This document shows, piece by piece, positions 1-64,000 of a stretch of 64,000 nucleotides of DNA (position 1 is its first letter; each line of letters starts with the position of its first letter). This DNA comes from Nitrosopumilaceae archaeon (GTDB lineage Archaea > Thermoproteota > Nitrososphaeria > Nitrososphaerales > Nitrosopumilaceae). The stretch covers positions 1,664,001 to 1,728,000 of the forward strand of contig OZ242274.1 in NCBI GenBank assembly GCA_965207375.1, given 5' to 3'. Both the position numbers and the translations under genes were made by a program. The notes under the pieces were generated by a model. It was given only the letters and a program-made list of their open reading frames with translations. It did not search any database and had not been told where the DNA came from.

Positions 1-2
1 TT

Positions 3-1439
3 GCAGGCGTTGACCCGAACCCTACTCCACTCCAGGTACCAATAAATTATCATGTCAGTCAAATCGGAGATTATGTCCCGGATAATTATATAGGTTCTTT
101 TACGACAAACGTAGGACAATCCAGCGTTTTATTTCCGTTAGTGATCAACAAAATCACACCAGGGGATCAGGGCGGCGGTGCTGTCATAATTCGTTTGCTT
201 CCCAGTGATGCATATAGACTAACAGGAGAGACCAGTCTTGTAATACCAATAATCGATAGTGAGCCTGGTGTTCCCATCCCTGATGGTCTTAACGACTTTG
301 ATGGTATTATCGGCGGCGGTCAAGACAGCGAACTACCACCAACACCACCGGAAATATACGTACCACCGATTAACCACACATCAAATATTGCTCAAGATAC
401 ACCGATAATTGTACCAGAATCTATACCAATACCTACAGCTGACCCAGAACTAATTGAAGATGTAAAGTACCTTGCATCTATGACACATCATGGTCATGAT
501 CACGTTGACAGATGGAATAGAGTCTTGGCAGCCTTTGGAGTTATACAACATGACAATCCTATGACTGCAGCAGAGGCTCAAGCAAATACTAAAAAATACT
601 CTAGTCCACTATGGGTCAAGATTGCAGAGACTTTGAAGATAATAGAGGCAGCAGTTGAACAACAGCAACAACAGCAACAACAGCAACAACAGCAACAACA
701 GCAACAACAGCAACAACAGCAACAACAGCAACAACAGCAACAACAGCAACAACAACAGCAAAACGCAACACAGAATATACCACAGGTTGAGCCAGTACAA
801 GAGCCTGAACCAACACCTGCAATAGATCCAGAATTAATTGAAGATGTAAAGTACCTTGCATCTATGACACATCATGGTCATGATCACGTTGACAGATGGA
901 ATAGAGTCTTGGCAGGATTTGGATTACTAGAACATTCTAACCCTATGACAGCTGCAGAAGCTGAAGCAAATAGCAAGAAATACTCTAGTCCATTATGGCC
1001 TAAAATTGCAGAAGTGTTAACAATACTAGAGGCAATACCAGTACCTACACAAGACCCAGTACCTACACAAGACCCAGTACCTACACAAGACCCAGTACCT
1101 ACACAAGACCCAGTACCTACACAAGACCCAGTACCTACACAAGACCCAGTACCTACACAAGACCCAGTACCTACACAAGACCCAGTACCTACACAAGACC
1201 CAGTACCTACACCTGCAATAGACCCAGAATTAATTGAAGATGTAAAGTATTTGGCAAGTCAAACCCATCATGGTTTTAATCATGTTGACAGATGGAATAA
1301 GGTACTAGCAGCATTTGGCGTTTTAGAACATGACAATCCTATGACTGCAGCAGAGGCAGAGGTTAACTCAAAAAAATACTCTAGTCCATTATGGCCTAAA
1401 ATTGCAGAAGTTTTGAAACAATTAGAGAATGCCAACTAA
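3..1439 (+). CDS. Secreted His-motif repeat protein, 5'-truncated by the window edge; paralogue of 41335..43356
   Basis: Frame is open from position 3 (AGVDPNPTPLQVPINYHVSQIG...) and collinear with the paralogue. Three ~70-aa repeats (DPELIEDVKYLAS.THHG..HVDRWNRVLA.FG...NPMTAAEA..N.KKYSSPLW) are joined by poly-Q and PVPTQD linkers. Confidence 0.85.
   Translation, partial: AGVDPNPTPLQVPINYHVSQIGDYVPDNYIGSFTTNVGQSSVLFPLVINKITPGDQGGGAVIIRLLPSDAYRLTGETSLVIPIIDSEPGVPIPDGLNDFDGIIGGGQDSELPPTPPEIYVPPINHTSNIAQDTPIIVPESIPIPTADPELIEDVKYLASMTHHGHDHVDRWNRVLAAFGVIQHDNPMTAAEAQANTKKYSSPLWVKIAETLKIIEAAVEQQQQQQQQQQQQQQQQQQQQQQQQQQQQQQQQQQNATQNIPQVEPVQEPEPTPAIDPELIEDVKYLASMTHHGHDHVDRWNRVLAGFGLLEHSNPMTAAEAEANSKKYSSPLWPKIAEVLTILEAIPVPTQDPVPTQDPVPTQDPVPTQDPVPTQDPVPTQDPVPTQDPVPTQDPVPTQDPVPTPAIDPELIEDVKYLASQTHHGFNHVDRWNKVLAAFGVLEHDNPMTAAEAEVNSKKYSSPLWPKIAEVLKQLENAN
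660..761 (+). repeat. 9-bp microsatellite (CAACAGCAA)n encoding ~34 Gln
   Basis: Directly visible tandem repeat inside the CDS. Confidence 0.95.
1038..1212 (+). repeat. 18-bp tandem repeat CCAGTACCTACACAAGAC x9 plus a partial unit (PVPTQD)
   Basis: Perfect tandem units with no spacers. Confidence 0.95.
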
Positions 1440-1532
1440 CAAATAAGCAAACAATGAATTTTTGAAATCAAGGTGTACGTAAAACATACCACACCATATG
1501 TCAAAATCTAGGCGTGATGTTAACAATTATGA

Positions 1533-1655
1533 TTTTTGTAGAGTTTTTTTATCTGATACGCTCAATGCATGATTTGACATGTGACCTCATTTAGATCCTG
1601 TTGAGAAAAATTTGATCGTAAATAATCAGAATTTAGGCACTACATCAACACTTAC
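1533..1655 (-). mobile_element. Degenerate left-end remnant of the IS66 element at 39536..41042
   Basis: Aligns with 40925..41042 (tgacctcatttagatc.tgttg..aaaaatttgatcgtaaat...taggcac....aacacttac), including the terminal IR. Confidence 0.75.
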
Positions 1656-1795
1656 ATCAAAAGAGTCACCAGTATCAATAAATGTAGATCAAATTTTCTC
1701 AAGCAAAACTTGAAAATGAAGCATATACCTGTAGAACACAGACAATAGTTGTGTATTATTTTTAAATAGACTGTTTGTGATGTGTGATTTAGTCC

Positions 1796-2926
1796 TTGAC
1801 CTCAAAGCTAGCATATCTTGATGCAGAATTGACCAGAATAAAAAAAGACAACCTGTATCGCAGTCTTTGTTTTGGAACAATTGCAGGTCCATATATCACA
1901 ATTAACCACAAAAAACTACTCAACCTTTGTTCAAATGACTATCTTGGAATCAAGTCAACCAAACTAAACCAAACACAAATGCAGTCAAGCTCCAGACTGG
2001 TTTGTGGAAACGACAAATCATATCAGGAGCTTGAAAAAATCCTTGCAAAACAAAAGTACAAGCAAGGCGCACTGGTATTTCCTACAGGATACATGGCAAA
2101 TTTGGGTGTAATTGCAGCACTTGCAAAAAAAGGAGACACCATACTAAGTGATGAGCTAAACCATGCAAGCATAATTGAGGCATGCAAGATATCTGATGCT
2201 ACAGTATCCGTATACGGACACAACGATACAGATGATCTGCGCAAAAAAATACGCCATGCAAAAGGCAAAAGGTTCATCATCACAGAAGGTATATTTAGTA
2301 TGGATGGAGATCTTGCAAAGCTAGACGAAATTTCAGAGATTGCACAAAAAAATAATGCAATAACAATACTAGATGACGCGCACGGGGATTTTGTAATGGG
2401 CAAAGATGGACGGGGAACTGCCCATCACTATAACGTTGCAAAAAAAATCGACGTACATACAAGCAGCCTAAGCAAGGGGCTAGGCTCATTTGGAGGATAC
2501 ATTGCATCTGAAGATAATGTTATAGATTACTGCATAAACAAGTCAAAGTCTTTTATCTACACATCTGCGCTTCCAAGTGTTTTTATAAATCACGCATTAA
2601 AGAGAATAAAAACAAACCTAAAACCCTATCAAAAAAGACTAGAAAAAAATACAAGCTACATGATAAAGGGATTAAATCAGTCAGGCTATCAGGTAAACTC
2701 ACAAAGTCAAATCATACCAATAATCATAGGAAATGAAAAAACTGCTACAAATTTTGGAAAATATCTAATTGATAAGGGCATATTTGCACAGCCAATACGA
2801 TATCCAACTGTGGCAAAAAACCGGGCACGCATAAGAATATCAGTTACTGCATGGCTAAAAGAACCACATATACAAAAATCACTAGATGTCTTTGATCGTG
2901 CAGGAAAAAAATTTGGCATTATCTAA
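1796..2926 (+). CDS. bioF: 8-amino-7-oxononanoate synthase / class II PLP aminotransferase
   Basis: Motifs NLCSNDYLG, DELNHASII, EGIFSMDGD, DDAHG and SLSKGLGSFGG (PLP-binding Lys). Confidence 0.85.
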   Translation: MTSKLAYLDAELTRIKKDNLYRSLCFGTIAGPYITINHKKLLNLCSNDYLGIKSTKLNQTQMQSSSRLVCGNDKSYQELEKILAKQKYKQGALVFPTGYMANLGVIAALAKKGDTILSDELNHASIIEACKISDATVSVYGHNDTDDLRKKIRHAKGKRFIITEGIFSMDGDLAKLDEISEIAQKNNAITILDDAHGDFVMGKDGRGTAHHYNVAKKIDVHTSSLSKGLGSFGGYIASEDNVIDYCINKSKSFIYTSALPSVFINHALKRIKTNLKPYQKRLEKNTSYMIKGLNQSGYQVNSQSQIIPIIIGNEKTATNFGKYLIDKGIFAQPIRYPTVAKNRARIRISVTAWLKEPHIQKSLDVFDRAGKKFGII

Positions 2927-3027
2927 CGGTACATGTCTAGGCCACCAAACATTGGAGAGCCTACCAAAAACGCAAAGACTACAATGCCTCCCAAAACTAT
3001 ACCTGTAATGATGAATCGCGTGTTCAT
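2923..3027 (-). CDS. Small membrane peptide, 34 aa (MNTRFIITGIVLGGIVVFAFLVGSPMFGGLDMYR)
   Basis: Hand-translated ORF with one hydrophobic helix and an AGAGG-type RBS upstream. It is below the ORF-track length cutoff. Confidence 0.55.
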   Translation of the reverse strand: MNTRFIITGIVLGGIVVFAFLVGSPMFGGLDMYR

Positions 3028-3159
3028 ATTAACCTCTAAAAACTGCCAAGATAAAAAGCAATCTAGAAATTGTCAAACTCGGGCAAATTCCAATAGTATC
3101 ATAACTGAACGATTATGGATTAGATTTGGAACAATGCTTTAAAATAAAATCATGCATTT

Positions 3160-3897
3160 ATGTGTATGAACGAGGCTACCTTGTTGGGTGCAGCATCAAT
3201 AGGACTAGCATCATTTTTTGCACCATGTATTTTGCCAATAGTGCCTGCATTTTTGGCATACATATCTGGGTCATCCCTTTATGAGACTAACAAACAAAGC
3301 GACTCAAACACCATAGTGGTAAACAAAACAAACATCGTTCTCAATACGATATTTTTTGTTCTAGGATTTACGGTGGTTTTTTCAATATACAGCGTTATCA
3401 TAAACAGCATATTTTCAGACCTGACAGGTGAGCTTACCCAGGCCTTTAATCAGATAGGTGGAATCATAATAATTGGATTTGGCGCATACATGCTTTTATC
3501 ATCAAAGATTCGCATACTCAATTTTGAAAAAAAATTCATTCCAAAAAAGACAAAATCCAGCTTTCCGTTATCATTTTTGTTTGGATTATCCTTTGCAGCT
3601 GCATGGACACCATGTACTGCACCTGTTTTGGGAACAATACTTACAATAGCTGCAATAACTCCTGCAGAGTCACTGAACCTGATGCTAGCATATTCGTTGG
3701 GATTGGGAATCCCATTTATCATAATGGGTGTGTTTTTCTCAAGGGCCACTAGAATAATTAGAGCAATGAGCAAACATCTGAAATATTATTCTATAATACT
3801 TGGAGCCTTTATTGTAATACTTGGAGTCTTGGTATTTTTTAACCAGCTTGCATACATTGCAAGCTTTCCTCTACTAAATAACCTGCTATTGGGATGA
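3160..3897 (+). CDS. ccdA: CcdA/DsbD-type thiol-disulfide transmembrane protein
   Basis: SFFAPCILP and WTPCTAPVLG Cys motifs; multiple TM helices. Confidence 0.9.
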   Translation: MCMNEATLLGAASIGLASFFAPCILPIVPAFLAYISGSSLYETNKQSDSNTIVVNKTNIVLNTIFFVLGFTVVFSIYSVIINSIFSDLTGELTQAFNQIGGIIIIGFGAYMLLSSKIRILNFEKKFIPKKTKSSFPLSFLFGLSFAAAWTPCTAPVLGTILTIAAITPAESLNLMLAYSLGLGIPFIIMGVFFSRATRIIRAMSKHLKYYSIILGAFIVILGVLVFFNQLAYIASFPLLNNLLLG

Positions 3898-3900
3898 AAC

Positions 3901-5016
3901 ATGATGAGATCAGAAATTAAAACAGCAATAATGATGGGCGCAATAATTGCAGGAGTTGTAGGAATCATAAGCATTTCACTAAACCAAATAGAGCCTGAAT
4001 CCTTTGAATCTGGAACGATTCAGACACAGGACGGAGTGCAACTTTTAGATATTGACAAGTCTAGATTCAAGATGGCACCACAAATTTCTGGAATTGCAGA
4101 ATACATCAATACAACACCTGAGCAATTGCAAAAAGAGATGGACGACAAGGTGGTACTGTACGACATCTGGACGTACAGCTGTATCAACTGTGTAAGAACT
4201 TTACCATACATTACTGCATGGAATGACAAATATGCAGACCAGGGCCTGTTAATAATTGGAATCCACTCCCCAGAGTTTGAGTTTGAAAAAGACGTACACA
4301 ATGTGCAGATGGCAGTTGAAAAACACGGAATCAATTATCCCGTAGTATTAGACAATGACTGGGAAACTTGGGATGCGTTTGAAAATAGATACTGGCCCAG
4401 AAAATACATTGCAGACCATGAGGGATACATTAGATATGATCACATAGGCGAGGGAGGATATGCAGAAACTGAAAAAATCATTCAGGAATTATTAAAGGAG
4501 AGATCTGCAGCATTGGGATTAGGGGCGGCATCTGCAGTATCTCTAGTTGAACTAGACGAATTTGAACACACAAGATACAGAACACCTGAGCTATACTTTG
4601 GATACGAGCTTGCATTTGGTAGGAGTCAGTTGGGAAATCCAGAAGGATTCAGCCCAAACAACGTCATCACGTATCAAGCAGGAGACACGCTAGAGGATCA
4701 TAAATTCTATCTAGATGGCACGTGGGAAAACAACGGAGATCACATGAAACTAGTATCAAAAGAGGGCACGATAAAATTACCATATATAGCAAAACAGGTA
4801 AACATTGTAGCATCAGGTCAAACAGATCTTGAGATTACAATTGATGGCATGCCCATACCTCCACAAATTCGGGGCTCAGATGTAGCAGGTGACATTGTGC
4901 CAATAAGGGGACCTGCACTGTACAATATTATCAACGGCCAAGAATCAAAATCACATTTGATTGAAATCCAGATAAAGGATGCAGGATTTGAAATGTATAC
5001 ATTTACCTTCGGATAG
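3901..5016 (+). CDS. Membrane-anchored redoxin (DipZ C-terminal-like)
   Basis: WTYSCINC, GIHSPEFEFEK, NRYWP and TPELYFGY motifs; ends in YTFTFG. Confidence 0.88.
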   Translation: MMRSEIKTAIMMGAIIAGVVGIISISLNQIEPESFESGTIQTQDGVQLLDIDKSRFKMAPQISGIAEYINTTPEQLQKEMDDKVVLYDIWTYSCINCVRTLPYITAWNDKYADQGLLIIGIHSPEFEFEKDVHNVQMAVEKHGINYPVVLDNDWETWDAFENRYWPRKYIADHEGYIRYDHIGEGGYAETEKIIQELLKERSAALGLGAASAVSLVELDEFEHTRYRTPELYFGYELAFGRSQLGNPEGFSPNNVITYQAGDTLEDHKFYLDGTWENNGDHMKLVSKEGTIKLPYIAKQVNIVASGQTDLEITIDGMPIPPQIRGSDVAGDIVPIRGPALYNIINGQESKSHLIEIQIKDAGFEMYTFTFG

Positions 5017-5109
5017 TGTAACTGTACTATCCTGTAACTGCAGTGACATGATACTATGATACAAATCGGTTTAAAGTCAAAACATTTAGCAATTATGGGG
5101 AGAAAGGCA

Positions 5110-5754
5110 TTGATATCCAACAATTGGAACAAACGAGGAGGGCAAGGATTATCCGGTAGGGTATTAGGAGCAGTAAGACCAGAAGCTCCATTAAAAAACA
5201 AGATTGATCTTGCACAGAAAAAACTACAGGTACAAGTAGCAAAGCTTGATTCCATTCACGGCAAATTACAGAAAAAGCATGACATTATCTTTGAAAGAAT
5301 AGTTAATGCACAGAGAAATCACAACAACTCTTATGCTAAAGCGTATGCTACAGAGCTATCGCAGGTAAGAAAGATGAAAACAATGGTGGGCAATGCCAAA
5401 CTATCCATGGAACAAATACAGCTCAGACTCAACACAGTATCAGAATTAGGCGATGTGGTAGTAACACTTAGCCCATGCATGTCAATTATCAAGGGACTAA
5501 GTTCCTCAATTGGAGGAATTATGCCCGAGGCTAATGCATCAATGCAAGATCTCTCGTCAATTCTAGGTGATGTGATGAGCAACTCGTCTGTAGGAAATGT
5601 CGATATTGGAATCACAGAATCTGCAGGCAGCGAGGCAGGAGCAATCTTAGCAGAGGCACAATCAATGATTGAGAGTCAGACCAAATCAAGCATACCAGAC
5701 ATTCCAGCAGAGCTAAAAACACAGCTCAAACAAAAACGTCAGACTATGATTTAG
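5110..5754 (+). CDS. Snf7/ESCRT-III (CdvB-like) protein
   Basis: Helical Snf7-type core (AKAYATELSQVRKMK...EQIQLRLNTVSELGDVVVTLSP). The TTG start at 5110 is inferred; the track ORF starts at 5056. Confidence 0.85.
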   Translation: MISNNWNKRGGQGLSGRVLGAVRPEAPLKNKIDLAQKKLQVQVAKLDSIHGKLQKKHDIIFERIVNAQRNHNNSYAKAYATELSQVRKMKTMVGNAKLSMEQIQLRLNTVSELGDVVVTLSPCMSIIKGLSSSIGGIMPEANASMQDLSSILGDVMSNSSVGNVDIGITESAGSEAGAILAEAQSMIESQTKSSIPDIPAELKTQLKQKRQTMI

Positions 5755-5983
5755 AGTCAGCTTTTGTCTCTGATGTAGATTTTGTGGTACGGAATCTACA
5801 GAGAACACTTGGCATTCATACGCCTTAGTCAATACGGAGGGGAGCGAACTCCTCTTGAGATCTACAAACAGGAATTCATCTAAAAAAATACCCTAGCAAA
5901 ACGGTCATGTAGAATCATTTCACAAGATACAAAGAACACATCTAGGTGAATACTTTTTATTCAGATGTTGTTACACAGTAATC

Positions 5984-6376
5984 ATGCTTGGTGAATTTGA
6001 GATAACCCATGAGACCCAGATGGTAGAATTACAAGGAGAATCTACATGTTGCATTGTTGACCACGACCTTGAAAACAAAACCGTCTGGAAAAAGCTTTTA
6101 CAAAAAGGATTTGAATATAATCTAAAGGGCGTAATACTGAAAACACCTCAAGGGTATCATCTAGCCTGTAGGTTCATGATCAGAGGTGAGGGAGAGTATC
6201 TAGATTACAAAATTGCACCACCAAAACAATGGATGACAGAGTTTAGAAAAACAAAAAAACTAGCAATCATAGACATTACAGGAAAAATAATCATGGTTGC
6301 AAAGGATGTCTGGACCGGCGCAATTGACGAGGTACTGCAAAAATTCTACACTCCAAATACAAATGGCAGTACCTAA
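5984..6376 (+). CDS. Hypothetical protein
   Basis: 130-aa ATG ORF preceded by a TATA-like tttttat. Confidence 0.6.
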   Translation: MLGEFEITHETQMVELQGESTCCIVDHDLENKTVWKKLLQKGFEYNLKGVILKTPQGYHLACRFMIRGEGEYLDYKIAPPKQWMTEFRKTKKLAIIDITGKIIMVAKDVWTGAIDEVLQKFYTPNTNGST

Positions 6377-6451
6377 GGATGCAATGAAAAAATTCACCTT
6401 ACAGAATCATGTTTGACAGGCCCGTACATTAAATGCAGTCTCCCAGATATG

Positions 6452-7231
6452 CTATCTTTGGGCTAGTTTTTGATTTATTACCTGTACAAATGACTCAAAT
6501 GGTTTTGCACCGTTGACATGAATATATCCTGTCTGTTCGTTTCCGATGAAAAATGCAGGAGTTCCTGTTGCACCGTATTTTGTGCCATCTGCCTTGTCTG
6601 CATTTACTTCTGCAGCAATTGCAGGGTTACGCAGGCACTCTGAAAATGAATCGACATCTAGTGAGAGCAGATGTGCATATTCTACAACTTGGTTTGTAAT
6701 GGATTCTGAATCCATCTTGTTCCATTGAGATTGTCTTTCAAACAAAATATCGTGATACTGCCAGAACATGCCCTGCTCGTCTGCGCATTCGGCTGCAATG
6801 TGGGTAATTTTTGCATTAGGATGAATTCTATCTATTGGAAAGTCACGATATACGATATTTACTTGTCCGCTGTCTACATAATTTTTCACAATTAATGGAA
6901 GTGTCTCCTGATGGAATCTGCTACAAAAGGGACATTGAAAATCAGAAAACTCTACAACAGTTACTGGTGCATCAGGATTTCCTAGCATCGGGTCATCATC
7001 TAGTGATATAATTAATTTTTGAGGCATTGCAACAGTAGGCTGTGTGTCTGATAACAAATCCTCTAATTGGGACCGTGTAACATAGTCTGGAGTATTTGCA
7101 AATGAGGCAACAAAATATCCTACAAAAAATGTACCGACTGCTATTCCCACAATTGCAGTAACTACGAGACCATAATATGCTGATTTTTTCATAGTTATTA
7201 TGCCAGATGGCTTTACAGAATCTTCAGACAT
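6452..7231 (-). CDS. Membrane-anchored DsbA-family oxidoreductase
   Basis: GNPDAPVTVVEFSDFQCPFC and GTPAFF cis-Pro motif; N-terminal TM helix. Confidence 0.9.
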   Translation of the reverse strand: MSEDSVKPSGIITMKKSAYYGLVVTAIVGIAVGTFFVGYFVASFANTPDYVTRSQLEDLLSDTQPTVAMPQKLIISLDDDPMLGNPDAPVTVVEFSDFQCPFCSRFHQETLPLIVKNYVDSGQVNIVYRDFPIDRIHPNAKITHIAAECADEQGMFWQYHDILFERQSQWNKMDSESITNQVVEYAHLLSLDVDSFSECLRNPAIAAEVNADKADGTKYGATGTPAFFIGNEQTGYIHVNGAKPFESFVQVINQKLAQR

Positions 7232-7287
7232 GAGATATGTTAGTTCTTTTTGCACTCAAATATGTAGTTTCAGATAAAAAAAGGAGG

Positions 7288-8643
7288 TTAGCCTTTAATC
7301 CATTTTGTAGCATCAGATGTTACAAAATATGACATGGTTCCACAGTTCTGTATGCGTCCGCCACAACCTTTATCGGTTTTAAGATATTTGTTATAGCTTG
7401 CCTTGCCAAGTCCTGTATCTGAGATGGAATTTTTTCCATATCCAATTATAATTTCACCCTTGACTGTATTTAGGGCTACAGAGTCATCAGATTGTGAAAT
7501 TGCTTCTACATGCAATCCGTTATCAACATACTTGTGCATCCCACTAGGTATTACATCTAGGGTAATCGTGCCAGTTTTTGTCTGTTCTTTTGTAAAGTTG
7601 CAAGTTCCTGATTCGCAATTGAAGATTTTTACTTTGGCTGTGACGGTATGCTTTTTATCTACTTTTTTCCATCCACCTGCTTCGGCACACGGTAAAAGGA
7701 AACTACAGGTCATTGGTTCTCCAGTAACCGGGTCAATACCTTGATTTTTTTCAAACTCTTTGATTGCTTGTAACTGTTCAGGTGTTGTTTTAGGAAGTTT
7801 GGCATTTGCATACATGGATTCCGAGTCACAATCTGATTCATACATACAAACTGCAGCCCCGGTTATACTCATCCAATAATGCGGATCATTGCCGGATAGC
7901 TCAGGTGGAACATTTCCATGCTGAGCCATGGTGTTTAATGATCTTACCATTTTTTTGGTAAATACCTCAAGATTCTTATCTCCAACAATGTCTAAAATCC
8001 TCTCATTGATTTGCTTCTTTGTATCTGGAGATGGATATTTTTGAGTTGCCCATTTGTGGTATTTTGTTACGGGTTCTGTGGCATTGTAATTTCCATTCAT
8101 CTTTTGTTTGGCAACGTAAAGAGATACTAATTCATGACCATGTCCTTTTTTTCCTATGATGGATTCAAAGTTATGTTGTTTGATCTGCTCTTTTACCATC
8201 TTTTTATTCCATTCATTTTTTGGCAGATCTGCATCTACATAGGCTTCAATCTCGGATTGGGCTGCGTCAAACTCCTCCTGAGTAGAATAGTACGATTGCC
8301 ATTTTTCACCGATTCTTTTAATGAGTTTGTTGGTGGAAATTGTTTTTTCAGATTTGGATACATCCACTAATCTCTGATACAGAGCATCAACGTGATTTTT
8401 AAGTTCATTAATTTCTCTGGCAAGTTTATCAATCCTGTCTGGGTTTGTTATTTCTTCTAGCTGAGCTGTTTTTTGCTCGATTAATGCCTCTTTTTTTGCT
8501 ATCTTTTGCTCTAGTTTTCCGATTCTAGGATTTACATCACCTTCATCTGCTACTGCCACATTCATTGATGAAAATGGTAGAATCATTGCAGTGATTAGGG
8601 CTGCAAATAGTATTGTTTTTGTTTTGCTTGTTATGTTTTTCAA
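7288..8643 (-). CDS. Secreted hypothetical protein (signal peptide, coiled coil, Cys-containing C-terminal domain)
   Basis: 451-aa ORF with N-terminus MKNITSKTKTILFAALITAMILPFSSMNVAVA. Confidence 0.75.
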   Translation of the reverse strand: MKNITSKTKTILFAALITAMILPFSSMNVAVADEGDVNPRIGKLEQKIAKKEALIEQKTAQLEEITNPDRIDKLAREINELKNHVDALYQRLVDVSKSEKTISTNKLIKRIGEKWQSYYSTQEEFDAAQSEIEAYVDADLPKNEWNKKMVKEQIKQHNFESIIGKKGHGHELVSLYVAKQKMNGNYNATEPVTKYHKWATQKYPSPDTKKQINERILDIVGDKNLEVFTKKMVRSLNTMAQHGNVPPELSGNDPHYWMSITGAAVCMYESDCDSESMYANAKLPKTTPEQLQAIKEFEKNQGIDPVTGEPMTCSFLLPCAEAGGWKKVDKKHTVTAKVKIFNCESGTCNFTKEQTKTGTITLDVIPSGMHKYVDNGLHVEAISQSDDSVALNTVKGEIIIGYGKNSISDTGLGKASYNKYLKTDKGCGGRIQNCGTMSYFVTSDATKWIKG

Positions 8644-8822
8644 TGTGATTATATTCCATTTACACTTGCATTATATTAAATTTGATATTAACTTACGGCA
8701 TGCTTCTTTTAAAATACTACATATTGCTCATTTTTACATTAAATATTTTTTCTAGAGATAAACTCTCATAAGAGTTTGACATGTTTTAAATTAGGCTAAC
8801 ATAACTACATGTATTGAAAAAA
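8557..8822 (+). repeat. 266-bp inverted repeat, copy 1 (bidirectional promoter plus both gene starts)
   Basis: Reverse complement of 10269..10534; no mismatch seen on manual comparison. Confidence 0.9.
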
Positions 8823-9194
8823 CTATTCCTTACAAGTATTATAATTAACATTGGTTTGGTAATTGGAGTCATATTTTCCTTGTCTTTACTATATGATGAA
8901 GTTTTCAAACTAGAAGGCGACTGTGATGTTACAAAGGAACATGCAAAATTAATTGCAGAATATGGCAAAAGATATCATGACCTTCCACTAGAAGAAAGAA
9001 CTGCATTGGATAATGAATTTAATATGATCCAGGCCAATTTTGATATAAAGAACGGCAATGGCACGCAGGAAGAGTTTGATGCAGAATATTACAAATTATT
9101 AGACAGGTATGATATTGTGGAAGTTGGGTATGCCCAAGATGAGCGGCAAGAACTATTTTATCGCCTAGTACACTTGTGTAGTGATTATAGTTAA
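8814..9194 (+). CDS. Small membrane-anchored two-Cys protein, paralogue 1
   Basis: N-terminal TM helix; DCDVTKEHAKLIAE.GKRYH ... LHLCSDY shared with two paralogues. Confidence 0.75.
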   Translation: MKKLFLTSIIINIGLVIGVIFSLSLLYDEVFKLEGDCDVTKEHAKLIAEYGKRYHDLPLEERTALDNEFNMIQANFDIKNGNGTQEEFDAEYYKLLDRYDIVEVGYAQDERQELFYRLVHLCSDYS

Positions 9195-9215
9195 TGTGTA
9201 GTGATTTTAAAAAAA

Positions 9216-9297
9216 GTACTTGTTCACCTCATACCTAATTTTTCAATCATTACATCACCATCTGGGTACAAATTAACTCCATTACGTGAACCAGTAC
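9216..9297. mobile_element. MITE family A (82 bp, TIR GTACTTGTTCAC)
   Basis: Homologous to 49727..49808 and 18963..19045; flanks taaaaaaa/taaaaaag (7/8 TSD). Confidence 0.8.
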
Positions 9298-9549
9298 TAA
9301 AAAAGAATGGAACCCAAATTCCTGAAAAAAAAAGCCTAGTGTGCCCCCCCCACATCTTGGACCAAATTAGGCACAATGTGCCTGTTTAGTTGCATTTTTG
9401 TTATGTTTGGTAACGTATAGGATCAAAAAAATTAGAATTTACAATACAAAAGATGACGTGTCTAAAGGCAATTGTGATACAACATCTAAAGGCACATCAA
9501 GATACACTTGATAATGCCATATTTAACTGCCCATGTTGAGAGGCCGATA

Positions 9550-9872
9550 TTTTATGAAGCCATCCCCAGGGGTAAAGAGAGGAATAGAGTTTCTCAAAGG
9601 TACCACTACATCTGAGATGGAACATCGTCTAAAGGTAGAGCCCTCAGGCAAGCCGCGTGAGTGGCTACAGACAACATTGCTGCGCAGACAGGGCCTAGAC
9701 CTAGAATCTATACGTAAAATCCTAGGACGAGGTAAGGGCAGCATCTCAAGATGGCTAAACCAGATGTAGAAAGAGGGAGCCTGATGCAATACTTGACGGT
9801 AAGAGTACCGGAAGATCGTGCAAGATCTTAGGCGACAGTCAGAAAGCGTTTCGTTCTTTTTTACGATTACTA
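9550..9872 (+). pseudogene. Degenerate IS630-like transposase N-terminal HTH fragment
   Basis: LLRRQGLDLESIRKILGRGKGSISRWL, then a stop and frameshift into DAILDGKSTGRSCK. The 3' end resembles 38085..38130. Confidence 0.5.
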
Positions 9873-9917
9873 AGTACTATATGTTATGTTTTCAAGCAAT
9901 TTGTAACTGTAGACGCG

Positions 9918-10277
9918 CTAATTGCCGTAATCACTACACAAGTGTAGTAGATTATAAAACAGATATTGTTGTTGGGTAGAAGAATACCAAACACCCACAA
10001 TACCATACTTGCTTAATACTATATCGGTTTCTATATCGCGTTCTTCTTGAGTTTCACCTGTAACAATTATATCAAATTCTTGATCAAATGCAGCTCTTTC
10101 CTCTAGTGAAAGGTGATGATATCTTTTACCGAATTCTGCAATTAATTTTGCATGTTCTTTTGTAACATCACAGTCATCGTCTGGTTTAAAATTTTCATCA
10201 TACAGTAATGATAAGGAAAGTATGATTACGATTGCCAAACCGATGTTGATTATCATACTTGCAAATAATTTTTTCAA
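9918..10277 (-). CDS. Small membrane-anchored two-Cys protein, paralogue 2 (divergent)
   Basis: Same motifs as 8814..9194, with a different central and C-terminal segment. Confidence 0.75.
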   Translation of the reverse strand: MKKLFASMIINIGLAIVIILSLSLLYDENFKPDDDCDVTKEHAKLIAEFGKRYHHLSLEERAAFDQEFDIIVTGETQEERDIETDIVLSKYGIVGVWYSSTQQQYLFYNLLHLCSDYGN

Positions 10278-10534
10278 TACATGTAGTTATGTTAGCCTAA
10301 TTTAAAACATGTCAAACTCTTATGAGAGTTTATCTCTAGAAAAAATATTTAATGTAAAAATGAGCAATATGTAGTATTTTAAAAGAAGCATGCCGTAAGT
10401 TAATATCAAATTTAATATAATGCAAGTGTAAATGGAATATAATCACATTGAAAAACATAACAAGCAAAACAAAAACAATACTATTTGCAGCCCTAATCAC
10501 TGCAATGATTCTACCATTTTCATCAATGAATGTG
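10269..10534 (-). repeat. 266-bp inverted repeat, copy 2
   Basis: Reverse complement of 8557..8822. Confidence 0.9.
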
Positions 10535-10600
10535 CCTAGAATGGCATATGTAGGAATCATAGACCTAGTCTCTTACCAATCAGGCACGGCAACACCTTAA
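10448..10600 (+). pseudogene. Truncated copy of the 7288..8643 gene (signal peptide only, 50 codons)
   Basis: First 29 codons are identical to the large secreted protein, followed by unrelated sequence and TAA. Confidence 0.75.
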
Positions 10601-11144
10601 TGGTAGGATCCATCATTTCGATCTTTATTGTGAATACTACGCCTAGATTTACTCTATTCTTTTGTGACCCTTCAAATTCATGCCTAAAATCACCATAACC
10701 CCAAAACAATGTTTACCAATTACAAAAAAAAGATGAAAACAGATATTGTGGAAAAAGTTGTATTCGTCAATAAGGGACACGTGATATGTTCTAGAGATCG
10801 ACTAATTGAGGTGCACTCGTCATTTTTGCATGATTATTCTTAGAGTTATTAATATGACATAATATTTAGACATGAATTTTTTATTTTGTAAAATAGATTT
10901 TATTAAATAACATAATTATTACATGTTTGTTCCTGTCATATTTTATTTTTTAATTATTCTATTATCATTTGAGCCTAAATCCACTCATGCATGAACAAGT
11001 ACATTCATCAGAAATACAAATAGTTAGTATTTTTTTAAAATTTTTATTGTGTTTGTAAAAAAATATAATCTCTTTACAATGTGTATTTTTTATTTATGAT
11101 GCAAGTTTGACATGTTTTAAATTAGGTCAACATAACGACAAGTA

Positions 11145-11525
11145 TTGAAAAAACTATTACTTACAAGCATTATAATCAACATTGGTTTGGTAATTGGAGT
11201 CATATTTTCCTTGTCCTTACTATACGATGAAGTTTTCAAACTAGAAGGTGACTGTGATGTTACAAAGGAACATGCAAAATTAATTGCAGAATATGGCAAA
11301 AGATATCATGACCTTCCACTAGAAGAAAGAACTGCATTGGATAATGAATTTAATATGATCCAGGCCAATTTTGATATAAAGAACGGCAATGGCACGCAGG
11401 AAGAGTTTGATGCAGAATATTACAAATTATTAGACAGGTATGGTATTGTGGCATTTTGGTATTCCGAAGATGAGCTACAAGAACTATTTTATCGCCTAGT
11501 ACACTTGTGTAGTGATTATAGTTAA
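11145..11525 (+). CDS. Small membrane-anchored two-Cys protein, paralogue 3
   Basis: Near-identical to 8814..9194 except for a C-terminal window. Confidence 0.75.
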   Translation: MKKLLLTSIIINIGLVIGVIFSLSLLYDEVFKLEGDCDVTKEHAKLIAEYGKRYHDLPLEERTALDNEFNMIQANFDIKNGNGTQEEFDAEYYKLLDRYGIVAFWYSEDELQELFYRLVHLCSDYS

Positions 11526-11574
11526 TGCATCAATAACATCATGTCTAAATTTTTATTCTATCTGATGAAAGTGA

Positions 11575-11870
11575 TTTTGTATATGAAATTTGAGCTGCGT
11601 TACAAGATTACGTGAAACTCTTACGTTAATGCCAACACTGTCTAAACTATTGAAAGATGCTTAAGATTCACTGCTATATGTCCAATTTTAGGTACGGTTC
11701 ATACAAACGCGTAGCACAGGACCTAAAGATCCATTGTGAAAGACATGAGAGGAGATTCGTAATTAGAAAATCACGCCTAACAAGAGCAAAAATCCGTGCC
11801 CAGATCTAATTACGAATCCTGTCTATGATAGATTTTTGTATATGAAATTTGAGCTGCGTTACAAGATTAC
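11575..11870 (+). repeat. 37-bp direct repeat pair (11575..11611, 11834..11870) enclosing a 14-bp inverted-repeat element
   Basis: ttttgtatatgaaatttgagctgcgttacaagattac occurs twice; gattcgtaattaga...tctaattacgaatc lies at ~11754..11818. Confidence 0.8.
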
Positions 11871-12020
11871 ATGTAATTGCTTATACTTGCAACAAGAATC
11901 CATAATTTCTCATTACTTTTTCATATCTGATGTATTCGTCAATCTACTAGATGATGTCAGAAATATTGGAATTTTTATCCATCTAAAACTCATAAATTCA
12001 AACATTAACCCATAAACAAT

Positions 12021-12698
12021 ATGAAAACCCTGATAATACCTGATATTCACACAAAATTTCAGATTGCAGAATCAATCATAAAAAGTGAATCACCAGACAG
12101 TATTGTATTTTTAGGGGACTATTTTGATGCATTTAATGAGACTGAACAAGACACTCACAATACTGCAAGATGGCTTGCAACATCACTGCAACAGCAAAAC
12201 AGAATACATTTGATTGGAAATCACGACCTGCCATACATGGCTGACAATCCAGTGTTTTTGTGTTCGGGATTCTCCGAATCTAAAAAATACATTATCAACT
12301 TGTATGATATACCGTGGAATAAAATGCACACATACTGCTATGTTGGAGACCATCTGTGTACCCATGCAGGAGTAAGCAAACAGTTCTTTGAAGAGCACAG
12401 TACAGATACTCTTAACGAGTTTATGAAACAATCAACAGAGGATCTCAAACATATTGATGATGTAAATTATTTACAAAAGTTTTTCCGTGCAGGAGTTTTG
12501 CGCGGTGGTGTGCACAAAAATGGAGGCATAGTATGGTGTGATTATAACGAATTTACGGACATTCCACATATTAAACAGATATTTGGCCACACAAGAGCCA
12601 CAAATGTAAGACAAAACAAAAATCACATCTGTCTTGATACTGAACTACACAACTATATCATACATCAAGACAGTACCTTAATTGTAAAAGAGATATAA
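12021..12698 (+). CDS. Calcineurin-like metallophosphoesterase
   Basis: DIH, GDYFD, GNHD, THAG and GHT motifs. Confidence 0.9.
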   Translation: MKTLIIPDIHTKFQIAESIIKSESPDSIVFLGDYFDAFNETEQDTHNTARWLATSLQQQNRIHLIGNHDLPYMADNPVFLCSGFSESKKYIINLYDIPWNKMHTYCYVGDHLCTHAGVSKQFFEEHSTDTLNEFMKQSTEDLKHIDDVNYLQKFFRAGVLRGGVHKNGGIVWCDYNEFTDIPHIKQIFGHTRATNVRQNKNHICLDTELHNYIIHQDSTLIVKEI

Positions 12699-13160
12699 AT
12701 TTACAAATTCAATAATTTATGCATGTGGTACAATTGAGGAATGTCAAACATATCAAGTTTAAGATTAGAAAAAATGGCAGTTAACTCGTACCAAATCACA
12801 TTATCGTACTTGTAAAAAACAATCAGGACACAATACATCAAAACAGAGCATCACAAAATCTACTAATATTTACAACACATACAGACACAATTGATATAGA
12901 AAATACACTAAAATCATTTTGCCAAGAATTGAAACAAACCCAATGAAATAATCATGTTAAATATGCAGCAGGTTCTTTAGGCTTTATTGCAGATATCAAC
13001 GGTTGGGTTTTTGATCAAATCATTTGAATTCATGTACTCTAGATAAATTGTTATACGTCAGATGCCACATCTAAAATCTTTGACAGATAATTTGTGTAAA
13101 AATGAACAGTGTAATACTAGTGATTAATCTGATTTGAACAATTTAAAAGAAGATAAAAAG

Positions 13161-13208
13161 TACGGTGCCCGAGCGTATTGGTGATTTATTCTTCTGAAGG
13201 GTACCGTA
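13161..13208 (-). ncRNA. Putative small hairpin RNA antisense to the adjacent tRNA
   Basis: 10-bp terminal stem; loop carries 10-nt and 13-nt exact matches to tRNA 13270..13279 and 13283..13295; minus-strand TTTTTAA ~24 nt upstream and a U-rich tract downstream. Strand is inferred. Confidence 0.55.
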
Positions 13209-13237
13209 TTTATAATGAGTAACAAGCCTGTTAAAAA
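13209..13237. promoter_or_regulatory. Putative overlapping divergent TATA boxes
   Basis: TTTATAAT (+, 13209..13216) upstream of the tRNA; TTTTTAA (-, 13237..13231) upstream of the hairpin. Confidence 0.5.
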
Positions 13238-13241
13238 CATT

Positions 13242-13325
13242 GCCGAGATCGCCTAGTCTGGTAAGGCGCTCTTCTGAAGAAAGAGCGTATTGGTGTACGC
13301 GTGGGTTCGAATCCCACTCTCGGCG
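13242..13325 (+). tRNA. Class II tRNA with Ser-type body and GAA (Phe) anticodon
   Basis: Complete cloverleaf: GCCGAGA/TCTCGGC, D stem GCCT/AGGC, anticodon stem CTCTT/AAGAG with loop CT-GAA-GA, long variable arm, T arm GTGGG-TTCGAAT-CCCAC, G73. Confidence 0.88.
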
Positions 13326-13447
13326 CTTGTTTGATTATCTGATAATTTCGTTTAACCAAAGATGTCAATTCTTTGACATGTGCAACTGTTAATGCGTGTG
13401 TGATAAAATGCCATGATGATTATTTTGTTTAAAGGTGTTTGAAAAAT

Positions 13448-13512
13448 GATTCTTCAGCGTTATCTGTTGGTCAAAGTCAATATGCAAATTTTCTCCGGAT
13501 TGCCCGTGCCTA
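13448..13512 (+). repeat. Dispersed ~65-bp repeat, probably a transposase 3' remnant
   Basis: Near-identical to 62945..63009; shares gattcttcagcgttatct with the IS-end remnant at ~18801..18840 (minus strand). Confidence 0.6.
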
Positions 13513-13926
13513 AAATTTCTTCAATTGTCACATAGTTTGTTCTTGTGCAGGTAAAAGAGATCAAAAATTTAACCATTTTTTCAAAATTTGTTAACCTACA
13601 TGATCCAAATGTATCACGACATGTAGTCCCATCGAAGTATCACAATGATGGGACTAACATATCAAAAATCATATACAAGATCAAAATTTAAACTACACAA
13701 AAAATTTAAAGATATATGGAATAAGACATCGGTACTGCTTACGCGCAGTACTGACAAAATGGCAAGAGTTACTAGATGGATGAGTACACGTGTATCTTGG
13801 AGCAAGGGTGCACAAGGGCGTGGAAACCGTGCCTTGAAAATACTGAATACATAAAATTGGTGCGGACCCCGCTAGAAGGAGACCGATCATCAATGTACAC
13901 TTTAGCAATAGGAGGCAACACAGGAC

Positions 13927-14223
13927 ATGAAAGACAAAAAATCAAAATGGAGCATAGATGAGAAGGTACGTATCGTACTGCAGACCTTTAACTCAGAGAC
14001 CAGTATGGCAGAATTATGCAGACAGCACAACCTGCAACCCAGAACAGTCTATACCTGGAAGGAAAAATTCCTCGAAGCAGGCAAAAGCTCGTTTAGTGGC
14101 TCCAATGTGTCCTCCCTTGCCAAACGTCACAAAAAAGAGATCTCTTCTCTTAAGAGGATAATAGGAGAGTATGCAGTGGCAAATGACGCTTTAAAAAAAA
14201 CGTTGGAGGGAAACAAAGAATGA
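13927..14223 (+). CDS. IS3-family OrfA (HTH)
   Basis: WSIDEKVRIVL...AELCRQHNLQPRTVYTWKEKF; A8 slippery run at ~14193 before OrfB. Confidence 0.85.
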   Translation: MKDKKSKWSIDEKVRIVLQTFNSETSMAELCRQHNLQPRTVYTWKEKFLEAGKSSFSGSNVSSLAKRHKKEISSLKRIIGEYAVANDALKKTLEGNKE

Positions 14224-14432
14224 GTGCAGTGTCTATCATGCACGATATCATAGGACTCAACAAATCCTTGCGGCTTTGCGGAGTATCAAAAAAGGCATGG
14301 TACTATACTGCAAGTCCAAGAGACATACCACCTGATCCGCAGGTACAAGATGCAATACTAAACATCAGCTCATCTAGGTCAACCTATGGAACACGACGTA
14401 TGGCAGCACAGGTCTCTAGGGTTCTAGGCAGG
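14220..14432 (+). pseudogene. IS3-family OrfB, truncated
   Basis: GVSKKAWYY...TYGTRRMAAQV, then runs into an IS5 terminal sequence via the microhomology tctaggcagg. The DDE domain is missing. Confidence 0.75.
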
Positions 14433-14471
14433 GTTATAACACAAACTAATATATCGTAGTTAGTGTTATAA

Positions 14472-15747
14472 CAGTACTTCCGATTATAGATCACAGGTCA
14501 CTATTTAGACAATATTTTTTGACATACAGATCCAAATAACGGAATAATCCTACCCATCTTAACCTTGAGAGAAAAAGATGGGCAAGATATCCCAATAAAA
14601 TCAGGAACACGAGGGTTTAAAGTATTTCAATCTGCACTAGGCAGGCTGCCCATTTCGTTTGGAACAGGAAACAACACGAGGTATGGACTCTCAAACGCAG
14701 TCAACATGCTACAGGTCATGTCAGTATACGGCGTGGCTGCCAACAGTGCACACCAATACGCTCCTTCAGGAATAGATATTCCAGGCGGAGACTGGCTTGT
14801 ACAAAAGATAACCACAATCGATCATGACGACATGATAAAACATGGAGAAAAGATGATACACGATACTGTTGATGTACGCCAAATGAAGCTGGACCGCAGA
14901 AACGGCAACAACCAGACGCGCGTTGCAGCAATAGACAAACACAAGATCCCACACTATGACAAAGACCCTGACATGACAGATATGGTATACTCAAAGCATC
15001 ATGCAGGAACATACGTCTTTGAAGCATACATGACTGCCAAGATGGTCTCAGGTGCAAAAGAATTTCATCTTGCAATGGTTCCAGTAACTCGGAACAAGTT
15101 TAACCCTGAATTCGTGCGTAAAACCATACAAAAATGCGATGATTTAGGTGCTGATGTGAACATATACTTGTTGGACCGTGAGTTTTATGCATCTGATGTT
15201 ATGGATACAATACAGAATCTCAAAAAACATTTCATAATGCCTGCAGTAAAGAATGCGGGAATCAAAAAGGCAATATTTCAATATGCCCAAGGAAAGCGCG
15301 ATGCAATATCACAGTATACCTTTGATAATGGATTTGAATTTAATTTGATCATAGTACCAAATCCCAAAAAACCTGATGCAAAAAATATCTTTGAGAGATA
15401 TCATGTGTTTGCAACATCATTGCCGTGTACAGATTCTGATGACATGTTGAAATACATTCCTAAAGCATACAAAACGAGGTGGGGGATTGAGACTGGATAT
15501 AAACAGGCAAAATCTATACGTCCATACACCACAAGCAAGAATTCCTCAATGCGGATGTTGATGTTTGTTGTATCTGTAATCCTATCTAACATATGGATAG
15601 ATTCGCGGATAGAGGTTGCCCATCAGACATACAATATTACACTTGTAGCCTTTGTAATGCAGATGGCTCATGCATATTTTGAGTGTCACTCAACTTGGCC
15701 GCCCCCCAATAAATCGGCATAGTCTGGATTTAAAATCGGAAGTACTG
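14472..15747 (+). mobile_element. ISH3-like (IS4 superfamily) element
   Basis: 14-bp TIR CAGTACTTCCGATT; 5-bp TSD TATAA (14467..14471 and 15748..15752). Confidence 0.85.
14565..15722 (+). CDS. ISH3-like DDE transposase
   Basis: AAIDKH, LLDREFY and YKTRWGIETGYK (YREK) motifs. Confidence 0.9.
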   Translation: MREKDGQDIPIKSGTRGFKVFQSALGRLPISFGTGNNTRYGLSNAVNMLQVMSVYGVAANSAHQYAPSGIDIPGGDWLVQKITTIDHDDMIKHGEKMIHDTVDVRQMKLDRRNGNNQTRVAAIDKHKIPHYDKDPDMTDMVYSKHHAGTYVFEAYMTAKMVSGAKEFHLAMVPVTRNKFNPEFVRKTIQKCDDLGADVNIYLLDREFYASDVMDTIQNLKKHFIMPAVKNAGIKKAIFQYAQGKRDAISQYTFDNGFEFNLIIVPNPKKPDAKNIFERYHVFATSLPCTDSDDMLKYIPKAYKTRWGIETGYKQAKSIRPYTTSKNSSMRMLMFVVSVILSNIWIDSRIEVAHQTYNITLVAFVMQMAHAYFECHSTWPPPNKSA

Positions 15748-15806
15748 TATAACCCCTCTCTATTTCCACATGAGGGACATAGTACACCAATGTTCAAGTC
15801 GTATGT

Positions 15807-16916
15807 TTATGCTATTGCCCTCCTTTGTACCTGTAACATCTTGTTGTAGATGTGTACCTTGAGATTAATCTCTTGTATGATGTTTTCCCACGTTACAGCA
15901 GATACCGAATCACCAAACAGTCGCTTAATTGATGATATTACTATCTCAACTATCCATCTTTTGCCATATTGCACCCTTTTTTTCCAGACCTTCCTGTTTG
16001 CCTCGCGTTCTTCTTTTGTCAGATGTGCAAATTTTTTAGGATCTGATACACCACCACCTAGTTGATCAATGGCTGCAAGAGTACGATCCCTACTGACACC
16101 ATCTGAACGCGTATTTGCATTGTGTTTTATTCTGATGCATGGTTTGATTTTTAGCTTTTTACATAATGCAAATATTTTACGCGAGTCAAATCCACCGTCT
16201 GCCCGCACGACTATTTTTAATTCATCCAATAATTCATTATTCAGAGATTGATATTCTTGCATGTCGTCTTCATCTTTCTGTGAATCTGCAATTGGATGTT
16301 CTGGGTCATCTGCTTTTTGACATGCTGATTGATCCTCATTTGATTTCTCTGCTTGGTTAATTCTGTCTGCAACATCTATACCGCAGTTTTCTAGTGCAGT
16401 ACACGTAAGTTCCTCAAACTGTGGGGCCTCACCTATCCTTTCATCTGTTACGCTAAAGGAGAGTATCTCACGCGTGTCAGTATCTACAACAATGACAAAC
16501 CTGATGAATCCGTGCTGTACTTTGTGCCTGTACCTGATGTATTCGCTTCTCTTACTGGGACTGAGACCAGTACCATCAGGTGCAAGATGAAGTGCACTCT
16601 TTTTGCCTTGTGCCGTAATGAGGTCATCTTTGATTGACACCTTGACGGTTTTCATTCTTTTTTGGATCTGACTAAAGCTTGGAACATACTCTGTACCTAG
16701 TGCCTCTGTTGCAAAGCCTTCTAGTATGCGATAGGATAATCCACAAAATGCCCTCATTGTTGCAAGAGCTAGTATTGTAGATTCTGCGTATCTGTAAGGG
16801 TGACCGTTTTTCTTTTTGTTGGCTCTTTTGAGTTCATCGTCATGATCTGGATTTTTTTTGGGATATATCATGCGTCCAACTGCTAGATATCTTGCATCGT
16901 TTTGTGCATTGGTCAT
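15807..16916 (-). CDS. IS5-family DDE transposase
   Basis: LSYRILEGF, PDGTGL, ADGGFDS and YGKRWIVEIVISSIKRLFG motifs; contains an acidic insertion. Confidence 0.88.
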   Translation of the reverse strand: MTNAQNDARYLAVGRMIYPKKNPDHDDELKRANKKKNGHPYRYAESTILALATMRAFCGLSYRILEGFATEALGTEYVPSFSQIQKRMKTVKVSIKDDLITAQGKKSALHLAPDGTGLSPSKRSEYIRYRHKVQHGFIRFVIVVDTDTREILSFSVTDERIGEAPQFEELTCTALENCGIDVADRINQAEKSNEDQSACQKADDPEHPIADSQKDEDDMQEYQSLNNELLDELKIVVRADGGFDSRKIFALCKKLKIKPCIRIKHNANTRSDGVSRDRTLAAIDQLGGGVSDPKKFAHLTKEEREANRKVWKKRVQYGKRWIVEIVISSIKRLFGDSVSAVTWENIIQEINLKVHIYNKMLQVQRRAIA

Positions 16917-17244
16917 CTTTAGACGTGATTTTTGCTTTGGTTTACTCTAAACTTTTTGCTCTGTCAATATTGTGACCTCCTGTAAATCATGTACCAGGCG
17001 TTGCCGAAGATTTTATACCTCCTTGGTTTGTATTGTATCAGGATTGTTTGCTCATCTCTTATGTGCAATCTGAGATGAGTAGGCAATCCTACTATTTGGA
17101 TCTGAAAGGTCAAACTTTGTCTATTATATCATCAAATTGATTTCTCCCAGACCGAATCTGGCCTGAAAATTGCAAATTTTGAAAAATTCTAGGCAGGGTT
17201 ATAACACAAACTAATATATCGGTTATCCTTAAATGCTTAGTAAG

Positions 17245-17262
17245 TTACCGATATATCGGTAA
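17245..17262. promoter_or_regulatory. Perfect 18-bp palindrome TTACCGATATATCGGTAA, putative operator
   Basis: Lies upstream of TATA-like TATTTAAG and the HTH gene; related partial sites at 17214 and 17283. Confidence 0.65.
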
Positions 17263-17293
17263 TACATACACTATTTAAGACATACCGATACAT

Positions 17294-17902
17294 ATGATGA
17301 AGATGCCTGAAAAAAGAGGGCTAGTAAGAGAAAGAATAATTCGAGTATTGCTCAACACTCCCGGCGGCAACCTTACAAAATACCGAGTAGCAAAATTAGC
17401 AAAAGCTGCATACTCTTGGGTTCATGACTTTCTCAAAGATCTAGAAAATAAGGGTTTGATAAAAAACACCAGAGTAAACTATAGAGAACTTGTTTCACTT
17501 TGGAGAGCGTTTCGGATAGTTCCAAACAAGAAAGAATACATGGTAAAAAATCCACTTGAAATTCTCAAATCTACAAAGCTAAAGTATGCACTTACCACAT
17601 ACGCAGCAGAAAACCTAGTACAAAAGTATCTTTTCCCATCCCGAATAGACTTTTACATTGATCCAAAAGACAAAGTAAAATGGCACAACATTCTGTCACA
17701 GGAGGGTCTTGTCGGAAAAGGAAATACAAGAATGCTGATTGGAGACACTCATGTTTTTTACAACTTGTCTGAAAAAGAAGGACTCAAGACAGTATCTATT
17801 CCACAGCTGATATTAGATCTACTCTTGGAGGGAGGACCATGTGCCGAGGCAGCAGAGATGTTAATAGAAAAGGAGGAAGAACAAATTGTATACAGAAAAT
17901 GA
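17294..17902 (+). CDS. AbiEi-like HTH antitoxin/regulator
   Basis: N-terminal wHTH; YALTTYAAE; C-terminal PQLILDLL.EGG..AEAAE motif; overlaps the downstream NTase gene. Confidence 0.65.
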   Translation: MMKMPEKRGLVRERIIRVLLNTPGGNLTKYRVAKLAKAAYSWVHDFLKDLENKGLIKNTRVNYRELVSLWRAFRIVPNKKEYMVKNPLEILKSTKLKYALTTYAAENLVQKYLFPSRIDFYIDPKDKVKWHNILSQEGLVGKGNTRMLIGDTHVFYNLSEKEGLKTVSIPQLILDLLLEGGPCAEAAEMLIEKEEEQIVYRK

Positions 17903-18677
17903 GATAGAAATCTCAAAATCAAATCTTTCAACTGTCATTTCAAAGGTTCAAGAACCTGTCTGTTTACTGGGTGGTTGGGCAGTTTACATTACCGTAAATC
18001 AAAGATTTAATGCCGAACAAGGAAGAGATTACATTGGTTCAAGAGACATTGATCTTGGTTTTCACATAGATGATGCTTGGTCTGATGAGCAATTGCAAAA
18101 ATCTGCATTTTCCAAATCAATTGAGATTCTAAAAGAGATGAAATATTATGGAATAGGATCACGTTTTGTCCAACACTATGATCTTCAAACTAAAAGATTC
18201 TTAACAGAAGAAAAGTCTAAAAAGCGTCCCAAATACGAGATGTTTGATCTGTTTGTTGACCCCGTTGTTGACAAAATCCATCCAAGGACAAAGATACTCT
18301 TGGGTTTGGATCCAATCGATGAGCCACTACTTGCAAATGTTTTTTCAGGTAATCAGTTTGTCATGTCAAGATACTTTGAAAAAGAGATAATGCTCCCACA
18401 TCCCGAGGTGTTAGTTTCTATGAAGATAAATTCTGTTCTAAACAGGAACAAAGAGGACAAGAGAATTAAGGACATTGCTGACATTTATTCTCTTATGTGG
18501 TATTCTAACACAAAATTTCCAGACCTAAAACAAAGTGTTCAGAAAATATGCAGTACTGAAAAAGCCTCATTAACAATTTCCAAGTTCACAGATCATGATT
18601 ACAGTTCAGTTTCTCAGGCAATAGGAGTCAACAAGGATGAGATTTCACGAGTAATTGCAGAAACTGCAAAAAAATAA
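17886..18677 (+). CDS. AbiEii-like nucleotidyltransferase toxin
   Basis: LLGGWAV, SRDIDL, MK and KDIADIY motifs. Confidence 0.7.
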   Translation: MYTENEIEISKSNLSTVISKVQEPVCLLGGWAVYITVNQRFNAEQGRDYIGSRDIDLGFHIDDAWSDEQLQKSAFSKSIEILKEMKYYGIGSRFVQHYDLQTKRFLTEEKSKKRPKYEMFDLFVDPVVDKIHPRTKILLGLDPIDEPLLANVFSGNQFVMSRYFEKEIMLPHPEVLVSMKINSVLNRNKEDKRIKDIADIYSLMWYSNTKFPDLKQSVQKICSTEKASLTISKFTDHDYSSVSQAIGVNKDEISRVIAETAKK

Positions 18678-18962
18678 TCTGTTGTTTACTAAATTGCTAG
18701 ATCGGTGATGTTTCACTTTTTGAAGCTCTCTCAAATGGCCATGCGCAACATCCCCTTTCATTGCAATGTGCTATTCCTCAGGATATGATATACAGAAATG
18801 GTACTTGTTCACATAATAGATAACGCTGAAGAATCGTACGATGTGTGTGTTTCTATCATATGTAGAACACAAAATGTCCTCGATACTAGGATCTTTCATA
18901 GGTACATCAAGTAGTCCGTATCCTAACATGTCACGCCGGACATAATATGCCATAAATTCAAT

Positions 18963-19045
18963 GCACTTGTTCACATCATGCCAAATTTTTTAATTACTGT
19001 ATTCATCATTTAGGCACAAATCGACTCGATTACGTGAACAAGTAT
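18963..19045. mobile_element. MITE family A, diverged copy
   Basis: TIR gcacttgttcac/gtgaacaagtat; perfect 8-bp TSD AATTCAAT. Confidence 0.75.
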
Positions 19046-19052
19046 AATTCAA

Positions 19053-19469
19053 TTATTGAAGATATCTTGGTATCTTTTTAACTATGTGAGATAGTGAAAT
19101 TCTACCTGGACCAATTGCAATAATCACAAGGCTAGCAGCTAGTAAAATTAGATCAAACTCATACCCCCTATCGCCGGTAAGACTAGATGCTCCTTTTATC
19201 ACAAATATTGCCCCAATCATTATAATTGAAAGCAACGATGCAGAAATTCTAGTTAGTGCACCTATAATCAGTAAAATTCCAGGTATCAGCTCTGCCAAGG
19301 CAATGAGAATAGCCATTTCTGGTGGCATTCCCTGTTTTGAGACAAATCCTGCAAAGCCTGGATCAAACTTTCCCAAAGAATGCACGATAAAGATAATTCC
19401 TACAACTAGCCTTAAACCAAAATGTGACACGTCATGATATATGGATTGTCGAATTTCAGCAGTTGCCAT
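19053..19469 (-). CDS. DoxX-family membrane protein
   Basis: LRLVVGIIFIVH..GKF, AELIPG.LLIIG.LTR and GYEFDL motifs. Confidence 0.85.
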   Translation of the reverse strand: MATAEIRQSIYHDVSHFGLRLVVGIIFIVHSLGKFDPGFAGFVSKQGMPPEMAILIALAELIPGILLIIGALTRISASLLSIIMIGAIFVIKGASSLTGDRGYEFDLILLAASLVIIAIGPGRISLSHIVKKIPRYLQ

Positions 19470-19746
19470 GAATAATTGAAATTTATTGTTACATATATTG
19501 TATTCCTAATAACATCAAGTGATTCATTTATCATATTATTTTCACAAGATCTACATGATATCACCACATGAGATCTGAGTGATAATCAAAATCTAGGTAA
19601 AAGTTTCTGACTTGTGTATTATTTACCGGTTACAGATCATCTAAAAATATACAATGCACCTAAAACACCTGCACAAATTGAACTCGATACTAGAACAGCA
19701 ATTGCAAAGCCCCTGTTTGCAGATATCCAAGATTTTTCAGACATGG

Positions 19747-20352
19747 TTATAAAAATTGGTTTTCAAAAACTATTTGATCCAAAGGCAGCTGTCCGCCACG
19801 CACATCAGCATCCTCTAACCGTTTTCCTACTGCAATCATCATTACAATGACATGATCATCTGGCAAATTGATGATTTTTGCAAGTTTGTCGTATTCAAAA
19901 CCCACCATCGGGCAAGAGTCAAGGCCCATCTGCCGTGCTGCAAGCATTATTGTTTGTGCAGCAAAACCACACGATCTCATGGCCTCATCTCGCATATTTT
20001 GCGGACAATTATGATACTTTTGTCTCAACTTTTCAGCAACTAGATCCTGTTTTTCAACAGGGTAATTTTTCCAATACCTGTGAGGCTGCTGATTCCATGC
20101 GTTTAGATTCCCACACAGAATTATCACCAGTGAGCTGTCACTTGGCTGTGACTGCCCCCTAGCTGCTACACTAATCTGTTTTTTGATATCTTGATCAGTT
20201 ACTGTGATGAATCTCCAATTTTGTTGATTATAACTAGTAGGGGATAAAATTGCCAACTCCATCAAAAATTTTACATCTTGAGCAGTCATGATATACGTGC
20301 TGTCAAATTTTTTAATTGCACGCCTTGTTTTGATTGCATCAAATGTATCCAT
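19747..20352 (-). CDS. Nitroreductase family protein
   Basis: RRAIKKF, SPTSYNQQNWRF and GLDSCPMVGF motifs. Confidence 0.9.
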   Translation of the reverse strand: MDTFDAIKTRRAIKKFDSTYIMTAQDVKFLMELAILSPTSYNQQNWRFITVTDQDIKKQISVAARGQSQPSDSSLVIILCGNLNAWNQQPHRYWKNYPVEKQDLVAEKLRQKYHNCPQNMRDEAMRSCGFAAQTIMLAARQMGLDSCPMVGFEYDKLAKIINLPDDHVIVMMIAVGKRLEDADVRGGQLPLDQIVFENQFL

Positions 20353-20424
20353 GTATCATCTAGATGTTTTTTGTAATTTAATTGATTCCAAAGTTATTTA
20401 GATGACTGCCAAGTTATAAGATAC

Positions 20425-20715
20425 ATGGGAGACGGGATCGGAGGCCCCGTAACAAAATGTCTTACAGGCAATGCATTTGAAATGTCTGTGACGCATTTTA
20501 GAAAGGACAATCAAGAGCAATACGGAAATATCGAAAAAATTATCATAGCTAAAGTAGATGATCCAAACAGTCCACAGTATGAGGAAAAAACAACAGAACA
20601 GTTACAGATGACACTAAATGGAAAATTTGTCACATGCAACGTACAATACAGGGACAAAAAAACAGATGCGCTAGTATGCAATGTATTTGTACAAAAACCA
20701 CCGGAAGGGTTTTAG
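20425..20715 (+). CDS. Hypothetical protein (small SNase-like fold possible)
   Basis: 96-aa ATG ORF with GKFVTCNVQYRD. Confidence 0.6.
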   Translation: MGDGIGGPVTKCLTGNAFEMSVTHFRKDNQEQYGNIEKIIIAKVDDPNSPQYEEKTTEQLQMTLNGKFVTCNVQYRDKKTDALVCNVFVQKPPEGF

Positions 20716-21047
20716 TTTACTTTGCTTTTTTGAATCAGTATTTTTTTAATTCTAGATATGGTAGGATAGCTGTATCCTCTACGCCGATAGTTGGCAATCA
20801 TCATTTTCCAGTTTTTTATTCTCCACTGTGCCTGCTCTACGGTAACTGAATGAACCTCCTTTTGAATTATGCTTTTTCTTCCCACCTTTAGTGTGCCTGC
20901 ATCTTTTGCAGACCATCTGTTTTTTGCAAATTTAAGACCTATCAATATTTCAGAAACAGGCATGTCACGAAAATACTCGCGCATTTTTTTGAGTTGAACA
21001 TCTGTTGGTTTTTCAGATACCCAAAGCTCAACTTGTGTTTTTTCCAT
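20712..21047 (-). CDS. Basic hypothetical protein
   Basis: ORF from MEKTQVELW; ends in an HTH-like GYSYPTISRIKK. Confidence 0.6.
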   Translation of the reverse strand: MEKTQVELWVSEKPTDVQLKKMREYFRDMPVSEILIGLKFAKNRWSAKDAGTLKVGRKSIIQKEVHSVTVEQAQWRIKNWKMMIANYRRRGYSYPTISRIKKILIQKSKVN

Positions 21048-21270
21048 GTTGTATATAGGACACACATCACATATCAAATTCGTGATAAATTCCATTTAAC
21101 AACTAGGAAAATAATTTAACAGTCAAATATTCCCAAATTGCTGTTTTTACAAACTGTATTGTAAACTCCAAATCCAAAAATAATTGCTCCAAACACGGCT
21201 AGTGGGACAATTATCAAAAGATTGGATTTTAACCCCATGATTGCAAAATGTGTCAGACGGTATAAAATAC

Positions 21271-21693
21271 CTAATCAGTCTCTATGACTAGATTGCCTAC
21301 AGTTTTTGGGTTTTGCAACAGTTTTACCATTCTTTGAGGCAGTGAATCAGATGCTTTATCACATAAAACTGCCAAGGTTCTAGGACATACAAAATCGCTT
21401 TTTCGAATAACTATATCGTCTTTGTGTGTTAGGGTCAGATCAGAATGCCCTCGTCCTTGTAGTATGAAACTTTGATCATTTACAGTAATGGTAAATGTAA
21501 CGATACGATCAGGATCCTGTAGTCTTTTTTTTAATTGTACAGGAAGGTCGTAGCATCCGCATGATGCATTGACTCCGATTATGCAGTCTCCTCGAATAGT
21601 CAGCTCAGAGTCTTTTGTAATTTCCATGGTTTTTTTGTGAAGGGCCAAAATGTTGACATGACCTGAAAATGAAATTTCAAACCGCACGGTCAA
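21271..21693 (-). CDS. DUF371 family protein
   Basis: GHVNILALHKKTMEITKD..LT.RGDCIIGV and IVIRKSDFVCPRTL motifs. Confidence 0.85.
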   Translation of the reverse strand: MTVRFEISFSGHVNILALHKKTMEITKDSELTIRGDCIIGVNASCGCYDLPVQLKKRLQDPDRIVTFTITVNDQSFILQGRGHSDLTLTHKDDIVIRKSDFVCPRTLAVLCDKASDSLPQRMVKLLQNPKTVGNLVIETD

Positions 21694-21740
21694 ACTAGTA
21701 GGCTAGACTTAAATTAAACTTTCAAAACATCAAAAATGAA

Positions 21741-22478
21741 ATGCTTCCTGCACAGCAAGGTTATGATAGAGCAATTACTGTATTTTCGCCAGATGGTAGA
21801 TTATACCAAGTAGAGTATGCCATTGAAACCGTACGCAGAGGCACCATTGCAGTAGGAGTAAAATGCAAACAGGGTGTAGTTATTGCAGTAGAAGAAAAGG
21901 CAAGAAAATTACAGATTTCAGAACATGCCCAGAAAATATTTGAGATAGACCAGCATGTTGGTGTGGCAGCAGCAGGATACATTCCGGATGCAAGAAGCCA
22001 GGTAGATAATGCACGGTTTTTCTCTCAAAGTAACAGGCTAATTTACGACGAGGAAGTCGAGGTAGAAACAATTGCAAAACACCTAGCAGATCAAAGCCAG
22101 CAATTTACACAATATGCAGGAGTAAGACCAAACGGCGTTGCGTTAATTCTAGCAGGAGTAAACAGAGAATCAAGCCAGCTATATCTTACTGACCCAAGCG
22201 GCACATACATTTCATATGATGCAGTTGCGATAGGTGCAAACTCTGATAGAGTTACGGAATTTTTAGAAAAAACTTACAAATCCGATTTATCACTAGAGGA
22301 TGCATCAGCACTTGCCACAGCTTCTATATTTATCGCAAGTGATGACAAGGATGCAACTAAAAACATACGTATGGCACAAGTAAAATCAGATGCGGGCAAA
22401 TTTGAGCTCGTATCAGAAGAACAGATTGCAAACTATGCAAAAAATGCAAAGGAAAAATTTCCGGCAAAACAAAACTAA
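21741..22478 (+). CDS. psmA: Proteasome alpha subunit
   Basis: YDRAITVFSPDGRLYQVEYA signature. Confidence 0.97.
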   Translation: MLPAQQGYDRAITVFSPDGRLYQVEYAIETVRRGTIAVGVKCKQGVVIAVEEKARKLQISEHAQKIFEIDQHVGVAAAGYIPDARSQVDNARFFSQSNRLIYDEEVEVETIAKHLADQSQQFTQYAGVRPNGVALILAGVNRESSQLYLTDPSGTYISYDAVAIGANSDRVTEFLEKTYKSDLSLEDASALATASIFIASDDKDATKNIRMAQVKSDAGKFELVSEEQIANYAKNAKEKFPAKQN

Positions 22479-22486
22479 GATTAGAG

Positions 22487-23290
22487 TTGAAACTTTCAAT
22501 AGCAATACCAGATTCGTGCCTAAACGATGAGCATACAAACTTGGACAAGTCAAGAAAGATTGCAAGTATTGCAAGGGCCTGTGCAGTTTTTCAGATAGAG
22601 ACCATATACATTTATCAACACGACTCTGACAGCAACGATAAAACACTACTCCTTACAATTCTCAAATATTTAGACACACCACAATTTTTGAGAAAGAGAC
22701 TGTTTCCCAAAATGAACGAACTAAAGTATGCAGGAGTCTTGCATCCGTTAAAGATTCCAAGTCACATAACTCTTGCAGACGCTAAAAAAATCAAAAACGG
22801 CACACATCGTGACGGCATTATAGTAAAGACTAGGGGACAGATATTTGCAGATTTTGGGATTAACATGCTGTTGTCATATCGGGGAAATCTCGGAATAGGA
22901 AAAAGAATCACTGCAAGATTTAGTTCAGGAGCACCAGACTACAAATACAAGCAGGTCACAAAGGAAGAAACTGCACAATACTGGGGCTATATTGTCAAAG
23001 AGCGGGGCCCGCTTGCAAAGCTGCTCTCATCCTGGGAGGATGCAATAATTTTAACCTCTAGAAAAGGCAAAATAATAACACAGGAGCAGATCAAAAATTA
23101 TCAAAGTGCAGACGGCAGACTGCTAGTGGTATATGGCTCTACCGAAAAGGGAATTCATGAGATCTTGGGGAAAAATCTCAACAACATACCAAACTCGCGC
23201 GTTTTGAATTTTTTTCCAAACCAGGCCACAGAAACTGTACGTCTAGAGGAGGCAATACTAGGAACTCTGGCAATGCTGAATCTGCCATAG
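22487..23290 (+). CDS. SPOUT RNA methyltransferase (DUF171 type)
   Basis: IARACAVF, DTPQFLRK and NQATETVRLEEA motifs; lies upstream of rpl3. Confidence 0.85.
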   Translation: MKLSIAIPDSCLNDEHTNLDKSRKIASIARACAVFQIETIYIYQHDSDSNDKTLLLTILKYLDTPQFLRKRLFPKMNELKYAGVLHPLKIPSHITLADAKKIKNGTHRDGIIVKTRGQIFADFGINMLLSYRGNLGIGKRITARFSSGAPDYKYKQVTKEETAQYWGYIVKERGPLAKLLSSWEDAIILTSRKGKIITQEQIKNYQSADGRLLVVYGSTEKGIHEILGKNLNNIPNSRVLNFFPNQATETVRLEEAILGTLAMLNLP

Positions 23291-23319
23291 ACTAAATATA
23301 GATCTTGCAGGAGGATATC

Positions 23320-23424
23320 ATGGAAAAGAAAAATTTTTTGGTTTTGGCTATGGCAATGGGTGCAATTGGTATAGTCATTGGCAGCTATAGCATCTGGAAT
23401 ATATCTAGCATGTTGCAACCTTGA
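23320..23424 (+). CDS. Small membrane peptide, 34 aa (MEKKNFLVLAMAMGAIGIVIGSYSIWNISSMLQP)
   Basis: AGGAGG RBS directly upstream; single TM helix. Confidence 0.55.
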   Translation: MEKKNFLVLAMAMGAIGIVIGSYSIWNISSMLQP

Positions 23425-23494
23425 TAGGATCATTTTTGCAGTCTTAAAAATTTAATAAGTATATAATGGGGTTAACGACTTTTTTCGTTTATCC

Positions 23495-24493
23495 ATGGGA
23501 CACAGAAAACACAGTCAACCGCGCAGAGGTAGTCTTGCATATCTGCCTAGAGGCCGTGCTAAAAGTATGGAGCCAAGAATCAGAATGCGCGGATGGGCTC
23601 AAACAGACTCTAAAGAGCCGCATTTGCTTGCACATTGTGGATTCAAGGTAGGATGTGTGCAGCTTGTAACAATTGATGACAGAGAGCACGTACCAAACCA
23701 TGGAAAGCAGTTAGTTAGTTTGGGAACGGTTCTAGCCACACCTCCGGTTTTAGTTTTAGGAGTAAGAGGATATTCAAAGGATGCAGACGGAATGCATGCA
23801 GAATTTGACGTATACTCTGAAGATCTTCCAAAAAATCTTTCAAAGGAGATAAGTGTGAAAAACCGCGATGGTGCAGTAGAGAATGCACAAAAAAGACTGC
23901 ACAGCATCAAAGAAATTTTTGCCATAGTTACGGTTTTGCCAAGGTCAGTTGGTTTAGAGCAAAAAAAGCCGTATATTTTCGAGGTACCAGTAAGGGGTGC
24001 AGATGTGCAAAAGCAGTTTGAATATGTCAGGGATTTACTAGGAAAGGAGGTAAAATTTGATCAGGTTTTTGAAACAGGTGCCAGCGTAGATGTTGCAGCA
24101 ATTACAAAAGGCAAGGGATGGCAGGGAGTAATTCAAAGATATGGTGCAAAAAGAAAACAGCACAAATCAAGAAAGACAGTCAGAGAGATAGGCTCGCTAG
24201 GACCAATTTCACCGCAAAATATCATGTATACTGTACCACGAGCAGGACAGATGGGATTTCATCAAAGAATAGAATACAACAAGAGAATTATGGTAGTAGC
24301 AAATGCAGATGACGGCAAGACAAAAATCAATCCAGACGGCGGATACAAACATTTCGGATTAGTAAATGGTGATTATATTATTTTAAAGGGCTCAGTTCCC
24401 GGAACATATCGCAGATTAATTAAAATGCGCAAGCAAATCAGAAACGAGCCTGACAAGATAATAAAACCAAACATCTTGGAGGTAGTAATATGA
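23495..24493 (+). CDS. rpl3: 50S ribosomal protein L3
   Basis: PRRGSLAYLPR and RAGQMGFHQR motifs. Confidence 0.97.
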   Translation: MGHRKHSQPRRGSLAYLPRGRAKSMEPRIRMRGWAQTDSKEPHLLAHCGFKVGCVQLVTIDDREHVPNHGKQLVSLGTVLATPPVLVLGVRGYSKDADGMHAEFDVYSEDLPKNLSKEISVKNRDGAVENAQKRLHSIKEIFAIVTVLPRSVGLEQKKPYIFEVPVRGADVQKQFEYVRDLLGKEVKFDQVFETGASVDVAAITKGKGWQGVIQRYGAKRKQHKSRKTVREIGSLGPISPQNIMYTVPRAGQMGFHQRIEYNKRIMVVANADDGKTKINPDGGYKHFGLVNGDYIILKGSVPGTYRRLIKMRKQIRNEPDKIIKPNILEVVI

Positions 24494-25302
24494 AATCACA
24501 GGTATATTCGGTATCTGGTGTAAAACAAGACGAGATGGAGCTGCCTCAGGTATTTTCCACACCTGTAAAAAGAGAGGTAATTCAAAAGGCATACATCAAT
24601 TTAGAATCACACAAATTCCAGCCAAAAGGAACGCACCCTACTGCAGGTATGGATGTGGTTGCAAGATCAAATGACCCACCTACAGGCCAAGGCTCATCAC
24701 GTATTGCAAAAATGCGCGGTGGAGGAGGCGGCCGCCAGGGACAAGCAGGTGGAGTAGCATCAGTCAGGGGCGGTAGACAGGCACATCCACCAAAGGTTCA
24801 AAAAGTCATTTACAAAAAACTCAACAAAAAAGAAAACAAGCTAGCACTGTGTAGTGCAATTGCTGCAACATCATCAAAAGACCTGATACAGGCAAGAGGC
24901 CACAAAGTGGGCTCAAATGAATCATTTCCAATTATTGTTTCAGATGAGATTGAATCTATAATCAAAACACAGGAACTCGTACAGACAATTGAATCCTTGA
25001 ATCTAACAGATGACCTAAACCGGTTAAAAGACAGAAAGGCACGTACCGGCAAATCAGCACTGCGAGGAAGAACAAAAAAGGTTGGAAAAAGCATTCTATT
25101 TGTTGTGAAATCCTCAGAAAAACTAGCAATGGCTGCAGGTGCAATACCTGGAGTAGATGTAAAGGCAGCAAATGATCTAAGCGTGTTAGATTTAGCACCA
25201 GGTTCTACTCTTATTCGATTAACGGTTTATTCAAAGGCTGCAATTGCAGAGATTGCAAAAATAAAATCCACACATCTGGAGTTAATGGTGAAGGTACAAT
25301 GA
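24490..25302 (+). CDS. rpl4: 50S ribosomal protein L4
   Basis: GGRQAHPPK and LDLAPG motifs; operon order. Confidence 0.96.
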   Translation: MKSQVYSVSGVKQDEMELPQVFSTPVKREVIQKAYINLESHKFQPKGTHPTAGMDVVARSNDPPTGQGSSRIAKMRGGGGGRQGQAGGVASVRGGRQAHPPKVQKVIYKKLNKKENKLALCSAIAATSSKDLIQARGHKVGSNESFPIIVSDEIESIIKTQELVQTIESLNLTDDLNRLKDRKARTGKSALRGRTKKVGKSILFVVKSSEKLAMAAGAIPGVDVKAANDLSVLDLAPGSTLIRLTVYSKAAIAEIAKIKSTHLELMVKVQ

Positions 25303-25565
25303 ACGTAGAGCAGGCAATGAAGGTTGTTTTAAAACCATACATTACAGAAAAGACATTTGCCATGGTAGAGACAGAAAGCAAGATCTGTTTTATTGTAAAC
25401 AAAACAGCAAGCAAACCCCAGATAAGAGAGGCAATTGAGACCCTGTATAAGGCAAGTGCAATAGATGTAAACACCGCAAGGACAATTTACGGTAAAAAGG
25501 CCTTTGTACAGTTTGATAATGCAGAAAAGGCAAGGGACCTAGCCACAAAAATAGGAATGCTATAA
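25299..25565 (+). CDS. rpl23: 50S ribosomal protein L23
   Basis: PYITEK and GKKAFV motifs. Confidence 0.95.
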   Translation: MNVEQAMKVVLKPYITEKTFAMVETESKICFIVNKTASKPQIREAIETLYKASAIDVNTARTIYGKKAFVQFDNAEKARDLATKIGML

Positions 25566-25606
25566 TATGGTTTGCAGATTTTCGCTTGTACTAGAGGAGA
25601 AAAAAG

Positions 25607-26002
25607 ATGGTTAAAGAGTTCAATTATAGAGGTATTGCACACGAGGAATTAGAAAATATCCAGCTAGAAAAGCTGTTCCAGTTGTTTACTGCCCGTCAGA
25701 GAAGATCGCTTACAAGGGGAATTACAGATGGAAAGAGAAAACTGATCGAGGAGATAAAAAGTGCAAAGGCAGGAAAGCTAAAGAATCCAATTAAAACCCA
25801 TGTCAGGGACTTGATTGTCTTGCCGTACATGGTAGGAATTACAGTCAACGTATTTTCTGGAAAAGAGTTTGTTCCAGTTTCAATCAAAGAGGAGATGATA
25901 GGCCATTATTTGGGCGAATACGTCATTACCAATAAACGAGTCCAGCACGGTGCACCCGGTGTTGGTGCATCAAGATCCAGCCTGTACGTGCCATTAAAGT
26001 GA
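25607..26002 (+). CDS. rps19: 30S ribosomal protein S19
   Basis: IKTHVRD and MIGHYLGEY motifs. Confidence 0.96.
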   Translation: MVKEFNYRGIAHEELENIQLEKLFQLFTARQRRSLTRGITDGKRKLIEEIKSAKAGKLKNPIKTHVRDLIVLPYMVGITVNVFSGKEFVPVSIKEEMIGHYLGEYVITNKRVQHGAPGVGASRSSLYVPLK

Positions 26003-26007
26003 TAGTT

Positions 26008-26466
26008 ATGACAAGATTCGGTTACGCATTTCAAAATTATGATACAACAAAACATGTCAGAGCATCTACCAGAGAGAAAAACATGTCACACAAGCATGCA
26101 AGAGAAATTGCGCACCGGATCAAAGATATGAGAGTTGAAAAGGCACGAGACTTTTTGCAAAGAGTAACGAGAATGCAAAGTGCAGTACCTATGAAAAGGT
26201 TCAAAAATCAGGTGGGCCACAAGTCAGACCCCGGACTCATGGCAGGTAGATATCCGCAAAAAACTGCCAAAGAATTTTTGAAGCTTTTAGACAACCTAGA
26301 ATCAAACGCAGAATACAAGGGAATGGATTTGGACAGATTAAAGATTGTAAATGCAACAACGCACAAGGGTGTTTTGGTAAAAAGATTCATCCCAAGGGCA
26401 ATGGGCAGGGCCACTCCAAAAAACAACGTATTGACTCATGCCGAAATTGTGGCAATGGAGGTATAA
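26008..26466 (+). CDS. rpl22: 50S ribosomal protein L22
   Basis: GRYPQK and PRAMGRATP motifs. Confidence 0.96.
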   Translation: MTRFGYAFQNYDTTKHVRASTREKNMSHKHAREIAHRIKDMRVEKARDFLQRVTRMQSAVPMKRFKNQVGHKSDPGLMAGRYPQKTAKEFLKLLDNLESNAEYKGMDLDRLKIVNATTHKGVLVKRFIPRAMGRATPKNNVLTHAEIVAMEV

Positions 26467-26469
26467 AAC

Positions 26470-27213
26470 ATGTCAGTCAAAAATGTAATAAAAGATAACT
26501 ACAACATGATGTTGCTAAAAGACTATCTAAGAGAAAAGATAAAGGATGCAGGATTCTCAGAGGTCGAAATGGCAAAAACACCTACAGGTACAAGGGTGTC
26601 GCTACACGTTACAAGACCAGGAATAGTAATTGGCAGAAAAGGCTCTGGCATCAAGGAATTAACCGAAGTATTAACTGAAAGATTTGGCTTGAAGAATCCA
26701 CAGATTTCAGTTGTAGAAATTGACAAGCCAGAATTGTCACCAAGCGTCATGTGTAACAGAATTGCAACTCATATCTCACGAGGCATTGCATTTAGAAGAG
26801 CCACAATGTGGACGCTAAAACAGATAATGGAAAACGGAGCAATGGGGGTTCAGATTACAGTTTCAGGTAAGCTAAGAGGCGACAGATCGGCCTTTGAAAA
26901 ACACACTCAAGGAATACTTCCAAGGGCAGGCCATCACGCAGAGGTAATTGTTTCAGAAGATATTGCTCACGTAAAAACCCCGATGGGTCTAATCGGAGTC
27001 AGAATCAGAATTGCAAGAAAGGAAAAGGTTATTCCAGAGTTTGAAATGATTCGTCAAAAGCCAAAGCAGGTCAAAGACAAAGATACAGGAAAGATGAGAG
27101 ACGAAACAGAGACCGAACGCAAGGCAAGAACCGAATCAGAGCAAATCGCACTAGAAGAGGAAAAGATGAAAGAGTTAGAAACACTAGAAGAAGAGGAGCA
27201 GCAACTAAAATGA
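26470..27213 (+). CDS. rps3: 30S ribosomal protein S3
   Basis: [12 protein letters not shown] motif; SGKLRG. Confidence 0.96.
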
Positions 27214-27413
27214 GCAGAATAAAAATGAAGACAATCAGGGCATTTAACGCCTCAGATCTGCGGCAACACATACAAGAGACACGTGGAGAGCTAGGAAAGC
27301 TGCGAACCGATGCTGCAAAGGGAACCCTGCGCAAAGAAAGCGGCAAAATAAAGGCGTTAAAAAAGGACATTGCAAGAATGAAGACAAGGCAAAGCGAGAT
27401 GAAAAACCAATGA
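27210..27413 (+). CDS. rpl29: 50S ribosomal protein L29
   Basis: [13 protein letters not shown]; operon position. Confidence 0.9.
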
Positions 27414-27676
27414 TCACACCAGATAACATTTTCAGACACGAGTTAGTAGGATTGCATGCTGTAATAGTAAACGCTACAAATTCCCAGATGATAGGCATTT
27501 CTGGAACCGTAATTGATGAGACAAAATCTATGTTAATACTAGATACCAAATCAGGAACAAAAATGATTCCAAAAAATACCAGCAAGTGGAGATTTGACGT
27601 AGCAGGAAGGCATATCCATATTAATGGAGAGCAAATTACAAAACGTTCAGCAGAGAGGTTGATGATAAAGGTATGA
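27410..27676 (+). CDS. rnp1: Ribonuclease P protein component 1 (Rpp29)
   Basis: HELVGL, GTVIDETK and IPK motifs. Confidence 0.92.
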   Translation: MITPDNIFRHELVGLHAVIVNATNSQMIGISGTVIDETKSMLILDTKSGTKMIPKNTSKWRFDVAGRHIHINGEQITKRSAERLMIKV

Positions 27677-27996
27677 CTCAAAACATTGGAATAAGTGTTC
27701 AAACACCCGAGGAAAAATGTGACGACATACACTGTCCTTTTCACGGCAAGCTATCAATTCGAGGCAAGCTCTTTGATGGCAAGGCAACAGGCACCAAGGC
27801 AAGACAAACCATTACGCTGCAAAAGGAGGCACCAGTATATATGAGCAAATTCAAAAGATATGCAAGGAGTAAAAGTACTATTCATGCACATGTTCCTGCA
27901 TGTATTTCGGTAAATAGTGGAGACATTGTTCGCACCGCCGAATGCAGGCCAATATCAAAATCAGTATCATTTGTAGTTGTGGAGGTCAAAGGATAA
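27673..27996 (+). CDS. rps17: 30S ribosomal protein S17
   Basis: CPFHG.LSIRG and ECRPISK motifs. Confidence 0.96.
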   Translation: MTQNIGISVQTPEEKCDDIHCPFHGKLSIRGKLFDGKATGTKARQTITLQKEAPVYMSKFKRYARSKSTIHAHVPACISVNSGDIVRTAECRPISKSVSFVVVEVKG

Positions 27997-28430
27997 TGTC
28001 ACAGGGCCGTAGCAGAGGCAAGTCAAAGGGCGTATCTGAGTTTAGGCCATATGTTACAAAGTCATTGCCTGTAGGTGCAGAAATCGTATGTGCGGACAAT
28101 TCTGGTGCAAAAATAATCGAGATAGTAATGGTACCAGGACACAAAACCCGTGTTTCAAGGCTGCCTGCAGCATCTGTTGGAGACTTTGTCAACGTCGTTG
28201 TAAAAAAGGGACCAGCAGAGTTGAGAAAGCAAGTCTTTGGCGCAGTTATAATTAGACAGAAATATCCAATAAGAAGACTAAACGGTGTAAGAGTTGCATT
28301 TGAGGATAATGCCGCAGTTTTAATGACTCCCGAAGGAGAAGCCAAGGGAACCGACATTAAAGGACCCGTAGCATCAGAGGCCACAGAGAAATGGCCAAGG
28401 GTTGCCAATCTGGCATCAATGGTGGTATAG
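27996..28430 (+). CDS. rpl14: 50S ribosomal protein L14
   Basis: CADNSGAK and FEDNAAV motifs; ATG at 27996. Confidence 0.96.
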   Translation: MSQGRSRGKSKGVSEFRPYVTKSLPVGAEIVCADNSGAKIIEIVMVPGHKTRVSRLPAASVGDFVNVVVKKGPAELRKQVFGAVIIRQKYPIRRLNGVRVAFEDNAAVLMTPEGEAKGTDIKGPVASEATEKWPRVANLASMVV

Positions 28431-29069
28431 ATGAAGCCGACAAAGATGAGAAACCAACAATTGTATCGCGCAACTTATGCTGCAAAAAGCGCGCAGGTAT
28501 CTAGTCCGTTATCAAATGATTTACAAAAAAAATATGGCAAAAAATCAATCAGGGTCAGAGAGGGAGATTCGGTCAGAGTGGTAAGAGGTGAGTACCGTGG
28601 AATTGATGGCAAAATTGCATCTGTTTTAACAGAGGCAGGCAAAGTAGCAATTGAGGGAGTCAAAAGAGAAAAGACACGAGGAGACAAGTTTGATGTACAT
28701 ATTCATGCCTCAAATATTGTAGTTACAGACATTAACGATAATGATAAATGGAGAATAAAAAAGACAGGGGATCAAAAATATACCACACACAAAGACCTTA
28801 CACAAACAGAAGAAAAACAACAGTACAAGCATTTTGAACGAGTGCCCTTTTCAAAAACAGAAAAAGAGGCACAAGTGTCAGATACAGAGTCAGAAAAGGT
28901 AGAAAAACCGCAAGTAATAGATGAGCCTACAGATATGGAAAAGTTGATGAAACAGAGGGCAGAAAATGTACAACAAGAGTTAGAAGGGTCAGAAGATATA
29001 CAAGATACAGCAGAGTCAGAAGATATACAAGATACAGCAGATACAAAAAAGTCAGAGGATGATACATAA
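28431..29069 (+). CDS. rpl24: 50S ribosomal protein L24 with long acidic C-terminal extension
   Basis: KOW motif [12 protein letters not shown] and IHASNIVV; 27-bp tandem duplication at 28988..29041. Confidence 0.93.
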
Positions 29070-29785
29070 TGGTAAGCATATCAGGCAGTAAAAAACTCAA
29101 GCGTCAAATGGCACCACTATTTTGGGGAATTGCCAGAAAGGGGAAAAGATTTGTAATTACAGTAAGACCAGGCCCGCATCCAAAGCACCTGTCAATACCA
29201 AGTGCAGTATTTCTCAGAGATACCATCAAAATAGTAACAACGCTTAGAGAGGCAAAATCTGCAATCTATGCAGGAAAGGTAAAGGTGGACGGAGTTATCA
29301 GAAGGTCGCTTCATCACGGTATTGGCCTGATGGATGTAGTGGAATTGGAAAATGTAGATGACATATACAGACTAGTTCCAAGCCAGGGCGCCTTGTTGGC
29401 ACCGCTTAAAATTAACCCAGATGAAAAGACAAAAAAGATGTGCAAGGTGACATCAAAGACCTCCATTAAGGGTGGAAAAACACAGATTGGAATGCATGAT
29501 GGTAAGACAATAATTTCAGATACAGATGTCAAAGTGGGCGATACGTGTATTGTGCAGATTCCTGATCAAAAGATACTAGATATTATAAAACTCCAAACTG
29601 GGGTTCAGATTATAGTTACAAAGGGTACAAACGCAGGCAGAATAGGAACCGTAGAAAAGATCGAGGACGGTACATTTAATCTTCCAAAAAGGGCGCTAGT
29701 CTCATTGGGAGATAGAAAAATCGAGATTCAGACAGAAAACACAATGGCTGTAGGAAAAGACAAACCAGTAATTCAAATCAGGTGA
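29069..29785 (+). CDS. rps4e: 30S ribosomal protein S4e
   Basis: LKRQMAP..W, RPGPH and GLMDVV motifs. Confidence 0.96.
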   Translation: MVSISGSKKLKRQMAPLFWGIARKGKRFVITVRPGPHPKHLSIPSAVFLRDTIKIVTTLREAKSAIYAGKVKVDGVIRRSLHHGIGLMDVVELENVDDIYRLVPSQGALLAPLKINPDEKTKKMCKVTSKTSIKGGKTQIGMHDGKTIISDTDVKVGDTCIVQIPDQKILDIIKLQTGVQIIVTKGTNAGRIGTVEKIEDGTFNLPKRALVSLGDRKIEIQTENTMAVGKDKPVIQIR

Positions 29786-29791
29786 TAAAAT

Positions 29792-30310
29792 ATGTCTCAA
29801 GAAACACAAGTAATGAAAAAGATATTTTTGGAAAAAATAGTACTTAACATGGGATTAGGCAAGTCCGGAGACGTAATTGAGACCGGTAAAAAATGCCTCG
29901 AACAAATTACAGGTAAAAAACCAAATGCGCGCGAAGCCAAAGGGACACTACGAGACTGGGGAGTGCGAAAGGGAGAGCCAATAGGCGTTGCAGTAACAAT
30001 AAGAGGTCAGGATGCAGCAATACTACTCAAAAGACTCGTTGAGGCAAAGGGCGATACGCTAAACGGCAAAGTATTTGATAATTTTGGAAATTTTTCATTT
30101 GGAATAAAGGAACATATCGACATTGCAGGCGTAAAATATGATCCGCAGATTGGAATTTTGGGTTTGGAGGTAGCAGTTACGCTAGCACGGCCCGGATACA
30201 GCATAAGAAAGCGTAGTAAGCACAAGGCAAGAGTAGGTAAACATCATATAGTTACAAAAGATGATGCAAAGAATTACATGAAGACAGAGTTTGGAGTGAG
30301 TATAGTATAA
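29792..30310 (+). CDS. rpl5: 50S ribosomal protein L5
   Basis: GNFSFGIKEHIDI and YDPQIGILG motifs. Confidence 0.96.
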   Translation: MSQETQVMKKIFLEKIVLNMGLGKSGDVIETGKKCLEQITGKKPNAREAKGTLRDWGVRKGEPIGVAVTIRGQDAAILLKRLVEAKGDTLNGKVFDNFGNFSFGIKEHIDIAGVKYDPQIGILGLEVAVTLARPGYSIRKRSKHKARVGKHHIVTKDDAKNYMKTEFGVSIV

Positions 30311-30489
30311 TGGCAAAGGATAGATCATATGAAAAGACAGGAAGAAAAAAACACGACTTTGGACGCGGTTCTAGATGGTGTAAAAGATGTGGAGATTATA
30401 CGGCAGTTATTCAAAAATACGACCTCATGTTGTGTAGACGATGTTTCAGAGAGGTTGCAGTATCTTTGGGGTTTAGGAAAAATAGGTGA
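30310..30489 (+). CDS. rps14: 30S ribosomal protein S14 (zinc type), absent from the ORF track
   Basis: Hand translation: MAKDRSYEKTGRKKHDFGRGSRWCKRCGDYTAVIQKYDLMLCRRCFREVAVSLGFRKNR. Confidence 0.95.
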   Translation: MAKDRSYEKTGRKKHDFGRGSRWCKRCGDYTAVIQKYDLMLCRRCFREVAVSLGFRKNR

Positions 30490-30492
30490 TAT

Positions 30493-30888
30493 ATGATGCC
30501 AGCAACTAATGTTTTAGCAAATTTGTTTGTAACACTGTACAATAATGAGGCAAGACGAAAAGGCCAGTGTACGGTTCTGCCAACATCAAAACTCGGAGTA
30601 GAGGTTTTAAAGACGTTGCAAAAGGACGGATATATCGGCGAATTTGAGCACGTAGAGGACAACAGAGGAGGCAAATTCAAGATAAAACTGCTTGCAAAAA
30701 TCAACAAGTGTGGTGCAATCTCGCCAAGATTCAAGGTAAAAAACAACGAATATCCGGCATGGGAACAACAGTATCTGCCCGCATATGACAGGGGAATGCT
30801 ACTAGTTACCACAAATCAAGGAGTCATGTCACATCATGAGGCTGCAAAAAAGGGAATTGGGGGACTGTTAATAGGATATGTCTACTAA
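30493..30888 (+). CDS. rps8: 30S ribosomal protein S8
   Basis: INKCGAISPRF and TTNQGVMSH motifs. Confidence 0.96.
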   Translation: MMPATNVLANLFVTLYNNEARRKGQCTVLPTSKLGVEVLKTLQKDGYIGEFEHVEDNRGGKFKIKLLAKINKCGAISPRFKVKNNEYPAWEQQYLPAYDRGMLLVTTNQGVMSHHEAAKKGIGGLLIGYVY

Positions 30889-31435
30889 ACAGATAGAAAA
30901 ATTTCAAACACAGGTAGACATTCCAGACGGAGTAACTGTGGATTTTAAAAAACACATGCTAGAGGTTGCAGGACCCCTAGGCAAGACGTTTAAAAGCTTT
31001 AGAAAAATCCCAGTAAACATCAAAATAAGTGAAAAAACAATCGAGCTAAAGGCTACAGGATTAAGAAAGAGGGACTTTTCTATAATGAATACTGCAAGAT
31101 CAACTATAAGAAATCTCATCGAGGGAGTAGTTGAAGGATACACGATTAAAATGAAGGTGGTGTTTGCACACTTTCCAATTACGGTAAAGGCACAAAATGA
31201 CAAAGTCATTATTGAAAACTTTCAAGGTGAAAGGTCTGCAAGAGTTGCAAAAATCAGCGGCAAGACAAAGGTTACAGCAAAAGGCGATGACGTCATAATA
31301 ACAGGGCATGTAAAGACAGATGTTACGCAGACAGCAGCAAACATTGCCCTAAAAACTAGGGTAAAAGACAAGGATCACAGGGTTTTTCTAGACGGCATAT
31401 ACGTCCATATAGAATCAAAGGGCATTGAAAAATAA
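30878..31435 (+). CDS. rpl6: 50S ribosomal protein L6
   Basis: AHFPI, NFQGER and KDHRVFLDGIY motifs. Confidence 0.96.
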   Translation: MSTKQIEKFQTQVDIPDGVTVDFKKHMLEVAGPLGKTFKSFRKIPVNIKISEKTIELKATGLRKRDFSIMNTARSTIRNLIEGVVEGYTIKMKVVFAHFPITVKAQNDKVIIENFQGERSARVAKISGKTKVTAKGDDVIITGHVKTDVTQTAANIALKTRVKDKDHRVFLDGIYVHIESKGIEK

Positions 31436-31445
31436 TGAAGATTCA

Positions 31446-31733
31446 ATGACACTAGACGCCGAATTCAAAGAACAGACAACAAAACTAATCGTTCAGACAC
31501 TGAATCTATACAAGAGTGCAGGTGCCTCTCCAAGAGTAAATGACGTGTGGGGTTGCAAAAATACTGGTGATTTTCTTTGCGGGTTTTTTGTTGGAGAAAT
31601 GGTAGGCTCGGCACTTAGTGCATTTCAGATTTTTCACAAAAGAGAGCCCACCGCAGATGAGCACATGGAGATAGTTGAAATTGTCGAGGTGCATTCCAAA
31701 GAGATTCAAGAGTTTTTTTCAAAATTCAACTAG
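31446..31733 (+). CDS. Hypothetical protein
   Basis: ORF continuing the operon (GDFLCGFFVGEMVGSALSAF). Confidence 0.7.
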   Translation: MTLDAEFKEQTTKLIVQTLNLYKSAGASPRVNDVWGCKNTGDFLCGFFVGEMVGSALSAFQIFHKREPTADEHMEIVEIVEVHSKEIQEFFSKFN

Positions 31734-31787
31734 ATTCTGTAGGTTTTCGCAAGGGTTAAATCGCATTCTCTAAAACACAAAATCGGT

Positions 31788-31861
31788 GCCGCCCTAGCTC
31801 AGCACGGTAGAGCGTCGGACTGTTAATCCGTTGGTCGCCAGTTCAAGTCTGGTGGGCGGCG
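31788..31861 (+). tRNA. tRNA-Asn(GTT)
   Basis: Cloverleaf GCCGCCC/GGGCGGC; loop CT-GTT-AA. Confidence 0.95.
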
Positions 31862-31871
31862 CCTTTTGAAA

Positions 31872-32516
31872 TTATATAAGTGTCTGAAGCAATATGGAGA
31901 TTATGCCCATAGGTATTGTGACTACATATGTGGCAAGAATCAATAGTAAAGAAACTGCCACTGATCTTTTGATTCCAAATCCTGTAACGATTTTGATTGC
32001 CTTGGCATACAACACTATCATCCAAGTTACAAAAAACAGTGTAAAGCCGTTTAAGACAAGTGTTGTAACAGAGCCTCCAGCAAAATCTATGGCATAGCTT
32101 GGCCCAGGATCAGAATCTGCATCAGATAAGGCAAGTCCTGCCTCAGGGTACAATGCAGATTCAATTAGATAAATTCCTACATAAAATGTAGCTGATATGG
32201 CAGTAATGATAAAGAGGCAGTAAGATAAAACCAAAAACATTTTTTTAAAATCAGAGCTGCTGCCAAGCCTTTTACATGTCCAAAAAATTACTATAATCGT
32301 AAACAGATTAACCAAGACGGTTTGTGCCATCATCAATATTGCTGACATGTCAAGTTTCTGTATTGAATTTGTGTTAATGGCAAGTGAGACAAATATGCCC
32401 AGTATGCAAGAAACTACAAACAGAATTACAGATGACACAAAGTAGCGATTCACATTTTCAGATAAGGTTCTAAAAGAATTGGTGGGACGTATTATTACCC
32501 ACAATATAACATGCAA
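31872..32516 (-). CDS. Yip1-like membrane protein
   Basis: IIRPTNSFRTL N-terminus, five TM helices, AIKIVTGF. Confidence 0.7.
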   Translation of the reverse strand: MHVILWVIIRPTNSFRTLSENVNRYFVSSVILFVVSCILGIFVSLAINTNSIQKLDMSAILMMAQTVLVNLFTIIVIFWTCKRLGSSSDFKKMFLVLSYCLFIITAISATFYVGIYLIESALYPEAGLALSDADSDPGPSYAIDFAGGSVTTLVLNGFTLFFVTWMIVLYAKAIKIVTGFGIKRSVAVSLLLILATYVVTIPMGIISILLQTLI

Positions 32517-32602
32517 TGTACAGATGAGAAATTTTAATGTTTAATATGATTTTTTGTCAAAGAGATATCAGATTCCTCAGGATTGATTTATAACATGTTT
32601 TA

Positions 32603-32806
32603 ATGTACTTGTATTTGTTGAATGTATCTACAATACTGCCCGTACTAGTGGCCCTAGGTGCAATAGGAGTTGCACTTGTAAGTATAGGACTCATGCTAAA
32701 TGACGATATTATTTGGCTGATTGCAGATACGTACAGTATTGTAGCATTTGCATGCATAGCAATACTAGCCATAATTATCAGACAGACCCTCACCAAACAA
32801 AACTAG
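32603..32806 (+). CDS. Small two-TM hypothetical protein
   Basis: Hydrophobic 67-aa ORF. Confidence 0.4.
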   Translation: MYLYLLNVSTILPVLVALGAIGVALVSIGLMLNDDIIWLIADTYSIVAFACIAILAIIIRQTLTKQN

Positions 32807-33007
32807 ATCATTTGCACACAAGGTTCTGTTGGATTATAGAGATGTTTTTTTGACATGTATCTATTTTTTTGTATTTTCACGCCTCAAATAGTCGATCTGT
32901 ATCTGCAGTTAAGTAAAACACGACTCAAATTATTAACTTGCTCTTTTCTCGTTGCATTTTAGGGTAGATTTTGACCTATTTTGCACACATTTCGTTTAGC
33001 TGTAATT

Positions 33008-33244
33008 TTATGTTATGACCCCATTTTTGTAATCTTCAATAAATTCTTCCCTAATTATGTTGACATCTGCCAGTATGGAATGTTGAATGCCTATGCCCAG
33101 TCTCTTATTTCCTGTAGGTACAGTTGTAAAGATAGATTCATTTCTGAGTGTTAGATGACTTCCTTTTCGTCGAGTTATGACAAATTCTTTTCTTTGTAGA
33201 TATCGTATCATTTGATTGCCTGATATTCTTGGAAACTTTTGCAT
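33008..33244 (-). CDS. hicA: HicA-family mRNA interferase toxin
   Basis: F..TRRKGSH.TL and TTVP motifs; coupled to HicB. Confidence 0.85.
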   Translation of the reverse strand: MQKFPRISGNQMIRYLQRKEFVITRRKGSHLTLRNESIFTTVPTGNKRLGIGIQHSILADVNIIREEFIEDYKNGVIT

Positions 33245-33456
33245 CACTGTTCGATTATAAGCAAATTGAAGTCTGTTGTATTTCCGCTCTCTTCTGCTGC
33301 AAGCTCTACTGCCTCTTTCATATTCTCTACAATTTCTCCAAACGTGTCTCCCTGTGAGTTTGCATGTAGTTCATCACATCTGCCAGTAAATCCACCATCT
33401 TCAAGATCCTTGGTTATTACAATTGCATAAGCTTTTTTCTGTATGGTTGTACTCAT
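33244..33456 (-). CDS. hicB: HicB-family antitoxin
   Basis: EDGGFTGRCDEL.ANSQGDT..E..ENMKEAVEL; start MSTTIQ at 33456. Confidence 0.85.
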   Translation of the reverse strand: MSTTIQKKAYAIVITKDLEDGGFTGRCDELHANSQGDTFGEIVENMKEAVELAAEESGNTTDFNLLIIEQ

Positions 33457-33519
33457 AGTATCAATAGCCTCAAAAGTGTTAAAAATCTTGCTAATAGCAT
33501 TCGTACTTTTATGGCTAAA

Positions 33520-33640
33520 AATACAACCATCAAAATGTTCAGAGTATGGCTCGAAAGATCTTAAAATTAACAAAACACAGATACGTGACATTACAGAGGT
33601 ACCACAACAAGTACAACCTGAAACAACACATCATCATGAG
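33520..33640 (+). pseudogene. IS66 transposase internal fragment
   Basis: SKCSEYGSKDLKINKTQIRDITEVPQQVQPETT matches AKCPECGSKDLKIIKTQIRDITEVPPQVQPETT in 39563..40951. Confidence 0.85.
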
Positions 33641-33827
33641 AGGCGATCTGTAATTATTTTTTTATGCGTGCCTACTGCCATCTAGATGTCCTATTTCAGT
33701 CAGGCCATCTGATCCAATTGGTTCCATGCGTTTGATTGGTTTCATGTTTTGCTGTATGCAGGACTGATCTCTTAATGTATGGAACAAATTTTTTTGATCT
33801 TGTGCATAAAAATAATGCTTTAGTTAT

Positions 33828-33951
33828 ACTATTTGGATCTGAAAGATCAAACTTTGTCTGTTGTGTGATCAAATTGATTTCTCCCAGATGGAATCTGGCC
33901 TGAAAATTGCAAATTTTGAAAATTTCTAGGCAGGATTATAACACAAACTAA
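33828..33951 (-). mobile_element. Terminal remnant of the IS5-family element
   Basis: Aligns with 17091..17214, including the TIR. Confidence 0.8.
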
Positions 33952-34021
33952 ATTGTACAGAATTCTTAAAACCGAGAGACGAGATATCAAAATGCAACAG
34001 AAACTTTTCTAAATGAAAACA

Positions 34022-34777
34022 TTACACACTGTGGGGTTTATCATATTGACGTATTGCCTCTTGCAATGTATCCTTTGAGACAAGACCGTTTGAGTAAATA
34101 TTTTTGTAAAGTTGAGGATAGATAAACTCGCGCTCAGAGTATTGTAATATTTTTTCATAAGCGCCTTCAAAATAATGAGGTATCTCACCTGACCCTTGCG
34201 TATTTTTTGTTGAAAAACCATATGCAAGAGCTAACACATCATGTTTTAGTCCCTTTGTTTGAAAGTCGTTTAGCGGCAGGTGTAGCTGCAAAAAATCAAT
34301 TACCTCTGGTTTGTTTATGATGCGCTGATACAACCATTTTTCTTGGGCTATTTCATGGTGTACCATGCGCTGATACAAAAAGAACAGATCAAAGCCTAAG
34401 ATGTTGTGTCCCACTATCCTAAGGTGGTCAGGTCCATGACTGCGATGTAATCGAGATATGGTATCATAAAACGATTCAAGTATTGCACGCTCTCCTGAAT
34501 CCCATTCCTTTAGGCGAAATGTGTGTCCGTTGGCAATCTTGTATGTAATTAAAATCACCTTGCCTTCAAACGGTGTGAGACCGCCCTGCTGAAAGCGCCA
34601 AAATAGATGCCGGTCCTCAGAGTCTCGGTCAAGATCTCCTGAATCAATTCTGCTTTTTATCTCAAAGTATTGTTTAGAATCAAGGTCAGGTGCAGTCTCT
34701 ATATCAAGAAATAACTCTGTCACAGATTCACATGATGTATTAAAGTAGAAAATCTTTGCTACGATATAATGATACAT
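34022..34777 (-). CDS. PolB-type 3'-5' exonuclease-like (RNase H fold) protein
   Basis: LFLDIET (ExoI) and VGHNILGFDL (ExoII) motifs; the true start may be downstream. Confidence 0.7.
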   Translation of the reverse strand: MYHYIVAKIFYFNTSCESVTELFLDIETAPDLDSKQYFEIKSRIDSGDLDRDSEDRHLFWRFQQGGLTPFEGKVILITYKIANGHTFRLKEWDSGERAILESFYDTISRLHRSHGPDHLRIVGHNILGFDLFFLYQRMVHHEIAQEKWLYQRIINKPEVIDFLQLHLPLNDFQTKGLKHDVLALAYGFSTKNTQGSGEIPHYFEGAYEKILQYSEREFIYPQLYKNIYSNGLVSKDTLQEAIRQYDKPHSV

Positions 34778-34836
34778 TTATGCCAATACATATCCAAAAA
34801 CAAAACAAAGATTAGACCAAATATAGGATGGTCGAT

Positions 34837-34910
34837 GGGATCGTGGTCTAGCTTGGTATGATTCTACATTCGGGGTGTAGAGGTCGCGCATTCAAATTGC
34901 GCCGATCCCA
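34837..34910 (+). tRNA. tRNA-Pro(CGG)
   Basis: GGGATCG/CGATCCC; loop TT-CGG-GG. Confidence 0.93.
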
Positions 34911-35032
34911 TCAAAATTTACAGGCACATAGCCCAAAAAAAGATCTAATATACAACAGTAATTGGTGTAGATAATTAGACAGAATCGATCTAATAACTGA
35001 TCGCATATACAATATAATGCAGGAGGTCTACA

Positions 35033-35293
35033 TTGGCTAGAACCAGAAGAGCCAACCGCTATTGTGTTGATTGCGGTGCCAGGCTAGTATACTATCCAAG
35101 ACTCTCAAATCCAAAGGCTCCAAACGAGCACAGGGTGCTCGTATATGCGTGTCCTGACTGTACAGATGACTTTGAAAAGCCAAAGATGTTTTCAATAAAG
35201 CGAAACCAGGTAAGTGAGCCCCTAGAAACAGTAGAGATTGAAATTACCCAGATGCGCAACAATATTGCCAAAAAAAATTCCAGTCTACAATGA
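35033..35293 (+). CDS. Small zinc-ribbon protein
   Basis: CVDC...CPDC; GGAGG RBS before the TTG start. Confidence 0.75.
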   Translation: MARTRRANRYCVDCGARLVYYPRLSNPKAPNEHRVLVYACPDCTDDFEKPKMFSIKRNQVSEPLETVEIEITQMRNNIAKKNSSLQ

Positions 35294-35805
35294 CATATAG
35301 CAAAAGCAGTAAATAATCTCACAAGATGTAAAATGAAATCTTGTCAACACGTGCCAATTAGTAAGATTTGTGTTTTTGCTATACGCTAGTTTCATGATAC
35401 ATTGCACCGTGTAAATTTATGCACATTACAAAATGTAACCTAGAGTATACCAATCAAGAAAATTAGAGAACACAAGACATCTATTCTGCAGAATATAGTT
35501 TTGCAGACAAACACAAAATTGAAAATCTCATTCTTTGCTAGTTTAGACGTTTGCAAAAAGATCATTCAAATTTACAAGAGCGGTAAATTGTTTCAAATTC
35601 CACAAACACTAGGTTTAATCATTGAAGCAATCATGGGTAGATATCATAACTTGTAGGTTACATGACCAAATCAAATGTAAATTTTGACACCTATCAAAGA
35701 GATAACTTTTGCCTAAAATTAAAAAACATCAACATAAAACAAGAAAAACCCAACAAACCTTTGTGCAAAAATGCACATCATCATAAAACCGTCGAAAACA
35801 AAACA

Positions 35806-36177
35806 CTAGGAAATCTGCTTTTCTATTTCGGTGATCTTTTCCATAAGCTTGTCAACATCTATGGGTTTTGGAAGAAAAGAGTGTATTGCCTCATCTGGTA
35901 TACCTTCAATTGAATTTCCAGCATTAGCAGATGCAGAAAAGATGACTATAATCTGCTTTTTTAAGAGATTCTTTGAGATGAGCTCCTGTATCACATCTAT
36001 TCCAGAAAAGTCCGGCATTGACAGATCCAAAATCACCAAATCGTACTTGTTTTTGCTTATCATCTCCACGCCCTTTCTACCCCCATCTACAGAGTCAAAT
36101 TCGTGACCCATGGAGGTAATAATTACCTCTACAAACTTTCTAATGTCTTCAGTGTCATCAATCTGTAAAATCTTCAT
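35806..36177 (-). CDS. Single-domain response regulator
   Basis: IDD, DLVILDLSMPDFSG and KP motifs. Confidence 0.92.
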   Translation of the reverse strand: MKILQIDDTEDIRKFVEVIITSMGHEFDSVDGGRKGVEMISKNKYDLVILDLSMPDFSGIDVIQELISKNLLKKQIIVIFSASANAGNSIEGIPDEAIHSFLPKPIDVDKLMEKITEIEKQIS

Positions 36178-37678
36178 TGTGACTATTGTCCATAGGTAGT
36201 ATAAAATAAAATTTGCTTCCCTTGCCTTCTGTACTTTCTACACCTATCTCCCCTCCGAGATTGTCAAGTATTCCCTTACATATGGCCAATCCTAGCCCCG
36301 TCCCTCCATGCTGCCTAACATGCGAGGTATCTGCCTGATAGAATTTTGTAAACAGTTTCTGCTGCTTTTGTGGAGAAATTCCTATACCATTATCTATCAC
36401 AGAAAAGGTCACTTTTTGGCCCGTATTCTCAGCAGATACAATAATCTTGCCTGAATCCTTTGGTACAAAGTCTATTGCATTGTATATCAGATTGGTGATT
36501 ACCTGTACAAGCCGGTCCTTGTCGCTGACTATATTGATCTCCTTGTTGTCTTTTGTCCCACACTGTATCGTAATGCCTTTTTCTTTTGATGTAATTTGAA
36601 ATGATTTGTCAATGTTTTCTAATAGATCGTTTACAGATATCTCCCCTAGTTCAAATCTCATCTTTTCTAATTCTAGTTTGTGCGCATCAAGCATGTCAAC
36701 TATTAATTTTCTTAACCTGTGGGCGTTTGAGAGAATTGTGTTTACCGCATCACTTTGTTTGTCATTTAAATCACCTAAAAGATTTGGTCTTACTAGGGCC
36801 TGTGCAAATCCAATAATTGGTGTAAGGGGAGACTTTAACTCGTGTGTCACTACGGAAAGAAACTCTTCTTTCATCCTGTCAATCTTTTCGTATTCGTCAA
36901 GCATGTCTTTTGTATCGTGTAGTTCAGTAGAGTCATGTATTACCACGTTTCTTCCAATCAGATTACCATAATCATCATAGATGTTTGTAGGTGAAAATAT
37001 CACAGGAAAATCAGTTCCGTCCTTGCGCCTCATCCAGATCTCAGATGTTTTGTTTTTGCCGGTACTTCTCCACTCTGCCATGTGCCTACTCAATGTTTCT
37101 TTGCTCTTATCAGATGTGTGGTCCAACAGGTTTCTTCCCAGTACCTCATCTTTGCTGTCGTATCCTAGTGTTTTCAAATATGTTTTGTTGCAGTCTATGA
37201 TTGTGCCGTTATAGTTTACTGTCCGGTATAGATCAGGCGAGTTTTCGTACAGACTCTCATACTTTCTGATTTTGACCAAATCCTGAAGCTTTTTCATCTC
37301 TTGTGTACTCATCAAGATTGTAGCCATTGCAGTTATGTTGCCTGCATCATCGGTATGGTTTGAAACAGACATTATCATGTCTGTGACCCTGCCATTTTTG
37401 GAGAGGATTTGAGTTGTAGTCATTGTTGGTTTCTTTGTCTGTCTCCACTCTTCGAATTCCTTGCGCATCTTTGCCCTAGCAGCAGGCGAGGTATGCTCAT
37501 CAAAGTGAACTCCAGTTGCCTGCTCAATTGTGCAGTTTATTTTTTTGGCATATGCCTTGTTGCATTTTATGATTATTCCCTGTGTATCCACTAGTCGAAA
37601 AAATTTGGGAAGCGTTTTTTTGATTTTTGGATGGTGTAGATGATCCTCTGCTTCATGCATGTCTTTTGCTTCGTTCAA
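36158..37678 (-). CDS. PAS-PAS sensor histidine kinase
   Basis: Two PAS/PAC domains; THELKSPL H-box; DNGIG and GGTGLGL ATPase boxes. Confidence 0.93.
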   Translation of the reverse strand: MNEAKDMHEAEDHLHHPKIKKTLPKFFRLVDTQGIIIKCNKAYAKKINCTIEQATGVHFDEHTSPAARAKMRKEFEEWRQTKKPTMTTTQILSKNGRVTDMIMSVSNHTDDAGNITAMATILMSTQEMKKLQDLVKIRKYESLYENSPDLYRTVNYNGTIIDCNKTYLKTLGYDSKDEVLGRNLLDHTSDKSKETLSRHMAEWRSTGKNKTSEIWMRRKDGTDFPVIFSPTNIYDDYGNLIGRNVVIHDSTELHDTKDMLDEYEKIDRMKEEFLSVVTHELKSPLTPIIGFAQALVRPNLLGDLNDKQSDAVNTILSNAHRLRKLIVDMLDAHKLELEKMRFELGEISVNDLLENIDKSFQITSKEKGITIQCGTKDNKEINIVSDKDRLVQVITNLIYNAIDFVPKDSGKIIVSAENTGQKVTFSVIDNGIGISPQKQQKLFTKFYQADTSHVRQHGGTGLGLAICKGILDNLGGEIGVESTEGKGSKFYFILPMDNSHNEDFTD

Positions 37679-38289
37679 CTATACACTCACCTGTCCTGCA
37701 CAAGGTGCTGCCAATATAGATCTTATTTTAAGGCGGGATACAAACATCAATCGATATTTTTTATTTGCATATTTAGACTTTGATTGTTTACAACAGTACA
37801 AGTTTAGATTCTCCAATTGCAACAGGCATAAAAGGAATAATCGATTTATTGAATTAGGCAGGAATTTGAGCGGGATCTAAAGTTGTACTTGACACGCACA
37901 CAAAATAAAATATTTGTCTGGATCTGGCAGTTTTGATTGTGCTCGAGTCACCCATATCTAGGATCGGGAGGCACCCATACTATACTTGCGACATGATGTA
38001 TCATGTACAATCACTTGTAAATTTCTGGACCGCACCGATATTCTGTCATGATTTTGCGTTTTACCTGTGACTGAAATCTAATAGTCAGGCCTATAATCAA
38101 AAAGCGTTCCATTCTTTTTTACGATTACTAGGCGTAAAACCATACAAAAATGGTGTTTGTTCACAGGTATAATCTTTCAATCAAATGTCATCATTTAGAA
38201 TGAAAATTGTTTTCAATGTTTGGATTTTGCAAATATTTTCTGTAACTAGTATCAGAAAACACAAGAAATTGTTTTGAACATGATTTTAT

Positions 38290-38625
38290 CTAGACATGGA
38301 TCATTTTTGTGTTTCTGTTTTCTGCAATGTCCCATGCCAACCTTTCAATGGATTTGCCCCGTGAGGATTTTGAGTTGAATCTATACATTTTGGAACGGCC
38401 TACCGTACGGGTCAATATAAACACATTTTGCTCTTTTAGTTGGTGAATTGATTCCAAAGTTGTCTTGAATCCCATCTTAGATATTCTTGAAATATCTGAA
38501 ATAGAATAATCAAAATCCTTCATGACTAACATATGATCAAGTATCTTTGACTGTGAACATGGAAAGACACTCTGAAGTGCCCCGATATTCTTTTCTTTCA
38601 TATCTTTTATTGTGTATAATATCAT
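38290..38625 (-). CDS. Winged-helix DNA-binding protein
   Basis: DYSISDISRISKMGFKT and TRTVGRSKMYRFN motifs. Confidence 0.7.
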   Translation of the reverse strand: MILYTIKDMKEKNIGALQSVFPCSQSKILDHMLVMKDFDYSISDISRISKMGFKTTLESIHQLKEQNVFILTRTVGRSKMYRFNSKSSRGKSIERLAWDIAENRNTKMIHV

Positions 38626-38780
38626 ATAATATTTTAAATTCTACAGGACCACATATGTAAAACAACAAAATCACAAATTTTACCAGATGGTTTAGGTATA
38701 TTTTGTAGTGTTACTCAGAGTGGCTGTCTCTATAAATTGGTGCAGTCAATCTAAAATCAAACATAGGATCGATGTTTTGT

Positions 38781-39416
38781 TTAGCTGATAATGTCAGCAG
38801 AGTGTTCGTATTTGTCAAGTTTGTCAGTGATTTGTTTGATCAAAAGTTTTACTTCATCAAGATTGGAATCCTGTGATGTATCTGATTTAAAGTCTCTCTC
38901 GACGATGTCAAAGGTCTTTTCTATCATCTCAACTAGCATTGGATCCAAAAGGTTGATTGCCATTCCCAATACGGAACGCCCCTTTTGTACTATGTGTTTC
39001 AGATCGTCTTGTTTGGCCTGTGCAAGTATTTTCTTTGACTCATCCTTACTATTTGAAAACGTACTGATTATGCCCATGCATAGCAATATGGAGCCAAAAT
39101 TGTTTTTTAGAAACTGGATGACGTATGTTTCTTGTTTATGGCGGATCTCTGCTTGCTCCAAAATTATCTTAAACACATTTTTCCTGACGCCTTCTATTTT
39201 TTCATCATTTTTGGATGATAGATAATAAAACAAAACAGCAAGTCCTATTCCCATTAACATGTCTCCAAGCAACAGGCCTAGCCATCCAGAAAGATCGCAA
39301 TCAATGGTCAGATGAAATGGATCACAAGGCTCTATGATGCCCTGTACCAGAAATAGACCTATCCCAAATATTACCACTAGACCAATAAATAAAAATAATA
39401 ATGTATTTTTCATCAA
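38781..39416 (-). CDS. Membrane hypothetical protein
   Basis: Two N-terminal TM helices around a Cys pair; helical tail. Confidence 0.65.
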   Translation of the reverse strand: MMKNTLLFLFIGLVVIFGIGLFLVQGIIEPCDPFHLTIDCDLSGWLGLLLGDMLMGIGLAVLFYYLSSKNDEKIEGVRKNVFKIILEQAEIRHKQETYVIQFLKNNFGSILLCMGIISTFSNSKDESKKILAQAKQDDLKHIVQKGRSVLGMAINLLDPMLVEMIEKTFDIVERDFKSDTSQDSNLDEVKLLIKQITDKLDKYEHSADIIS

Positions 39417-39535
39417 AATCCTACATCTCGTACCTCTTTATAATTTTGAATATTCTTCAGGCACACACTCAGGTCGCCTCTGATTCTATGTCTATCTTTT
39501 GAACATACCTAAAATTTTCATACTTGAAAAATCTA

Positions 39536-41042
39536 GTAAGTGTTAACGTGGTTTTTACGTCTCTAGAGGTATTTTACCATCTCTTCTAGATAATTTAATC
39601 CAGCATTTCTCCACGTCATCACACATGAAAACAGATTGCCCAATGTCTCCATGCTTTTCTCAGATCTGATTCCACCTCGTATTTTTCTGTGTACGACAAT
39701 CTCACGCAGTGCACGTTCTGCTGCATTGTTGGTAGGAGGTATGGTAGGATCCAGCACAAACCTGAACAGGTTTGGGAGGGCTCGTCCCAGCTTTCCCATG
39801 AATCTTTTGAGATTGTGCAATGGAGTGTATGTATCAATAATCCTCTTTACACGACGATACAGATTGCGCCGTATTTTTTTGCGCCGTTTATACGAGATAC
39901 GTGCAGTTATGGTATCTTTTGCATCTTCATAGATTTTTTTGAGAGCCTCTAGTGCACCCAGACATTTTTTACATCCGCATTTTTGTGTCTCGTGATGCAT
40001 CTCACGCATGATGTGAGCCCAGCATCTTTGGATATCGTATACGATGTACGGTTTGTGTCCGTCACAGATGATTGTTCCCTTCCAGTCAGATCCCAATATC
40101 TCTTCTAGCACGTCTCTTCCCCTGCTAGGTCGTAGCACATACAGTGCAGTATTTGTACCTGGAATGTAAAATACCCACGCCCATACGTTTTTGCCGTTTA
40201 GGTGTATTGATGTCTCATCTATGTGTAACAGGACTGCAGCCCTGATTGCCTTTAGGAGTTGTTTTGTGGGTGCCGTTAGGCACGCACCAACCATTGTTAT
40301 TATGTTGTGTGCAGAAGCTGGAGATATTTTGATTCCCCTCAAGGTCAATGCTTCTGCGTTTCTGCGGTGGGGCAGTCTGTCGATATAATTTGCTACTGCC
40401 TGTGTCACTATATTGTTGCCATAATTGCCTTTTGTAGGAAAATCAGTCTCTGGGATTATGTCTTTTTTGCCACAGTTTTTGCATGAGCACAAATCTACAT
40501 GATGACGTGTTGTTTCAGGTTGTACCTGTGGCGGTACTTCTGTAATGTCACGTATCTGTGTTTTGATAATTTTAAGATCTTTTGAGCCACACTCTGGACA
40601 TTTTGCTGGCGTGTGTTGTTTGAATTTTGTAGGTTTTGGCTTGTTTGTTGCACCTGCGTGTCCCTTTGGTGCTCCTCGCTCACCTGCTGTTTTCTTGTTT
40701 TTATCCTTGTTTTTATTCTCAGTTTTTTTCTTTTCTGGCATCTTGCGTGATGGTGGAGTATGTGCGTTATCATAAAATTGGAGTCTCTTATTAAGATCAG
40801 TTGTAATAATTTTCAAATTGTGTATGTCATTTTGTTGTTCTTTTACTGTATCTTTTAGTTTTTTTTCGTTGTCATGTTTTATCTCTATTATCTGTTCGAG
40901 TTTTAGATTCTTAATTCGTTCGGCTTTGTAGAGTTTTTTGTAATCTGGCAATGTATGGTTTGACTATTTGACCTCATTTAGATCATGTTGCCAAAAATTT
41001 GATCGTAAATGGTCAAAATCTAGGCACAACGTAAACACTTAC
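39536..41042 (-). mobile_element. Complete single-ORF IS66-family element
   Basis: TIR GTAAGTGTT(A/T)ACGT; 8-bp TSD AAAATCTA (39528..39535 and 41043..41050). Confidence 0.92.
39563..40951 (-). CDS. IS66-family transposase
   Basis: Coiled coil, Zn ribbon, HIDET, ICDG, QRCWAHIMRE and PTNNAAERALR motifs. Confidence 0.95.
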   Translation of the reverse strand: MPDYKKLYKAERIKNLKLEQIIEIKHDNEKKLKDTVKEQQNDIHNLKIITTDLNKRLQFYDNAHTPPSRKMPEKKKTENKNKDKNKKTAGERGAPKGHAGATNKPKPTKFKQHTPAKCPECGSKDLKIIKTQIRDITEVPPQVQPETTRHHVDLCSCKNCGKKDIIPETDFPTKGNYGNNIVTQAVANYIDRLPHRRNAEALTLRGIKISPASAHNIITMVGACLTAPTKQLLKAIRAAVLLHIDETSIHLNGKNVWAWVFYIPGTNTALYVLRPSRGRDVLEEILGSDWKGTIICDGHKPYIVYDIQRCWAHIMREMHHETQKCGCKKCLGALEALKKIYEDAKDTITARISYKRRKKIRRNLYRRVKRIIDTYTPLHNLKRFMGKLGRALPNLFRFVLDPTIPPTNNAAERALREIVVHRKIRGGIRSEKSMETLGNLFSCVMTWRNAGLNYLEEMVKYL

Positions 41043-41281
41043 AAAATCTACGACCTGAAGGTGCACGGAGTTTGAACCAAAAGACTGGACTAGACCAGTA
41101 TGTAAAAGGCACAAAGTCTCAGTCAAGGCTTTGATGCTGGAAAAATACTATAACTGTTAGTTTCATGACCTCACCAAAATTTGTAATTTCCTCTTTATAG
41201 GTTATATAAGAATATATTTTGATTTACGGCATGCTTGCCAAAATAATAATACTTATATTCATTTTTTCCAACAGATCGTCC

Positions 41282-43356
41282 ATGAAGACGTTACACTTTA
41301 CAGTTACCCCCCCCCCGTTAACTATATCATATTCTTGACAGTTGTTGCAAGTGCATCTTTACTATTATTAGGTAACATACAAGCAGTAGAAGCTGCACCT
41401 CATGGGCTAGAGTTTATGGCACCTCATACGCCTGATGCTAACAACAACATTGACATATATCTTACAGAAGGTGAGCAGGGAGTCCGCATTTACTTTAATT
41501 TGGATAGGGCCCCAGACAAGCAAAACCCTGACGGCATATACACACCCCGTATTACTTTTCCACATATAGAAAATGGTGATCTAAACAGAATATCCTGTTA
41601 TGAAGGAATAGGTGAAGGGAATCGTCCATCTGAATATACAGATCCTAGCACAGGCAATCCATACGGCTCACTTCATGAAAACGATCATATTGCTGGATGT
41701 GAGGGAACCAACAAATACCATTATGAGTTTCATGGAGGCAATTGGAACGTACCACAATACCTATACCTAAAAGCAGGTCATGATAATGACGCTGATGATC
41801 ATACGTTAACAGTGACTTTTGAGTCACATCATCCTTTTAACAAAATTGGTCACAGCCAAAAAACAATAACACTCAAAAACGGAATACAGTATGTTATTCC
41901 AGAAGTAAGGGGCGGCCCAGGTAATTACCACTGGTTAACCAATGACTATACAATTACGGTCCACATAACAGATGATGATGCAGCAGATTATGTACAGCCA
42001 ACGCATTCAGCACATTTTCGATTGCTAGATTCTTATACTCCTGCAGTTGAGGGGTTCCCAACTGCTAATAACATACTTGCAGGCGTTGACCCGAATCCGA
42101 CTCCACAGCAGGTAGCAATAAATTATCATGTCAGTCAAATTGGAAATTATGTCGCAGATAATTTTATAGGTACTTTTACGACAAACGTAGGAGAAACCAG
42201 CGTTTTACACCAGATATTGACCAACAAAATCACACCAGGGGATCAGGGCGGCGGTGCTGTCATAATTCGTTTGCTTCCCAGTGATGCATATAGACTAACA
42301 GGAATAACTAGTCTTGTAATACCAATAATCGATAGTGAGCCTGGTGTTCCCATCCATGATGGTCTTAACGACTTTGATGGTATTATCGGCGGCGGTCTCA
42401 ACAGCGAACTACCACCAACACCACCGGAAATATACGTACCACCGATTAACCATACATCAAATATTGCCCAAGATATACCATACATTGTACCAGAATCTAT
42501 ACCAATACCTACAGCTGACCCAGAACTAATTGAAGATGTAAAGGCTTTAGCAAGTCAAGTACATCACGGTTTTAATCACGTTGATAGATGGAATAGAGTT
42601 TTGGCAGCATTTGGAGTGATACAACATGACAATCCTATGACTGCAGCAGAGGCTCAAGCAAATACAAAGAAATATTCTAGTCCACTATGGGTAAAAATTG
42701 CAAATATCTTACAAGAGCGTGAGGCTGCAATTGAACAGCAACAGCAACAGCAGCAAAATGCAACACAGAATATACCACAGGTGGAACCAATACCAGTACC
42801 TATACCAACACCCACAGTAGATCCGGACCTGATTGAAGATGTAAAGTATCTTGCAAGTCAAACCCATCACGGTCACCAACACGTTGACAGATGGAATAGG
42901 GTGCTAGCAACATTTGGAGTGATACAACATGACAATCCTATGACTGCAGCAGAGGCTCAAGCAAATACAAAGAAATATTCTAGTCCACTTTGGCCACAAA
43001 TTGCCAAAGTTTTGAAGCAATTAGAGGCAATACCAGTACCACAACAGCAGGTACAGCCAATCAATCAAACATCAGCTGTTGCTCAAGATACACCACAGGT
43101 TGATCCAGAACCTGAACCAGTACCAACACCTGCAATAGACCCAGAACTAATTGAAGATGTAAAGTACATGGCATCTATGACACATCACGGTCACCAACAC
43201 GTTGACAGATGGAATAAGGTCTTGGCAGGATTTGGATTGATGAATCATGACAATCCTATGACAGCTGCAGAGGCTGAGGCAAATAGCAAGAAATACTCTA
43301 GTCCATTATGGCCTAAAATTGCAGAAGTATTGAAACAATTAGAGAATGCAAATTAA
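41282..43356 (+). CDS. Secreted His-motif repeat protein, frameshifted at a C10 tract (in-frame part 41335..43356)
   Basis: ATG at 41282 plus one extra C gives a full signal peptide; beta-rich N-terminal region; three HHG-HVDRW repeats. Confidence 0.8.
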
Positions 43357-43376
43357 ACATCACACATATAATTGCG

Positions 43377-43467
43377 GTACAAACTCAGGTCGTAAATTTT
43401 TCAGGTATGAAAATTTCAGATATGTTCAAAAACTAGGTATAGAATCAGAGGCGACCTGAGTGGGTAC
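43377..43467. mobile_element. MITE family B (~91 bp)
   Basis: TIR GTAC..ACTCAGGTCG / CGACCTGAGT..GTAC; second copy at 39461. Confidence 0.75.
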
Positions 43468-43512
43468 TTCAGTATCGACAGGTTTTTGTATGCGATAGTG
43501 AAAAAATATCTT

Positions 43513-43692
43513 ATGAAGGTAACTTGGGATGAAAAGACATGTATTCATTCAGGAAAATGTGTACAGAGCCTCCCCTCAGTATTTACAAAGCAGAATGAAA
43601 AGTTTGTAATAATACAAGACGGAGCTCCAGAGGAACAGATAAGAGAGACGGTAAAAGCGTGTCCATCAAAGGCATTAAAAATAGAAGAATGA
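43513..43692 (+). CDS. Divergent 4Fe-4S mono-cluster ferredoxin-like protein
   Basis: CIHSGKC...LPSVF...CPSKAL. Confidence 0.85.
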   Translation: MKVTWDEKTCIHSGKCVQSLPSVFTKQNEKFVIIQDGAPEEQIRETVKACPSKALKIEE

Positions 43693-43970
43693 AAACAATC
43701 TATTCATTTGCCACAACGTAAAGACAATCCTGTATATGTTGATTAGGACAAAGTATCAAAAGAGTAGGACGTCCATACACGACAGTTCACATAAAACACA
43801 TTACGCCAAATAACAAAGTCCTCAATACAGTAAATCCTGCAACATACAAAACACCTTACTGGAATTACACGTGTAAAAATATGACAATGTGCAACAGATT
43901 GAAAAAATCAACAAACTAGATAAAACTATGATACAATGTCTTTTAATCTGCCTACACATATTGTAAGATG

Positions 43971-44045
43971 GCAGTTGTGGTATAGTTGGTAGCATTCTGG
44001 CTTCCCAAGCCTGCGACCCGGGTTCAAATCCCGGCAACTGCACCA
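43971..44045 (+). tRNA. tRNA-Gly(CCC), with encoded CCA
   Basis: GCAGTTG/CAACTGC; loop TT-CCC-AA. Confidence 0.95.
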
Positions 44046-44107
44046 TCAGTGTAGAGAACCCGGAACCTTACAAGCAATGTTAATATACTTACGATCAAAA
44101 ATAATAT

Positions 44108-46150
44108 TTGCATTTGAACAACACAACATTGATGTTTACTATTTTACTGACTTTATCTATTGGCATAATTACACCTGCATTTGCAGATACTGCCATGTCT
44201 TCATCTGACTCTTCACCTGCAAAACAGATTGCCATGGGAGTAGAACCTGAAAATGTCGTGTGTTATGATGAACGCGTACTGTTGATCAAAAGCAATGATA
44301 CACCAATATGTGTAAAGCCCACATCCGTTGATAGATTTGTCTCCATGGGTTCAATGATAGTAGAGATGACAGATACAGTAGATGAAATGATGGAGGATAA
44401 TATGATGAAAGAAGAAGAAATGATGGAGGATGAAATGATGAAAGAAGAAGAAATGATGGAGGATGAAATGAATAAAGAGAAAATGACAGATGAGGTAAAG
44501 GCAGAAGAAAGTACGAGAGATGAAGAAACGATGGAGGATAATGAAAACATGAAGGATATGACAGAATCTGGGCCCCCAGTGTCAATGACTGTATTTACCG
44601 ACCGCTTTGCAGCAATGAAAGAGGAGGTAAAGGCAGCCACCGCCTTTGCAATTGACGCATATGATGAGAATGGAGAAGACGCATTAAAGGCAATAACAGA
44701 AGGTGCAAAAACATATGATTCTGAAATGCCATATGTGTTTGTAGTAGACTTTAAAACAATGAATATAGAGGCACATGGAGCCATGCAGGATCAAGTAGGC
44801 GCTATGGCCACCCCACTTGAAAGTGGAGGAAAAACATTTGAGGATATAAAATCAGAACTGGAAGAAAATAAAAGCACTTGGGTAAAATACATGTGGATAA
44901 ATCCAGACACAGGATACAACCAGACCAAAAAATCATATCTTGCATTACATGAAGGTCACATCTTTGGCAGCGGATTTTATCTAAGTGATTTAGAAGCAAA
45001 TATGATGCATGCAATGTGGATTGCTAGCAAGGCAGTGGAGATGTACGAAAATAACGGTACTGATGCATTTACCATGATAAACGAGTCAGCACAACAATAC
45101 ATGGCAGAGGATTTGTATCAATTTGTCGGAGAAATTGAGACCCACAAGATAGTGGCACATGGATCAGATAAAGCCAAAGTTGGCGGCGAATCAATAATAT
45201 TATCAAGCAAGGCCAACAAACCACTTGAACAGATATTAGCAGAATCTAAGATGAACAATGGCACATGGATATCATATGTATTTGTCAACCCTGAAACAGA
45301 ACAGGAGGAAATAAAACTCTCATGGGTTACGGTTCGTGAAAATTACCTATTTGGCGCAGGATTCTATCCTGACCAATATCTTACCAGCAAAATAAACGCA
45401 ATGATGTCCACAGACATGGCACTTGCAATGTATGCAGCAAATGGTACAGATGCCTTTGCAGATATAACTGCACTAGATATCGATGATGAATGGTACCCAT
45501 TTGTATTTGATGCAAAAACTGCACTAGAGTTAGCAGATGGCTCTATACTGAACAGGACAGGACAGACAATATGGAACCAATATGAGCTTAATGCTGCAAT
45601 AGGTGGCGTAAAAGACACACTTGATGCAGGACAGGGAGCATTTATCACATATGTATTTTTGAATCCAGAAACCGGAGAGCAGCAGGCCAAAAAATCATGG
45701 ATAGTCAAACATGACGGATACATATTTGGTGCAGGATTATACCTGACAGGCGAATGGGCATCCAAGGCTGAGGCAAAATGGTCAGTAAACACAACAATTG
45801 AAATGTACAAGGACGTAGGAGACGACATAATAAAGACAATAAACGCAATGAATAGCAATTATACCTCATATCCATTTATGCTAGATTCTGACCTTGTAGT
45901 GGTGGCAAATGGCGCAGATCAAAAGTTTGTAGGCCAAGATTTGTTTGAGCTAATTACACCAGACAAGAGTAAAGAGCAGATAAAAAATGAGCTTGCCAGT
46001 AAAAAGGCAAAGTCATGGATAAGCTACACCTTTGAGCACCCAGAGACAGGTGAGGATGCACAAAAAAGATCACTGCTCAAAATGCATGAAAAGTACGTAT
46101 TTGGAGCAGGGTACTATTCCCAAGATGACGATTCAATGAAGACAAAGTAA
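44108..46150 (+). CDS. Secreted protein with four tandem single-Cache-like domains
   Basis: Signal peptide; two-Cys SPAKQ...VVC...PICVKP motif; Glu/Met linker; four repeats of Y.FV.D...AHG...W..Y...NP.T....K.S......YIFG.G.Y. Confidence 0.8.
   Translation: MHLNNTTLMFTILLTLSIGIITPAFADTAMSSSDSSPAKQIAMGVEPENVVCYDERVLLIKSNDTPICVKPTSVDRFVSMGSMIVEMTDTVDEMMEDNMMKEEEMMEDEMMKEEEMMEDEMNKEKMTDEVKAEESTRDEETMEDNENMKDMTESGPPVSMTVFTDRFAAMKEEVKAATAFAIDAYDENGEDALKAITEGAKTYDSEMPYVFVVDFKTMNIEAHGAMQDQVGAMATPLESGGKTFEDIKSELEENKSTWVKYMWINPDTGYNQTKKSYLALHEGHIFGSGFYLSDLEANMMHAMWIASKAVEMYENNGTDAFTMINESAQQYMAEDLYQFVGEIETHKIVAHGSDKAKVGGESIILSSKANKPLEQILAESKMNNGTWISYVFVNPETEQEEIKLSWVTVRENYLFGAGFYPDQYLTSKINAMMSTDMALAMYAANGTDAFADITALDIDDEWYPFVFDAKTALELADGSILNRTGQTIWNQYELNAAIGGVKDTLDAGQGAFITYVFLNPETGEQQAKKSWIVKHDGYIFGAGLYLTGEWASKAEAKWSVNTTIEMYKDVGDDIIKTINAMNSNYTSYPFMLDSDLVVVANGADQKFVGQDLFELITPDKSKEQIKNELASKKAKSWISYTFEHPETGEDAQKRSLLKMHEKYVFGAGYYSQDDDSMKTK
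44384..44472 (+). repeat. 33-bp coding tandem repeat (MMKEEEMMEDE)
   Basis: atgatgaaagaagaagaaatgatggaggatgaa x2 plus a partial unit. Confidence 0.85.
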
Positions 46151-46217
46151 TTCAAGACTTACATTTTCCACACATCATACAGGCAATAGTCATAAGGGAA
46201 GGATTTCACATAACACC

Positions 46218-46667
46218 ATGGAGATTTCAAGACTGCAAAACAATGTAGAGCGATGGCTGGTTCATGAAAGCTACAAATTTTCTAATCTCAAAAACGATGC
46301 AAATCATTTTACAATTGCAATAAAACAGACAGGTTCTACCATGGACGGAGTAGAAATTTTCTGCCCAAGACAGCAAAATACAGTACTAGTAATTGGTGCC
46401 AGCATATTTTTGAAAAACAATCAGAATTCAAGATACCTAAAACTAAACGATACACAAAAGAAAAACTTTGAAAAAAGAATAGAGGATTACTGTTATTCTA
46501 TAAAGGCAATTGGCAATATACAACACACAGATGGAAAGCTAGCAGTTGGCGCATACATTGTACTAGATGATGAGAGCTCATTTAATCAACACGACTTTGC
46601 AGATGCACTAGACCAGGTCTCAGAGATGGGCGACAAGATAGACCGATTTTTGTTAAAGACGTTTTAA
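46218..46667 (+). CDS. Hypothetical protein (DUF2299-like)
   Basis: 149-aa ORF starting MEISRLQNNVERWLVHE. Confidence 0.6.
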   Translation: MEISRLQNNVERWLVHESYKFSNLKNDANHFTIAIKQTGSTMDGVEIFCPRQQNTVLVIGASIFLKNNQNSRYLKLNDTQKKNFEKRIEDYCYSIKAIGNIQHTDGKLAVGAYIVLDDESSFNQHDFADALDQVSEMGDKIDRFLLKTF

Positions 46668-46713
46668 GGTCATTTTTTGCAAGTCTCCCTTTTTGAAGGG
46701 TATCGTTTGAAAA

Positions 46714-47406
46714 CTAGCTAGTAACATATGGCTTTAATTTGGCAACAATTTTTTGCACATCCTTGTCATTTAACACATCAGCTCGGCCCCTGAGAAATTC
46801 GTTTATGTTGTGCAGATTAGCTGCAAAAACTAGGCGATACCTTGGATCATACTTTATGTTTCCCCTAATTGACAATACGACACTTGTAACTCTTGGAGTC
46901 TTTTGCCATGATTTTAGGACGTGCCAAAGTAGTCTACCTGCCCTACCTGCCTGCTCGTGTGGGCTGAAATAATTTTGCTGACGCACATAGCTGTCACTCC
47001 AGTTTTTTATCTCAATTGCATATACTCCTTTTTTACAAACCACTACAACGTCTATCTGTGCCGATTTTAGATTCTTTTTTCCACCATAGGAGATAAAGTA
47101 TGGCAGCATGATTCTTACCCCACACAATACATGATACTCGTCACTAAGATTGGATAATTTCTCAATTACGCTGTTTTCACCTTGGGCTCCTGCATGAAAT
47201 GGGGAATTTCTGTTTTTTTCAAACTTTTTGTATTGTCTTTTTAGTCTCCATTTTTGAAATTTTGCAACAAATCCTTTGGTTTCTGTCTTTAGTTTTTCTT
47301 GTATATCTATTTCGAGGCCATCAATATCTTGTATTTCTTTTACCGCCTTTGGATACAGATCAACTAGTTGCTTTTCGCTGTCGGCTCTGCCATAAATGAT
47401 TGCCAC
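46714..47406 (-). CDS. NERD-domain nuclease
   Basis: GAQGE, QIDVVVV.KKGVYAIEIKNW and SPHEQA motifs. Confidence 0.85.
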   Translation of the reverse strand: MAIIYGRADSEKQLVDLYPKAVKEIQDIDGLEIDIQEKLKTETKGFVAKFQKWRLKRQYKKFEKNRNSPFHAGAQGENSVIEKLSNLSDEYHVLCGVRIMLPYFISYGGKKNLKSAQIDVVVVCKKGVYAIEIKNWSDSYVRQQNYFSPHEQAGRAGRLLWHVLKSWQKTPRVTSVVLSIRGNIKYDPRYRLVFAANLHNINEFLRGRADVLNDKDVQKIVAKLKPYVTS

Positions 47407-47490
47407 AAATCAGATACAGTTCTGCTACAAATTAAGAATTTGTTGCACCTCATCACAGCAAACCTCTTTAACAATACGGCAGTATGTTAG

Positions 47491-49149
47491 TTGCTGAGTC
47501 TATTAGATAACTTTCCATCCAATATTCAAGTAAGAGACACTCAAAAAGAAATTCTAAATCAAATACAGGAAAAATTAAAGTCAGGATATCAGAAAATTTT
47601 ACTCTCAGCACCTACCGGTATCGGCAAGTCTGCTGTTGCCATGACCTTGGCAAAAAGCTTTGAAAAATCTTTTGTAATTACAGCATCAAAGCATCTTCAG
47701 GACCAATACTCTGAGGATTTTGAGGGACTTGTTCCAGTCAAGGGCAAACCCAATTTTCCGTGTTTTAAATCCATGGAGCAAAAAGGAATCGATCTGCAAG
47801 AATATGAAACAGCCTTTTGGCAAGGGTTGACATGTGAAAAAGGAGAATGCGAGGAGCATACAAGGGAGGGAAAGAAAAGATGTAAGTTCAAGCCGCACAT
47901 ACAAGACTATGAGGAAAAAATATTTGACGATATTATTTGTCCGTATTACGAACAAAAGTATTCTGCACTGCTTGCAAATCATTCAGTATGGAATTATTAC
48001 TCTTATTTTCAGATAATAAAGTATAACCGCAGAGCATATGGAAATTATCTAAATAGAAACATCTCTATTTTTGACGAGGCTCATGCAATTGAGGATAACA
48101 TCACACAGTTTATTGAAATTAAGATTCTAAAAAAGCACGTCAATGAATGCGGTATCAAAATCAAATACTATGATCTCTCAGATGTAGATGTCATAATCGG
48201 GTTGCTAGATGACATGGCAAAGTTTTATGCACACAAAATCAAAGAAATACAAGAGACAACCCATCCAGATTATAACATAATCAGACAATTAGACAGCAGT
48301 TATGAAAAATTTTCTAGGTCAAAGGCTGAGCTTTGCTCCAATCCGGAAAACTTTGTCATAAATGAGCCTGATTTTGAGAATGGCAAGTTCAAATCAGTCA
48401 CATTAAAGCCGCTTGACATTGCACCGTATGCAGATGCGTTTTTTGTTACACCGTTTCAAATTTTCATGTCTGCAACAATAGACCAAGATTCTTTTTGTCA
48501 GAACATGGGATTTTTGCCAGAGGAGACATCCATGATTGATACGCAGTGTTCCCCGTTTCCGTTGAAAAATCGCAAGGTAGAGTTTGTAAATACTGCAAGG
48601 CTGACATACAAAAGTCTGCCATCTGTTGAAAACAGAATATGGCTAAAAATTGACGAGATTTTATCCCTGCACAAAAACCAGAAAGGATTGATTCTTACCT
48701 CATCTATCTTACGATGTCAAAATATTGCAAAAAATCTCTCTTCAAAAAATCGCAACCGCATCAGAATATGTCACGCCAAAAATCCAAATGGAAAGACGCA
48801 AGATGACATCATAAAGGAGCATGCAGATTCTAAAGATGGTGTTTTGCTTTCCTCATCACTTTGGCAGGGCGTGGACCTAAAGGATGATTTGTCAAGATTT
48901 CAGATCATAGCAAAGGCTCCGTATCCAAACTATACTGAAAAGCATGTAGAGGCCAAAATGGAGAGATATCCGTTATGGTACACATCAAAAACAATAGCAA
49001 AGATACTACAGGGGTTTGGCCGTTCTGTAAGGAACAGTCAGGATTGGGCAGTAACCTATGTTTTGGATTCGGCAATAGAGCCTCTGATTTATAATTCAAA
49101 AAATTTGGTTCCCAAATCGTATCATGATATGTTTGGGTGGGATAATTAG
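47491..49149 (+). CDS. DinG/XPD-like SF2 helicase
   Basis: APTGIGKS, Fe-S Cys cluster, DEAH, MSAT, GVDL and QGFGRSVR motifs. Confidence 0.9.
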   Translation: MLSLLDNFPSNIQVRDTQKEILNQIQEKLKSGYQKILLSAPTGIGKSAVAMTLAKSFEKSFVITASKHLQDQYSEDFEGLVPVKGKPNFPCFKSMEQKGIDLQEYETAFWQGLTCEKGECEEHTREGKKRCKFKPHIQDYEEKIFDDIICPYYEQKYSALLANHSVWNYYSYFQIIKYNRRAYGNYLNRNISIFDEAHAIEDNITQFIEIKILKKHVNECGIKIKYYDLSDVDVIIGLLDDMAKFYAHKIKEIQETTHPDYNIIRQLDSSYEKFSRSKAELCSNPENFVINEPDFENGKFKSVTLKPLDIAPYADAFFVTPFQIFMSATIDQDSFCQNMGFLPEETSMIDTQCSPFPLKNRKVEFVNTARLTYKSLPSVENRIWLKIDEILSLHKNQKGLILTSSILRCQNIAKNLSSKNRNRIRICHAKNPNGKTQDDIIKEHADSKDGVLLSSSLWQGVDLKDDLSRFQIIAKAPYPNYTEKHVEAKMERYPLWYTSKTIAKILQGFGRSVRNSQDWAVTYVLDSAIEPLIYNSKNLVPKSYHDMFGWDN

Positions 49150-49272
49150 TATTTCTGACATTTTGATACTTGTAGGATTTTTGAGACGAGATAAAATGCA
49201 TGTGTGTTTTTGATAAATGTGTCAAAATCATTAGACATGCAGGATAAAACGGTGCCTTGTAATGGAATCGTA

Positions 49273-49668
49273 ATGAGAACATGGATAATAATACTCATAG
49301 CAGTAGTTGTTGTAGCCATAGCTGCACCTGCAGTTGCCATGTCTATTGCTGTAATGCCGTTTTTGGGCATCGCAGAAGATATTGACAAGGTCAACTCTAT
49401 AGATGTGCAAGATACAACAGATGATCTTATGGAACATCCTGCTGCAATAGCATACATGCAAAAACATCCAGAATATGACCAAGAGTTTAACAATTTTGGA
49501 GTTGGAGGCACTGAGCTATTACTGATGTCAGAAGGCGGACAGCTTACCTTGTCACAAGATACAGAAGGTAACAATGTCGAGGCAGTGTACATATGCTTTG
49601 GTTCTGACGGATCTTCGGATTCTGTAGAGGGTCCAAATGTGGCACAGAGCATAAACACAATGTGTTAA
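49273..49668 (+). CDS. Membrane-anchored/secreted acidic hypothetical protein
   Basis: Hydrophobic N-terminus; C-terminal Cys pair. Confidence 0.65.
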   Translation: MRTWIIILIAVVVVAIAAPAVAMSIAVMPFLGIAEDIDKVNSIDVQDTTDDLMEHPAAIAYMQKHPEYDQEFNNFGVGGTELLLMSEGGQLTLSQDTEGNNVEAVYICFGSDGSSDSVEGPNVAQSINTMC

Positions 49669-49726
49669 TTCTCAGTGTACTACATTCTTTTTTTTTGAAT
49701 CAATATCTGAAACTCGTACATTTACG

Positions 49727-49808
49727 GTACTTGTTCACCTTATACCTAATTTTTCAATCCTTACATCACCATCTGGACACAAATTAACTCTATTCCGTGA
49801 ACAAGTAC
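49727..49808. mobile_element. MITE family A (82 bp)
   Basis: Perfect 12-bp TIR GTACTTGTTCAC; perfect 8-bp TSD CATTTACG. Confidence 0.88.
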
Positions 49809-49844
49809 CATTTACGATTTGATAAAATTATTAAATCAATGAAA

Positions 49845-50300
49845 TTATTGTGCAAGCCAACGTGCAAGTGCCTTGTTTTGGTCTGCAATATCTCCAATGT
49901 CCGTATAGTACCAGTTTTGCCAGTCTTTTTCTGGCAGACCCGTAAAGAGCATCAGATTAAGCGGATATTTTTCGCTGTCTGTGCACCGTCTAAAATCGTC
50001 ACGAAATAAAAATGTCGGCTTGCCCAATGCTATTGCTATTCCAAGCTCTATCATGACACCTTCATCAGGAGGTGTGCCGTTGACTACAGCAAATATACCG
50101 TCTGCATCTTTGACATCTTGCATGTCGGCACGGCCTATCTTGTATGGATTACCCAAAGAATCTGCCTGGTTGTTGCGCTCAAAAGGCTCCCAGACATCTG
50201 CACCCATGTCATCTAGTGCTTTTACCAAATCCTGTAGGGGTCCTGCCTTTTGCTGTGCAGAAAATCCGTAAGGGCTTGCAAGGTATAGTGTTTTTTTCAT
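49845..50300 (-). CDS. Nucleoside 2-deoxyribosyltransferase family protein
   Basis: YLASP, DEGVMIELG.A.ALGKP and NLML motifs. Confidence 0.88.
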   Translation of the reverse strand: MKKTLYLASPYGFSAQQKAGPLQDLVKALDDMGADVWEPFERNNQADSLGNPYKIGRADMQDVKDADGIFAVVNGTPPDEGVMIELGIAIALGKPTFLFRDDFRRCTDSEKYPLNLMLFTGLPEKDWQNWYYTDIGDIADQNKALARWLAQ

Positions 50301-50536
50301 GTTGTATATCGTATGTTGGGGTATAATATCATTTAATCAAGAGTTCAGTAGCGCAACGCCAATAAAATCAAGCAGGTATCTGATTGATTTGTAAAGTAAA
50401 GATGTAAATTCTAGGTTTTTGCTTACACCTGATTTGCTCATTATGGATAATTTCCAAGATATAATTAAAAAATGGAAAAGAAGCTAGGCATGGCGTTACT
50501 ATAAAATTTATCTTGACATCAAGGTACTAGAAATTC

Positions 50537-52195
50537 ATGAGTGGAACAAACTCAGATCTCATACCAGTAAGAATGTTGACGCAATTTGCATATTGTAGCC
50601 GACTAGCATACATGGAATGGGTTCAGGGAGAATTTGAATATAATGCTAGTGTAGTGGAAGGGAAATATCAACATAGAAATGTAGACACATCGTCAGGAAA
50701 CAAAAAAATAGAATCACGAAAAGAGGATGAAATAATTCATGCAAGATCTGTTACGATTTCAGATAATAAATTAGGAATGATAGCAAAGACAGATCTGTTA
50801 GAAATACAAGGAAAAAGTGTAACTCCGATAGAGTACAAACATGGCAACGTACCAGATACTCCAGAAAAAACATACAAGGATCATAGAGTGCAGTTGTGCG
50901 CCCAGGCATTACTGCTTCGTGCAAATGGATACCTGTGTACACAGGGAATAGTATACTACATATCGTCCAAACAACGCATCAAAATTGAATTTGATGATCG
51001 TTTAGTAGCAGAGACATTACAAATGATTTATGACATGAAGAAGATGGCACTAGAATCTAAAATACCACCTCCCCTTGTAGATAGTCCAAAATGTCCAGGA
51101 TGTTCGTTGGTAGGAATATGTCTTCCAGATGAGACAAATGTTCTAACAGACGTGATTCAGATCAAAAACGATAACATACGAAGAATGTATCCAATACGAA
51201 ATGATTCTTGGCCCGTACATGTACAAGAACAAGGTGCGTATGTATCATTATTAGGGGATTCAATCAACATAAAATCAAGAAATTCAGAATCAGTAAAGGT
51301 CAGACTTCTTGATGTCTCAGAGCTAAGTGTTTATGGAAATGTCCAGATATCAACACAGGCAATACGAAAGATGTGTGAAAGAGATATTCCGATATCCTAT
51401 CACACGTATGGGGGATGGTTTGTAGGAATGATATCAGGAGCAGTTCATAAAAACATTGAATTACGAATAAACCAGCATAAAAAACACGTCAAAAAGACAG
51501 CATCACTTGCAATAGCTAGGCAATTTGTACACGGTAAAATAAAAAATAGTATTACCATGTTACGTCGAAATCACACAAATCCAGATGAGGTCATAATAAA
51601 TCTTGAACAACTAGCAGAACAAACAAAAACTGTTAAAAAATATGACGTACTTTTAGGAATAGAGGGCCTTGCAGCAAGACATTATTTTTCAGAATTCAAT
51701 GGCATGATAAAGGAAAATCGCGAAACATTTCACTTTACAGACAGAAATAGAAGGCCACCAAAAGATCCAATAAACGCAATGTTGTCTTTTTTGTATGCCA
51801 TGCTAGTTAGACAGGCAGTAGTTACGGTAAGCCAAGTTGGTTTTGATCCATATTTGGGCTTTCTTCACATGCCAAAATATGGAAAACCATCCTTAGCACT
51901 TGACATAATAGAGGAGTTTAGGCCAGTGGTTGCAGATTCAGTTTGTATAACACTCATCAACAACGGCATGATCACACCAAAAGATATGATACAGACAGAG
52001 TTTGGAGTAAATCTAACATCTGATGGACGCCGTAAGGTCATCAAATCATACGAGCATCGCATGGATTCTACCATAAAACATGCTATTTTAGGATACACGG
52101 TAAGCTATAGAAGAGTCATGGAAACACAGGCAAGACTATTAGCAAGACACATATCTGATGAAATTCCAATATATCCAATATTTAGGACGCGATAA
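50537..52195 (+). CDS. cas1: Cas4-Cas1 fusion (type I-G)
   Basis: Cas4 (YCSR, EYKHG, QLCAQ, CPGCSLVGIC) fused to Cas1 (GIEG, RRPPKDPINAMLS, GFLH, LALDIIEEFRP). Confidence 0.95.
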   Translation: MSGTNSDLIPVRMLTQFAYCSRLAYMEWVQGEFEYNASVVEGKYQHRNVDTSSGNKKIESRKEDEIIHARSVTISDNKLGMIAKTDLLEIQGKSVTPIEYKHGNVPDTPEKTYKDHRVQLCAQALLLRANGYLCTQGIVYYISSKQRIKIEFDDRLVAETLQMIYDMKKMALESKIPPPLVDSPKCPGCSLVGICLPDETNVLTDVIQIKNDNIRRMYPIRNDSWPVHVQEQGAYVSLLGDSINIKSRNSESVKVRLLDVSELSVYGNVQISTQAIRKMCERDIPISYHTYGGWFVGMISGAVHKNIELRINQHKKHVKKTASLAIARQFVHGKIKNSITMLRRNHTNPDEVIINLEQLAEQTKTVKKYDVLLGIEGLAARHYFSEFNGMIKENRETFHFTDRNRRPPKDPINAMLSFLYAMLVRQAVVTVSQVGFDPYLGFLHMPKYGKPSLALDIIEEFRPVVADSVCITLINNGMITPKDMIQTEFGVNLTSDGRRKVIKSYEHRMDSTIKHAILGYTVSYRRVMETQARLLARHISDEIPIYPIFRTR

Positions 52196-52198
52196 ATT

Positions 52199-52483
52199 AT
52201 GAGAGATTTGTACTTTGTATGTTATGATGTAAGTGATCCACAAAGACTTGTTAAAACATACAAAAAAATGTGTGGATATGGAGATCCTGTACAATACTCT
52301 GTATTTGCTTGTGATTTAAACGACAAAGAGATCATATATCTAAAAGATGATCTTGGAAAAATTTTGAATTTTAGTGAGGATCGTGTGCTTTTTATCAATA
52401 CAGGACAAATATCAAAGAAAAATAAACAAATCACTACAATGGGTGTGCCACTTAAAAAGAGGGAGAACGTCGTTGTAGTTTAA
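52199..52483 (+). CDS. cas2: Cas2
   Basis: YFVCYDVSD and GDPVQYSVF motifs. Confidence 0.95.
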   Translation: MRDLYFVCYDVSDPQRLVKTYKKMCGYGDPVQYSVFACDLNDKEIIYLKDDLGKILNFSEDRVLFINTGQISKKNKQITTMGVPLKKRENVVVV

Positions 52484-52652
52484 TGCAAGAGGCCATGTGG
52501 CAAAACAGATATGCACAAACACTCGCAAAATCAATATATGGAAAAATAACAACGACATTTACGTATTCATATGAAAGGATGAATAGTGCTAGAAACAGAC
52601 AAGAGGTGTCGGATAACATAATAACCAACAATGATCTCGGCATCAAGTCAGG
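52484..52652 (+). promoter_or_regulatory. CRISPR leader
   Basis: AT-rich non-coding segment between cas2 and the first repeat; the degenerate repeat is at the opposite end of the array. Confidence 0.7.
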
Positions 52653-55369
52653 ATTTCCGTAACGAAAAAGTTACGGCCCCATTGAAGCATTTTTAGAAAG
52701 TAATTTTTTAATTTCCGTAACGAAAAAGTTACGGCCCCATTGAAGCAGAGGATACAAAATATTTTCTAGTGGCTTAACTGGTATTTCCGTAACGAAAAAG
52801 TTACGGCCCCATTGAAGCTTTTTAATGTCGGTATATAGTAATAATGCTAAATCTTCATTTCCGTAACGAAAAAGTTACGGCCCCATTGAAGCAGTGCCAT
52901 TGGTACTAACCACTATATCGGTAGATTCATTTCCGTAACGAAAAAGTTACGGCCCCATTGAAGCATCGGTGACTTAGCCGAAATTTATAACGCCAATAAT
53001 CAAATTTCCGTAACGAAAAAGTTACGGCCCCATTGAAGCATTGGAGCAATCCAGGACGCCGTAAAGGACGGTAAAATTTCCGTAACGAAAAAGTTACGGC
53101 CCCATTGAAGCGGGTATAGTTTCCCCTGTCTTGGGGTGAATAAAGCCATTTCCGTAACGAAAAAGTTACGGCCCCATTGAAGCTATGTTATGCATTAGGT
53201 TATTGAGCTGGCAATCGGTGATTTCCGTAACGAAAAAGTTACGGCCCCATTGAAGCGTGTATTTGCCATGTTGAAATACGGCTCGAAAAAAACCTAATTT
53301 CCGTAACGAAAAAGTTACGGCCCCATTGAAGCAATATCAAAAACACACATGGGGATTTTTGGTGGTGCAATTTCCGTAACGAAAAAGTTACGGCCCCATT
53401 GAAGCAGATCAATATTCTCTTGTTTTACCTCGGAATATAGCTATTTCCGTAACGAAAAAGTTACGGCCCCATTGAAGCCAAAATTATCTGTAAAACCAGA
53501 AACTGAATCAAAGCCATTTCCGTAACGAAAAAGTTACGGCCCCATTGAAGCTAAGCCCTTAATGATATTTCTACCGTGATTGATTGCAATTTCCGTAACG
53601 AAAAAGTTACGGCCCCATTGAAGCGAGAATCGTGCGTATCTGATGCGAGGTTCTGGTATCATATTTCCGTAACGAAAAAGTTACGGCCCCATTGAAGCAG
53701 CTCTTTGTTCTCTTCTTTGACTTCACTATATAGCGATTTCCGTAACGAAAAAGTTACGGCCCCATTGAAGCGAAGTCGATTCTCAAAACCTGCTAAGGAT
53801 TGTTCATATTTCCGTAACGAAAAAGTTACGGCCCCATTGAAGCGAGTTTGTTGATATTACATAGCAGTCCACTATGGCTAATTTCCGTAACGAAAAAGTT
53901 ACGGCCCCATTGAAGCTCTAAACCTCGATTAAATCCCTCTGCATCTAATGCCCATTTCCGTAACGAAAAAGTTACGGCCCCATTGAAGCCATGTATCATC
54001 TAGTATGTCTTGATACTCATACTCTATTTCCGTAACGAAAAAGTTACGGCCCCATTGAAGCGTTGGTTAAAAAATCTTGAACCATTGAGTTATTTGGAAT
54101 TTCCGTAACGAAAAAGTTACGGCCCCATTGAAGCGAGAAGATTTGGAAGTTTTGTTAAAAGTTACAAAAATTATTTCCGTAACGAAAAAGTTACGGCCCC
54201 ATTGAAGCTTAGAATCATGCGAGAAAGTCAAAGAGGTCTTAAAAATTTCCGTAACGAAAAAGTTACGGCCCCATTGAAGCTCATCCAAGCGTAAAAAGAA
54301 TATCACCATACAGTATATTTCCGTAACGAAAAAGTTACGGCCCCATTGAAGCTTTAACTGAGGGACACAAATATTTTGCTCAAATTAGATATTTCCGTAA
54401 CGAAAAAGTTACGGCCCCATTGAAGCTTGCGTTGTTTTCCAGCCCATATCAGCCACAAAAGCTATTTCCGTAACGAAAAAGTTACGGCCCCATTGAAGCA
54501 GTATGGAGTGATAAAAAAGATATGGCTCTATGTGGGATTTCCGTAACGAAAAAGTTACGGCCCCATTGAAGCGCTAATAGGTTTAATTCACCTACTACGC
54601 AAGTTTGCCATTTCCGTAACGAAAAAGTTACGGCCCCATTGAAGCTGATGACCCGTGTGTTGATGGCGTTACCAAATTACTAATTTCCGTAACGAAAAAG
54701 TTACGGCCCCATTGAAGCAGCTAAGGGGTTTAGCAGAAATAGAACCAAAAAAAAATTTCCGTAACGAAAAAGTTACGGCCCCATTGAAGCTTGTAGGCGT
54801 TATCTAGGTCTGGGTTTTCATGGACGGATTTCCGTAACGAAAAAGTTACGGCCCCATTGAAGCGAGCCACAATAGACGCATTGATAATTCAATAATTCTA
54901 ATTTCCGTAACGAAAAAGTTACGGCCCCATTGAAGCAAACACTAACGTTACAGCCACACCAGCGCAAATCACTATTTCCGTAACGAAAAAGTTACGGCCC
55001 CATTGAAGCAAGGGTCTTATTTAGGTTCAAAAATCTACCCTTCAAATTTCCGTAACGAAAAAGTTACGGCCCCATTGAAGCAATCAAATTGTTTCCGGCC
55101 TTGTATTCATCCATAAATTTCCGTAACGAAAAAGTTACGGCCCCATTGAAGCGGAATGAGGAGGAGGCTTATATCAATGTCCACGTCTATATTTCCGTAA
55201 CGAAAAAGTTACGGCCCCATTGAAGCCTTTAGACAGACCATCTGGTTCTACTCCGACCCCCCCATATTTCCGTAACGAAAAAGTTACGGCCCCATTGAAG
55301 GTTTCTGAATCTCTGTGCAGTACCCTCTCTAATATTATTTCCGTAACGAAAAAGTTATGATCTTGAAGC
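52653..55369 (+). CRISPR. CRISPR array: 38 repeats of ATTTCCGTAACGAAAAAGTTACGGCCCCATTGAAGC (36 bp) and 37 spacers
   Basis: Counted manually; hairpin CCGTAAC/GTTACGG; ATTGAAGC 3' handle; spacers ~35-40 nt except the first (22 nt); last repeat degenerate. Confidence 0.98.
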
Positions 55370-55396
55370 ACATATGTTTTAATACTCATTAATCAT

Positions 55397-56614
55397 GTGA
55401 ACAATGTGCAAATTGAAGAGTTTTCAAGTATTGTAGATAATGCTAGCGCAATACGTCGTATCAGGAAACTGCAACCAGTTGGTGGTCAAGGAGATTACAT
55501 TTCACCACCAACATATTTAGACAATGAGAAACCAACACATGTTTTTGAAACACGTCGAATAAATAATAATAACATTACATGTGTCCTGTTAGATAGTGTA
55601 CAATCACAAGCTAACCGATTTGAGGAAGCTCTTCTTGCTGGAATAAGCTCGGATGAATTTCAAATTCCTAATGTAATGGTAGACTTTCAAAAAACATCAG
55701 TTCCTGATATTGGCGTTATTTCTACATTAAGTGCACCTCATCGCATATTTGATGCAATACTACGCGATTCAGAATTGAACGGAGAGTCTTTTTTGGACAG
55801 CGAGATTGGTAAAGCAGTAGAAAACTCAAATTCAACCAATGCTACAGATTTGTTTCGATATTCTCCCACAACCCTTATCTTTGGAGGTTGGAACTCCACG
55901 GGTAAAAGAGGGGGTAATGGTAATAAATTCCAACGATGTATTGTGTCGGAAATAATAGGGGTGAATGTGCCAGTACAACGTTTTAATGACACGAGCGGTA
56001 TTGAACAAATTATTCCTAGTGGTAAAAAGTCATCTAGTAGATTAGATCCGTTAGAAATAGAAAAAATGGATATTTTTAGACCAAAAACCATAAAAAGTGA
56101 TTGGTCACTTTCAAAAGATGAATATTATAACACAAAAACTAAACCGTCAGAGGTAAATCACGGTAATATTCCTCCAATGATTGTGGAACAGGGAGTTACA
56201 ATGGATTATGCAAAACAAGTGACAACGATCACACTTGCAGGGCTACGCCGTCTGCATTTTCCGAATTGTGATAATAATGAGGAAAAAGAGCGCAACGTGT
56301 CCGCATGGATGACTTTAACATCTATTGCTTTATGTGCTATAACACAACAAGACAAGATGGGTTATTCGCTACGATCTAGATGTGATTTATGTCAAGAAAA
56401 AAATAATATTGGATTTGAGGTGATTTACAGTGATGGTGATATCAAAGAGATAGAGATAACTCATAGCGATGCCAAAAGTTTATTGAAAGGTTCTGTAAGT
56501 CTTGCAAAAGAAAAAGGATTGGAATGGGAATCGCAACCTGTTAAACTTACACCGAAAGAAAAGATTGTTGATTTGATAGTAAAGTCACGAAATATAGAAC
56601 CTGACGATGAATAA
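55397..56614 (+). CDS. csb1: Type I-G Cas7 (Csb1)
   Basis: LQPVGG.GD.ISPPTY, LDSVQSQANR.E, APHRIFDAILRDS, LIFGGW, NHGNIPP and LRSRCDL motifs. Confidence 0.92.
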   Translation: MNNVQIEEFSSIVDNASAIRRIRKLQPVGGQGDYISPPTYLDNEKPTHVFETRRINNNNITCVLLDSVQSQANRFEEALLAGISSDEFQIPNVMVDFQKTSVPDIGVISTLSAPHRIFDAILRDSELNGESFLDSEIGKAVENSNSTNATDLFRYSPTTLIFGGWNSTGKRGGNGNKFQRCIVSEIIGVNVPVQRFNDTSGIEQIIPSGKKSSSRLDPLEIEKMDIFRPKTIKSDWSLSKDEYYNTKTKPSEVNHGNIPPMIVEQGVTMDYAKQVTTITLAGLRRLHFPNCDNNEEKERNVSAWMTLTSIALCAITQQDKMGYSLRSRCDLCQEKNNIGFEVIYSDGDIKEIEITHSDAKSLLKGSVSLAKEKGLEWESQPVKLTPKEKIVDLIVKSRNIEPDDE

Positions 56615-56653
56615 AATGACAGCCACATTTAATAAATTTAGGTAAAACTGCTA

Positions 56654-58195
56654 ATGTTTGCTCTAGAGATAGAATACTTGAATGGCGTTTCTTACGCAGC
56701 TAAAAATGAAAAAAATCATATTCCGGAGTGGCCGCCACATCCAGATAGAATATTCATGGCCCTTATTGATGCATGGGGTGAAACAAAGGAGGTTAAAGAA
56801 GCAGATGCGTTACGGTGGCTCGAAAAACAAGAACCACCAGATATTCTGTTTCCTTCAGCAAACCCTCGTCAAATCTTCCAAAATTTTGTGCCCACTTCCA
56901 GCAATGCGACAAAGGGACAGAAATATTTTCAGTCAAAATCAATCTATCAAATAACTTCCAGCATAAAAAGAAAACCCAGATATTTCCCAGCTTCAATATT
57001 GCCAGACAATGAACACACCGTATATGCAGTATGGGAAGATGTTCAACTGTCAAAAGAGAGTTATGATGTATTACTATCAGTCGTTAAACGAGTATATCGT
57101 ATTGGACATTCTGCATCACTAGTAAGGATGAATATAAAGATAAACAAGTTTGCTAGACCTAGCAACATATACACATATGATGAAAAAAATGGTAGTGTTT
57201 TTTTACGCTGTCCATATTCTGGACGGTTTGACGAATTAACAGATAGTTTTGAAAATAATACTATGAAAGAGGATAGTCAATGGAGACCAAATATAGCCAT
57301 AACGAGAGGATATCGTAATCCGCACAGTAGGATAATTCAGAGTAAAATGAGCAGTGACTGGGTTATACTTTCATGTAAGGGTTTTTTTACGAATTCACCA
57401 AATAGTAATGATTTACATGATAAAGTACAACACGTACCAAGTTTCACACCAGACATACGAGTATTTCCACATATAGCAAAAAAAATGAGAGATATGTTGA
57501 TGTCATACATAAGACCTGAATCAATACATGAGGTCATTTCTGGACACAGCACTAACGGCACTGTATTACAAAAACCTCACCTTGCCATATTGCCATTAGC
57601 TAATGTTGGATGGCAGAAATTTTCAGATGGCAGGCTTTTAGGTGTTGCTTTGGTACTTCCTAGAGATTCCACATATGGTACAGTAGAAAGGAGACAGCTA
57701 AAACAAGCCATCTCCAAGTTTTTGGAGAATAACTCGGATGTAAAAAAGCAGAGTCAAAGTACTGAAAATGGAATACTTAATGTGTCTGACATAGGGAAAC
57801 TAAAATTTTCAAACACCAATCAGGATAGAAGTTCATTGTCACCTGACAGATACGTGAGTAAAAGTAAGTCTTGGAACACCGTAACGCCATTAATACTAGA
57901 TCATTATCCAAAAAAAAATAAGAAACCAGAAGATATAGTGAGGACAAGTTGTGAAAACGTAGGACTTCCAAAACCCATATCAGTACATATTTCGCGACAT
58001 TCGAATGTTATTGGAGTGCCTCCGGCGTTTATTTCAGAGAAGGGTTGGAGATCACCAAAAAAAGGCCTGTTTGATAACAGGTTTGTATGTCATGCCTCGC
58101 TATCCTTTTCAGAGGATGTAGAGGGGCCCATAATCCTTGGTGCTGGAAGATATTATGGTTTAGGACTCTTCATTAAAGATAGAGGTGACGGATAA
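56654..58195 (+). CDS. csb2: Type I-G Cas5/Cas6 fusion (Csb2)
   Basis: EWPPHPDR.F.AL, ALRWLE, IGHSASLV and C-terminal GPIILGAGRYYGLGLF motifs. Confidence 0.92.
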   Translation: MFALEIEYLNGVSYAAKNEKNHIPEWPPHPDRIFMALIDAWGETKEVKEADALRWLEKQEPPDILFPSANPRQIFQNFVPTSSNATKGQKYFQSKSIYQITSSIKRKPRYFPASILPDNEHTVYAVWEDVQLSKESYDVLLSVVKRVYRIGHSASLVRMNIKINKFARPSNIYTYDEKNGSVFLRCPYSGRFDELTDSFENNTMKEDSQWRPNIAITRGYRNPHSRIIQSKMSSDWVILSCKGFFTNSPNSNDLHDKVQHVPSFTPDIRVFPHIAKKMRDMLMSYIRPESIHEVISGHSTNGTVLQKPHLAILPLANVGWQKFSDGRLLGVALVLPRDSTYGTVERRQLKQAISKFLENNSDVKKQSQSTENGILNVSDIGKLKFSNTNQDRSSLSPDRYVSKSKSWNTVTPLILDHYPKKNKKPEDIVRTSCENVGLPKPISVHISRHSNVIGVPPAFISEKGWRSPKKGLFDNRFVCHASLSFSEDVEGPIILGAGRYYGLGLFIKDRGDG

Positions 58196-61122
58196 TAACA
58201 TTAAGTATTAATGACTTTTCGAATTTTTTTAAGGAAGTTAATGGGGATCTGCCGTTTGAGTGGCAAAAAGAACTGGCAGAATATGTATTCAAGAATGGAT
58301 GTTGGCCACAAGTGCTAAACATGCCAACAGGCACAGGCAAAACCTCGGTGATTGACATAGCATTGTTTCACTTGGCTCTAGATGCATCACAAGAATCTGA
58401 ACGGACTGCACCTATGCGTATTGCATATGTAGTAGATCGACGATTGGTCGTTGATGATGCATTTGATCATGCATATGACATATACAATAAGCTACGAAAC
58501 CCAGAAAGTTCTAAAATGCAAGAAATTGCTGATAGTCTTAAAAAAATTTCATTCTCAGATAATCCTATTTTAGTAACAAAACTACGTGGCGGTATGGTTC
58601 AAGAAAGTGATTGGTATAAGACACCATCACAACCATTAGTTCTAGTATCTACGATTGACCAAGTTGGTTCAAGATTGCTATTTAGAGGATATGGCGTATC
58701 TGATTCTATGAAACCAATACACGCCGGGCTTCTTGGAACCGACATACTTTATATCATTGATGAGGCACACATGTCAAAGCCTTTCTTGGACACATTAAAA
58801 TCAATACAAAACATAAAACAGGAAAACAAATGGGTGGGAAGACTACCGTTTCAGTCCATATACATGAGTGCAACATTTGAAGAACAAAACAATGTGTTTC
58901 CTCCAGATGATCGTCGGAATCAACTATTAGCAAATGATGAGAGGTTAAAAGAACGTCTATCTGCACACAAGTATGTCGAATTAAAAAAAACAAAAGATGA
59001 ATATGGGCAAATTTCGGAGATTGTCAAGTCTGCATACAATCTTGCAAAACATGATAGTGTTAAGAGCATCGGGATTGTAGTGAATAGAGTAGATATCGCA
59101 CGTAAGGTATTTGATATCATAAAAGGGGAGTTGGGAAACAGATTGGAAACGGAAGTACATCTTTTGACTGGACGTTCGAGACCATTTGAGCGGGACACAT
59201 TCGTAAAACAAAAAATCACTCAGATCAAAAAAAATGATTACAAGAATGTAAAACAAATGTTTTTTGTAGCCACACAATGCATAGAAGTTGGAGTTGATCT
59301 GAGCTTTGATGCACTTGTAACTCAAATAGCTCCAGTTGATTCATTACGGCAACGATTTGGAAGGTTGAACAGATATGGTAAACTGAAAAGTGGTAGTGAT
59401 GCAGTGATAGTTGCTAGAGAAGAAGAGATTAAAAAGAACGCCGATGACATTGTCTACAAAAATGCCTTGGCACAAACATGGACATATCTGAAGCAAATGT
59501 CCAAAAGTAACAATGACAAAAAGATTGATTTTGGCATAAATTACTTTCCCAGCAATATGGAAAAACAAAATAACATGTTGGCTCCTCGTGCAAAATCTAT
59601 AACTTTGTTAAAACCATATCTGCATTTTTGGATGCAGACAAACCCACATCCAGATCCAGATCCAGATCCAGCACTATTCTTGCATGGATTGGAATCCAAA
59701 TCTGCAGATGTGCAGGTAATATGGCGCGCAGATATAACAGAAGACATGCTAATGTCAGATAAAAGCGAATTGCATACTAGCATGTTTATTATCGCACCAT
59801 CCCAGATCGAGGCAATATCATTACCAATATGGACTGTGAAGAAATGGCTTTCAGAACAATCTGAAAGTAGTCTAATTGCAGACATTGAAGGAATTCAAGA
59901 ATCAAACTATGTGACAGAAAGTGAGAACAACAGAAGACAACGAAAGGTCATACGATGGAGAGGTAAAAAATCAAATGAGACATGTAAGATAAGCGTAAAA
60001 GAAATAATTCCAGGCGATACAATAATAGTTCCTTCGACTTATGGTGGTTGTGATAAATATGGTTGGAATGCCAACAGTAAAAATCCAGTTCATGATATAG
60101 GCATGGAAGCCAATCTTGTCCATAGAAGATATCTTACCATGCGTTTTGACAAAAATGTGGTAATCCAAGCAAGTAATCAAAATACTTGGCAGACAGTTGA
60201 AAGATTGACAAAAAAATATGCAGATCTGAGTGATACAGTAGGATTCATAGATGAAATGAAGAAAATAGATGAATTCCCACCATTGTGGAAGAATATGTTA
60301 GATGAGATTAAGAAAAATCACAATAAAGTCAATTTAATCTCTGAAGAAGTTCAAGGCGAAGTTAGAATAATTGGATTGAGCTATAAAAAGAAGATCGAGG
60401 ATAAAACATTGCAAAAAATTTTTGAAGGACATATAATAGTGAAAAATTTTGAGGTTGCAAATTATCAACCTGTGACAGATGAAGAAAACGTACAACATAC
60501 CTATGGAAAAATATCTCTGAAGAGTCATTGCGAGGGGGTAAAAGAACACGTAAAAAAATTTGGTAGCGGAGTAGGGCTTGATGCCAGCATACTTGAAGAT
60601 ATAGAGTCTGCGGCATTTTTGCATGATGCTGGCAAGGCAGAAAAAAGAATACAGGCGTTTCTTCGCAGAAAAGATCCTGACGAGATGATCAAGTATGAGG
60701 ATGAACTTATTGCAAAAAGTGCCTATGATATAAAAAGTAAGAAAGAGTATGACAAATATCTCAAGTTAGCACATCTTCCAAAAGGCTACAGACATGAATG
60801 TTGGTCGGTGAACTTGGCAATAAATAGATTAGATAACATGAAGGTACATGACAGTGATCTAGTCCTGTATTTGATAGGAACACATCACGGATATGGCCGC
60901 CCATTTTTTCCTCAAGTAAATGATGATAGTGTAGAGCCTACACTGTTTACTTTTGATGATACTAGTGCAAAATCAGATTTTAATATAACACGTATTGATT
61001 CCGGATGGATCGAGAGATATGAACAATTGTATCACAGGTATGGTCCATGGAATCTTGCATATATGGAATCATTGTTACGCCTTGCAGATCATCGACAATC
61101 TGAAAAAGAGGCAAATGTATGA
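58195..61122 (+). CDS. cas3: Type I-G Cas3 (helicase with C-terminal HD nuclease)
   Basis: PTGTGKT, DEAH, MSAT and QRFGRLNR motifs; C-terminal HC...LHDAGK...HE...THHG...RLADH. The conserved N-terminus extends upstream of the track start (58312) to an ATA codon. Confidence 0.92.
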   Translation: MTLSINDFSNFFKEVNGDLPFEWQKELAEYVFKNGCWPQVLNMPTGTGKTSVIDIALFHLALDASQESERTAPMRIAYVVDRRLVVDDAFDHAYDIYNKLRNPESSKMQEIADSLKKISFSDNPILVTKLRGGMVQESDWYKTPSQPLVLVSTIDQVGSRLLFRGYGVSDSMKPIHAGLLGTDILYIIDEAHMSKPFLDTLKSIQNIKQENKWVGRLPFQSIYMSATFEEQNNVFPPDDRRNQLLANDERLKERLSAHKYVELKKTKDEYGQISEIVKSAYNLAKHDSVKSIGIVVNRVDIARKVFDIIKGELGNRLETEVHLLTGRSRPFERDTFVKQKITQIKKNDYKNVKQMFFVATQCIEVGVDLSFDALVTQIAPVDSLRQRFGRLNRYGKLKSGSDAVIVAREEEIKKNADDIVYKNALAQTWTYLKQMSKSNNDKKIDFGINYFPSNMEKQNNMLAPRAKSITLLKPYLHFWMQTNPHPDPDPDPALFLHGLESKSADVQVIWRADITEDMLMSDKSELHTSMFIIAPSQIEAISLPIWTVKKWLSEQSESSLIADIEGIQESNYVTESENNRRQRKVIRWRGKKSNETCKISVKEIIPGDTIIVPSTYGGCDKYGWNANSKNPVHDIGMEANLVHRRYLTMRFDKNVVIQASNQNTWQTVERLTKKYADLSDTVGFIDEMKKIDEFPPLWKNMLDEIKKNHNKVNLISEEVQGEVRIIGLSYKKKIEDKTLQKIFEGHIIVKNFEVANYQPVTDEENVQHTYGKISLKSHCEGVKEHVKKFGSGVGLDASILEDIESAAFLHDAGKAEKRIQAFLRRKDPDEMIKYEDELIAKSAYDIKSKKEYDKYLKLAHLPKGYRHECWSVNLAINRLDNMKVHDSDLVLYLIGTHHGYGRPFFPQVNDDSVEPTLFTFDDTSAKSDFNITRIDSGWIERYEQLYHRYGPWNLAYMESLLRLADHRQSEKEANV

Positions 61123-62039
61123 AAATCAAACTTGTAGGATTTGATCCACATAATCTTTTAGCGTTTTTAGCACTGTTGGGAATATTAAAAACACTAGAGG
61201 CATCAAGACCAGAATGGAATCCGCATATATCTTGGATAGATAACTCACCATATCTGCATTTAACATATGATGTAGACCGACATGAAATAGCAAAAGAGGT
61301 AACTGCAGGAATCATGAAAATAGGAAAAAATATGAAATTTGCACCTCATAAAAATTTGAAGATAAAGCCAGAAGAATTTGATGAATTACAAAAAAACATT
61401 TCAGAAGACATCATAATAGCACTAGGTTCTGATGGCATTTTACGCAAAGACAAAAAACATGTGGCATATCCACCCCTATGTATGATGTTGGGTTCAGGGC
61501 ATCAAAATTTTTTAGAAAGATTAGAGGATGCCACATCAATCAATGAAAATGAGTATGAAGAAAGAACAAAAAGGGTATACAATACCCTCTTTAATGAATG
61601 GAAATATAATGATGATACCAAGATAGGATTCAGATGGGATCCCAATGAATATCGCTCACATGCATATAGAGCATCTGATCCTTCTGACGATAATGTCACC
61701 ATAGAAGATGGAGCAAATAGATTGGCAGCAATAGGTTTTACAGTATTCTGGTCTGTTCCCACATTAAAAGGCCTCGAAGTGATTGGGTGTGTAGATTTGA
61801 TTGGTAGAGACAAAAAAATAATTTGGCCAATTTGGAAGAGAAAAATGTCTTTATCGGGAGTATTGTTCATAATGCGACACCCCCATATGAAAAAACTTCT
61901 TCGTAATAAAGAAAATACAGCAGATACCCGTAGGATTAGAATGAATATGTACGAGTATGGTATAGAATGTGTTATGGCGGCGGATATATTTTGGGCTGGA
62001 AAATTTCGCAATGTCCGATTTGGATCTAGAATAATGTGA
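61119..62039 (+). CDS. Type I-G large subunit, short Csb3/Cas8g type
   Basis: NLLAFLALLG.L, GSGHQNFL, RWDP.EYR and GANRLAAIG motifs; ATGA-coupled to cas3. Confidence 0.75.
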   Translation: MKIKLVGFDPHNLLAFLALLGILKTLEASRPEWNPHISWIDNSPYLHLTYDVDRHEIAKEVTAGIMKIGKNMKFAPHKNLKIKPEEFDELQKNISEDIIIALGSDGILRKDKKHVAYPPLCMMLGSGHQNFLERLEDATSINENEYEERTKRVYNTLFNEWKYNDDTKIGFRWDPNEYRSHAYRASDPSDDNVTIEDGANRLAAIGFTVFWSVPTLKGLEVIGCVDLIGRDKKIIWPIWKRKMSLSGVLFIMRHPHMKKLLRNKENTADTRRIRMNMYEYGIECVMAADIFWAGKFRNVRFGSRIM

Positions 62040-62405
62040 GCAGTATGAAATGCTATTAGACTATTTGGACAGTAATGTTTCCATCCACAAGATACTAACC
62101 ACAAGATCAAATTAGAGGGTTTGGTTCTACTAGAGTCTTCACTATATCAAAGTGGGTTTTTCACAATCAACATATCTACTAGAGATTTCAAGCAGTGTAT
62201 GAGCTTGATTTTCGAACAAAATTCCCAGAATTCATTCAGCCATAAGATATTTTACACCTGCGGAATTTGCATCACAATGGGGGGAGACAAACAAATGAGC
62301 TCAACTGTATGGATGATCGTGTAAAAAATGGTATCATTTTATGTGGTCCACTCCAATTTTATGGGGTCTACTCCACTCGTCACATATAAAAAAGTAAAAG
62401 ATGAT

Positions 62406-62864
62406 CTAATCTAGATCATATGGTATTTTTTCTATCTTTGCCTTTATAGTTACAACGCCTGCAAGTTTGGCAAAGGCACGCTGCCTTGTGTCTCCAAATG
62501 CAATCATTCCTATAATTGCATCAATTGGCATCACAAATGACTTGCCAAAGTTACTAATCAGAATTTGCTGTATCGTAAGCTTGTCATCACCAGACGCATT
62601 TGCTATACAAAGTCCAAACAGCCTTTTTCCAACAGTATATCCTGTCAGCCATTCCAGTATCGTAAAGTATGCAAAAAACACAGAACTTGTCACAACCCAC
62701 CAGGCAAACATTTCTGAATTTGTCTCATCTGAGACCACAGTAGCATCTGAACCACCTACAAAGGCACCCATCAAAATTCCCACTATTAACATGTCTATCA
62801 GGTACGCAAAAAAGCGCCTTGACCATTTGCCAATGCGTGCATTTTCAAATGTCTCGTTTTCCAT
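62406..62864 (-). CDS. RDD-family membrane protein
   Basis: RRFFAYLID, GYTVGKRLFGL and RQR motifs. Confidence 0.85.
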   Translation of the reverse strand: MENETFENARIGKWSRRFFAYLIDMLIVGILMGAFVGGSDATVVSDETNSEMFAWWVVTSSVFFAYFTILEWLTGYTVGKRLFGLCIANASGDDKLTIQQILISNFGKSFVMPIDAIIGMIAFGDTRQRAFAKLAGVVTIKAKIEKIPYDLD

Positions 62865-63032
62865 GAATATAGATATCAGTAATTGCATTTATTTGTGCTA
62901 GCTAAACAAATAGTGACCTTTGATTTAAAAAACAAGATACGAAAGATTCTTCTGCTTTATCTGTTGGTCAAAGTCAATATGCAAATTTTCTCCGAATTGC
63001 CCGTGCCTAGATTACTGCCTGTACCAGCAGAT

Positions 63033-63102
63033 CAATCACACATTATCAAAGCAATCACACATTATCAAAGCAATCACACATTATCAAAGCAATCACACAT
63101 TA
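63033..63102 (+). repeat. 19-bp tandem repeat CAATCACACATTATCAAAG x3.7
   Basis: Units start at 63033, 63052, 63071 and 63090. Confidence 0.9.
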
Positions 63103-63165
63103 GCAGAACATAATCTTCTCCGAGTTGTCACTGTTTCATCACACATGTAACTTTGACATTAGAGT

Positions 63166-63999
63166 TTATTGCACGTACAGTGCAGCGTTTGATATTACTG
63201 TCCTCCATTTTTGTCCGTGTATAGTTATACCTGCAGCCTCTGCAGGCGTCTTGCCTCCAAGACTCGAGTGAGGTCGCATGAAATTGTAATAAATATCACA
63301 TCCTGCAAATATTGGCGAGTTTTTACTTTTAATGCCGCGTCTGGGTCGTTGTATAGCACGTAATGTCCCGTTGAATCTTTCCTGGACATTGTTGTTGTTC
63401 TTTTTGGAAATTCCTGCATTTGATATGTGTGTGCAATGTTGATGTAGTGCATTTGGTGCAGCATACACTGATTCAAATGCTTGTGCATATGAGGGCAGGG
63501 CATCGCTTACAAATTCTGTAGGTTTCTTTCCGGCACGGGCTGCTGCAGCTTTGAGTAGGTTTTCTGCATTGTGTCCGTCCTTGCAGTTTGCAACCTCCCA
63601 TGCTAGTAAAAATCTGGTATCATAATCAGTCTCTGCAAAAAGATAATTTTGTTTACCTCTTATTGAAATGTATTCCTCGTCTGCACAGAATCGATTGCCT
63701 GTATTAATTGAAAGTGACATCAGGTATACATACACCATTGTTACAAATTTGATTATCCATCTGTATATCGTAGATACACACACATACACTCCCTTTTGTG
63801 CTAGCGTGTCTTGTATTGCACTAGGTGTATGTCCCTTATAGTAGGCATCAAGTGCATCTAGAATCGCCCATGATTCTATTCGTGTGTGTTCCATGCCGCC
63901 CCTGTACCCAAAGACACGATTGCAATTTTTGCATTGGTATCGTTGCGTAGTGCCATGTCTACGCTGTATATGACCATATTTTATGATGTGTTCGTCACC
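63166..63999 (-). CDS. IS6-like DDE transposase with zinc ribbon, 5'-truncated by the window edge
   Basis: STIYRW, ADEEY, VSDALPSY, NNNVQERFNGT and YNFMRPHSSLGGKTPAE motifs; frame stays open upstream through QRYQCKNCNRVF. Confidence 0.85.
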   Translation of the reverse strand, partial: GDEHIIKYGHIQRRHGTTQRYQCKNCNRVFGYRGGMEHTRIESWAILDALDAYYKGHTPSAIQDTLAQKGVYVCVSTIYRWIIKFVTMVYVYLMSLSINTGNRFCADEEYISIRGKQNYLFAETDYDTRFLLAWEVANCKDGHNAENLLKAAAARAGKKPTEFVSDALPSYAQAFESVYAAPNALHQHCTHISNAGISKKNNNNVQERFNGTLRAIQRPRRGIKSKNSPIFAGCDIYYNFMRPHSSLGGKTPAEAAGITIHGQKWRTVISNAALYVQ

Positions 64000-64000
64000 G

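What the first reader, a model, noticed from the sequence alone, without database searches (positions are those of the whole stretch)
13161..13325. Candidate RNA-RNA module: hairpin sRNA with two guide segments antisense to the adjacent anomalous tRNA
Seen: 33 nt upstream of the tRNA is TACGGTGCCC-[GAGCGTATTGGTG-ATTTAT-TCTTCTGAA]-GGGTACCGTA, a 10-bp stem whose loop holds exact 13-nt and 10-nt copies of the tRNA (13283..13295, 3' anticodon stem plus variable arm; 13270..13279, anticodon arm) in permuted order. Read on the minus strand, it is an RNA whose loop could pair with 23 of the 26 nt from 13270 to 13295. Only A38-A40 would stay unpaired at the stem junction, a pocket reminiscent of an inverted H/ACA guide. 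A minus-strand TTTTTAA sits ~24 nt before its 5' end and a CUUUUUAUCUUCUUUU tract follows its 3' end; the tRNA's own TATA lies in the same gap. The match includes the unusual GAA, so the two elements match at the anticodon itself. Inference: an antisense RNA that masks the anticodon and the SerRS identity arm of a potentially toxic mistranslating tRNA (an all-RNA toxin/antitoxin or regulated mistranslation switch), or a processing/modification guide. Caveat: one stem pair is G-U on the plus strand but A-C on the minus strand, so a plus-strand decoy or a recombination scar is also possible.
Basis: partly seen in the sequence, partly recalled or inferred. Interest (0 to 1): 0.9.

Follow-up and report, generated by a model that had tools for sequence, protein, structure and literature searches.

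The report
Anti-anticodon small RNA beside odd tRNA
Next to a serine-type tRNA that carries a phenylalanine anticodon sits a hairpin holding two exact pieces of that tRNA, most likely a small antisense RNA gene that keeps a miscoding tRNA in check, a pairing also seen beside alanine-type tRNAs in related archaea.

Summary
A 10-bp stem (13161-13170/13199-13208) encloses exact 13-nt and 10-nt copies of the tRNA that starts 33 nt downstream. That tRNA (13242-13326) has a serine-type body but a phenylalanine anticodon loop, CUGAAGA.

No homologue of this locus was found, so guide-target covariation cannot be tested on it. The same architecture does recur beside alanine-type (G3:U70) tRNAs with GAA or AAG anticodons. 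There are 8 modules in this genome and 3 in other Nitrosopumilaceae genera.

In those modules the strand antisense to the tRNA reads AT-rich box, 11-18 nt complement of the anticodon arm, hairpin, T-run. This holds wherever the unit sits, including inverted and downstream. Each copy matches its own tRNA: 1 of 40320 permutations reaches the observed fit.

Best reading (0.42): a roughly 55-nt minus-strand anti-tRNA RNA, possibly the antidote of an all-RNA toxin-antitoxin pair.

Against this reading:
- No expression data exist.
- The stem folds better on the plus strand.
- Nested co-folding shows no energy gain.

Rivals are a rearrangement scar, a plus-strand leader or insulator, and a CreA-like guide.

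The parts
13242..13326 (+). tRNA with a Ser-type class II body (15-nt variable arm, G73) and the anticodon loop CUGAAGA (GAA, G37)
   Evidence: ARAGORN. Rfam RF00005, 55.7 bits. The sequence was read.
13209..13215 (+). TTTATAA, the likely TATA box of the tRNA gene, about 27-33 nt before the tRNA 5' end
   Evidence: Sequence. Normal tRNA genes of this genome carry a similar AT box at about -32 to -25, read by eye. This is inferred, not scored.
13161..13170 (.). Left arm of the 10-bp inverted repeat
13171..13183 (.). Exact 13-nt copy of tRNA 13283-13295 (3' anticodon stem plus variable arm). On the minus strand it is complementary to the tRNA.
   Evidence: the repeat finder family D2, 100% identity.
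13184..13189 (.). 6-nt linker ATTTAT between the two copies
13190..13199 (.). Exact 10-nt copy of tRNA 13270-13279 (positions 28-37: 5' anticodon stem plus loop, including GAA and G37)
   Evidence: the repeat finder family D4, 100% identity.
13199..13208 (.). Right arm of the inverted repeat. It shares G13199 with the 10-nt copy.
13231..13237 (-). TTTTTAA, a candidate TATA box for a minus-strand transcript. It ends about 22 nt before the hairpin.
   Evidence: Sequence. The spacing is analogous in the Ala-type modules. Inferred only: the scoring step was stopped.
13155..13210 (-). Proposed anti-tRNA small RNA of about 55 nt: arm, anti-10-mer, AUAAAU, anti-13-mer, arm, C, U5
   Evidence: Sequence. 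Folds. Architecture compared with the other modules. No transcript data.
13145..13160 (-). T-rich tract CTTTTTATCTTCTTTT directly after the hairpin on the minus strand, a candidate archaeal terminator
   Evidence: T5-T9 runs stand in the same place in 9 of 9 Ala-type modules listed and in the 823190 module.

Best explanation
The hairpin is the body of a small minus-strand gene. Its roughly 55-nt RNA is dedicated to the neighbouring tRNA.

The tRNA: it looks built to be charged with serine, because SerRS ignores the anticodon (recalled knowledge). It would nevertheless read phenylalanine codons, so it would miscode Phe as Ser.

The small RNA: it would start about 25 nt downstream of a minus-strand TTTTTAA box. 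It would fold into a stem whose loop displays the complement of the anticodon loop plus 5' stem (10 nt) and of the 3' stem plus variable arm (13 nt). It would end in a U-tract.

Proposed action:
- It first contacts the anticodon loop by loop-loop pairing.
- It then spreads into the weak A/U-rich anticodon stem.
- This blocks decoding or marks the tRNA for decay.
- The harmful tRNA is thus held silent until the small RNA falls away, which is the logic of an all-RNA toxin-antitoxin pair.

Shown:
- The repeats, the stem and the tRNA anatomy.
- The recurrence of tRNA plus anti-anticodon units beside Ala-type GAA/AAG tRNAs, with covariation of seed and target.

Inferred:
- Transcription of the minus strand.
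- Pairing in vivo.
- The charging identity of the tRNA.
- Toxicity of the tRNA and the biological role of the pair.
For: At this locus:
1. Exact 13-nt and 10-nt copies lie within a 10-bp stem 33 nt upstream of the tRNA.
2. The minus strand reads arm, anti-10, linker, anti-13, arm, C, T5, with a TTTTTAA box about 22 nt upstream.
3. The tRNA loop CUGAAGA equals that of the genome's canonical tRNA-Phe and differs at two positions from its tRNA-Ser(GGA) loop CUGGAAA. So it is not a single-base slip.

Recurrence in the genome:
4. Among 68 tRNAs, upstream copies of the anticodon arm occur only at 8 tRNAs with an Ala- or Ser-type body and a GAA or AAG anticodon. They occur at none of the 44 ordinary tRNAs of contig C1.

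The Ala-type modules (7 of one family plus C1:823190 here; G019, G205 and G388 in three other genera):
5. All carry, on the strand antisense to the tRNA, an 11-18 nt complement of anticodon-arm positions about 27-40, then a hairpin, then T5-T9.
6. This holds at -48, -54, -148 and -215 upstream.
7. It also holds in G205, where the unit lies inverted 54 nt downstream of the tRNA.

Covariation:
8. Cognate copy and tRNA are identical at 14-16 of 17 positions in 8 intact modules.
9. Only 1 of 40320 permutations of partners reaches the observed sum of 118 of 136.
10. In the one module whose tRNA has lost its 5' end, the match is down to 9 of 17.

Strand of the hairpins:
11. In G019 the hairpin needs G-U pairs that exist only on the antisense strand (-10.1 against -2.2 kcal/mol).
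12. The C1:823190 hairpin folds at -9.1 kcal/mol on the antisense strand. Its G-U pairs were read by eye and its sense strand was not folded.

Context:
13. No protein neighbour is shared between the genomes, so the two-RNA unit is the conserved thing.
14. No tyrosine integrase lies near any module.
Against: - No transcript evidence exists for either strand.
- At this locus the stem is better on the plus strand. The energies are -16.4 to -16.8 against -10.4 to -10.6 kcal/mol, with an A-C mismatch on the minus strand. This is the opposite of G019.
- RNAcofold of the tRNA with the minus-strand RNA gives ddG -0.2 kcal/mol. Only the 13-mer pairs. Two hundred shuffled loops average 0.0.
- The permuted order cannot be scored in a nested model, and 10 + 13 bp inside a closed loop is sterically doubtful (inference).
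- Here the seeds sit in the hairpin loop, not at the 5' end as in the Ala-type modules, and there is no sequence homology to them. The link is one of architecture only.
- The locus is unique. Nothing covering the hairpin was found in 40 relatives or elsewhere in the genome, so covariation is untestable here.
- The closest paralogue, C1:349757 (same acceptor stem, TAT anticodon), has a hairpin abutting its TATA box but no antisense seed. It has only a 9-nt match of the opposite sense.
- Three other Ser-type GAA tRNAs have no partner copy: C1:1996875, its homologues L062 and L064, and viral L066.
- The consensus fold of the 9 aligned Ala-type units is weak: 4 pairs, 2 of them with compensatory change, -1.09 kcal/mol.
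Confidence: 0.42

Rival explanations
1. The hairpin is a rearrangement scar. The tRNA pieces were copied next to the gene by template switching or illegitimate recombination in an IS-ridden island. They have not yet decayed and do nothing.
For: - The region is mobile. Transposase genes lie at 13927-14223, 14565-15722 and 15807-16916.
- A roughly 50-fold multi-copy repeat starts at about 13444-13448, and the public contig breaks there.
- The locus is unique: no homologue in 40 relatives or in its own genome.
- The permuted order and the flanking inverted repeat are what a fold-back or template-switch event could leave (inference).
- The stem pairs better on the strand that is not antisense to the tRNA.
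Against: - Both copies are exact and sit in a perfect stem with a T-tract and AT boxes placed as in the Ala-type modules.
- The same kind of neighbour recurs beside independent mismatched tRNAs and tracks their sequence across four genera. A scar model does not predict that.
- A simple tandem duplication is excluded, because the two repeats are spaced 112 and 80 nt apart.
- No integrase lies nearby.
Confidence: 0.2
2. The functional strand is the plus strand. One version: the hairpin is a terminator or insulator for upstream transcription, placed just before the tRNA promoter. Another version: it is part of a long 5' leader whose copies of stem strands compete with the tRNA's own stems and delay folding or processing.
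For: - The plus-strand fold is -16.8 kcal/mol (z -3.2; 1 of 200 shuffles as good) and extends to 13 pairs using G-U pairs.
- The hairpin abuts the TATA box, as does the hairpin of the paralogous module C1:349757, which is followed by T5 on the plus strand.
- A copy of one strand of a stem is by nature complementary to the other strand, so alternative pairing is possible (inference).
Against: - The plus strand has only T3 after the stem.
- The upstream gene ends 460 nt away, at 12698.
- A terminator needs no tRNA-derived loop.
- In the Ala-type class the unit works in any position and orientation relative to the tRNA, and the T-run is always on the antisense strand. A leader model cannot explain that.
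Confidence: 0.15
3. The hairpin is a CreA-like degenerate mini-CRISPR. Its crRNA-like product guides the window's own type I-G Cascade to the tRNA gene by partial complementarity and silences a toxic RNA. That would make the CRISPR-Cas locus addictive, as in CreTA.
For: - A type I-G/U system lies about 38 kb away. It comprises a Cas4-Cas1 fusion (50537-52195), an array (52653-55226), GSU0053, GSU0054 and Cas3.
- The left arm with its A-run resembles the loop and 3' arm of the CRISPR repeat, 11 of 12 positions with one gap.
- A palindromic repeat would explain why two repeat halves enclosing a spacer form a stem (inference).
- Matches of 10-18 nt are the size of CreA-promoter matches. For paper PMC8501985 I read only the abstract and the outline.
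- Cas1 is present in 4 of 4 genomes that carry modules, against 46 of 121 sampled family genomes. Three of the 4 have the long Cas4-Cas1 form, against 13 of 121. The tally includes the unpublished genomes G094 and G108.
Against: - The repeat similarity is marginal. It is reached by 18 of 500 shuffles and by 72 of 1500 random genomic windows.
- No 8-nt handle like that of the repeat precedes the segments.
- A split, permuted guide cannot form one R-loop.
- Neither this locus nor the other modules lie beside cas genes. Other modules are hundreds of kb away or on other contigs.
- The hairpins of the Ala-type units do not resemble the repeat.
- G205 has only a short, casposase-sized Cas1.
Confidence: 0.1
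4. The hairpin encodes a modification or processing guide (H/ACA- or C/D-like) that directs an enzyme to positions 38-40 of the tRNA.
For: Two guide segments flank three unpaired A residues, A38-A40. Archaeal guide RNAs do act on tRNAs (recalled).
Against: - No ACA or H box is present.
- No RUGAUGA/CUGA box pair in guide spacing is present on either strand.
- Rfam, relaxed to E = 10 over 12000-15000, finds no guide family at the hairpin.
- The order of the segments is the reverse of an H/ACA pocket.
- The target would be A residues, not U.
Confidence: 0.03

Closest known systems
Type VIII / CreTA RNA-RNA toxin-antitoxin modules (archaeal CreT/CreA; PMC8501985, abstract and outline read)
   Same: Two small neighbouring RNA genes, no protein, translation as the target, and an archaeal host that carries type I CRISPR-Cas.
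   Different: - CreT is a mini-mRNA that soaks up a rare tRNA on the ribosome. Here the presumed toxin is itself a tRNA.
- CreA is a crRNA-like guide that needs Cascade and matches the promoter. Here the partner matches the tRNA's anticodon arm, lies far from the cas genes, and resembles the repeat only marginally.
Type I toxin-antitoxin systems and plasmid copy-control antisense RNAs (recalled)
   Same: A short, structured antisense RNA encoded next to its target, with loop-presented or 5' seed pairing, paralogous pairs whose pairing regions diverge together, and a patchy multi-copy distribution.
   Different: The target is a tRNA anticodon arm, not an mRNA. The partner is not encoded opposite its target but as a separate copy nearby. 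No toxin peptide is required.
Identity-mismatched (mistranslating) tRNAs: human tRNA-Ser AGA G35A (PMC12993449 and PMC9956149, abstracts seen in a search listing) and bacterial tRNAPro variants with other anticodons (recalled)
   Same: A tRNA whose synthetase ignores the anticodon (Ser, Ala) carries an anticodon for another amino acid. The substitution is the same Phe-to-Ser.
   Different: - Those are single variants, or are paired with a special synthetase.
- None has a dedicated antisense partner.
- Here the loop also has G37 as in tRNA-Phe, and the genes are multi-copy in an archaeon.
H/ACA and C/D box guide RNAs
   Same: Two short antisense segments that bracket a few unpaired target bases.
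   Different: No boxes are present, the order of the segments is reversed, and there is no Rfam match.
Split and permuted archaeal tRNA genes (recalled)
   Same: A partial tRNA 5' half is encoded apart from the rest. The 10-nt copy ends exactly at position 37, the canonical intron and split site.
   Different: The copy lacks the acceptor strand, a complete tRNA gene stands beside it, and no bulge-helix-bulge can be drawn between the pieces.

Membership tests
tRNA (Rfam RF00005) | Cloverleaf that scores above the family's gathering score | tested here: met
   55.7 bits against 29. ARAGORN calls it too.
tRNA-Ser (archaeal) | Long variable arm and G73 discriminator (rule recalled) | tested here: met
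   The variable arm is 15 nt and the discriminator is G73. The D-arm resembles the genome's four tRNA-Ser genes.
tRNA-Ser (archaeal) | Anticodon of a serine codon box (NGA or GCU) | tested here: not met
   The anticodon is GAA in the loop CUGAAGA.
tRNA-Phe | GAA anticodon with G37 | tested here: met
   The loop is identical to that of the canonical tRNA-Phe at C1:1921024.
tRNA-Phe | Class I body with a short variable loop and A73 (rule recalled) | tested here: not met
   The body is class II and the discriminator is G73.
H/ACA guide RNA | ACA or H box 14-16 nt from a two-sided pocket, with an Rfam model match | tested here: not met
   No box. No Rfam hit at the hairpin at E up to 10.
C/D box sRNA | C (RUGAUGA) and D (CUGA) boxes that bracket 10-12 nt guides | tested here: not met
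   Only a lone CUGA, which is part of the anticodon copy. No RUGAUGA. No Rfam hit at the hairpin.
CreTA (CreA antitoxin) | Spacer-like segment flanked by two degenerate copies of the host CRISPR repeat | tested here: inconclusive
   The best local match to the repeat scores 17. That score is reached by 18 of 500 shuffles and by 72 of 1500 random windows.
CreTA (CreA antitoxin) | Located within or beside the cas operon | tested here: not met
   The hairpin is at 13.2 kb and the cas genes are at 50.5-62 kb of the window.
tRNA plus anti-anticodon RNA modules (class defined in this report from Ala-type tRNAs) | The strand antisense to the tRNA carries an exact complement of 10 nt or more of the tRNA's own anticodon arm | tested here: met
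   10 nt (positions 28-37) plus 13 nt.
tRNA plus anti-anticodon RNA modules (class defined in this report from Ala-type tRNAs) | A hairpin followed directly by a T-run on that same strand | tested here: met
   The stem is followed by C and then T5. Compare the modules.
tRNA plus anti-anticodon RNA modules (class defined in this report from Ala-type tRNAs) | The seed lies 5' of the hairpin, and the hairpin is at least as stable on the antisense strand | tested here: not met
   The seeds lie inside the loop. The antisense strand folds at -10.6 against -16.4 kcal/mol for the sense strand.
tRNA plus anti-anticodon RNA modules (class defined in this report from Ala-type tRNAs) | Seed and target covary among homologous loci | not testable with these tools
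   No homologue of this Ser-type locus was found.
Any expressed small RNA | A transcript with defined ends | not testable with these tools
   Only contig-level runs were available.

The most novel reading that the evidence does not exclude
Nitrosopumilaceae carry a class of all-RNA toxin-antitoxin modules.
- The toxin is a deliberately miscoding tRNA: alanine or serine identity with a phenylalanine (or leucine) anticodon.
- The antitoxin is a 45-55 nt anti-anticodon RNA encoded next to it.
- Paralogous modules keep apart by diversifying the anticodon stem together with the seed.
- The window's hairpin is the serine-type version, with a two-segment seed displayed in a loop.
Probability: 0.3. 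Interest if true: 0.9.

Novelty: categorically new. Interest (0 to 1): 0.8.

Why it matters
If real, this would be new on two counts:
- It would be the first case of a tRNA being the regulated, and possibly toxic, partner of a dedicated antisense RNA.
- It would be the first set of identity-mismatched tRNAs in archaea that look selected rather than accidental. Four independent lineages carry GAA, G3:U70 or the Ser arm is kept, and the Ser-type carries G37.

It would make several questions directly testable:
- Do cells or their mobile elements use programmed miscoding as a weapon or a switch?
- How can an RNA disarm a folded tRNA through its anticodon loop?
- How do paralogous RNA-RNA pairs stay orthogonal?

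It also gives a simple search rule for more cases: a mismatched tRNA with a nearby copy of its anticodon arm, followed by a hairpin and a T-run on the opposite strand.

Tried and rejected
Searches and tests that led nowhere or were uninformative:
- RNA evidence: no RNA holder listed. The four runs are contig-level (2 studies). They cover 12700-13484 without a difference and say nothing on expression or strand.
A second call returned a form error.
- One search was my error. The pattern had one N too many, and the own genome gave 0 hits, so its 0 of 401 is void.
- Corrected Ser-type pattern. It gave 7 loci in genome contigs, 1 in viral contigs and 13 in metagenome contigs. Only 5 of these 21 stretches hold a tRNA: L062, L064, and L066 = L067 = L079. 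None has a partner copy.
- Ala-type pattern: 0 hits in viral contigs, and 0 of 201 genomes outside the family in the order-level scan.
- Class II GAA pattern in viral contigs: 31 stretches. ARAGORN found GAA tRNAs in 7 of them, 2 of which are class II (L066, L118). Neither has an anticodon-arm copy.
- Long-range duplexfold z-scores did not separate ordinary from odd tRNAs.
- Genome-wide 12-mer matches of anticodon arms are at chance level.
- The sigma-70 and terminator scanner does not suit archaea or long loops.
- Pfam, PADLOC and NCBIfam gave no function for neighbouring proteins, apart from IS transposases, a DsbA-like protein, a metallophosphoesterase and an AbiE-like pair.
- The integrase-scar idea is rejected. 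PF00589 matches lie only at C1:151438, C1:307448 and on contig C3.
- RNAalifold on the MAFFT alignment of 9 units gave only 4 weak pairs, because the register shifts between genomes.
- Literature: searches were read as listings and abstracts only. They found no report of an antisense RNA dedicated to a tRNA anticodon arm, nor of Ala- or Ser-type GAA tRNAs in archaea. Supplements were closed and were not consulted.
Full report
**1. What is in the sequence**

The window is G000:C1:1664001-1728000.
- A 10-bp stem pairs 13161-13170 with 13199-13208.
- It encloses GAGCGTATTGGTG (13171-13183), ATTTAT, and TCTTCTGAAG (13190-13199).
- The repeat finder reports both segments as 100% copies of 13283-13295 and 13270-13279.
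- The spacings of 112 and 80 nt show that the order is permuted, so a plain tandem duplication is excluded.
- My arithmetic expects about 1e-4 chance 13-mers and 7e-3 chance 10-mers for these lengths.

The plus strand folds at -16.8 kcal/mol (z -3.2; 1 of 200 shuffles as good). The minus strand folds at -10.4 kcal/mol (z -1.9; 8 of 200), because one or two G-T pairs become A-C.

TTTATAA (13209-13215) abuts the stem and sits where the genome's ordinary tRNA genes carry their AT box (read by eye). On the minus strand a TTTTTAA box (13237-13231) precedes the hairpin by about 22 nt. C plus T5 follows the hairpin directly.

**2. The tRNA**

ARAGORN calls 13242-13326 as anticodon GAA. Rfam tRNA scores 55.7 bits against a gathering score of 29.
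- It is 85 nt long, with a 15-nt variable arm, G73 and a D-arm like the genome's serine tRNAs.
- The genome already has Ser GGA, TGA, GCT and CGA, and a canonical tRNA-Phe.
- Its loop CUGAAGA equals the tRNA-Phe loop, G37 included, and differs at two positions from the Ser(GGA) loop CUGGAAA. It is therefore not a one-base slip.
- By recalled identity rules (SerRS reads the long arm and G73, not the anticodon) it should be charged with Ser and read Phe codons. This was not assayed.

**3. Context and uniqueness**

The locus lies in a mobile island.
- Transposase genes begin 600 nt downstream.
- A roughly 50-fold repeat starts at about 13444-13448.
- An AbiE-like pair lies at 17.3-18.7 kb.

No homologue of the locus was found.
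- BLAST of 13100-13400 found nothing covering the hairpin in 40 relatives, only T-arm and other tRNA matches.
- There is no second copy in the genome.
- Four public contig-level runs from 2 studies carry 12700-13484 with 0 differences.

**4. The lead that changes the picture**

I scanned all 68 ARAGORN tRNAs of the assembly for self-copies in 300-nt flanks.
- 12 have a direct upstream match of 9 nt or more.
- The 8 of these that start in the anticodon arm are all tRNAs with GAA or AAG on an Ala- or Ser-type body.
- None of the 44 ordinary tRNAs of C1 has one.

Six of the eight belong to one family, and adds a seventh, degenerate member.
- The intact members are at C1:234286, 1341225, 1355322, 1407365, 1444064 and 1974998. 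The degenerate one is at C1:1233170.
- They are alanine-like: GGGCC.G / C.GGTCC acceptor with G3:U70 and A73.
- Five of the six intact members have loops YTGAAAN (GAA). The member at 234286 has CTAAGAA (AAG).
- Five of the six were put to Rfam, and all five score as tRNA at 46-63 bits.

Each member has upstream a conserved A-run, a hairpin, and then an 11-16 nt exact copy of its own anticodon arm at -48 or -49. A different Ala-like GAA tRNA, C1:823190, has the same set at -215.

**5. Other genomes**

An Ala-type GAA pattern hit 4 of 251 Nitrosopumilaceae genomes that are at least 90% complete. These are G000 plus G019, G205 and G388, from three other genera. A relaxed pattern hit 0 of 201 genomes outside the family, and viral contigs gave 0.
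- G019 has an 18-nt exact copy at -54.
- G388 has a 17-nt exact copy at -148.
- G205 has none upstream. Instead it has an inverted 14-nt copy 54 nt downstream of the tRNA.

Read on the strand antisense to the tRNA, all of these have one layout. That covers the nine family-type units listed and the 823190 unit.
- An AT-rich box lies about 18-24 nt upstream (read by eye).
- Then comes the complement of tRNA positions about 27-40.
- Then a 5-8 bp hairpin.
- Then T5-T9, for a total of 42-49 nt.

That the T-run stays on the antisense strand whether the unit is upstream, far upstream, or inverted downstream argues for an independent small gene transcribed antisense. It argues against a leader, a promoter element or a terminator of an upstream gene.

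Hairpin energies agree where they can discriminate.
- G019: -10.1 kcal/mol antisense against -2.2 sense.
- C1:823190: -9.1 kcal/mol on the antisense strand. Its G-U pairs were read by eye and its sense strand was not folded.
- C1:1974998: -6.5 against -4.9.
- The other units are roughly symmetric, within about 1.5 kcal/mol either way; 1407365 folds better on the sense strand (-8.0 against -6.5).

**6. Covariation**

Over positions 27-43, each copy matches its own tRNA at 14-16 of 17 positions in 8 intact modules, and other tRNAs at 4-14.
- The cognate sum is 118 of 136.
- It is reached by 1 of 40320 permutations.
- I dropped the near-duplicate 1355322 and the pseudogene module from this test.
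- Related loci inflate such tests. Even so, the arms of G019, G205, G388 and the G000 subfamilies differ at most positions, and the copies follow them.

Identity always stops at position 40-41. The copy therefore cannot itself form the anticodon hairpin, which argues against a structural decoy.

In the module whose tRNA has lost its 5' end, the match is 9 of 17. Identity is therefore not kept automatically by gene conversion. This rests on one case.

Several of these tRNAs have a 31:39 mismatch (read by eye). That would ease strand invasion from the loop (inference).

No neighbouring protein is shared between genomes, and no integrase is near.

**7. Back to the window's hairpin**

It meets the class's main features:
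- an antisense complement of the anticodon arm;
- a hairpin directly followed by a T-run on that strand;
- an AT box upstream;
- a mismatched tRNA of an anticodon-blind synthetase.

It differs in these ways:
- there are two seeds, in permuted order, inside the loop;
- there is no sequence homology to the class;
- the stem is better on the other strand.

Nested co-folding gives ddG -0.2 kcal/mol, with only the 13-mer pairing. Pairing both segments fully inside a closed loop is sterically doubtful, whereas a loop-loop start at the anticodon is plausible (inference).

Its nearest paralogue is C1:349757. That tRNA has the same acceptor stem, a similar leader and a TAT anticodon. It has a hairpin in the same place but no antisense seed. 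Other Ser-type GAA tRNAs have no partner. These are C1:1996875, which has a canonical bulge-helix-bulge intron by my reading; its homologues in two Nitrosopumilus MAGs; and viral L066 and L118.

I therefore give 0.42 to the antisense anti-tRNA reading at this locus.

**8. Rivals**

Four rivals remain.
- A rearrangement scar (0.20) fits the island and the uniqueness of the locus. It does not fit the recurring, covarying architecture.
- A plus-strand insulator or leader (0.15) fits the energies. It does not explain the tRNA-derived loop or the orientation-free class.
- A CreA-like guide (0.10) is prompted by the type I-G CRISPR-Cas system in the same window.
  - Cas1 is present in 4 of 4 module genomes against 46 of 121 sampled. 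The long Cas4-Cas1 form is in 3 of 4 against 13 of 121. The tally includes the unpublished genomes G094 and G108.
  - The similarity to the repeat is marginal: 18 of 500 shuffles and 72 of 1500 random windows reach it.
  - The modules are not beside cas genes.
- A modification guide (0.03) fails on boxes and on Rfam.

**9. Comparison with the known, and novelty**

The closest concepts are these:
- RNA-RNA toxin-antitoxin pairs (type VIII, CreTA; PMC8501985, abstract and outline read);
- type I and plasmid antisense control (recalled);
- mistranslating Ser and Ala tRNA variants (PMC12993449 and PMC9956149, listing abstracts; bacterial tRNAPro variants, recalled).

None combines a tRNA with a dedicated anti-anticodon RNA gene. 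Seven literature searches, read as listings and abstracts, found no such report. This is a limited search of open-access text.

All claims about function are inference from sequence. Expression, pairing, charging and toxicity are untested.

Noticed in passing
G000 C1:234286, 1233170, 1341225, 1355322, 1407365, 1444064, 1974998 (outside the window; loci L021-L026): A family of alanine-like tRNAs (G3:U70, A73) with GAA or AAG anticodons. Each has a neighbouring unit that reads, on the antisense strand, complement of its anticodon arm, hairpin, T7-T9. One copy is degenerate and its match has decayed.
   Followed up: yes
G000 C1:823190-823261 (L028); partner about 215 nt upstream: A second, unrelated alanine-like GAA tRNA with the same kind of partner: an 11-nt exact seed (14 of 15 with its flank), a hairpin read by eye as 9 pairs with G-U pairs, and T6.
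   Followed up: partly
G000 C1:349757-349842: A serine-type class II tRNA with anticodon TAT (Ile AUA). It has the same acceptor stem as the window's tRNA. A 7-bp hairpin abuts its TATA box, but there is no antisense seed.
   Followed up: partly
G000 C1:1996875-1996976; L062 5130-5420; L064 3100-3390: A class II GAA tRNA with a 14-nt intron at the canonical site. It is conserved in two other Nitrosopumilus MAG chromosomes, so a Ser-type Phe-reading tRNA may be an old feature of the group.
   Followed up: partly
L066 4335-4421 (also L067, L079); L118 1063-1149: Viral contigs that encode serine-type class II tRNAs with a GAA anticodon.
   Followed up: no
window 50537-62039: A type I-G/U CRISPR-Cas locus: a Cas4-Cas1 fusion, an array of roughly 35 repeats (by eye) of a 36-nt unit at 52653-55226, GSU0053 and GSU0054 family proteins, and Cas3.
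   Followed up: partly
G000 contigs C2, C3, C4: These contigs (2.1 Mb, 37% GC) carry eukaryote-like tRNA genes followed by T-runs, and long minisatellites. They look like host or other eukaryotic DNA filed with the archaeal chromosome C1 (2.16 Mb).
   Followed up: no
window 13444-13900: A repeat with about 50-fold the depth of the flanking DNA begins at about 13444-13448 in all four public runs. IS-type transposase genes follow at 13927-16916.
   Followed up: partly
window 13240-13124, minus strand: A 38-codon ORF (MFLTGLLLIINTVPF...) runs through the hairpin. The TTC that complements the anticodon is in frame. It is probably a chance ORF, since its start lies upstream of the proposed transcript start.
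   Followed up: partly
window 17294-18677: An AbiEi-like HTH gene overlaps a weak AbiEii-like nucleotidyltransferase gene, which fits a defence or mobile island.
   Followed up: no

Follow-up and report, generated by a model that had tools for sequence, protein, structure and literature searches.

The 64,000-nt stretch of DNA analysed here (the window), from a Nitrosopumilaceae archaeon, carries a tRNA gene with the anticodon GAA inside an island rich in insertion sequences. The features of the locus are collected in Table 1. ARAGORN called the tRNA on the forward strand at 13242-13326, with GAA at position 35 and one base (13326) beyond the end adopted here, and the Rfam model RF00005 spanned 13242-13325 from end to end (55.7 bits with a gathering score of 29, E 1.3e-10, model positions 1-71 of 71). 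The acceptor stem is GCCGAGA/TCTCGGC, with G1-C72, C2-G71 and C3-G70 as its first pairs, and the discriminator base G73 lies at 13325. The D arm is TCGCCTAGTCTGGTAAGGCG, the anticodon stem CTCTT/AAGAG and the T arm GTGGG-TTCGAAT-CCCAC, so that a 7-bp acceptor stem is combined with a 5-bp T stem. The conserved tertiary bases U8, A14, G18, G19, U33 and GTTCGAAT are present, and the anticodon loop CTGAAGA is identical to that of the canonical tRNA-Phe of the genome. As a single strand, the tRNA folded at -35.4 kcal/mol (z -3.48), and none of 200 shuffles was as good; the weak part of the fold was the A/U-rich anticodon stem, which was incompletely formed in the minimum-energy structure. The original prediction of a GAA-anticodon cloverleaf with a long variable arm and G73 was thus borne out by ARAGORN, by Rfam and by the sequence itself, and 13242-13325 holds a genuine accessory tRNA gene with an intact structure. 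The complete cloverleaf, in which all helices are paired, sets it apart from a tRNA gene fragment or pseudogene left by the integration of an element.

Table 1. Features of the GAA tRNA gene and its surroundings, numbered by position in the window.
Feature	Position	Strand	Basis
Accessory island, 12.5 kb, flanked by DsbA-like and nitroreductase genes	7256..19746		Synteny with G004 and G001
Gene for a metallophosphoesterase, 543 nt upstream of the tRNA	12021..12698	+	Pfam Metallophos, E 3.7e-9
Upstream hairpin, arms 13160-13170/13199-13209; loop with two tRNA-matching pieces	13160..13209	+	Fold, sequence
GAGCGTATTGGTG, exact 13-nt same-sense copy of tRNA bases 42-54	13171..13183	+	Repeat search (family D10), self-match scan
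TTCTTCTGAAG, 10/11 match to tRNA bases 28-38 (CTCTTCTGAAG), GAA included	13189..13199	+	Sequence
TATA-like TTTATAA, -33 to -27 from tRNA base 1	13209..13215	+	Position comparison with canonical tRNA genes
Class II (long-arm) tRNA gene, G73, serine-type body, 7/5 acceptor/T	13242..13325	+	ARAGORN, Rfam RF00005, isotype models, fold
Anticodon loop CTGAAGA; GAA at 13276-13278, U33, G37	13274..13280	+	Sequence; identical contigs in 3 runs (2 studies)
Variable region CGTATTGGTGTACGC, 15 nt, 4-5 bp stem, 4-nt loop	13286..13300	+	Register as in canonical Ser tRNAs (alignment A5)
End piece of a repeated insertion-sequence family, ~120 nt past the tRNA	13445..13857		BLAST, read depth
IS3/IS66-like TnpA helix-turn-helix ORF	13927..14223	+	Pfam HTH_Tnp_1, E 5.2e-13; NCBIfam transposase models
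ISH3-family transposase gene	14565..15722	+	NCBIfam NF033541, E 1.1e-38
IS5-family transposase gene	15807..16916	-	NCBIfam NF033579, E 3.9e-50; Pfam DDE_Tnp_1
Two overlapping ORFs: HTH 17294-17902, weak AbiEii-like nucleotidyltransferase 17886-18677	17294..18677	+	PADLOC, Pfam

The anticodon was checked against sequencing reads. A 1,644-nt contig covering 12800-13484 without a single difference from the assembly was obtained in each of the runs X1, X2 and X4, which come from two studies; because of these exact contigs, a sequencing error in GAA is excluded. It had been argued earlier that the repetition of GAA in the upstream hairpin speaks against a single sequencing error. The absence of an error was upheld by the reads, but the hairpin argument itself was weak. 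A diverged copy from a third study differed at two positions over 13254-13347, and the one listed, 13316 A>G, leaves the T stem paired, as G-U. None of the sequencing runs listed as containing the sequence is recorded as an RNA run, which carries no information on expression.

The surroundings of the gene were compared with those in related genomes. In G004 and G001, two genus relatives, the DsbA-like and nitroreductase genes are only 0.5-0.7 kb apart with no tRNA called in the gap, and hyp451, the metallophosphoesterase, the two AbiE-like ORFs and DoxX were not found in the flanking stretch searched in these two genomes. Judged by synteny, the island is an acquired one that is absent from the corresponding site in both relatives. 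Homologues of the metallophosphoesterase occur in G004 and G003 at other, non-syntenic places. The repeat that begins at about 13445, with more than 11 near-full copies, gave 50 BLAST hits on contig C1, 11 of them over about 410 nt at 92-95% identity, and read depth rose at 13446 from 133 to thousands. Three transposase genes lie within 3.6 kb of the tRNA. The AbiEii-like ORF, 4.6 kb away, scored 20.7 bits with PADLOC (E 3.7e-5) and stayed under the family cut-off of Pfam AbiEii (E 0.0046); together with the adjoining HTH ORF, it may constitute a toxin-antitoxin pair. The island yielded no integrase gene. The accessory, IS-rich character that had been ascribed to the locus was confirmed by the three transposase genes, the repeat and the lack of the island in G004 and G001. 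A stretch of the ISH3-family gene, 14750-14767, agrees with the complement of tRNA bases 38-55 at 17 of 18 positions (found as inverted repeats I1 and I9), and the element that carries this match is present in four genomic copies.

The hairpin upstream of the tRNA folded at -17.7 kcal/mol (z -2.28), with 6 of 200 shuffles as good. The tRNA bases copied in its loop, 42-54, comprise the 3' strand of the anticodon stem and the 5' side of the variable arm, and the 13-mer occurs six times in the genome: in the hairpin, in the tRNA and in the four copies of the ISH3-like element. Exact matches of at least 11 nt linking a tRNA to the 150 nt upstream of it were found for 9 of 68 tRNA calls, seven of which are tRNAs whose body and anticodon disagree. 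The hairpins upstream of two further mismatched tRNAs, G000-UAU and G021-UAA, each contain a 9-nt complement of the tRNA's own variable arm, the sequences differing in step, and the longest upstream match of three G004 members and of a viral member was at most 7 nt. C/D-box or H/ACA guide RNAs were rejected for these hairpins, as no proper boxes were seen by eye, and so was a diversity-generating retroelement, as a reverse transcriptase was lacking and the copies span no more than 11-16 nt. The TATA-like sequence upstream of the gene is likely an archaeal promoter, judging from its position: a TATA-like hexamer at -38 to -22 was found for 20 of 41 canonical tRNA genes of contig C1 vs 191 of 5000 random windows. 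The gene is followed by a T-rich trailer resembling the trailers of the canonical Ser genes.

The sequences behind the purpose-built isotype models for Ser, Leu and Phe tRNAs were few and closely related (effective number 1.05-1.38). On these models the GAA tRNA scored 81.9, 56.5 and 48.4 bits, respectively. The true Ser tRNAs of the genome reached 84.1-100 bits on the Ser model and every non-Ser tRNA 66.9 bits or less, which places the GAA tRNA fifth genome-wide, right behind the four canonical Ser tRNAs and over all other tRNAs. True Leu tRNAs reached 99.3-111.8 bits on the Leu model, and the true tRNA-Phe reached 100.8 bits on the Phe model. The discriminator is G in all 22 Ser tRNAs of alignment A1 and A in all 25 Leu and all 18 Phe tRNAs, and the variable region of the GAA tRNA aligns with those of canonical Ser tRNAs without a shift. 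DNA matches to this tRNA in relatives comprised 19 loci; the 18 that could be typed were all Ser tRNAs (14 plain ones and 4 intron-bearing ones mislabelled by ARAGORN), and the remaining locus had a spurious ARAGORN call only. The proposed serine-type body was thus supported by score, by G73 and by the register of the variable arm, and the expected conflict between isotype score and anticodon call was found, the Ser model being the best while the anticodon is GAA.

The identity elements were then compared with published ones. According to the available text of PMC9976931, serine identity lies in the variable arm and G73 and is anticodon-independent, G30-C40 is a weaker serine determinant for the SerRSs of M. 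barkeri, LeuRS does not read the anticodon, and in H. volcanii G73 acts as an antideterminant for LeuRS. In the same source, the phenylalanine identity set is G34, A35, A36 and A73, with G20 as a further element in the archaeal A. pernix, and a yeast tRNA-Tyr given a GAA anticodon was mischarged by PheRS. The rules cited in the original prediction (SerRS ignoring the anticodon, LeuRS and G73, A73 for Phe) agree with this text. As a tRNA-Ser, the molecule has the Ser-type variable arm, G73 and the best isotype score, and it deviates in having GAA in place of a serine anticodon (NGA or GCU) and U30-A40 in place of G30-C40. This pair is G-C in six of nine aligned Ser-type tRNAs, among them all three canonical ones. 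As a tRNA-Phe, it has G34, A35 and A36, and it lacks A73, G20 and the short variable loop of a class I body, having G73, a 15-nt arm and U20 instead. Neither A73 nor a Leu-type D arm and variable arm, expected of a tRNA-Leu, is present. Because the loop CUGAAGA equals the tRNA-Phe loop and three of the four universal PheRS determinants are there, the tRNA could be charged by both SerRS and PheRS.

Serine-type G73 tRNAs with the anticodons GAA, UAU or UAA were found elsewhere in the present genome (G000), in one relative of the same genus, in a different genus and on one viral contig. The UAU tRNA of G000 has an acceptor stem identical to that of the GAA tRNA and scored 74.5 bits on the Ser model. 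On the same model, the GAA and UAU tRNAs of the genus relative G004 scored 78.6 and 66.8 bits, the UAA tRNA of G021 scored 61.8 bits, and the GAA tRNA of the viral contig, which also encodes a terminase large subunit (phrog_675, E 1.7e-64), scored 82.8 bits. Degenerate relatives are S2 in G000, with a 14-nt insert, and L395 in G004, with mismatches in the acceptor stem. Six mismatched and three canonical Ser-type tRNAs were aligned (alignment A5). In this alignment, 97.3% of cells pair and 20 of 25 pairs change on both sides, a result reached by none of 500 shuffles. Pairing is complete (100% of cells) in the acceptor, anticodon and T helices, and 91.4% of cells are paired in the variable-arm helix (helix 4), all four pairs of which change on both sides. 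This pattern indicates that the structure of the group is under selection, its helices being kept by compensatory changes. Sequence comparison makes the GAA tRNA a member of a small Ser-type group that reads common A/U-rich codons (GAA/UUY, UAU/AUA and UAA/UUA) and is dispersed over the accessory DNA of related ammonia-oxidising archaea, with one contig of a tailed virus as a further carrier.

Further relatives were sought with several searches. Close copies of the GAA tRNA, of the Ala-like unit and of the UAU unit were not found by DNA search in four genus relatives, and a query made of the hairpin and the tRNA had no match among GenBank phages. The exact D arm combined with YTGAAR had no match in genome, viral or metagenome contigs, this pattern being a narrow one that needs a C missing in the viral and G004 relatives; by these matches, the gene with its own type of D arm and GAA is rare. 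In a family scan allowing one mismatch, 350 of 401 genomes matched, and 149 of the 151 listed matches were canonical tRNA-Ser(GGA), with a further 214 matches beyond those listed, so that an absence of variants cannot be read from this result. A scan of 61 family genomes with the Ser model gave 3-6 matches per genome among the matches listed. Unpublished genomes contributed to the counts of these two scans alone (G275, G221, G355, G094, G273, G243 and G108 to the former, G109 and G094 to the latter), and their sequences were left out of the analysis. The pattern of loop plus T arm was found in 114 stretches of genome contigs; 80 loci were examined, and the 22 with an overlapping ARAGORN call were mostly Leu tRNAs, or Arg or Phe tRNAs with an intron. 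Three of the calls, L136 from Microbacterium, L141 from a Methanosarcinaceae MAG and L163 from a Bacteroidetes MAG, were GAA tRNAs that have no intron and whose variable region is extended (non-class-I), and by eye the acceptor or anticodon stem of L136 and L141 is mismatched.

The host was found to have a normal set of Ser tRNAs, with the anticodons GGA (with an intron), UGA, CGA and GCU, as well as a canonical tRNA-Phe, as the earlier proposal demanded. Compared with the host tRNA-Ser(GGA), the GAA tRNA has no intron, has other stems and is changed at positions 35 and 37. The genome encodes a single SerRS (542 bits; G000:C1:890168-891412), a single PheRS alpha and a single AlaRS, and no second SerRS or dedicated synthetase was found in it. 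UUU and UUC together account for 38.8 per 1000 codons on contig C1.

Considering the body, the anticodon and the location of the gene, it is proposed that this is an acquired accessory serine-type tRNA that would be charged by SerRS and read UUY as serine, a reading to which we give about an even chance. The tRNA would have come with, or inside, the 12.5-kb island and would be transcribed from its own TATA box. The single bacterial-type SerRS, blind to the anticodon, would recognise the long arm and G73 and serylate the tRNA, and the resulting Ser-tRNA would compete at UUU and UUC with Phe-tRNA-Phe, so that serine would be inserted for phenylalanine. Because these codons are so frequent, efficient insertion of serine at UUY should be strongly selected against, and for the same reason the activity would have to be low, conditional or harmful, which would suit addiction, or a conflict of the host with mobile elements or viruses, better than housekeeping. 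The missense suppressor envisaged in the original prediction was therefore retained in part: the Ser-type body with GAA speaks for it, but U30-A40, the PheRS-type loop and the frequency of UUY count against its clean version. PheRS may take some or most of the tRNA, since G34, A35, A36 and G37 are as in tRNA-Phe and the yeast tRNA-Tyr with GAA was mischarged.

Carried further, the latter point would make the molecule an odd-shaped but faithful tRNA-Phe, whose GAA is read by PheRS and whose serine-type body could dodge a nuclease or toxin directed at the ordinary tRNA-Phe body, or which could add Phe decoding for A/U-rich mobile DNA. The loop including G37 is exactly that of the canonical tRNA-Phe, and the three universal determinants together with the yeast case (PMC9976931, available text) make charging by PheRS plausible. 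GAA, UAU and UAA all read codons common in this A/U-rich genome, as is often the case with the extra tRNAs of viruses, and one member of the group is on a viral contig. However, G73, U20 and the long arm depart from tRNA-Phe, the Phe-model score of 48.4 bits is far from the 100.8 bits of the true one, and a tRNA that would still be a good SerRS substrate is unlikely to be charged purely with Phe. The UAA member is also left unexplained, since G73 counters LeuRS and LeuRS ignores the anticodon (PMC9976931, available text). A faithful tRNA-Phe is thus considered distinctly unlikely. That GAA is an artefact, namely a sequencing or assembly error for GGA, or that editing of position 35 restores a serine anticodon in the transcript, is hardly credible. 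GAA is indeed one base away from GGA, but the contigs of three runs from two studies are identical to the assembly, GAA recurs in independent relatives, and the genome has its own tRNA-Ser(GGA), intron-bearing like the rest of the family, so that the present locus is not needed for that role. Editing of tRNAs at position 35 is not known in archaea.

It is unlikely, though worth retaining as an alternative, that the gene is a silent or decaying relic, that is, a serine tRNA of mobile DNA that took a change of the G35A type and now drifts, unexpressed or unused. An island riddled with insertion sequences, an A/U-rich anticodon stem that has lost G30-C40, the absence of the gene from four genus relatives by DNA search and the degenerate relatives S2 (G000) and L395 (G004) would all fit. 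Against decay, the five helices are intact and are kept across the group by two-sided changes, all of the conserved tertiary bases are there, the promoter-like box and trailer are as in working genes, and the copy of the third study differs at just two positions, the listed one keeping its pair. Moreover, position 37 is changed besides 35, and the loop, now equal to that of tRNA-Phe, looks adapted rather than accidental. The complementarity to the ISH3-family ORF, 1.45 kb downstream, and the recurrence of its 13-mer core in the hairpin would suit a tRNA-shaped RNA or DNA element without a role in translation, in which antisense control of the ISH3-like transposase, or a recombination or attachment site, would be the function and the hairpin would be part of the device. 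The concentration of upstream self-matches on mismatched tRNAs (7 of 9) and the hairpins of G000-UAU and G021-UAA that complement their own variable arms point the same way, and the same idea was raised by Mukai et al. for allo-tRNA-UAU (PMC5389517, available text). Such an element is nevertheless quite improbable, as the 18-nt match has a genome-wide BLAST E of only 0.59, the upstream feature is not general (the three G004 members and the viral one lack a match longer than 7 nt), the island is without an identified integrase gene, and a perfect cloverleaf with tertiary bases and a 7-nt anticodon loop would be superfluous for it.

The closest known counterparts of the serine-type GAA tRNA are the bacterial allo-tRNAs and a human tRNA-Ser G35A variant. 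As described in the available text of PMC5389517, allo-tRNAs combine serine identity (a long variable arm and G73 or U73) with many non-serine anticodons, of which UAU is the commonest and a Phe anticodon occurred once, and they often adjoin transposon-related genes and toxin-antitoxin systems. Two of them inserted serine when tested in E. coli, and most of the allo-tRNA-UAU species were suggested by Mukai et al. to be unused in translation (PMC5389517, same text). The present tRNA likewise unites serine features and a non-serine anticodon near transposases and a weak AbiEii-like ORF, but it has a 7/5 acceptor/T arrangement and is archaeal, whereas the allo-tRNAs described there are 8/4 or 9/3 and bacterial, and it has relatives on an archaeal-type viral contig. 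The human tRNA-Ser-AGA-2-3 G35A variant (anticodon AAA) misincorporates serine at Phe codons (PMC12993449, PMC9956149, available text) and is thus also a serine tRNA that reads Phe codons via A35. It is, however, a single-base polymorphism in a normal gene, whereas the tRNA studied here is wholly diverged from the host tRNA-Ser(GGA), lies on an inserted island and belongs to a group with several members.

Two other systems are less similar. The tRNA-ProX/ProRSx pair of Streptomyces and Kitasatospora is another genome-encoded disagreement between body and anticodon, with ProX acting in deliberate missense, but ProX has A33, other odd features and a dedicated second synthetase (PMC11415595, available text), whereas the present tRNA has U33 and a normal loop and no second SerRS accompanies it. 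The tRNA fragments of integrating elements also give extra archaeal tRNA calls in mobile DNA outside the expected set (van der Gulik et al. 2023, PMC9897764, available text); these are partial genes, in contrast to the complete tRNA here, with bases 1-73 and all helices paired. The available text of a 2024 review covers tRNAs with mismatched body and anticodon in yeasts, bacteria and humans, and its two mentions of archaea are both unrelated (PMC11415595). A literature search found no case of such a tRNA in an archaeon or archaeal virus.

Natural tRNAs with a mismatched body and anticodon are the cleanest cases of encoded mistranslation, and the present analysis brings out a group of ordinary 7/5 tRNAs of serine type, located in accessory DNA of ammonia-oxidising archaea and on the contig of a tailed virus, that would read UUY, AUA or UUA. 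Should serine be the amino acid that they receive, the third domain of life would have sense-codon ambiguity as well, carried there by mobile DNA. One tRNA, one SerRS and one reporter codon would then form a small system for studying mistranslation as a weapon, an addiction module or a stress response. If PheRS is what charges them, they would illustrate the extent to which a foreign body is tolerated by a synthetase that reads the anticodon.

Alanine-type tRNAs with G3:U70, A73 and the anticodons GAA and AAG were also found in this genome. On a broader and rather improbable view, a family of swapped-anticodon tRNAs with Ser- and Ala-type bodies would be exchanged by ammonia-oxidising archaea and their viruses as conditional, proteome-scrambling 'toxic tRNAs' in conflicts of hosts with viruses or of mobile elements, with the hairpins as built-in control or antidote. 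Both bodies, serine and alanine, would be served by synthetases that ignore the anticodon, and in the hairpins the anticodon arm or variable arm of the respective tRNA would be present as a copy or complement. For the Ala-like units, a target-site duplication or a tandem tRNA duplicate was considered and dropped, the joint change of the copies being left unexplained by it. The offset of 74-77 nt in these units was compatible with a degenerate tandem copy.

When ARAGORN was applied to the window, four tRNA genes were called, among them one of 85 nt at 13242-13326 (+) with the anticodon GAA. The Rfam tRNA model matched 13242-13325 over its full length with 55.7 bits, compared with a gathering score of 29. 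The tertiary bases U8, A14, G18, G19, U33 and T54-C56 were complete, and the single-strand fold (-35.4 kcal/mol, z -3.48), whose weakest helix was the A/U-rich anticodon stem, was equalled by none of 200 shuffles. The cloverleaf, long arm, G73, GAA loop and coordinates described in the original prediction were all borne out by the sequence, ARAGORN and Rfam; the gene is almost certainly real and serine-shaped.

Positions and properties of the candidate gene (elements read from sequence), its island neighbours and other mismatched tRNA genes, i.e., those whose body type and anticodon disagree. G000 is this genome, G004 a genus relative and G021 a genome of another genus; C numbers are contigs, L numbers extracted loci and bits those of the Ser model unless stated.
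Feature	Location (strand)	Description
Candidate acceptor stem		GCCGAGA/TCTCGGC
Candidate discriminator		G73
Candidate D arm		4-bp stem, loop AGTCTGGTA
Candidate anticodon stem		CTCTT/AAGAG
Candidate anticodon loop		CTGAAGA
Candidate variable region		15 nt, 4-5-bp hairpin
Candidate T arm		GTGGG-TTCGAAT-CCCAC
Unassigned ORFs		island
Metallophosphoesterase gene	12021-12698 (+)	island, just upstream of the tRNA
End of repeat family	from ~13445	island; >11 near-full copies
IS66-like TnpA, ISH3-family and IS5-family transposase genes		island
AbiEii-like pair, weak		island; PADLOC, 20.7 bits
DoxX gene		island
G000 UAU gene (L258)	C1:349758-349841 (-)	class II, G73, acceptor stem GCCGAGA shared with candidate; 74.5 bits
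G000 S2 (L004/L065)	C1:1996875-1996976 (+)	Ser-type, G73, long arm, GAA, 14-nt insert after position 37; 63.1 bits
G004 UAU gene (L393)	C2 ~381.3 kb	Ser-type, G73; 66.8 bits
G004 GAA gene (L394)	C2 ~2806.1 kb	Ser-type, G73; 78.6 bits
G004 degenerate GAA gene (L395)	C2 ~702.3 kb	Ser-type, G73; 56.8 bits
G021 UAA gene	L266:486-568 (G021:C24)	Ser-type, G73; 61.8 bits
Viral GAA gene	L290:6102-6187 (-)	Ser-type, GC-rich, loop CTGAAGA; 82.8 bits
Six alanine-type copies (L058-L063)	C1 1341225-1341299 (-), 1355322-1355397 (-), 1407365-1407439 (+), 1444064-1444136 (+), 1974998-1975072 (-), 234286-234361 (-)	anticodons GAA or AAG

The window lies on C1 (2.16 Mb) of a four-contig assembly, and its genes include an archaeal operon for ribosomal proteins as well as those for a proteasome alpha subunit and a Snf7/CdvB-like protein. 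An archaeal AmoA (382 bits) is encoded in the genome, and the organism is therefore an ammonia-oxidising archaeon. ARAGORN, with introns allowed, called 68 tRNAs in the assembly, including tRNA-Ser with the anticodons GGA (intron-bearing, as across the family), UGA, GCU and CGA and a canonical tRNA-Phe(GAA) that has A73 and whose CCA is encoded in the gene. Since complete Ser and Phe sets were thus present elsewhere in the genome, the candidate is surplus. The genome was found to encode a single SerRS, which is of the common type (TIGR00414, 542 bits), and likewise only a single PheRS alpha and a single AlaRS, and therefore there is no dedicated second synthetase. On inspection of an alignment of canonical tRNA-Phe from 18 genomes of the family and order, the T stem (GCGCG/CCCGC) of most sequences was seen to have C opposite C at positions 52-62, and the stem was fully paired in two more distant genomes.

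Long ORFs were scarce on the other contigs, C2 (0.43 Mb), C3 (0.78 Mb) and C4 (0.93 Mb): ATG-started ORFs of at least 300 aa held 5.8k, 21k and 22.7k codons, respectively, compared with 358k on C1. The IS repeat beginning at window 13445 gave 50 hits, none of them on these contigs, whose tRNA sets were odd (a cluster of three Thr and Gln, six Arg, and a Ser(UGA) unlike the archaeal type). They may represent a different kind of replicon, or a second organism that was binned together with the archaeon.

Three covariance models (Ser, n = 22; Leu, n = 25; Phe, n = 18) were trained on tRNAs from this genome and related ones, with cloverleaf structures supplied by hand; the training sequences were closely related (effective number 1.05-1.38) and excluded the candidate from all three sets. 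The Ser model gave the candidate 81.9 bits, compared with 84.1-100 for true members and 56.5-66.9 for Leu and Phe tRNAs. It obtained 56.5 bits from the Leu model (true members 99.3-111.8, true Ser 46.5-61.1) and 48.4 bits from the Phe model (true member 100.8, Ser and Leu 27.1-42.8). When the whole genome was scanned with the Ser model, it ranked fifth, right behind the four canonical Ser tRNAs, which, like the other canonical tRNAs of this genome, had served for training and so score high by construction. From 40 relatives searched at the DNA level, 19 loci were retained; at 18 of these the ARAGORN call at the match was a Ser tRNA (four intron-bearing and mislabelled), and at the remaining one the call was spurious. 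The predicted disagreement between isotype and anticodon was therefore found.

The flanking DsbA-like and nitroreductase genes were 0.5-0.7 kb apart in the genus relatives G004 and G001, with no tRNA called in the gap, and 12.5 kb apart in this genome (window 7255 and 19747). The hyp451, metallophosphoesterase, DoxX and two AbiE-like ORFs of the island were not found in the searched flanking stretch of G004 and G001; in a third relative, G003, synteny was not conserved. No integrase was found in the island, and 12700-13444, including the tRNA, was single-copy in the genome. The accessory, IS-rich setting that had been predicted was confirmed by the lack of the island at the syntenic site in G004 and G001 and by its three transposase genes and repeat end. 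A TATA-like TTTATAA was located at -33 to -27 of the candidate; a comparable hexamer at -38 to -22 occurred in 20 of 41 canonical C1 tRNA genes versus 191 of 5000 random windows. The trailer was T-rich, like those of the canonical Ser genes.

At its N-terminus, the island metallophosphoesterase weakly resembled the ligase-associated phosphoesterase PdeM (28.2 bits, under the cut-off) as well as a PHROG whose annotation is RNA ligase (E 2.6e-6); paralogues were found elsewhere in G004 and G003. A 60-nt piece of the island (11742-11801) had 22 matches on C1. Two ORF pairs of identical lengths, at 8786-9194 and 11117-11525, lay ~2.3 kb apart, which suggests that the island contains a duplicated segment.

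Further serine-type tRNAs with mismatched anticodons were found, and all group members scored best on the Ser model when compared with the Leu and Phe models. Pieces of the IS family that abuts the candidate lay 0.3-2 kb from the UAU gene of this genome. The G004 and G021 members did not share synteny with the candidate; in G004, the GAA gene was ~350 kb from the orthologous nitroreductase. A metagenome scan for the candidate D-arm type gave at least 83 matches at no fewer than 80 loci; among the 83 matches listed, 81 were ordinary Ser tRNAs (36 CGA, 28 UGA, 13 GCU, 4 GGA), with one further match undetermined and one that was Ser-type with GAA. The latter was situated on a 35,326-nt viral contig on which the large subunit of a terminase (phrog_675, E 1.7e-64) is also encoded, together with an HNH endonuclease. 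The IMG/VR contig IMGVR_UViG_3300005607_000202 (L389), of equal length and with the same tRNA call, was taken to be this contig.

Nine Ser-type tRNAs, six of them mismatched and three canonical, were aligned, with the degenerate S2 and L395 left out. In this alignment, 97.3% of cells paired and 20 of 25 pairs had both-side changes, values of which neither was reached in 500 shuffles; when the partner columns were slid, pairing fell to 41-57%. The helices remained paired through changes on both sides, and the group has therefore retained the tRNA fold rather than decaying. The group anticodons read codons that are common in this genome (per 1000 on C1: TTT 31.9, TTC 6.9, ATA 31.3, TTA 14.9).

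Each of the 68 ARAGORN calls was also compared with its own 150-nt upstream region for exact same-sense matches. Nine calls had a match of at least 11 nt, all others having at most 8 nt, and seven of the nine were mismatched tRNAs (the candidate and the six alanine-type copies). The self-matches of the candidate lay in a hairpin loop just upstream of the TATA box. The hairpins preceding the TATA boxes of the G000 UAU and G021 UAA genes were homologous, with the loop consensus GATTTGAC...GGTC, and in each loop lay a 9-nt stretch reverse-complementary to the variable arm of the tRNA that it precedes (ACTGGAATG for one gene, ACGGTTATG for the other). Since these complements differ in step with the arms, hairpin and arm covary between the two genes. 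The motif TGATTTGA was present upstream of the candidate too (~13131-13138). Upstream of the viral member and of all three in G004, no match exceeded 7 nt. Bases 38-55 of the candidate can pair, with a single mismatch in 18 positions, with window 14750-14767 (+), 1.45 kb downstream, inside the ISH3-family transposase ORF 14565-15722, and this 18-nt complement was present in four copies of the ISH3-like element in the genome; as the BLAST E value was 0.59 genome-wide, only its nearness to the tRNA is suggestive.

The nearest described tRNAs are the bacterial allo-tRNAs, which, in the sections of PMC5389517 covered, resemble the candidate group in combining serine identity with a range of anticodons (UAU being the commonest and Phe occurring once) and in lying near transposons and toxin-antitoxin genes; their defining 8/4 or 9/3 stems are absent from the candidate. 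In the excerpts of PMC12993449 and PMC9956149, the human tRNA-Ser G35A variant has the same Ser-at-Phe outcome, but via a point polymorphism, and tRNA-ProX, in those of PMC11415595, differs in having its own synthetase and A33. Within the excerpted text of the latter 2024 review, no archaeal mismatched tRNA is mentioned, and none emerged from literature searches or from the covered main text of a thaumarchaeal mobile-element survey (PMC6563490). Because it is near known systems yet distinct from them, and no archaeal case was found in these sources, the candidate was classed as an archaeal and viral form, with ordinary 7/5 stems, of a serine-type tRNA whose anticodon has been swapped for one reading another sense codon.

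The candidate, for which a faithful but oddly shaped tRNA-Phe is one rival reading, was compared with the identity rules given in the excerpted text of Giegé and Eriani (2023, PMC9976931). There, serine identity depends chiefly on the variable arm, with G73 used and the anticodon playing no part; in M. barkeri, the determinants are G73 and then the weaker G30-C40, and in H. volcanii, G73 is an antideterminant against LeuRS. The candidate has the arm and G73, and the anticodon-blind reading of the long arm by SerRS that had been assumed agrees with this source, as does, through the action of G73 in H. volcanii, the accompanying statement on archaeal LeuRS. Pair 30-40 is U-A in the candidate and G-C in six of the nine aligned Ser-type tRNAs. 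For Phe, the elements in common use are G34, A35, A36 and A73, plus G20 in A. pernix and yeast, and a yeast tRNA-Tyr with a GAA anticodon is mischarged by PheRS. Three of these four universal determinants occur in the candidate, G73 and U20 replacing A73 and G20, and because its loop differs from that of tRNA-Ser(GGA) at 35 and at 37 (G for A), it is identical to the tRNA-Phe loop. Charging by SerRS is therefore the best reading of these elements but not a certain one, since the arm and G73 fit while U30-A40 and the Phe determinants do not; some charging by PheRS is possible.

With serylation preferred, the candidate would be transcribed from its own promoter, charged with serine by the anticodon-blind SerRS and brought into competition with Phe-tRNA-Phe at UUY. 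The interpretation in the original prediction is partly supported, and this full course, from expression to reading of UUY as Ser, is given about an even chance. Phe codons make up ~3.9% of all codons, so the activity must be weak, conditional or damaging, and the inserted island, viral relative and bacterial precedent point to mobile-element biology over housekeeping. An artefactual GAA, or one that is edited, is a further rival. Part or all of 11900-13950 was present in eight public runs, four of which were compared with the window as assembled contigs rather than raw reads. In X1, X2 and X4, from two studies, a 1,644-nt contig spanned 12800-13484 without differences, which rules out a sequencing error, in line with the original prediction. 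X5, from a third study, contained a diverged copy of 13254-13347 with two differences, the one that could be placed (13316 A>G) converting a T-stem U-A pair to U-G, and its upstream hairpin region had five differences and four gaps. A silent relic would be in keeping with the degenerate S2 and L395; the helices kept in the rest of the group and the TATA-like element of the candidate favour a working gene. A non-translational role would fit the upstream hairpins and the ISH3 complement, and it is less easily extended to the G004 and viral members.

The six alanine-type tRNA-like genes had the acceptor stem GGGCCTG/CAGGTCC with G3:U70 and A73, as in the genome's own tRNA-Ala; five carried GAA and one AAG. 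Their putative alanine type was assigned from the acceptor stem and A73, the Phe model giving 34.7-57.9 bits. A DNA search did not find the unit in four genus relatives. The units were 78-97% identical over ~180-530 nt including flanks. In each copy, the anticodon arm was repeated in the same sense 74-77 nt upstream (11-16 nt exact), and this upstream copy changed together with the arm, the AAG gene having AAG in both places.
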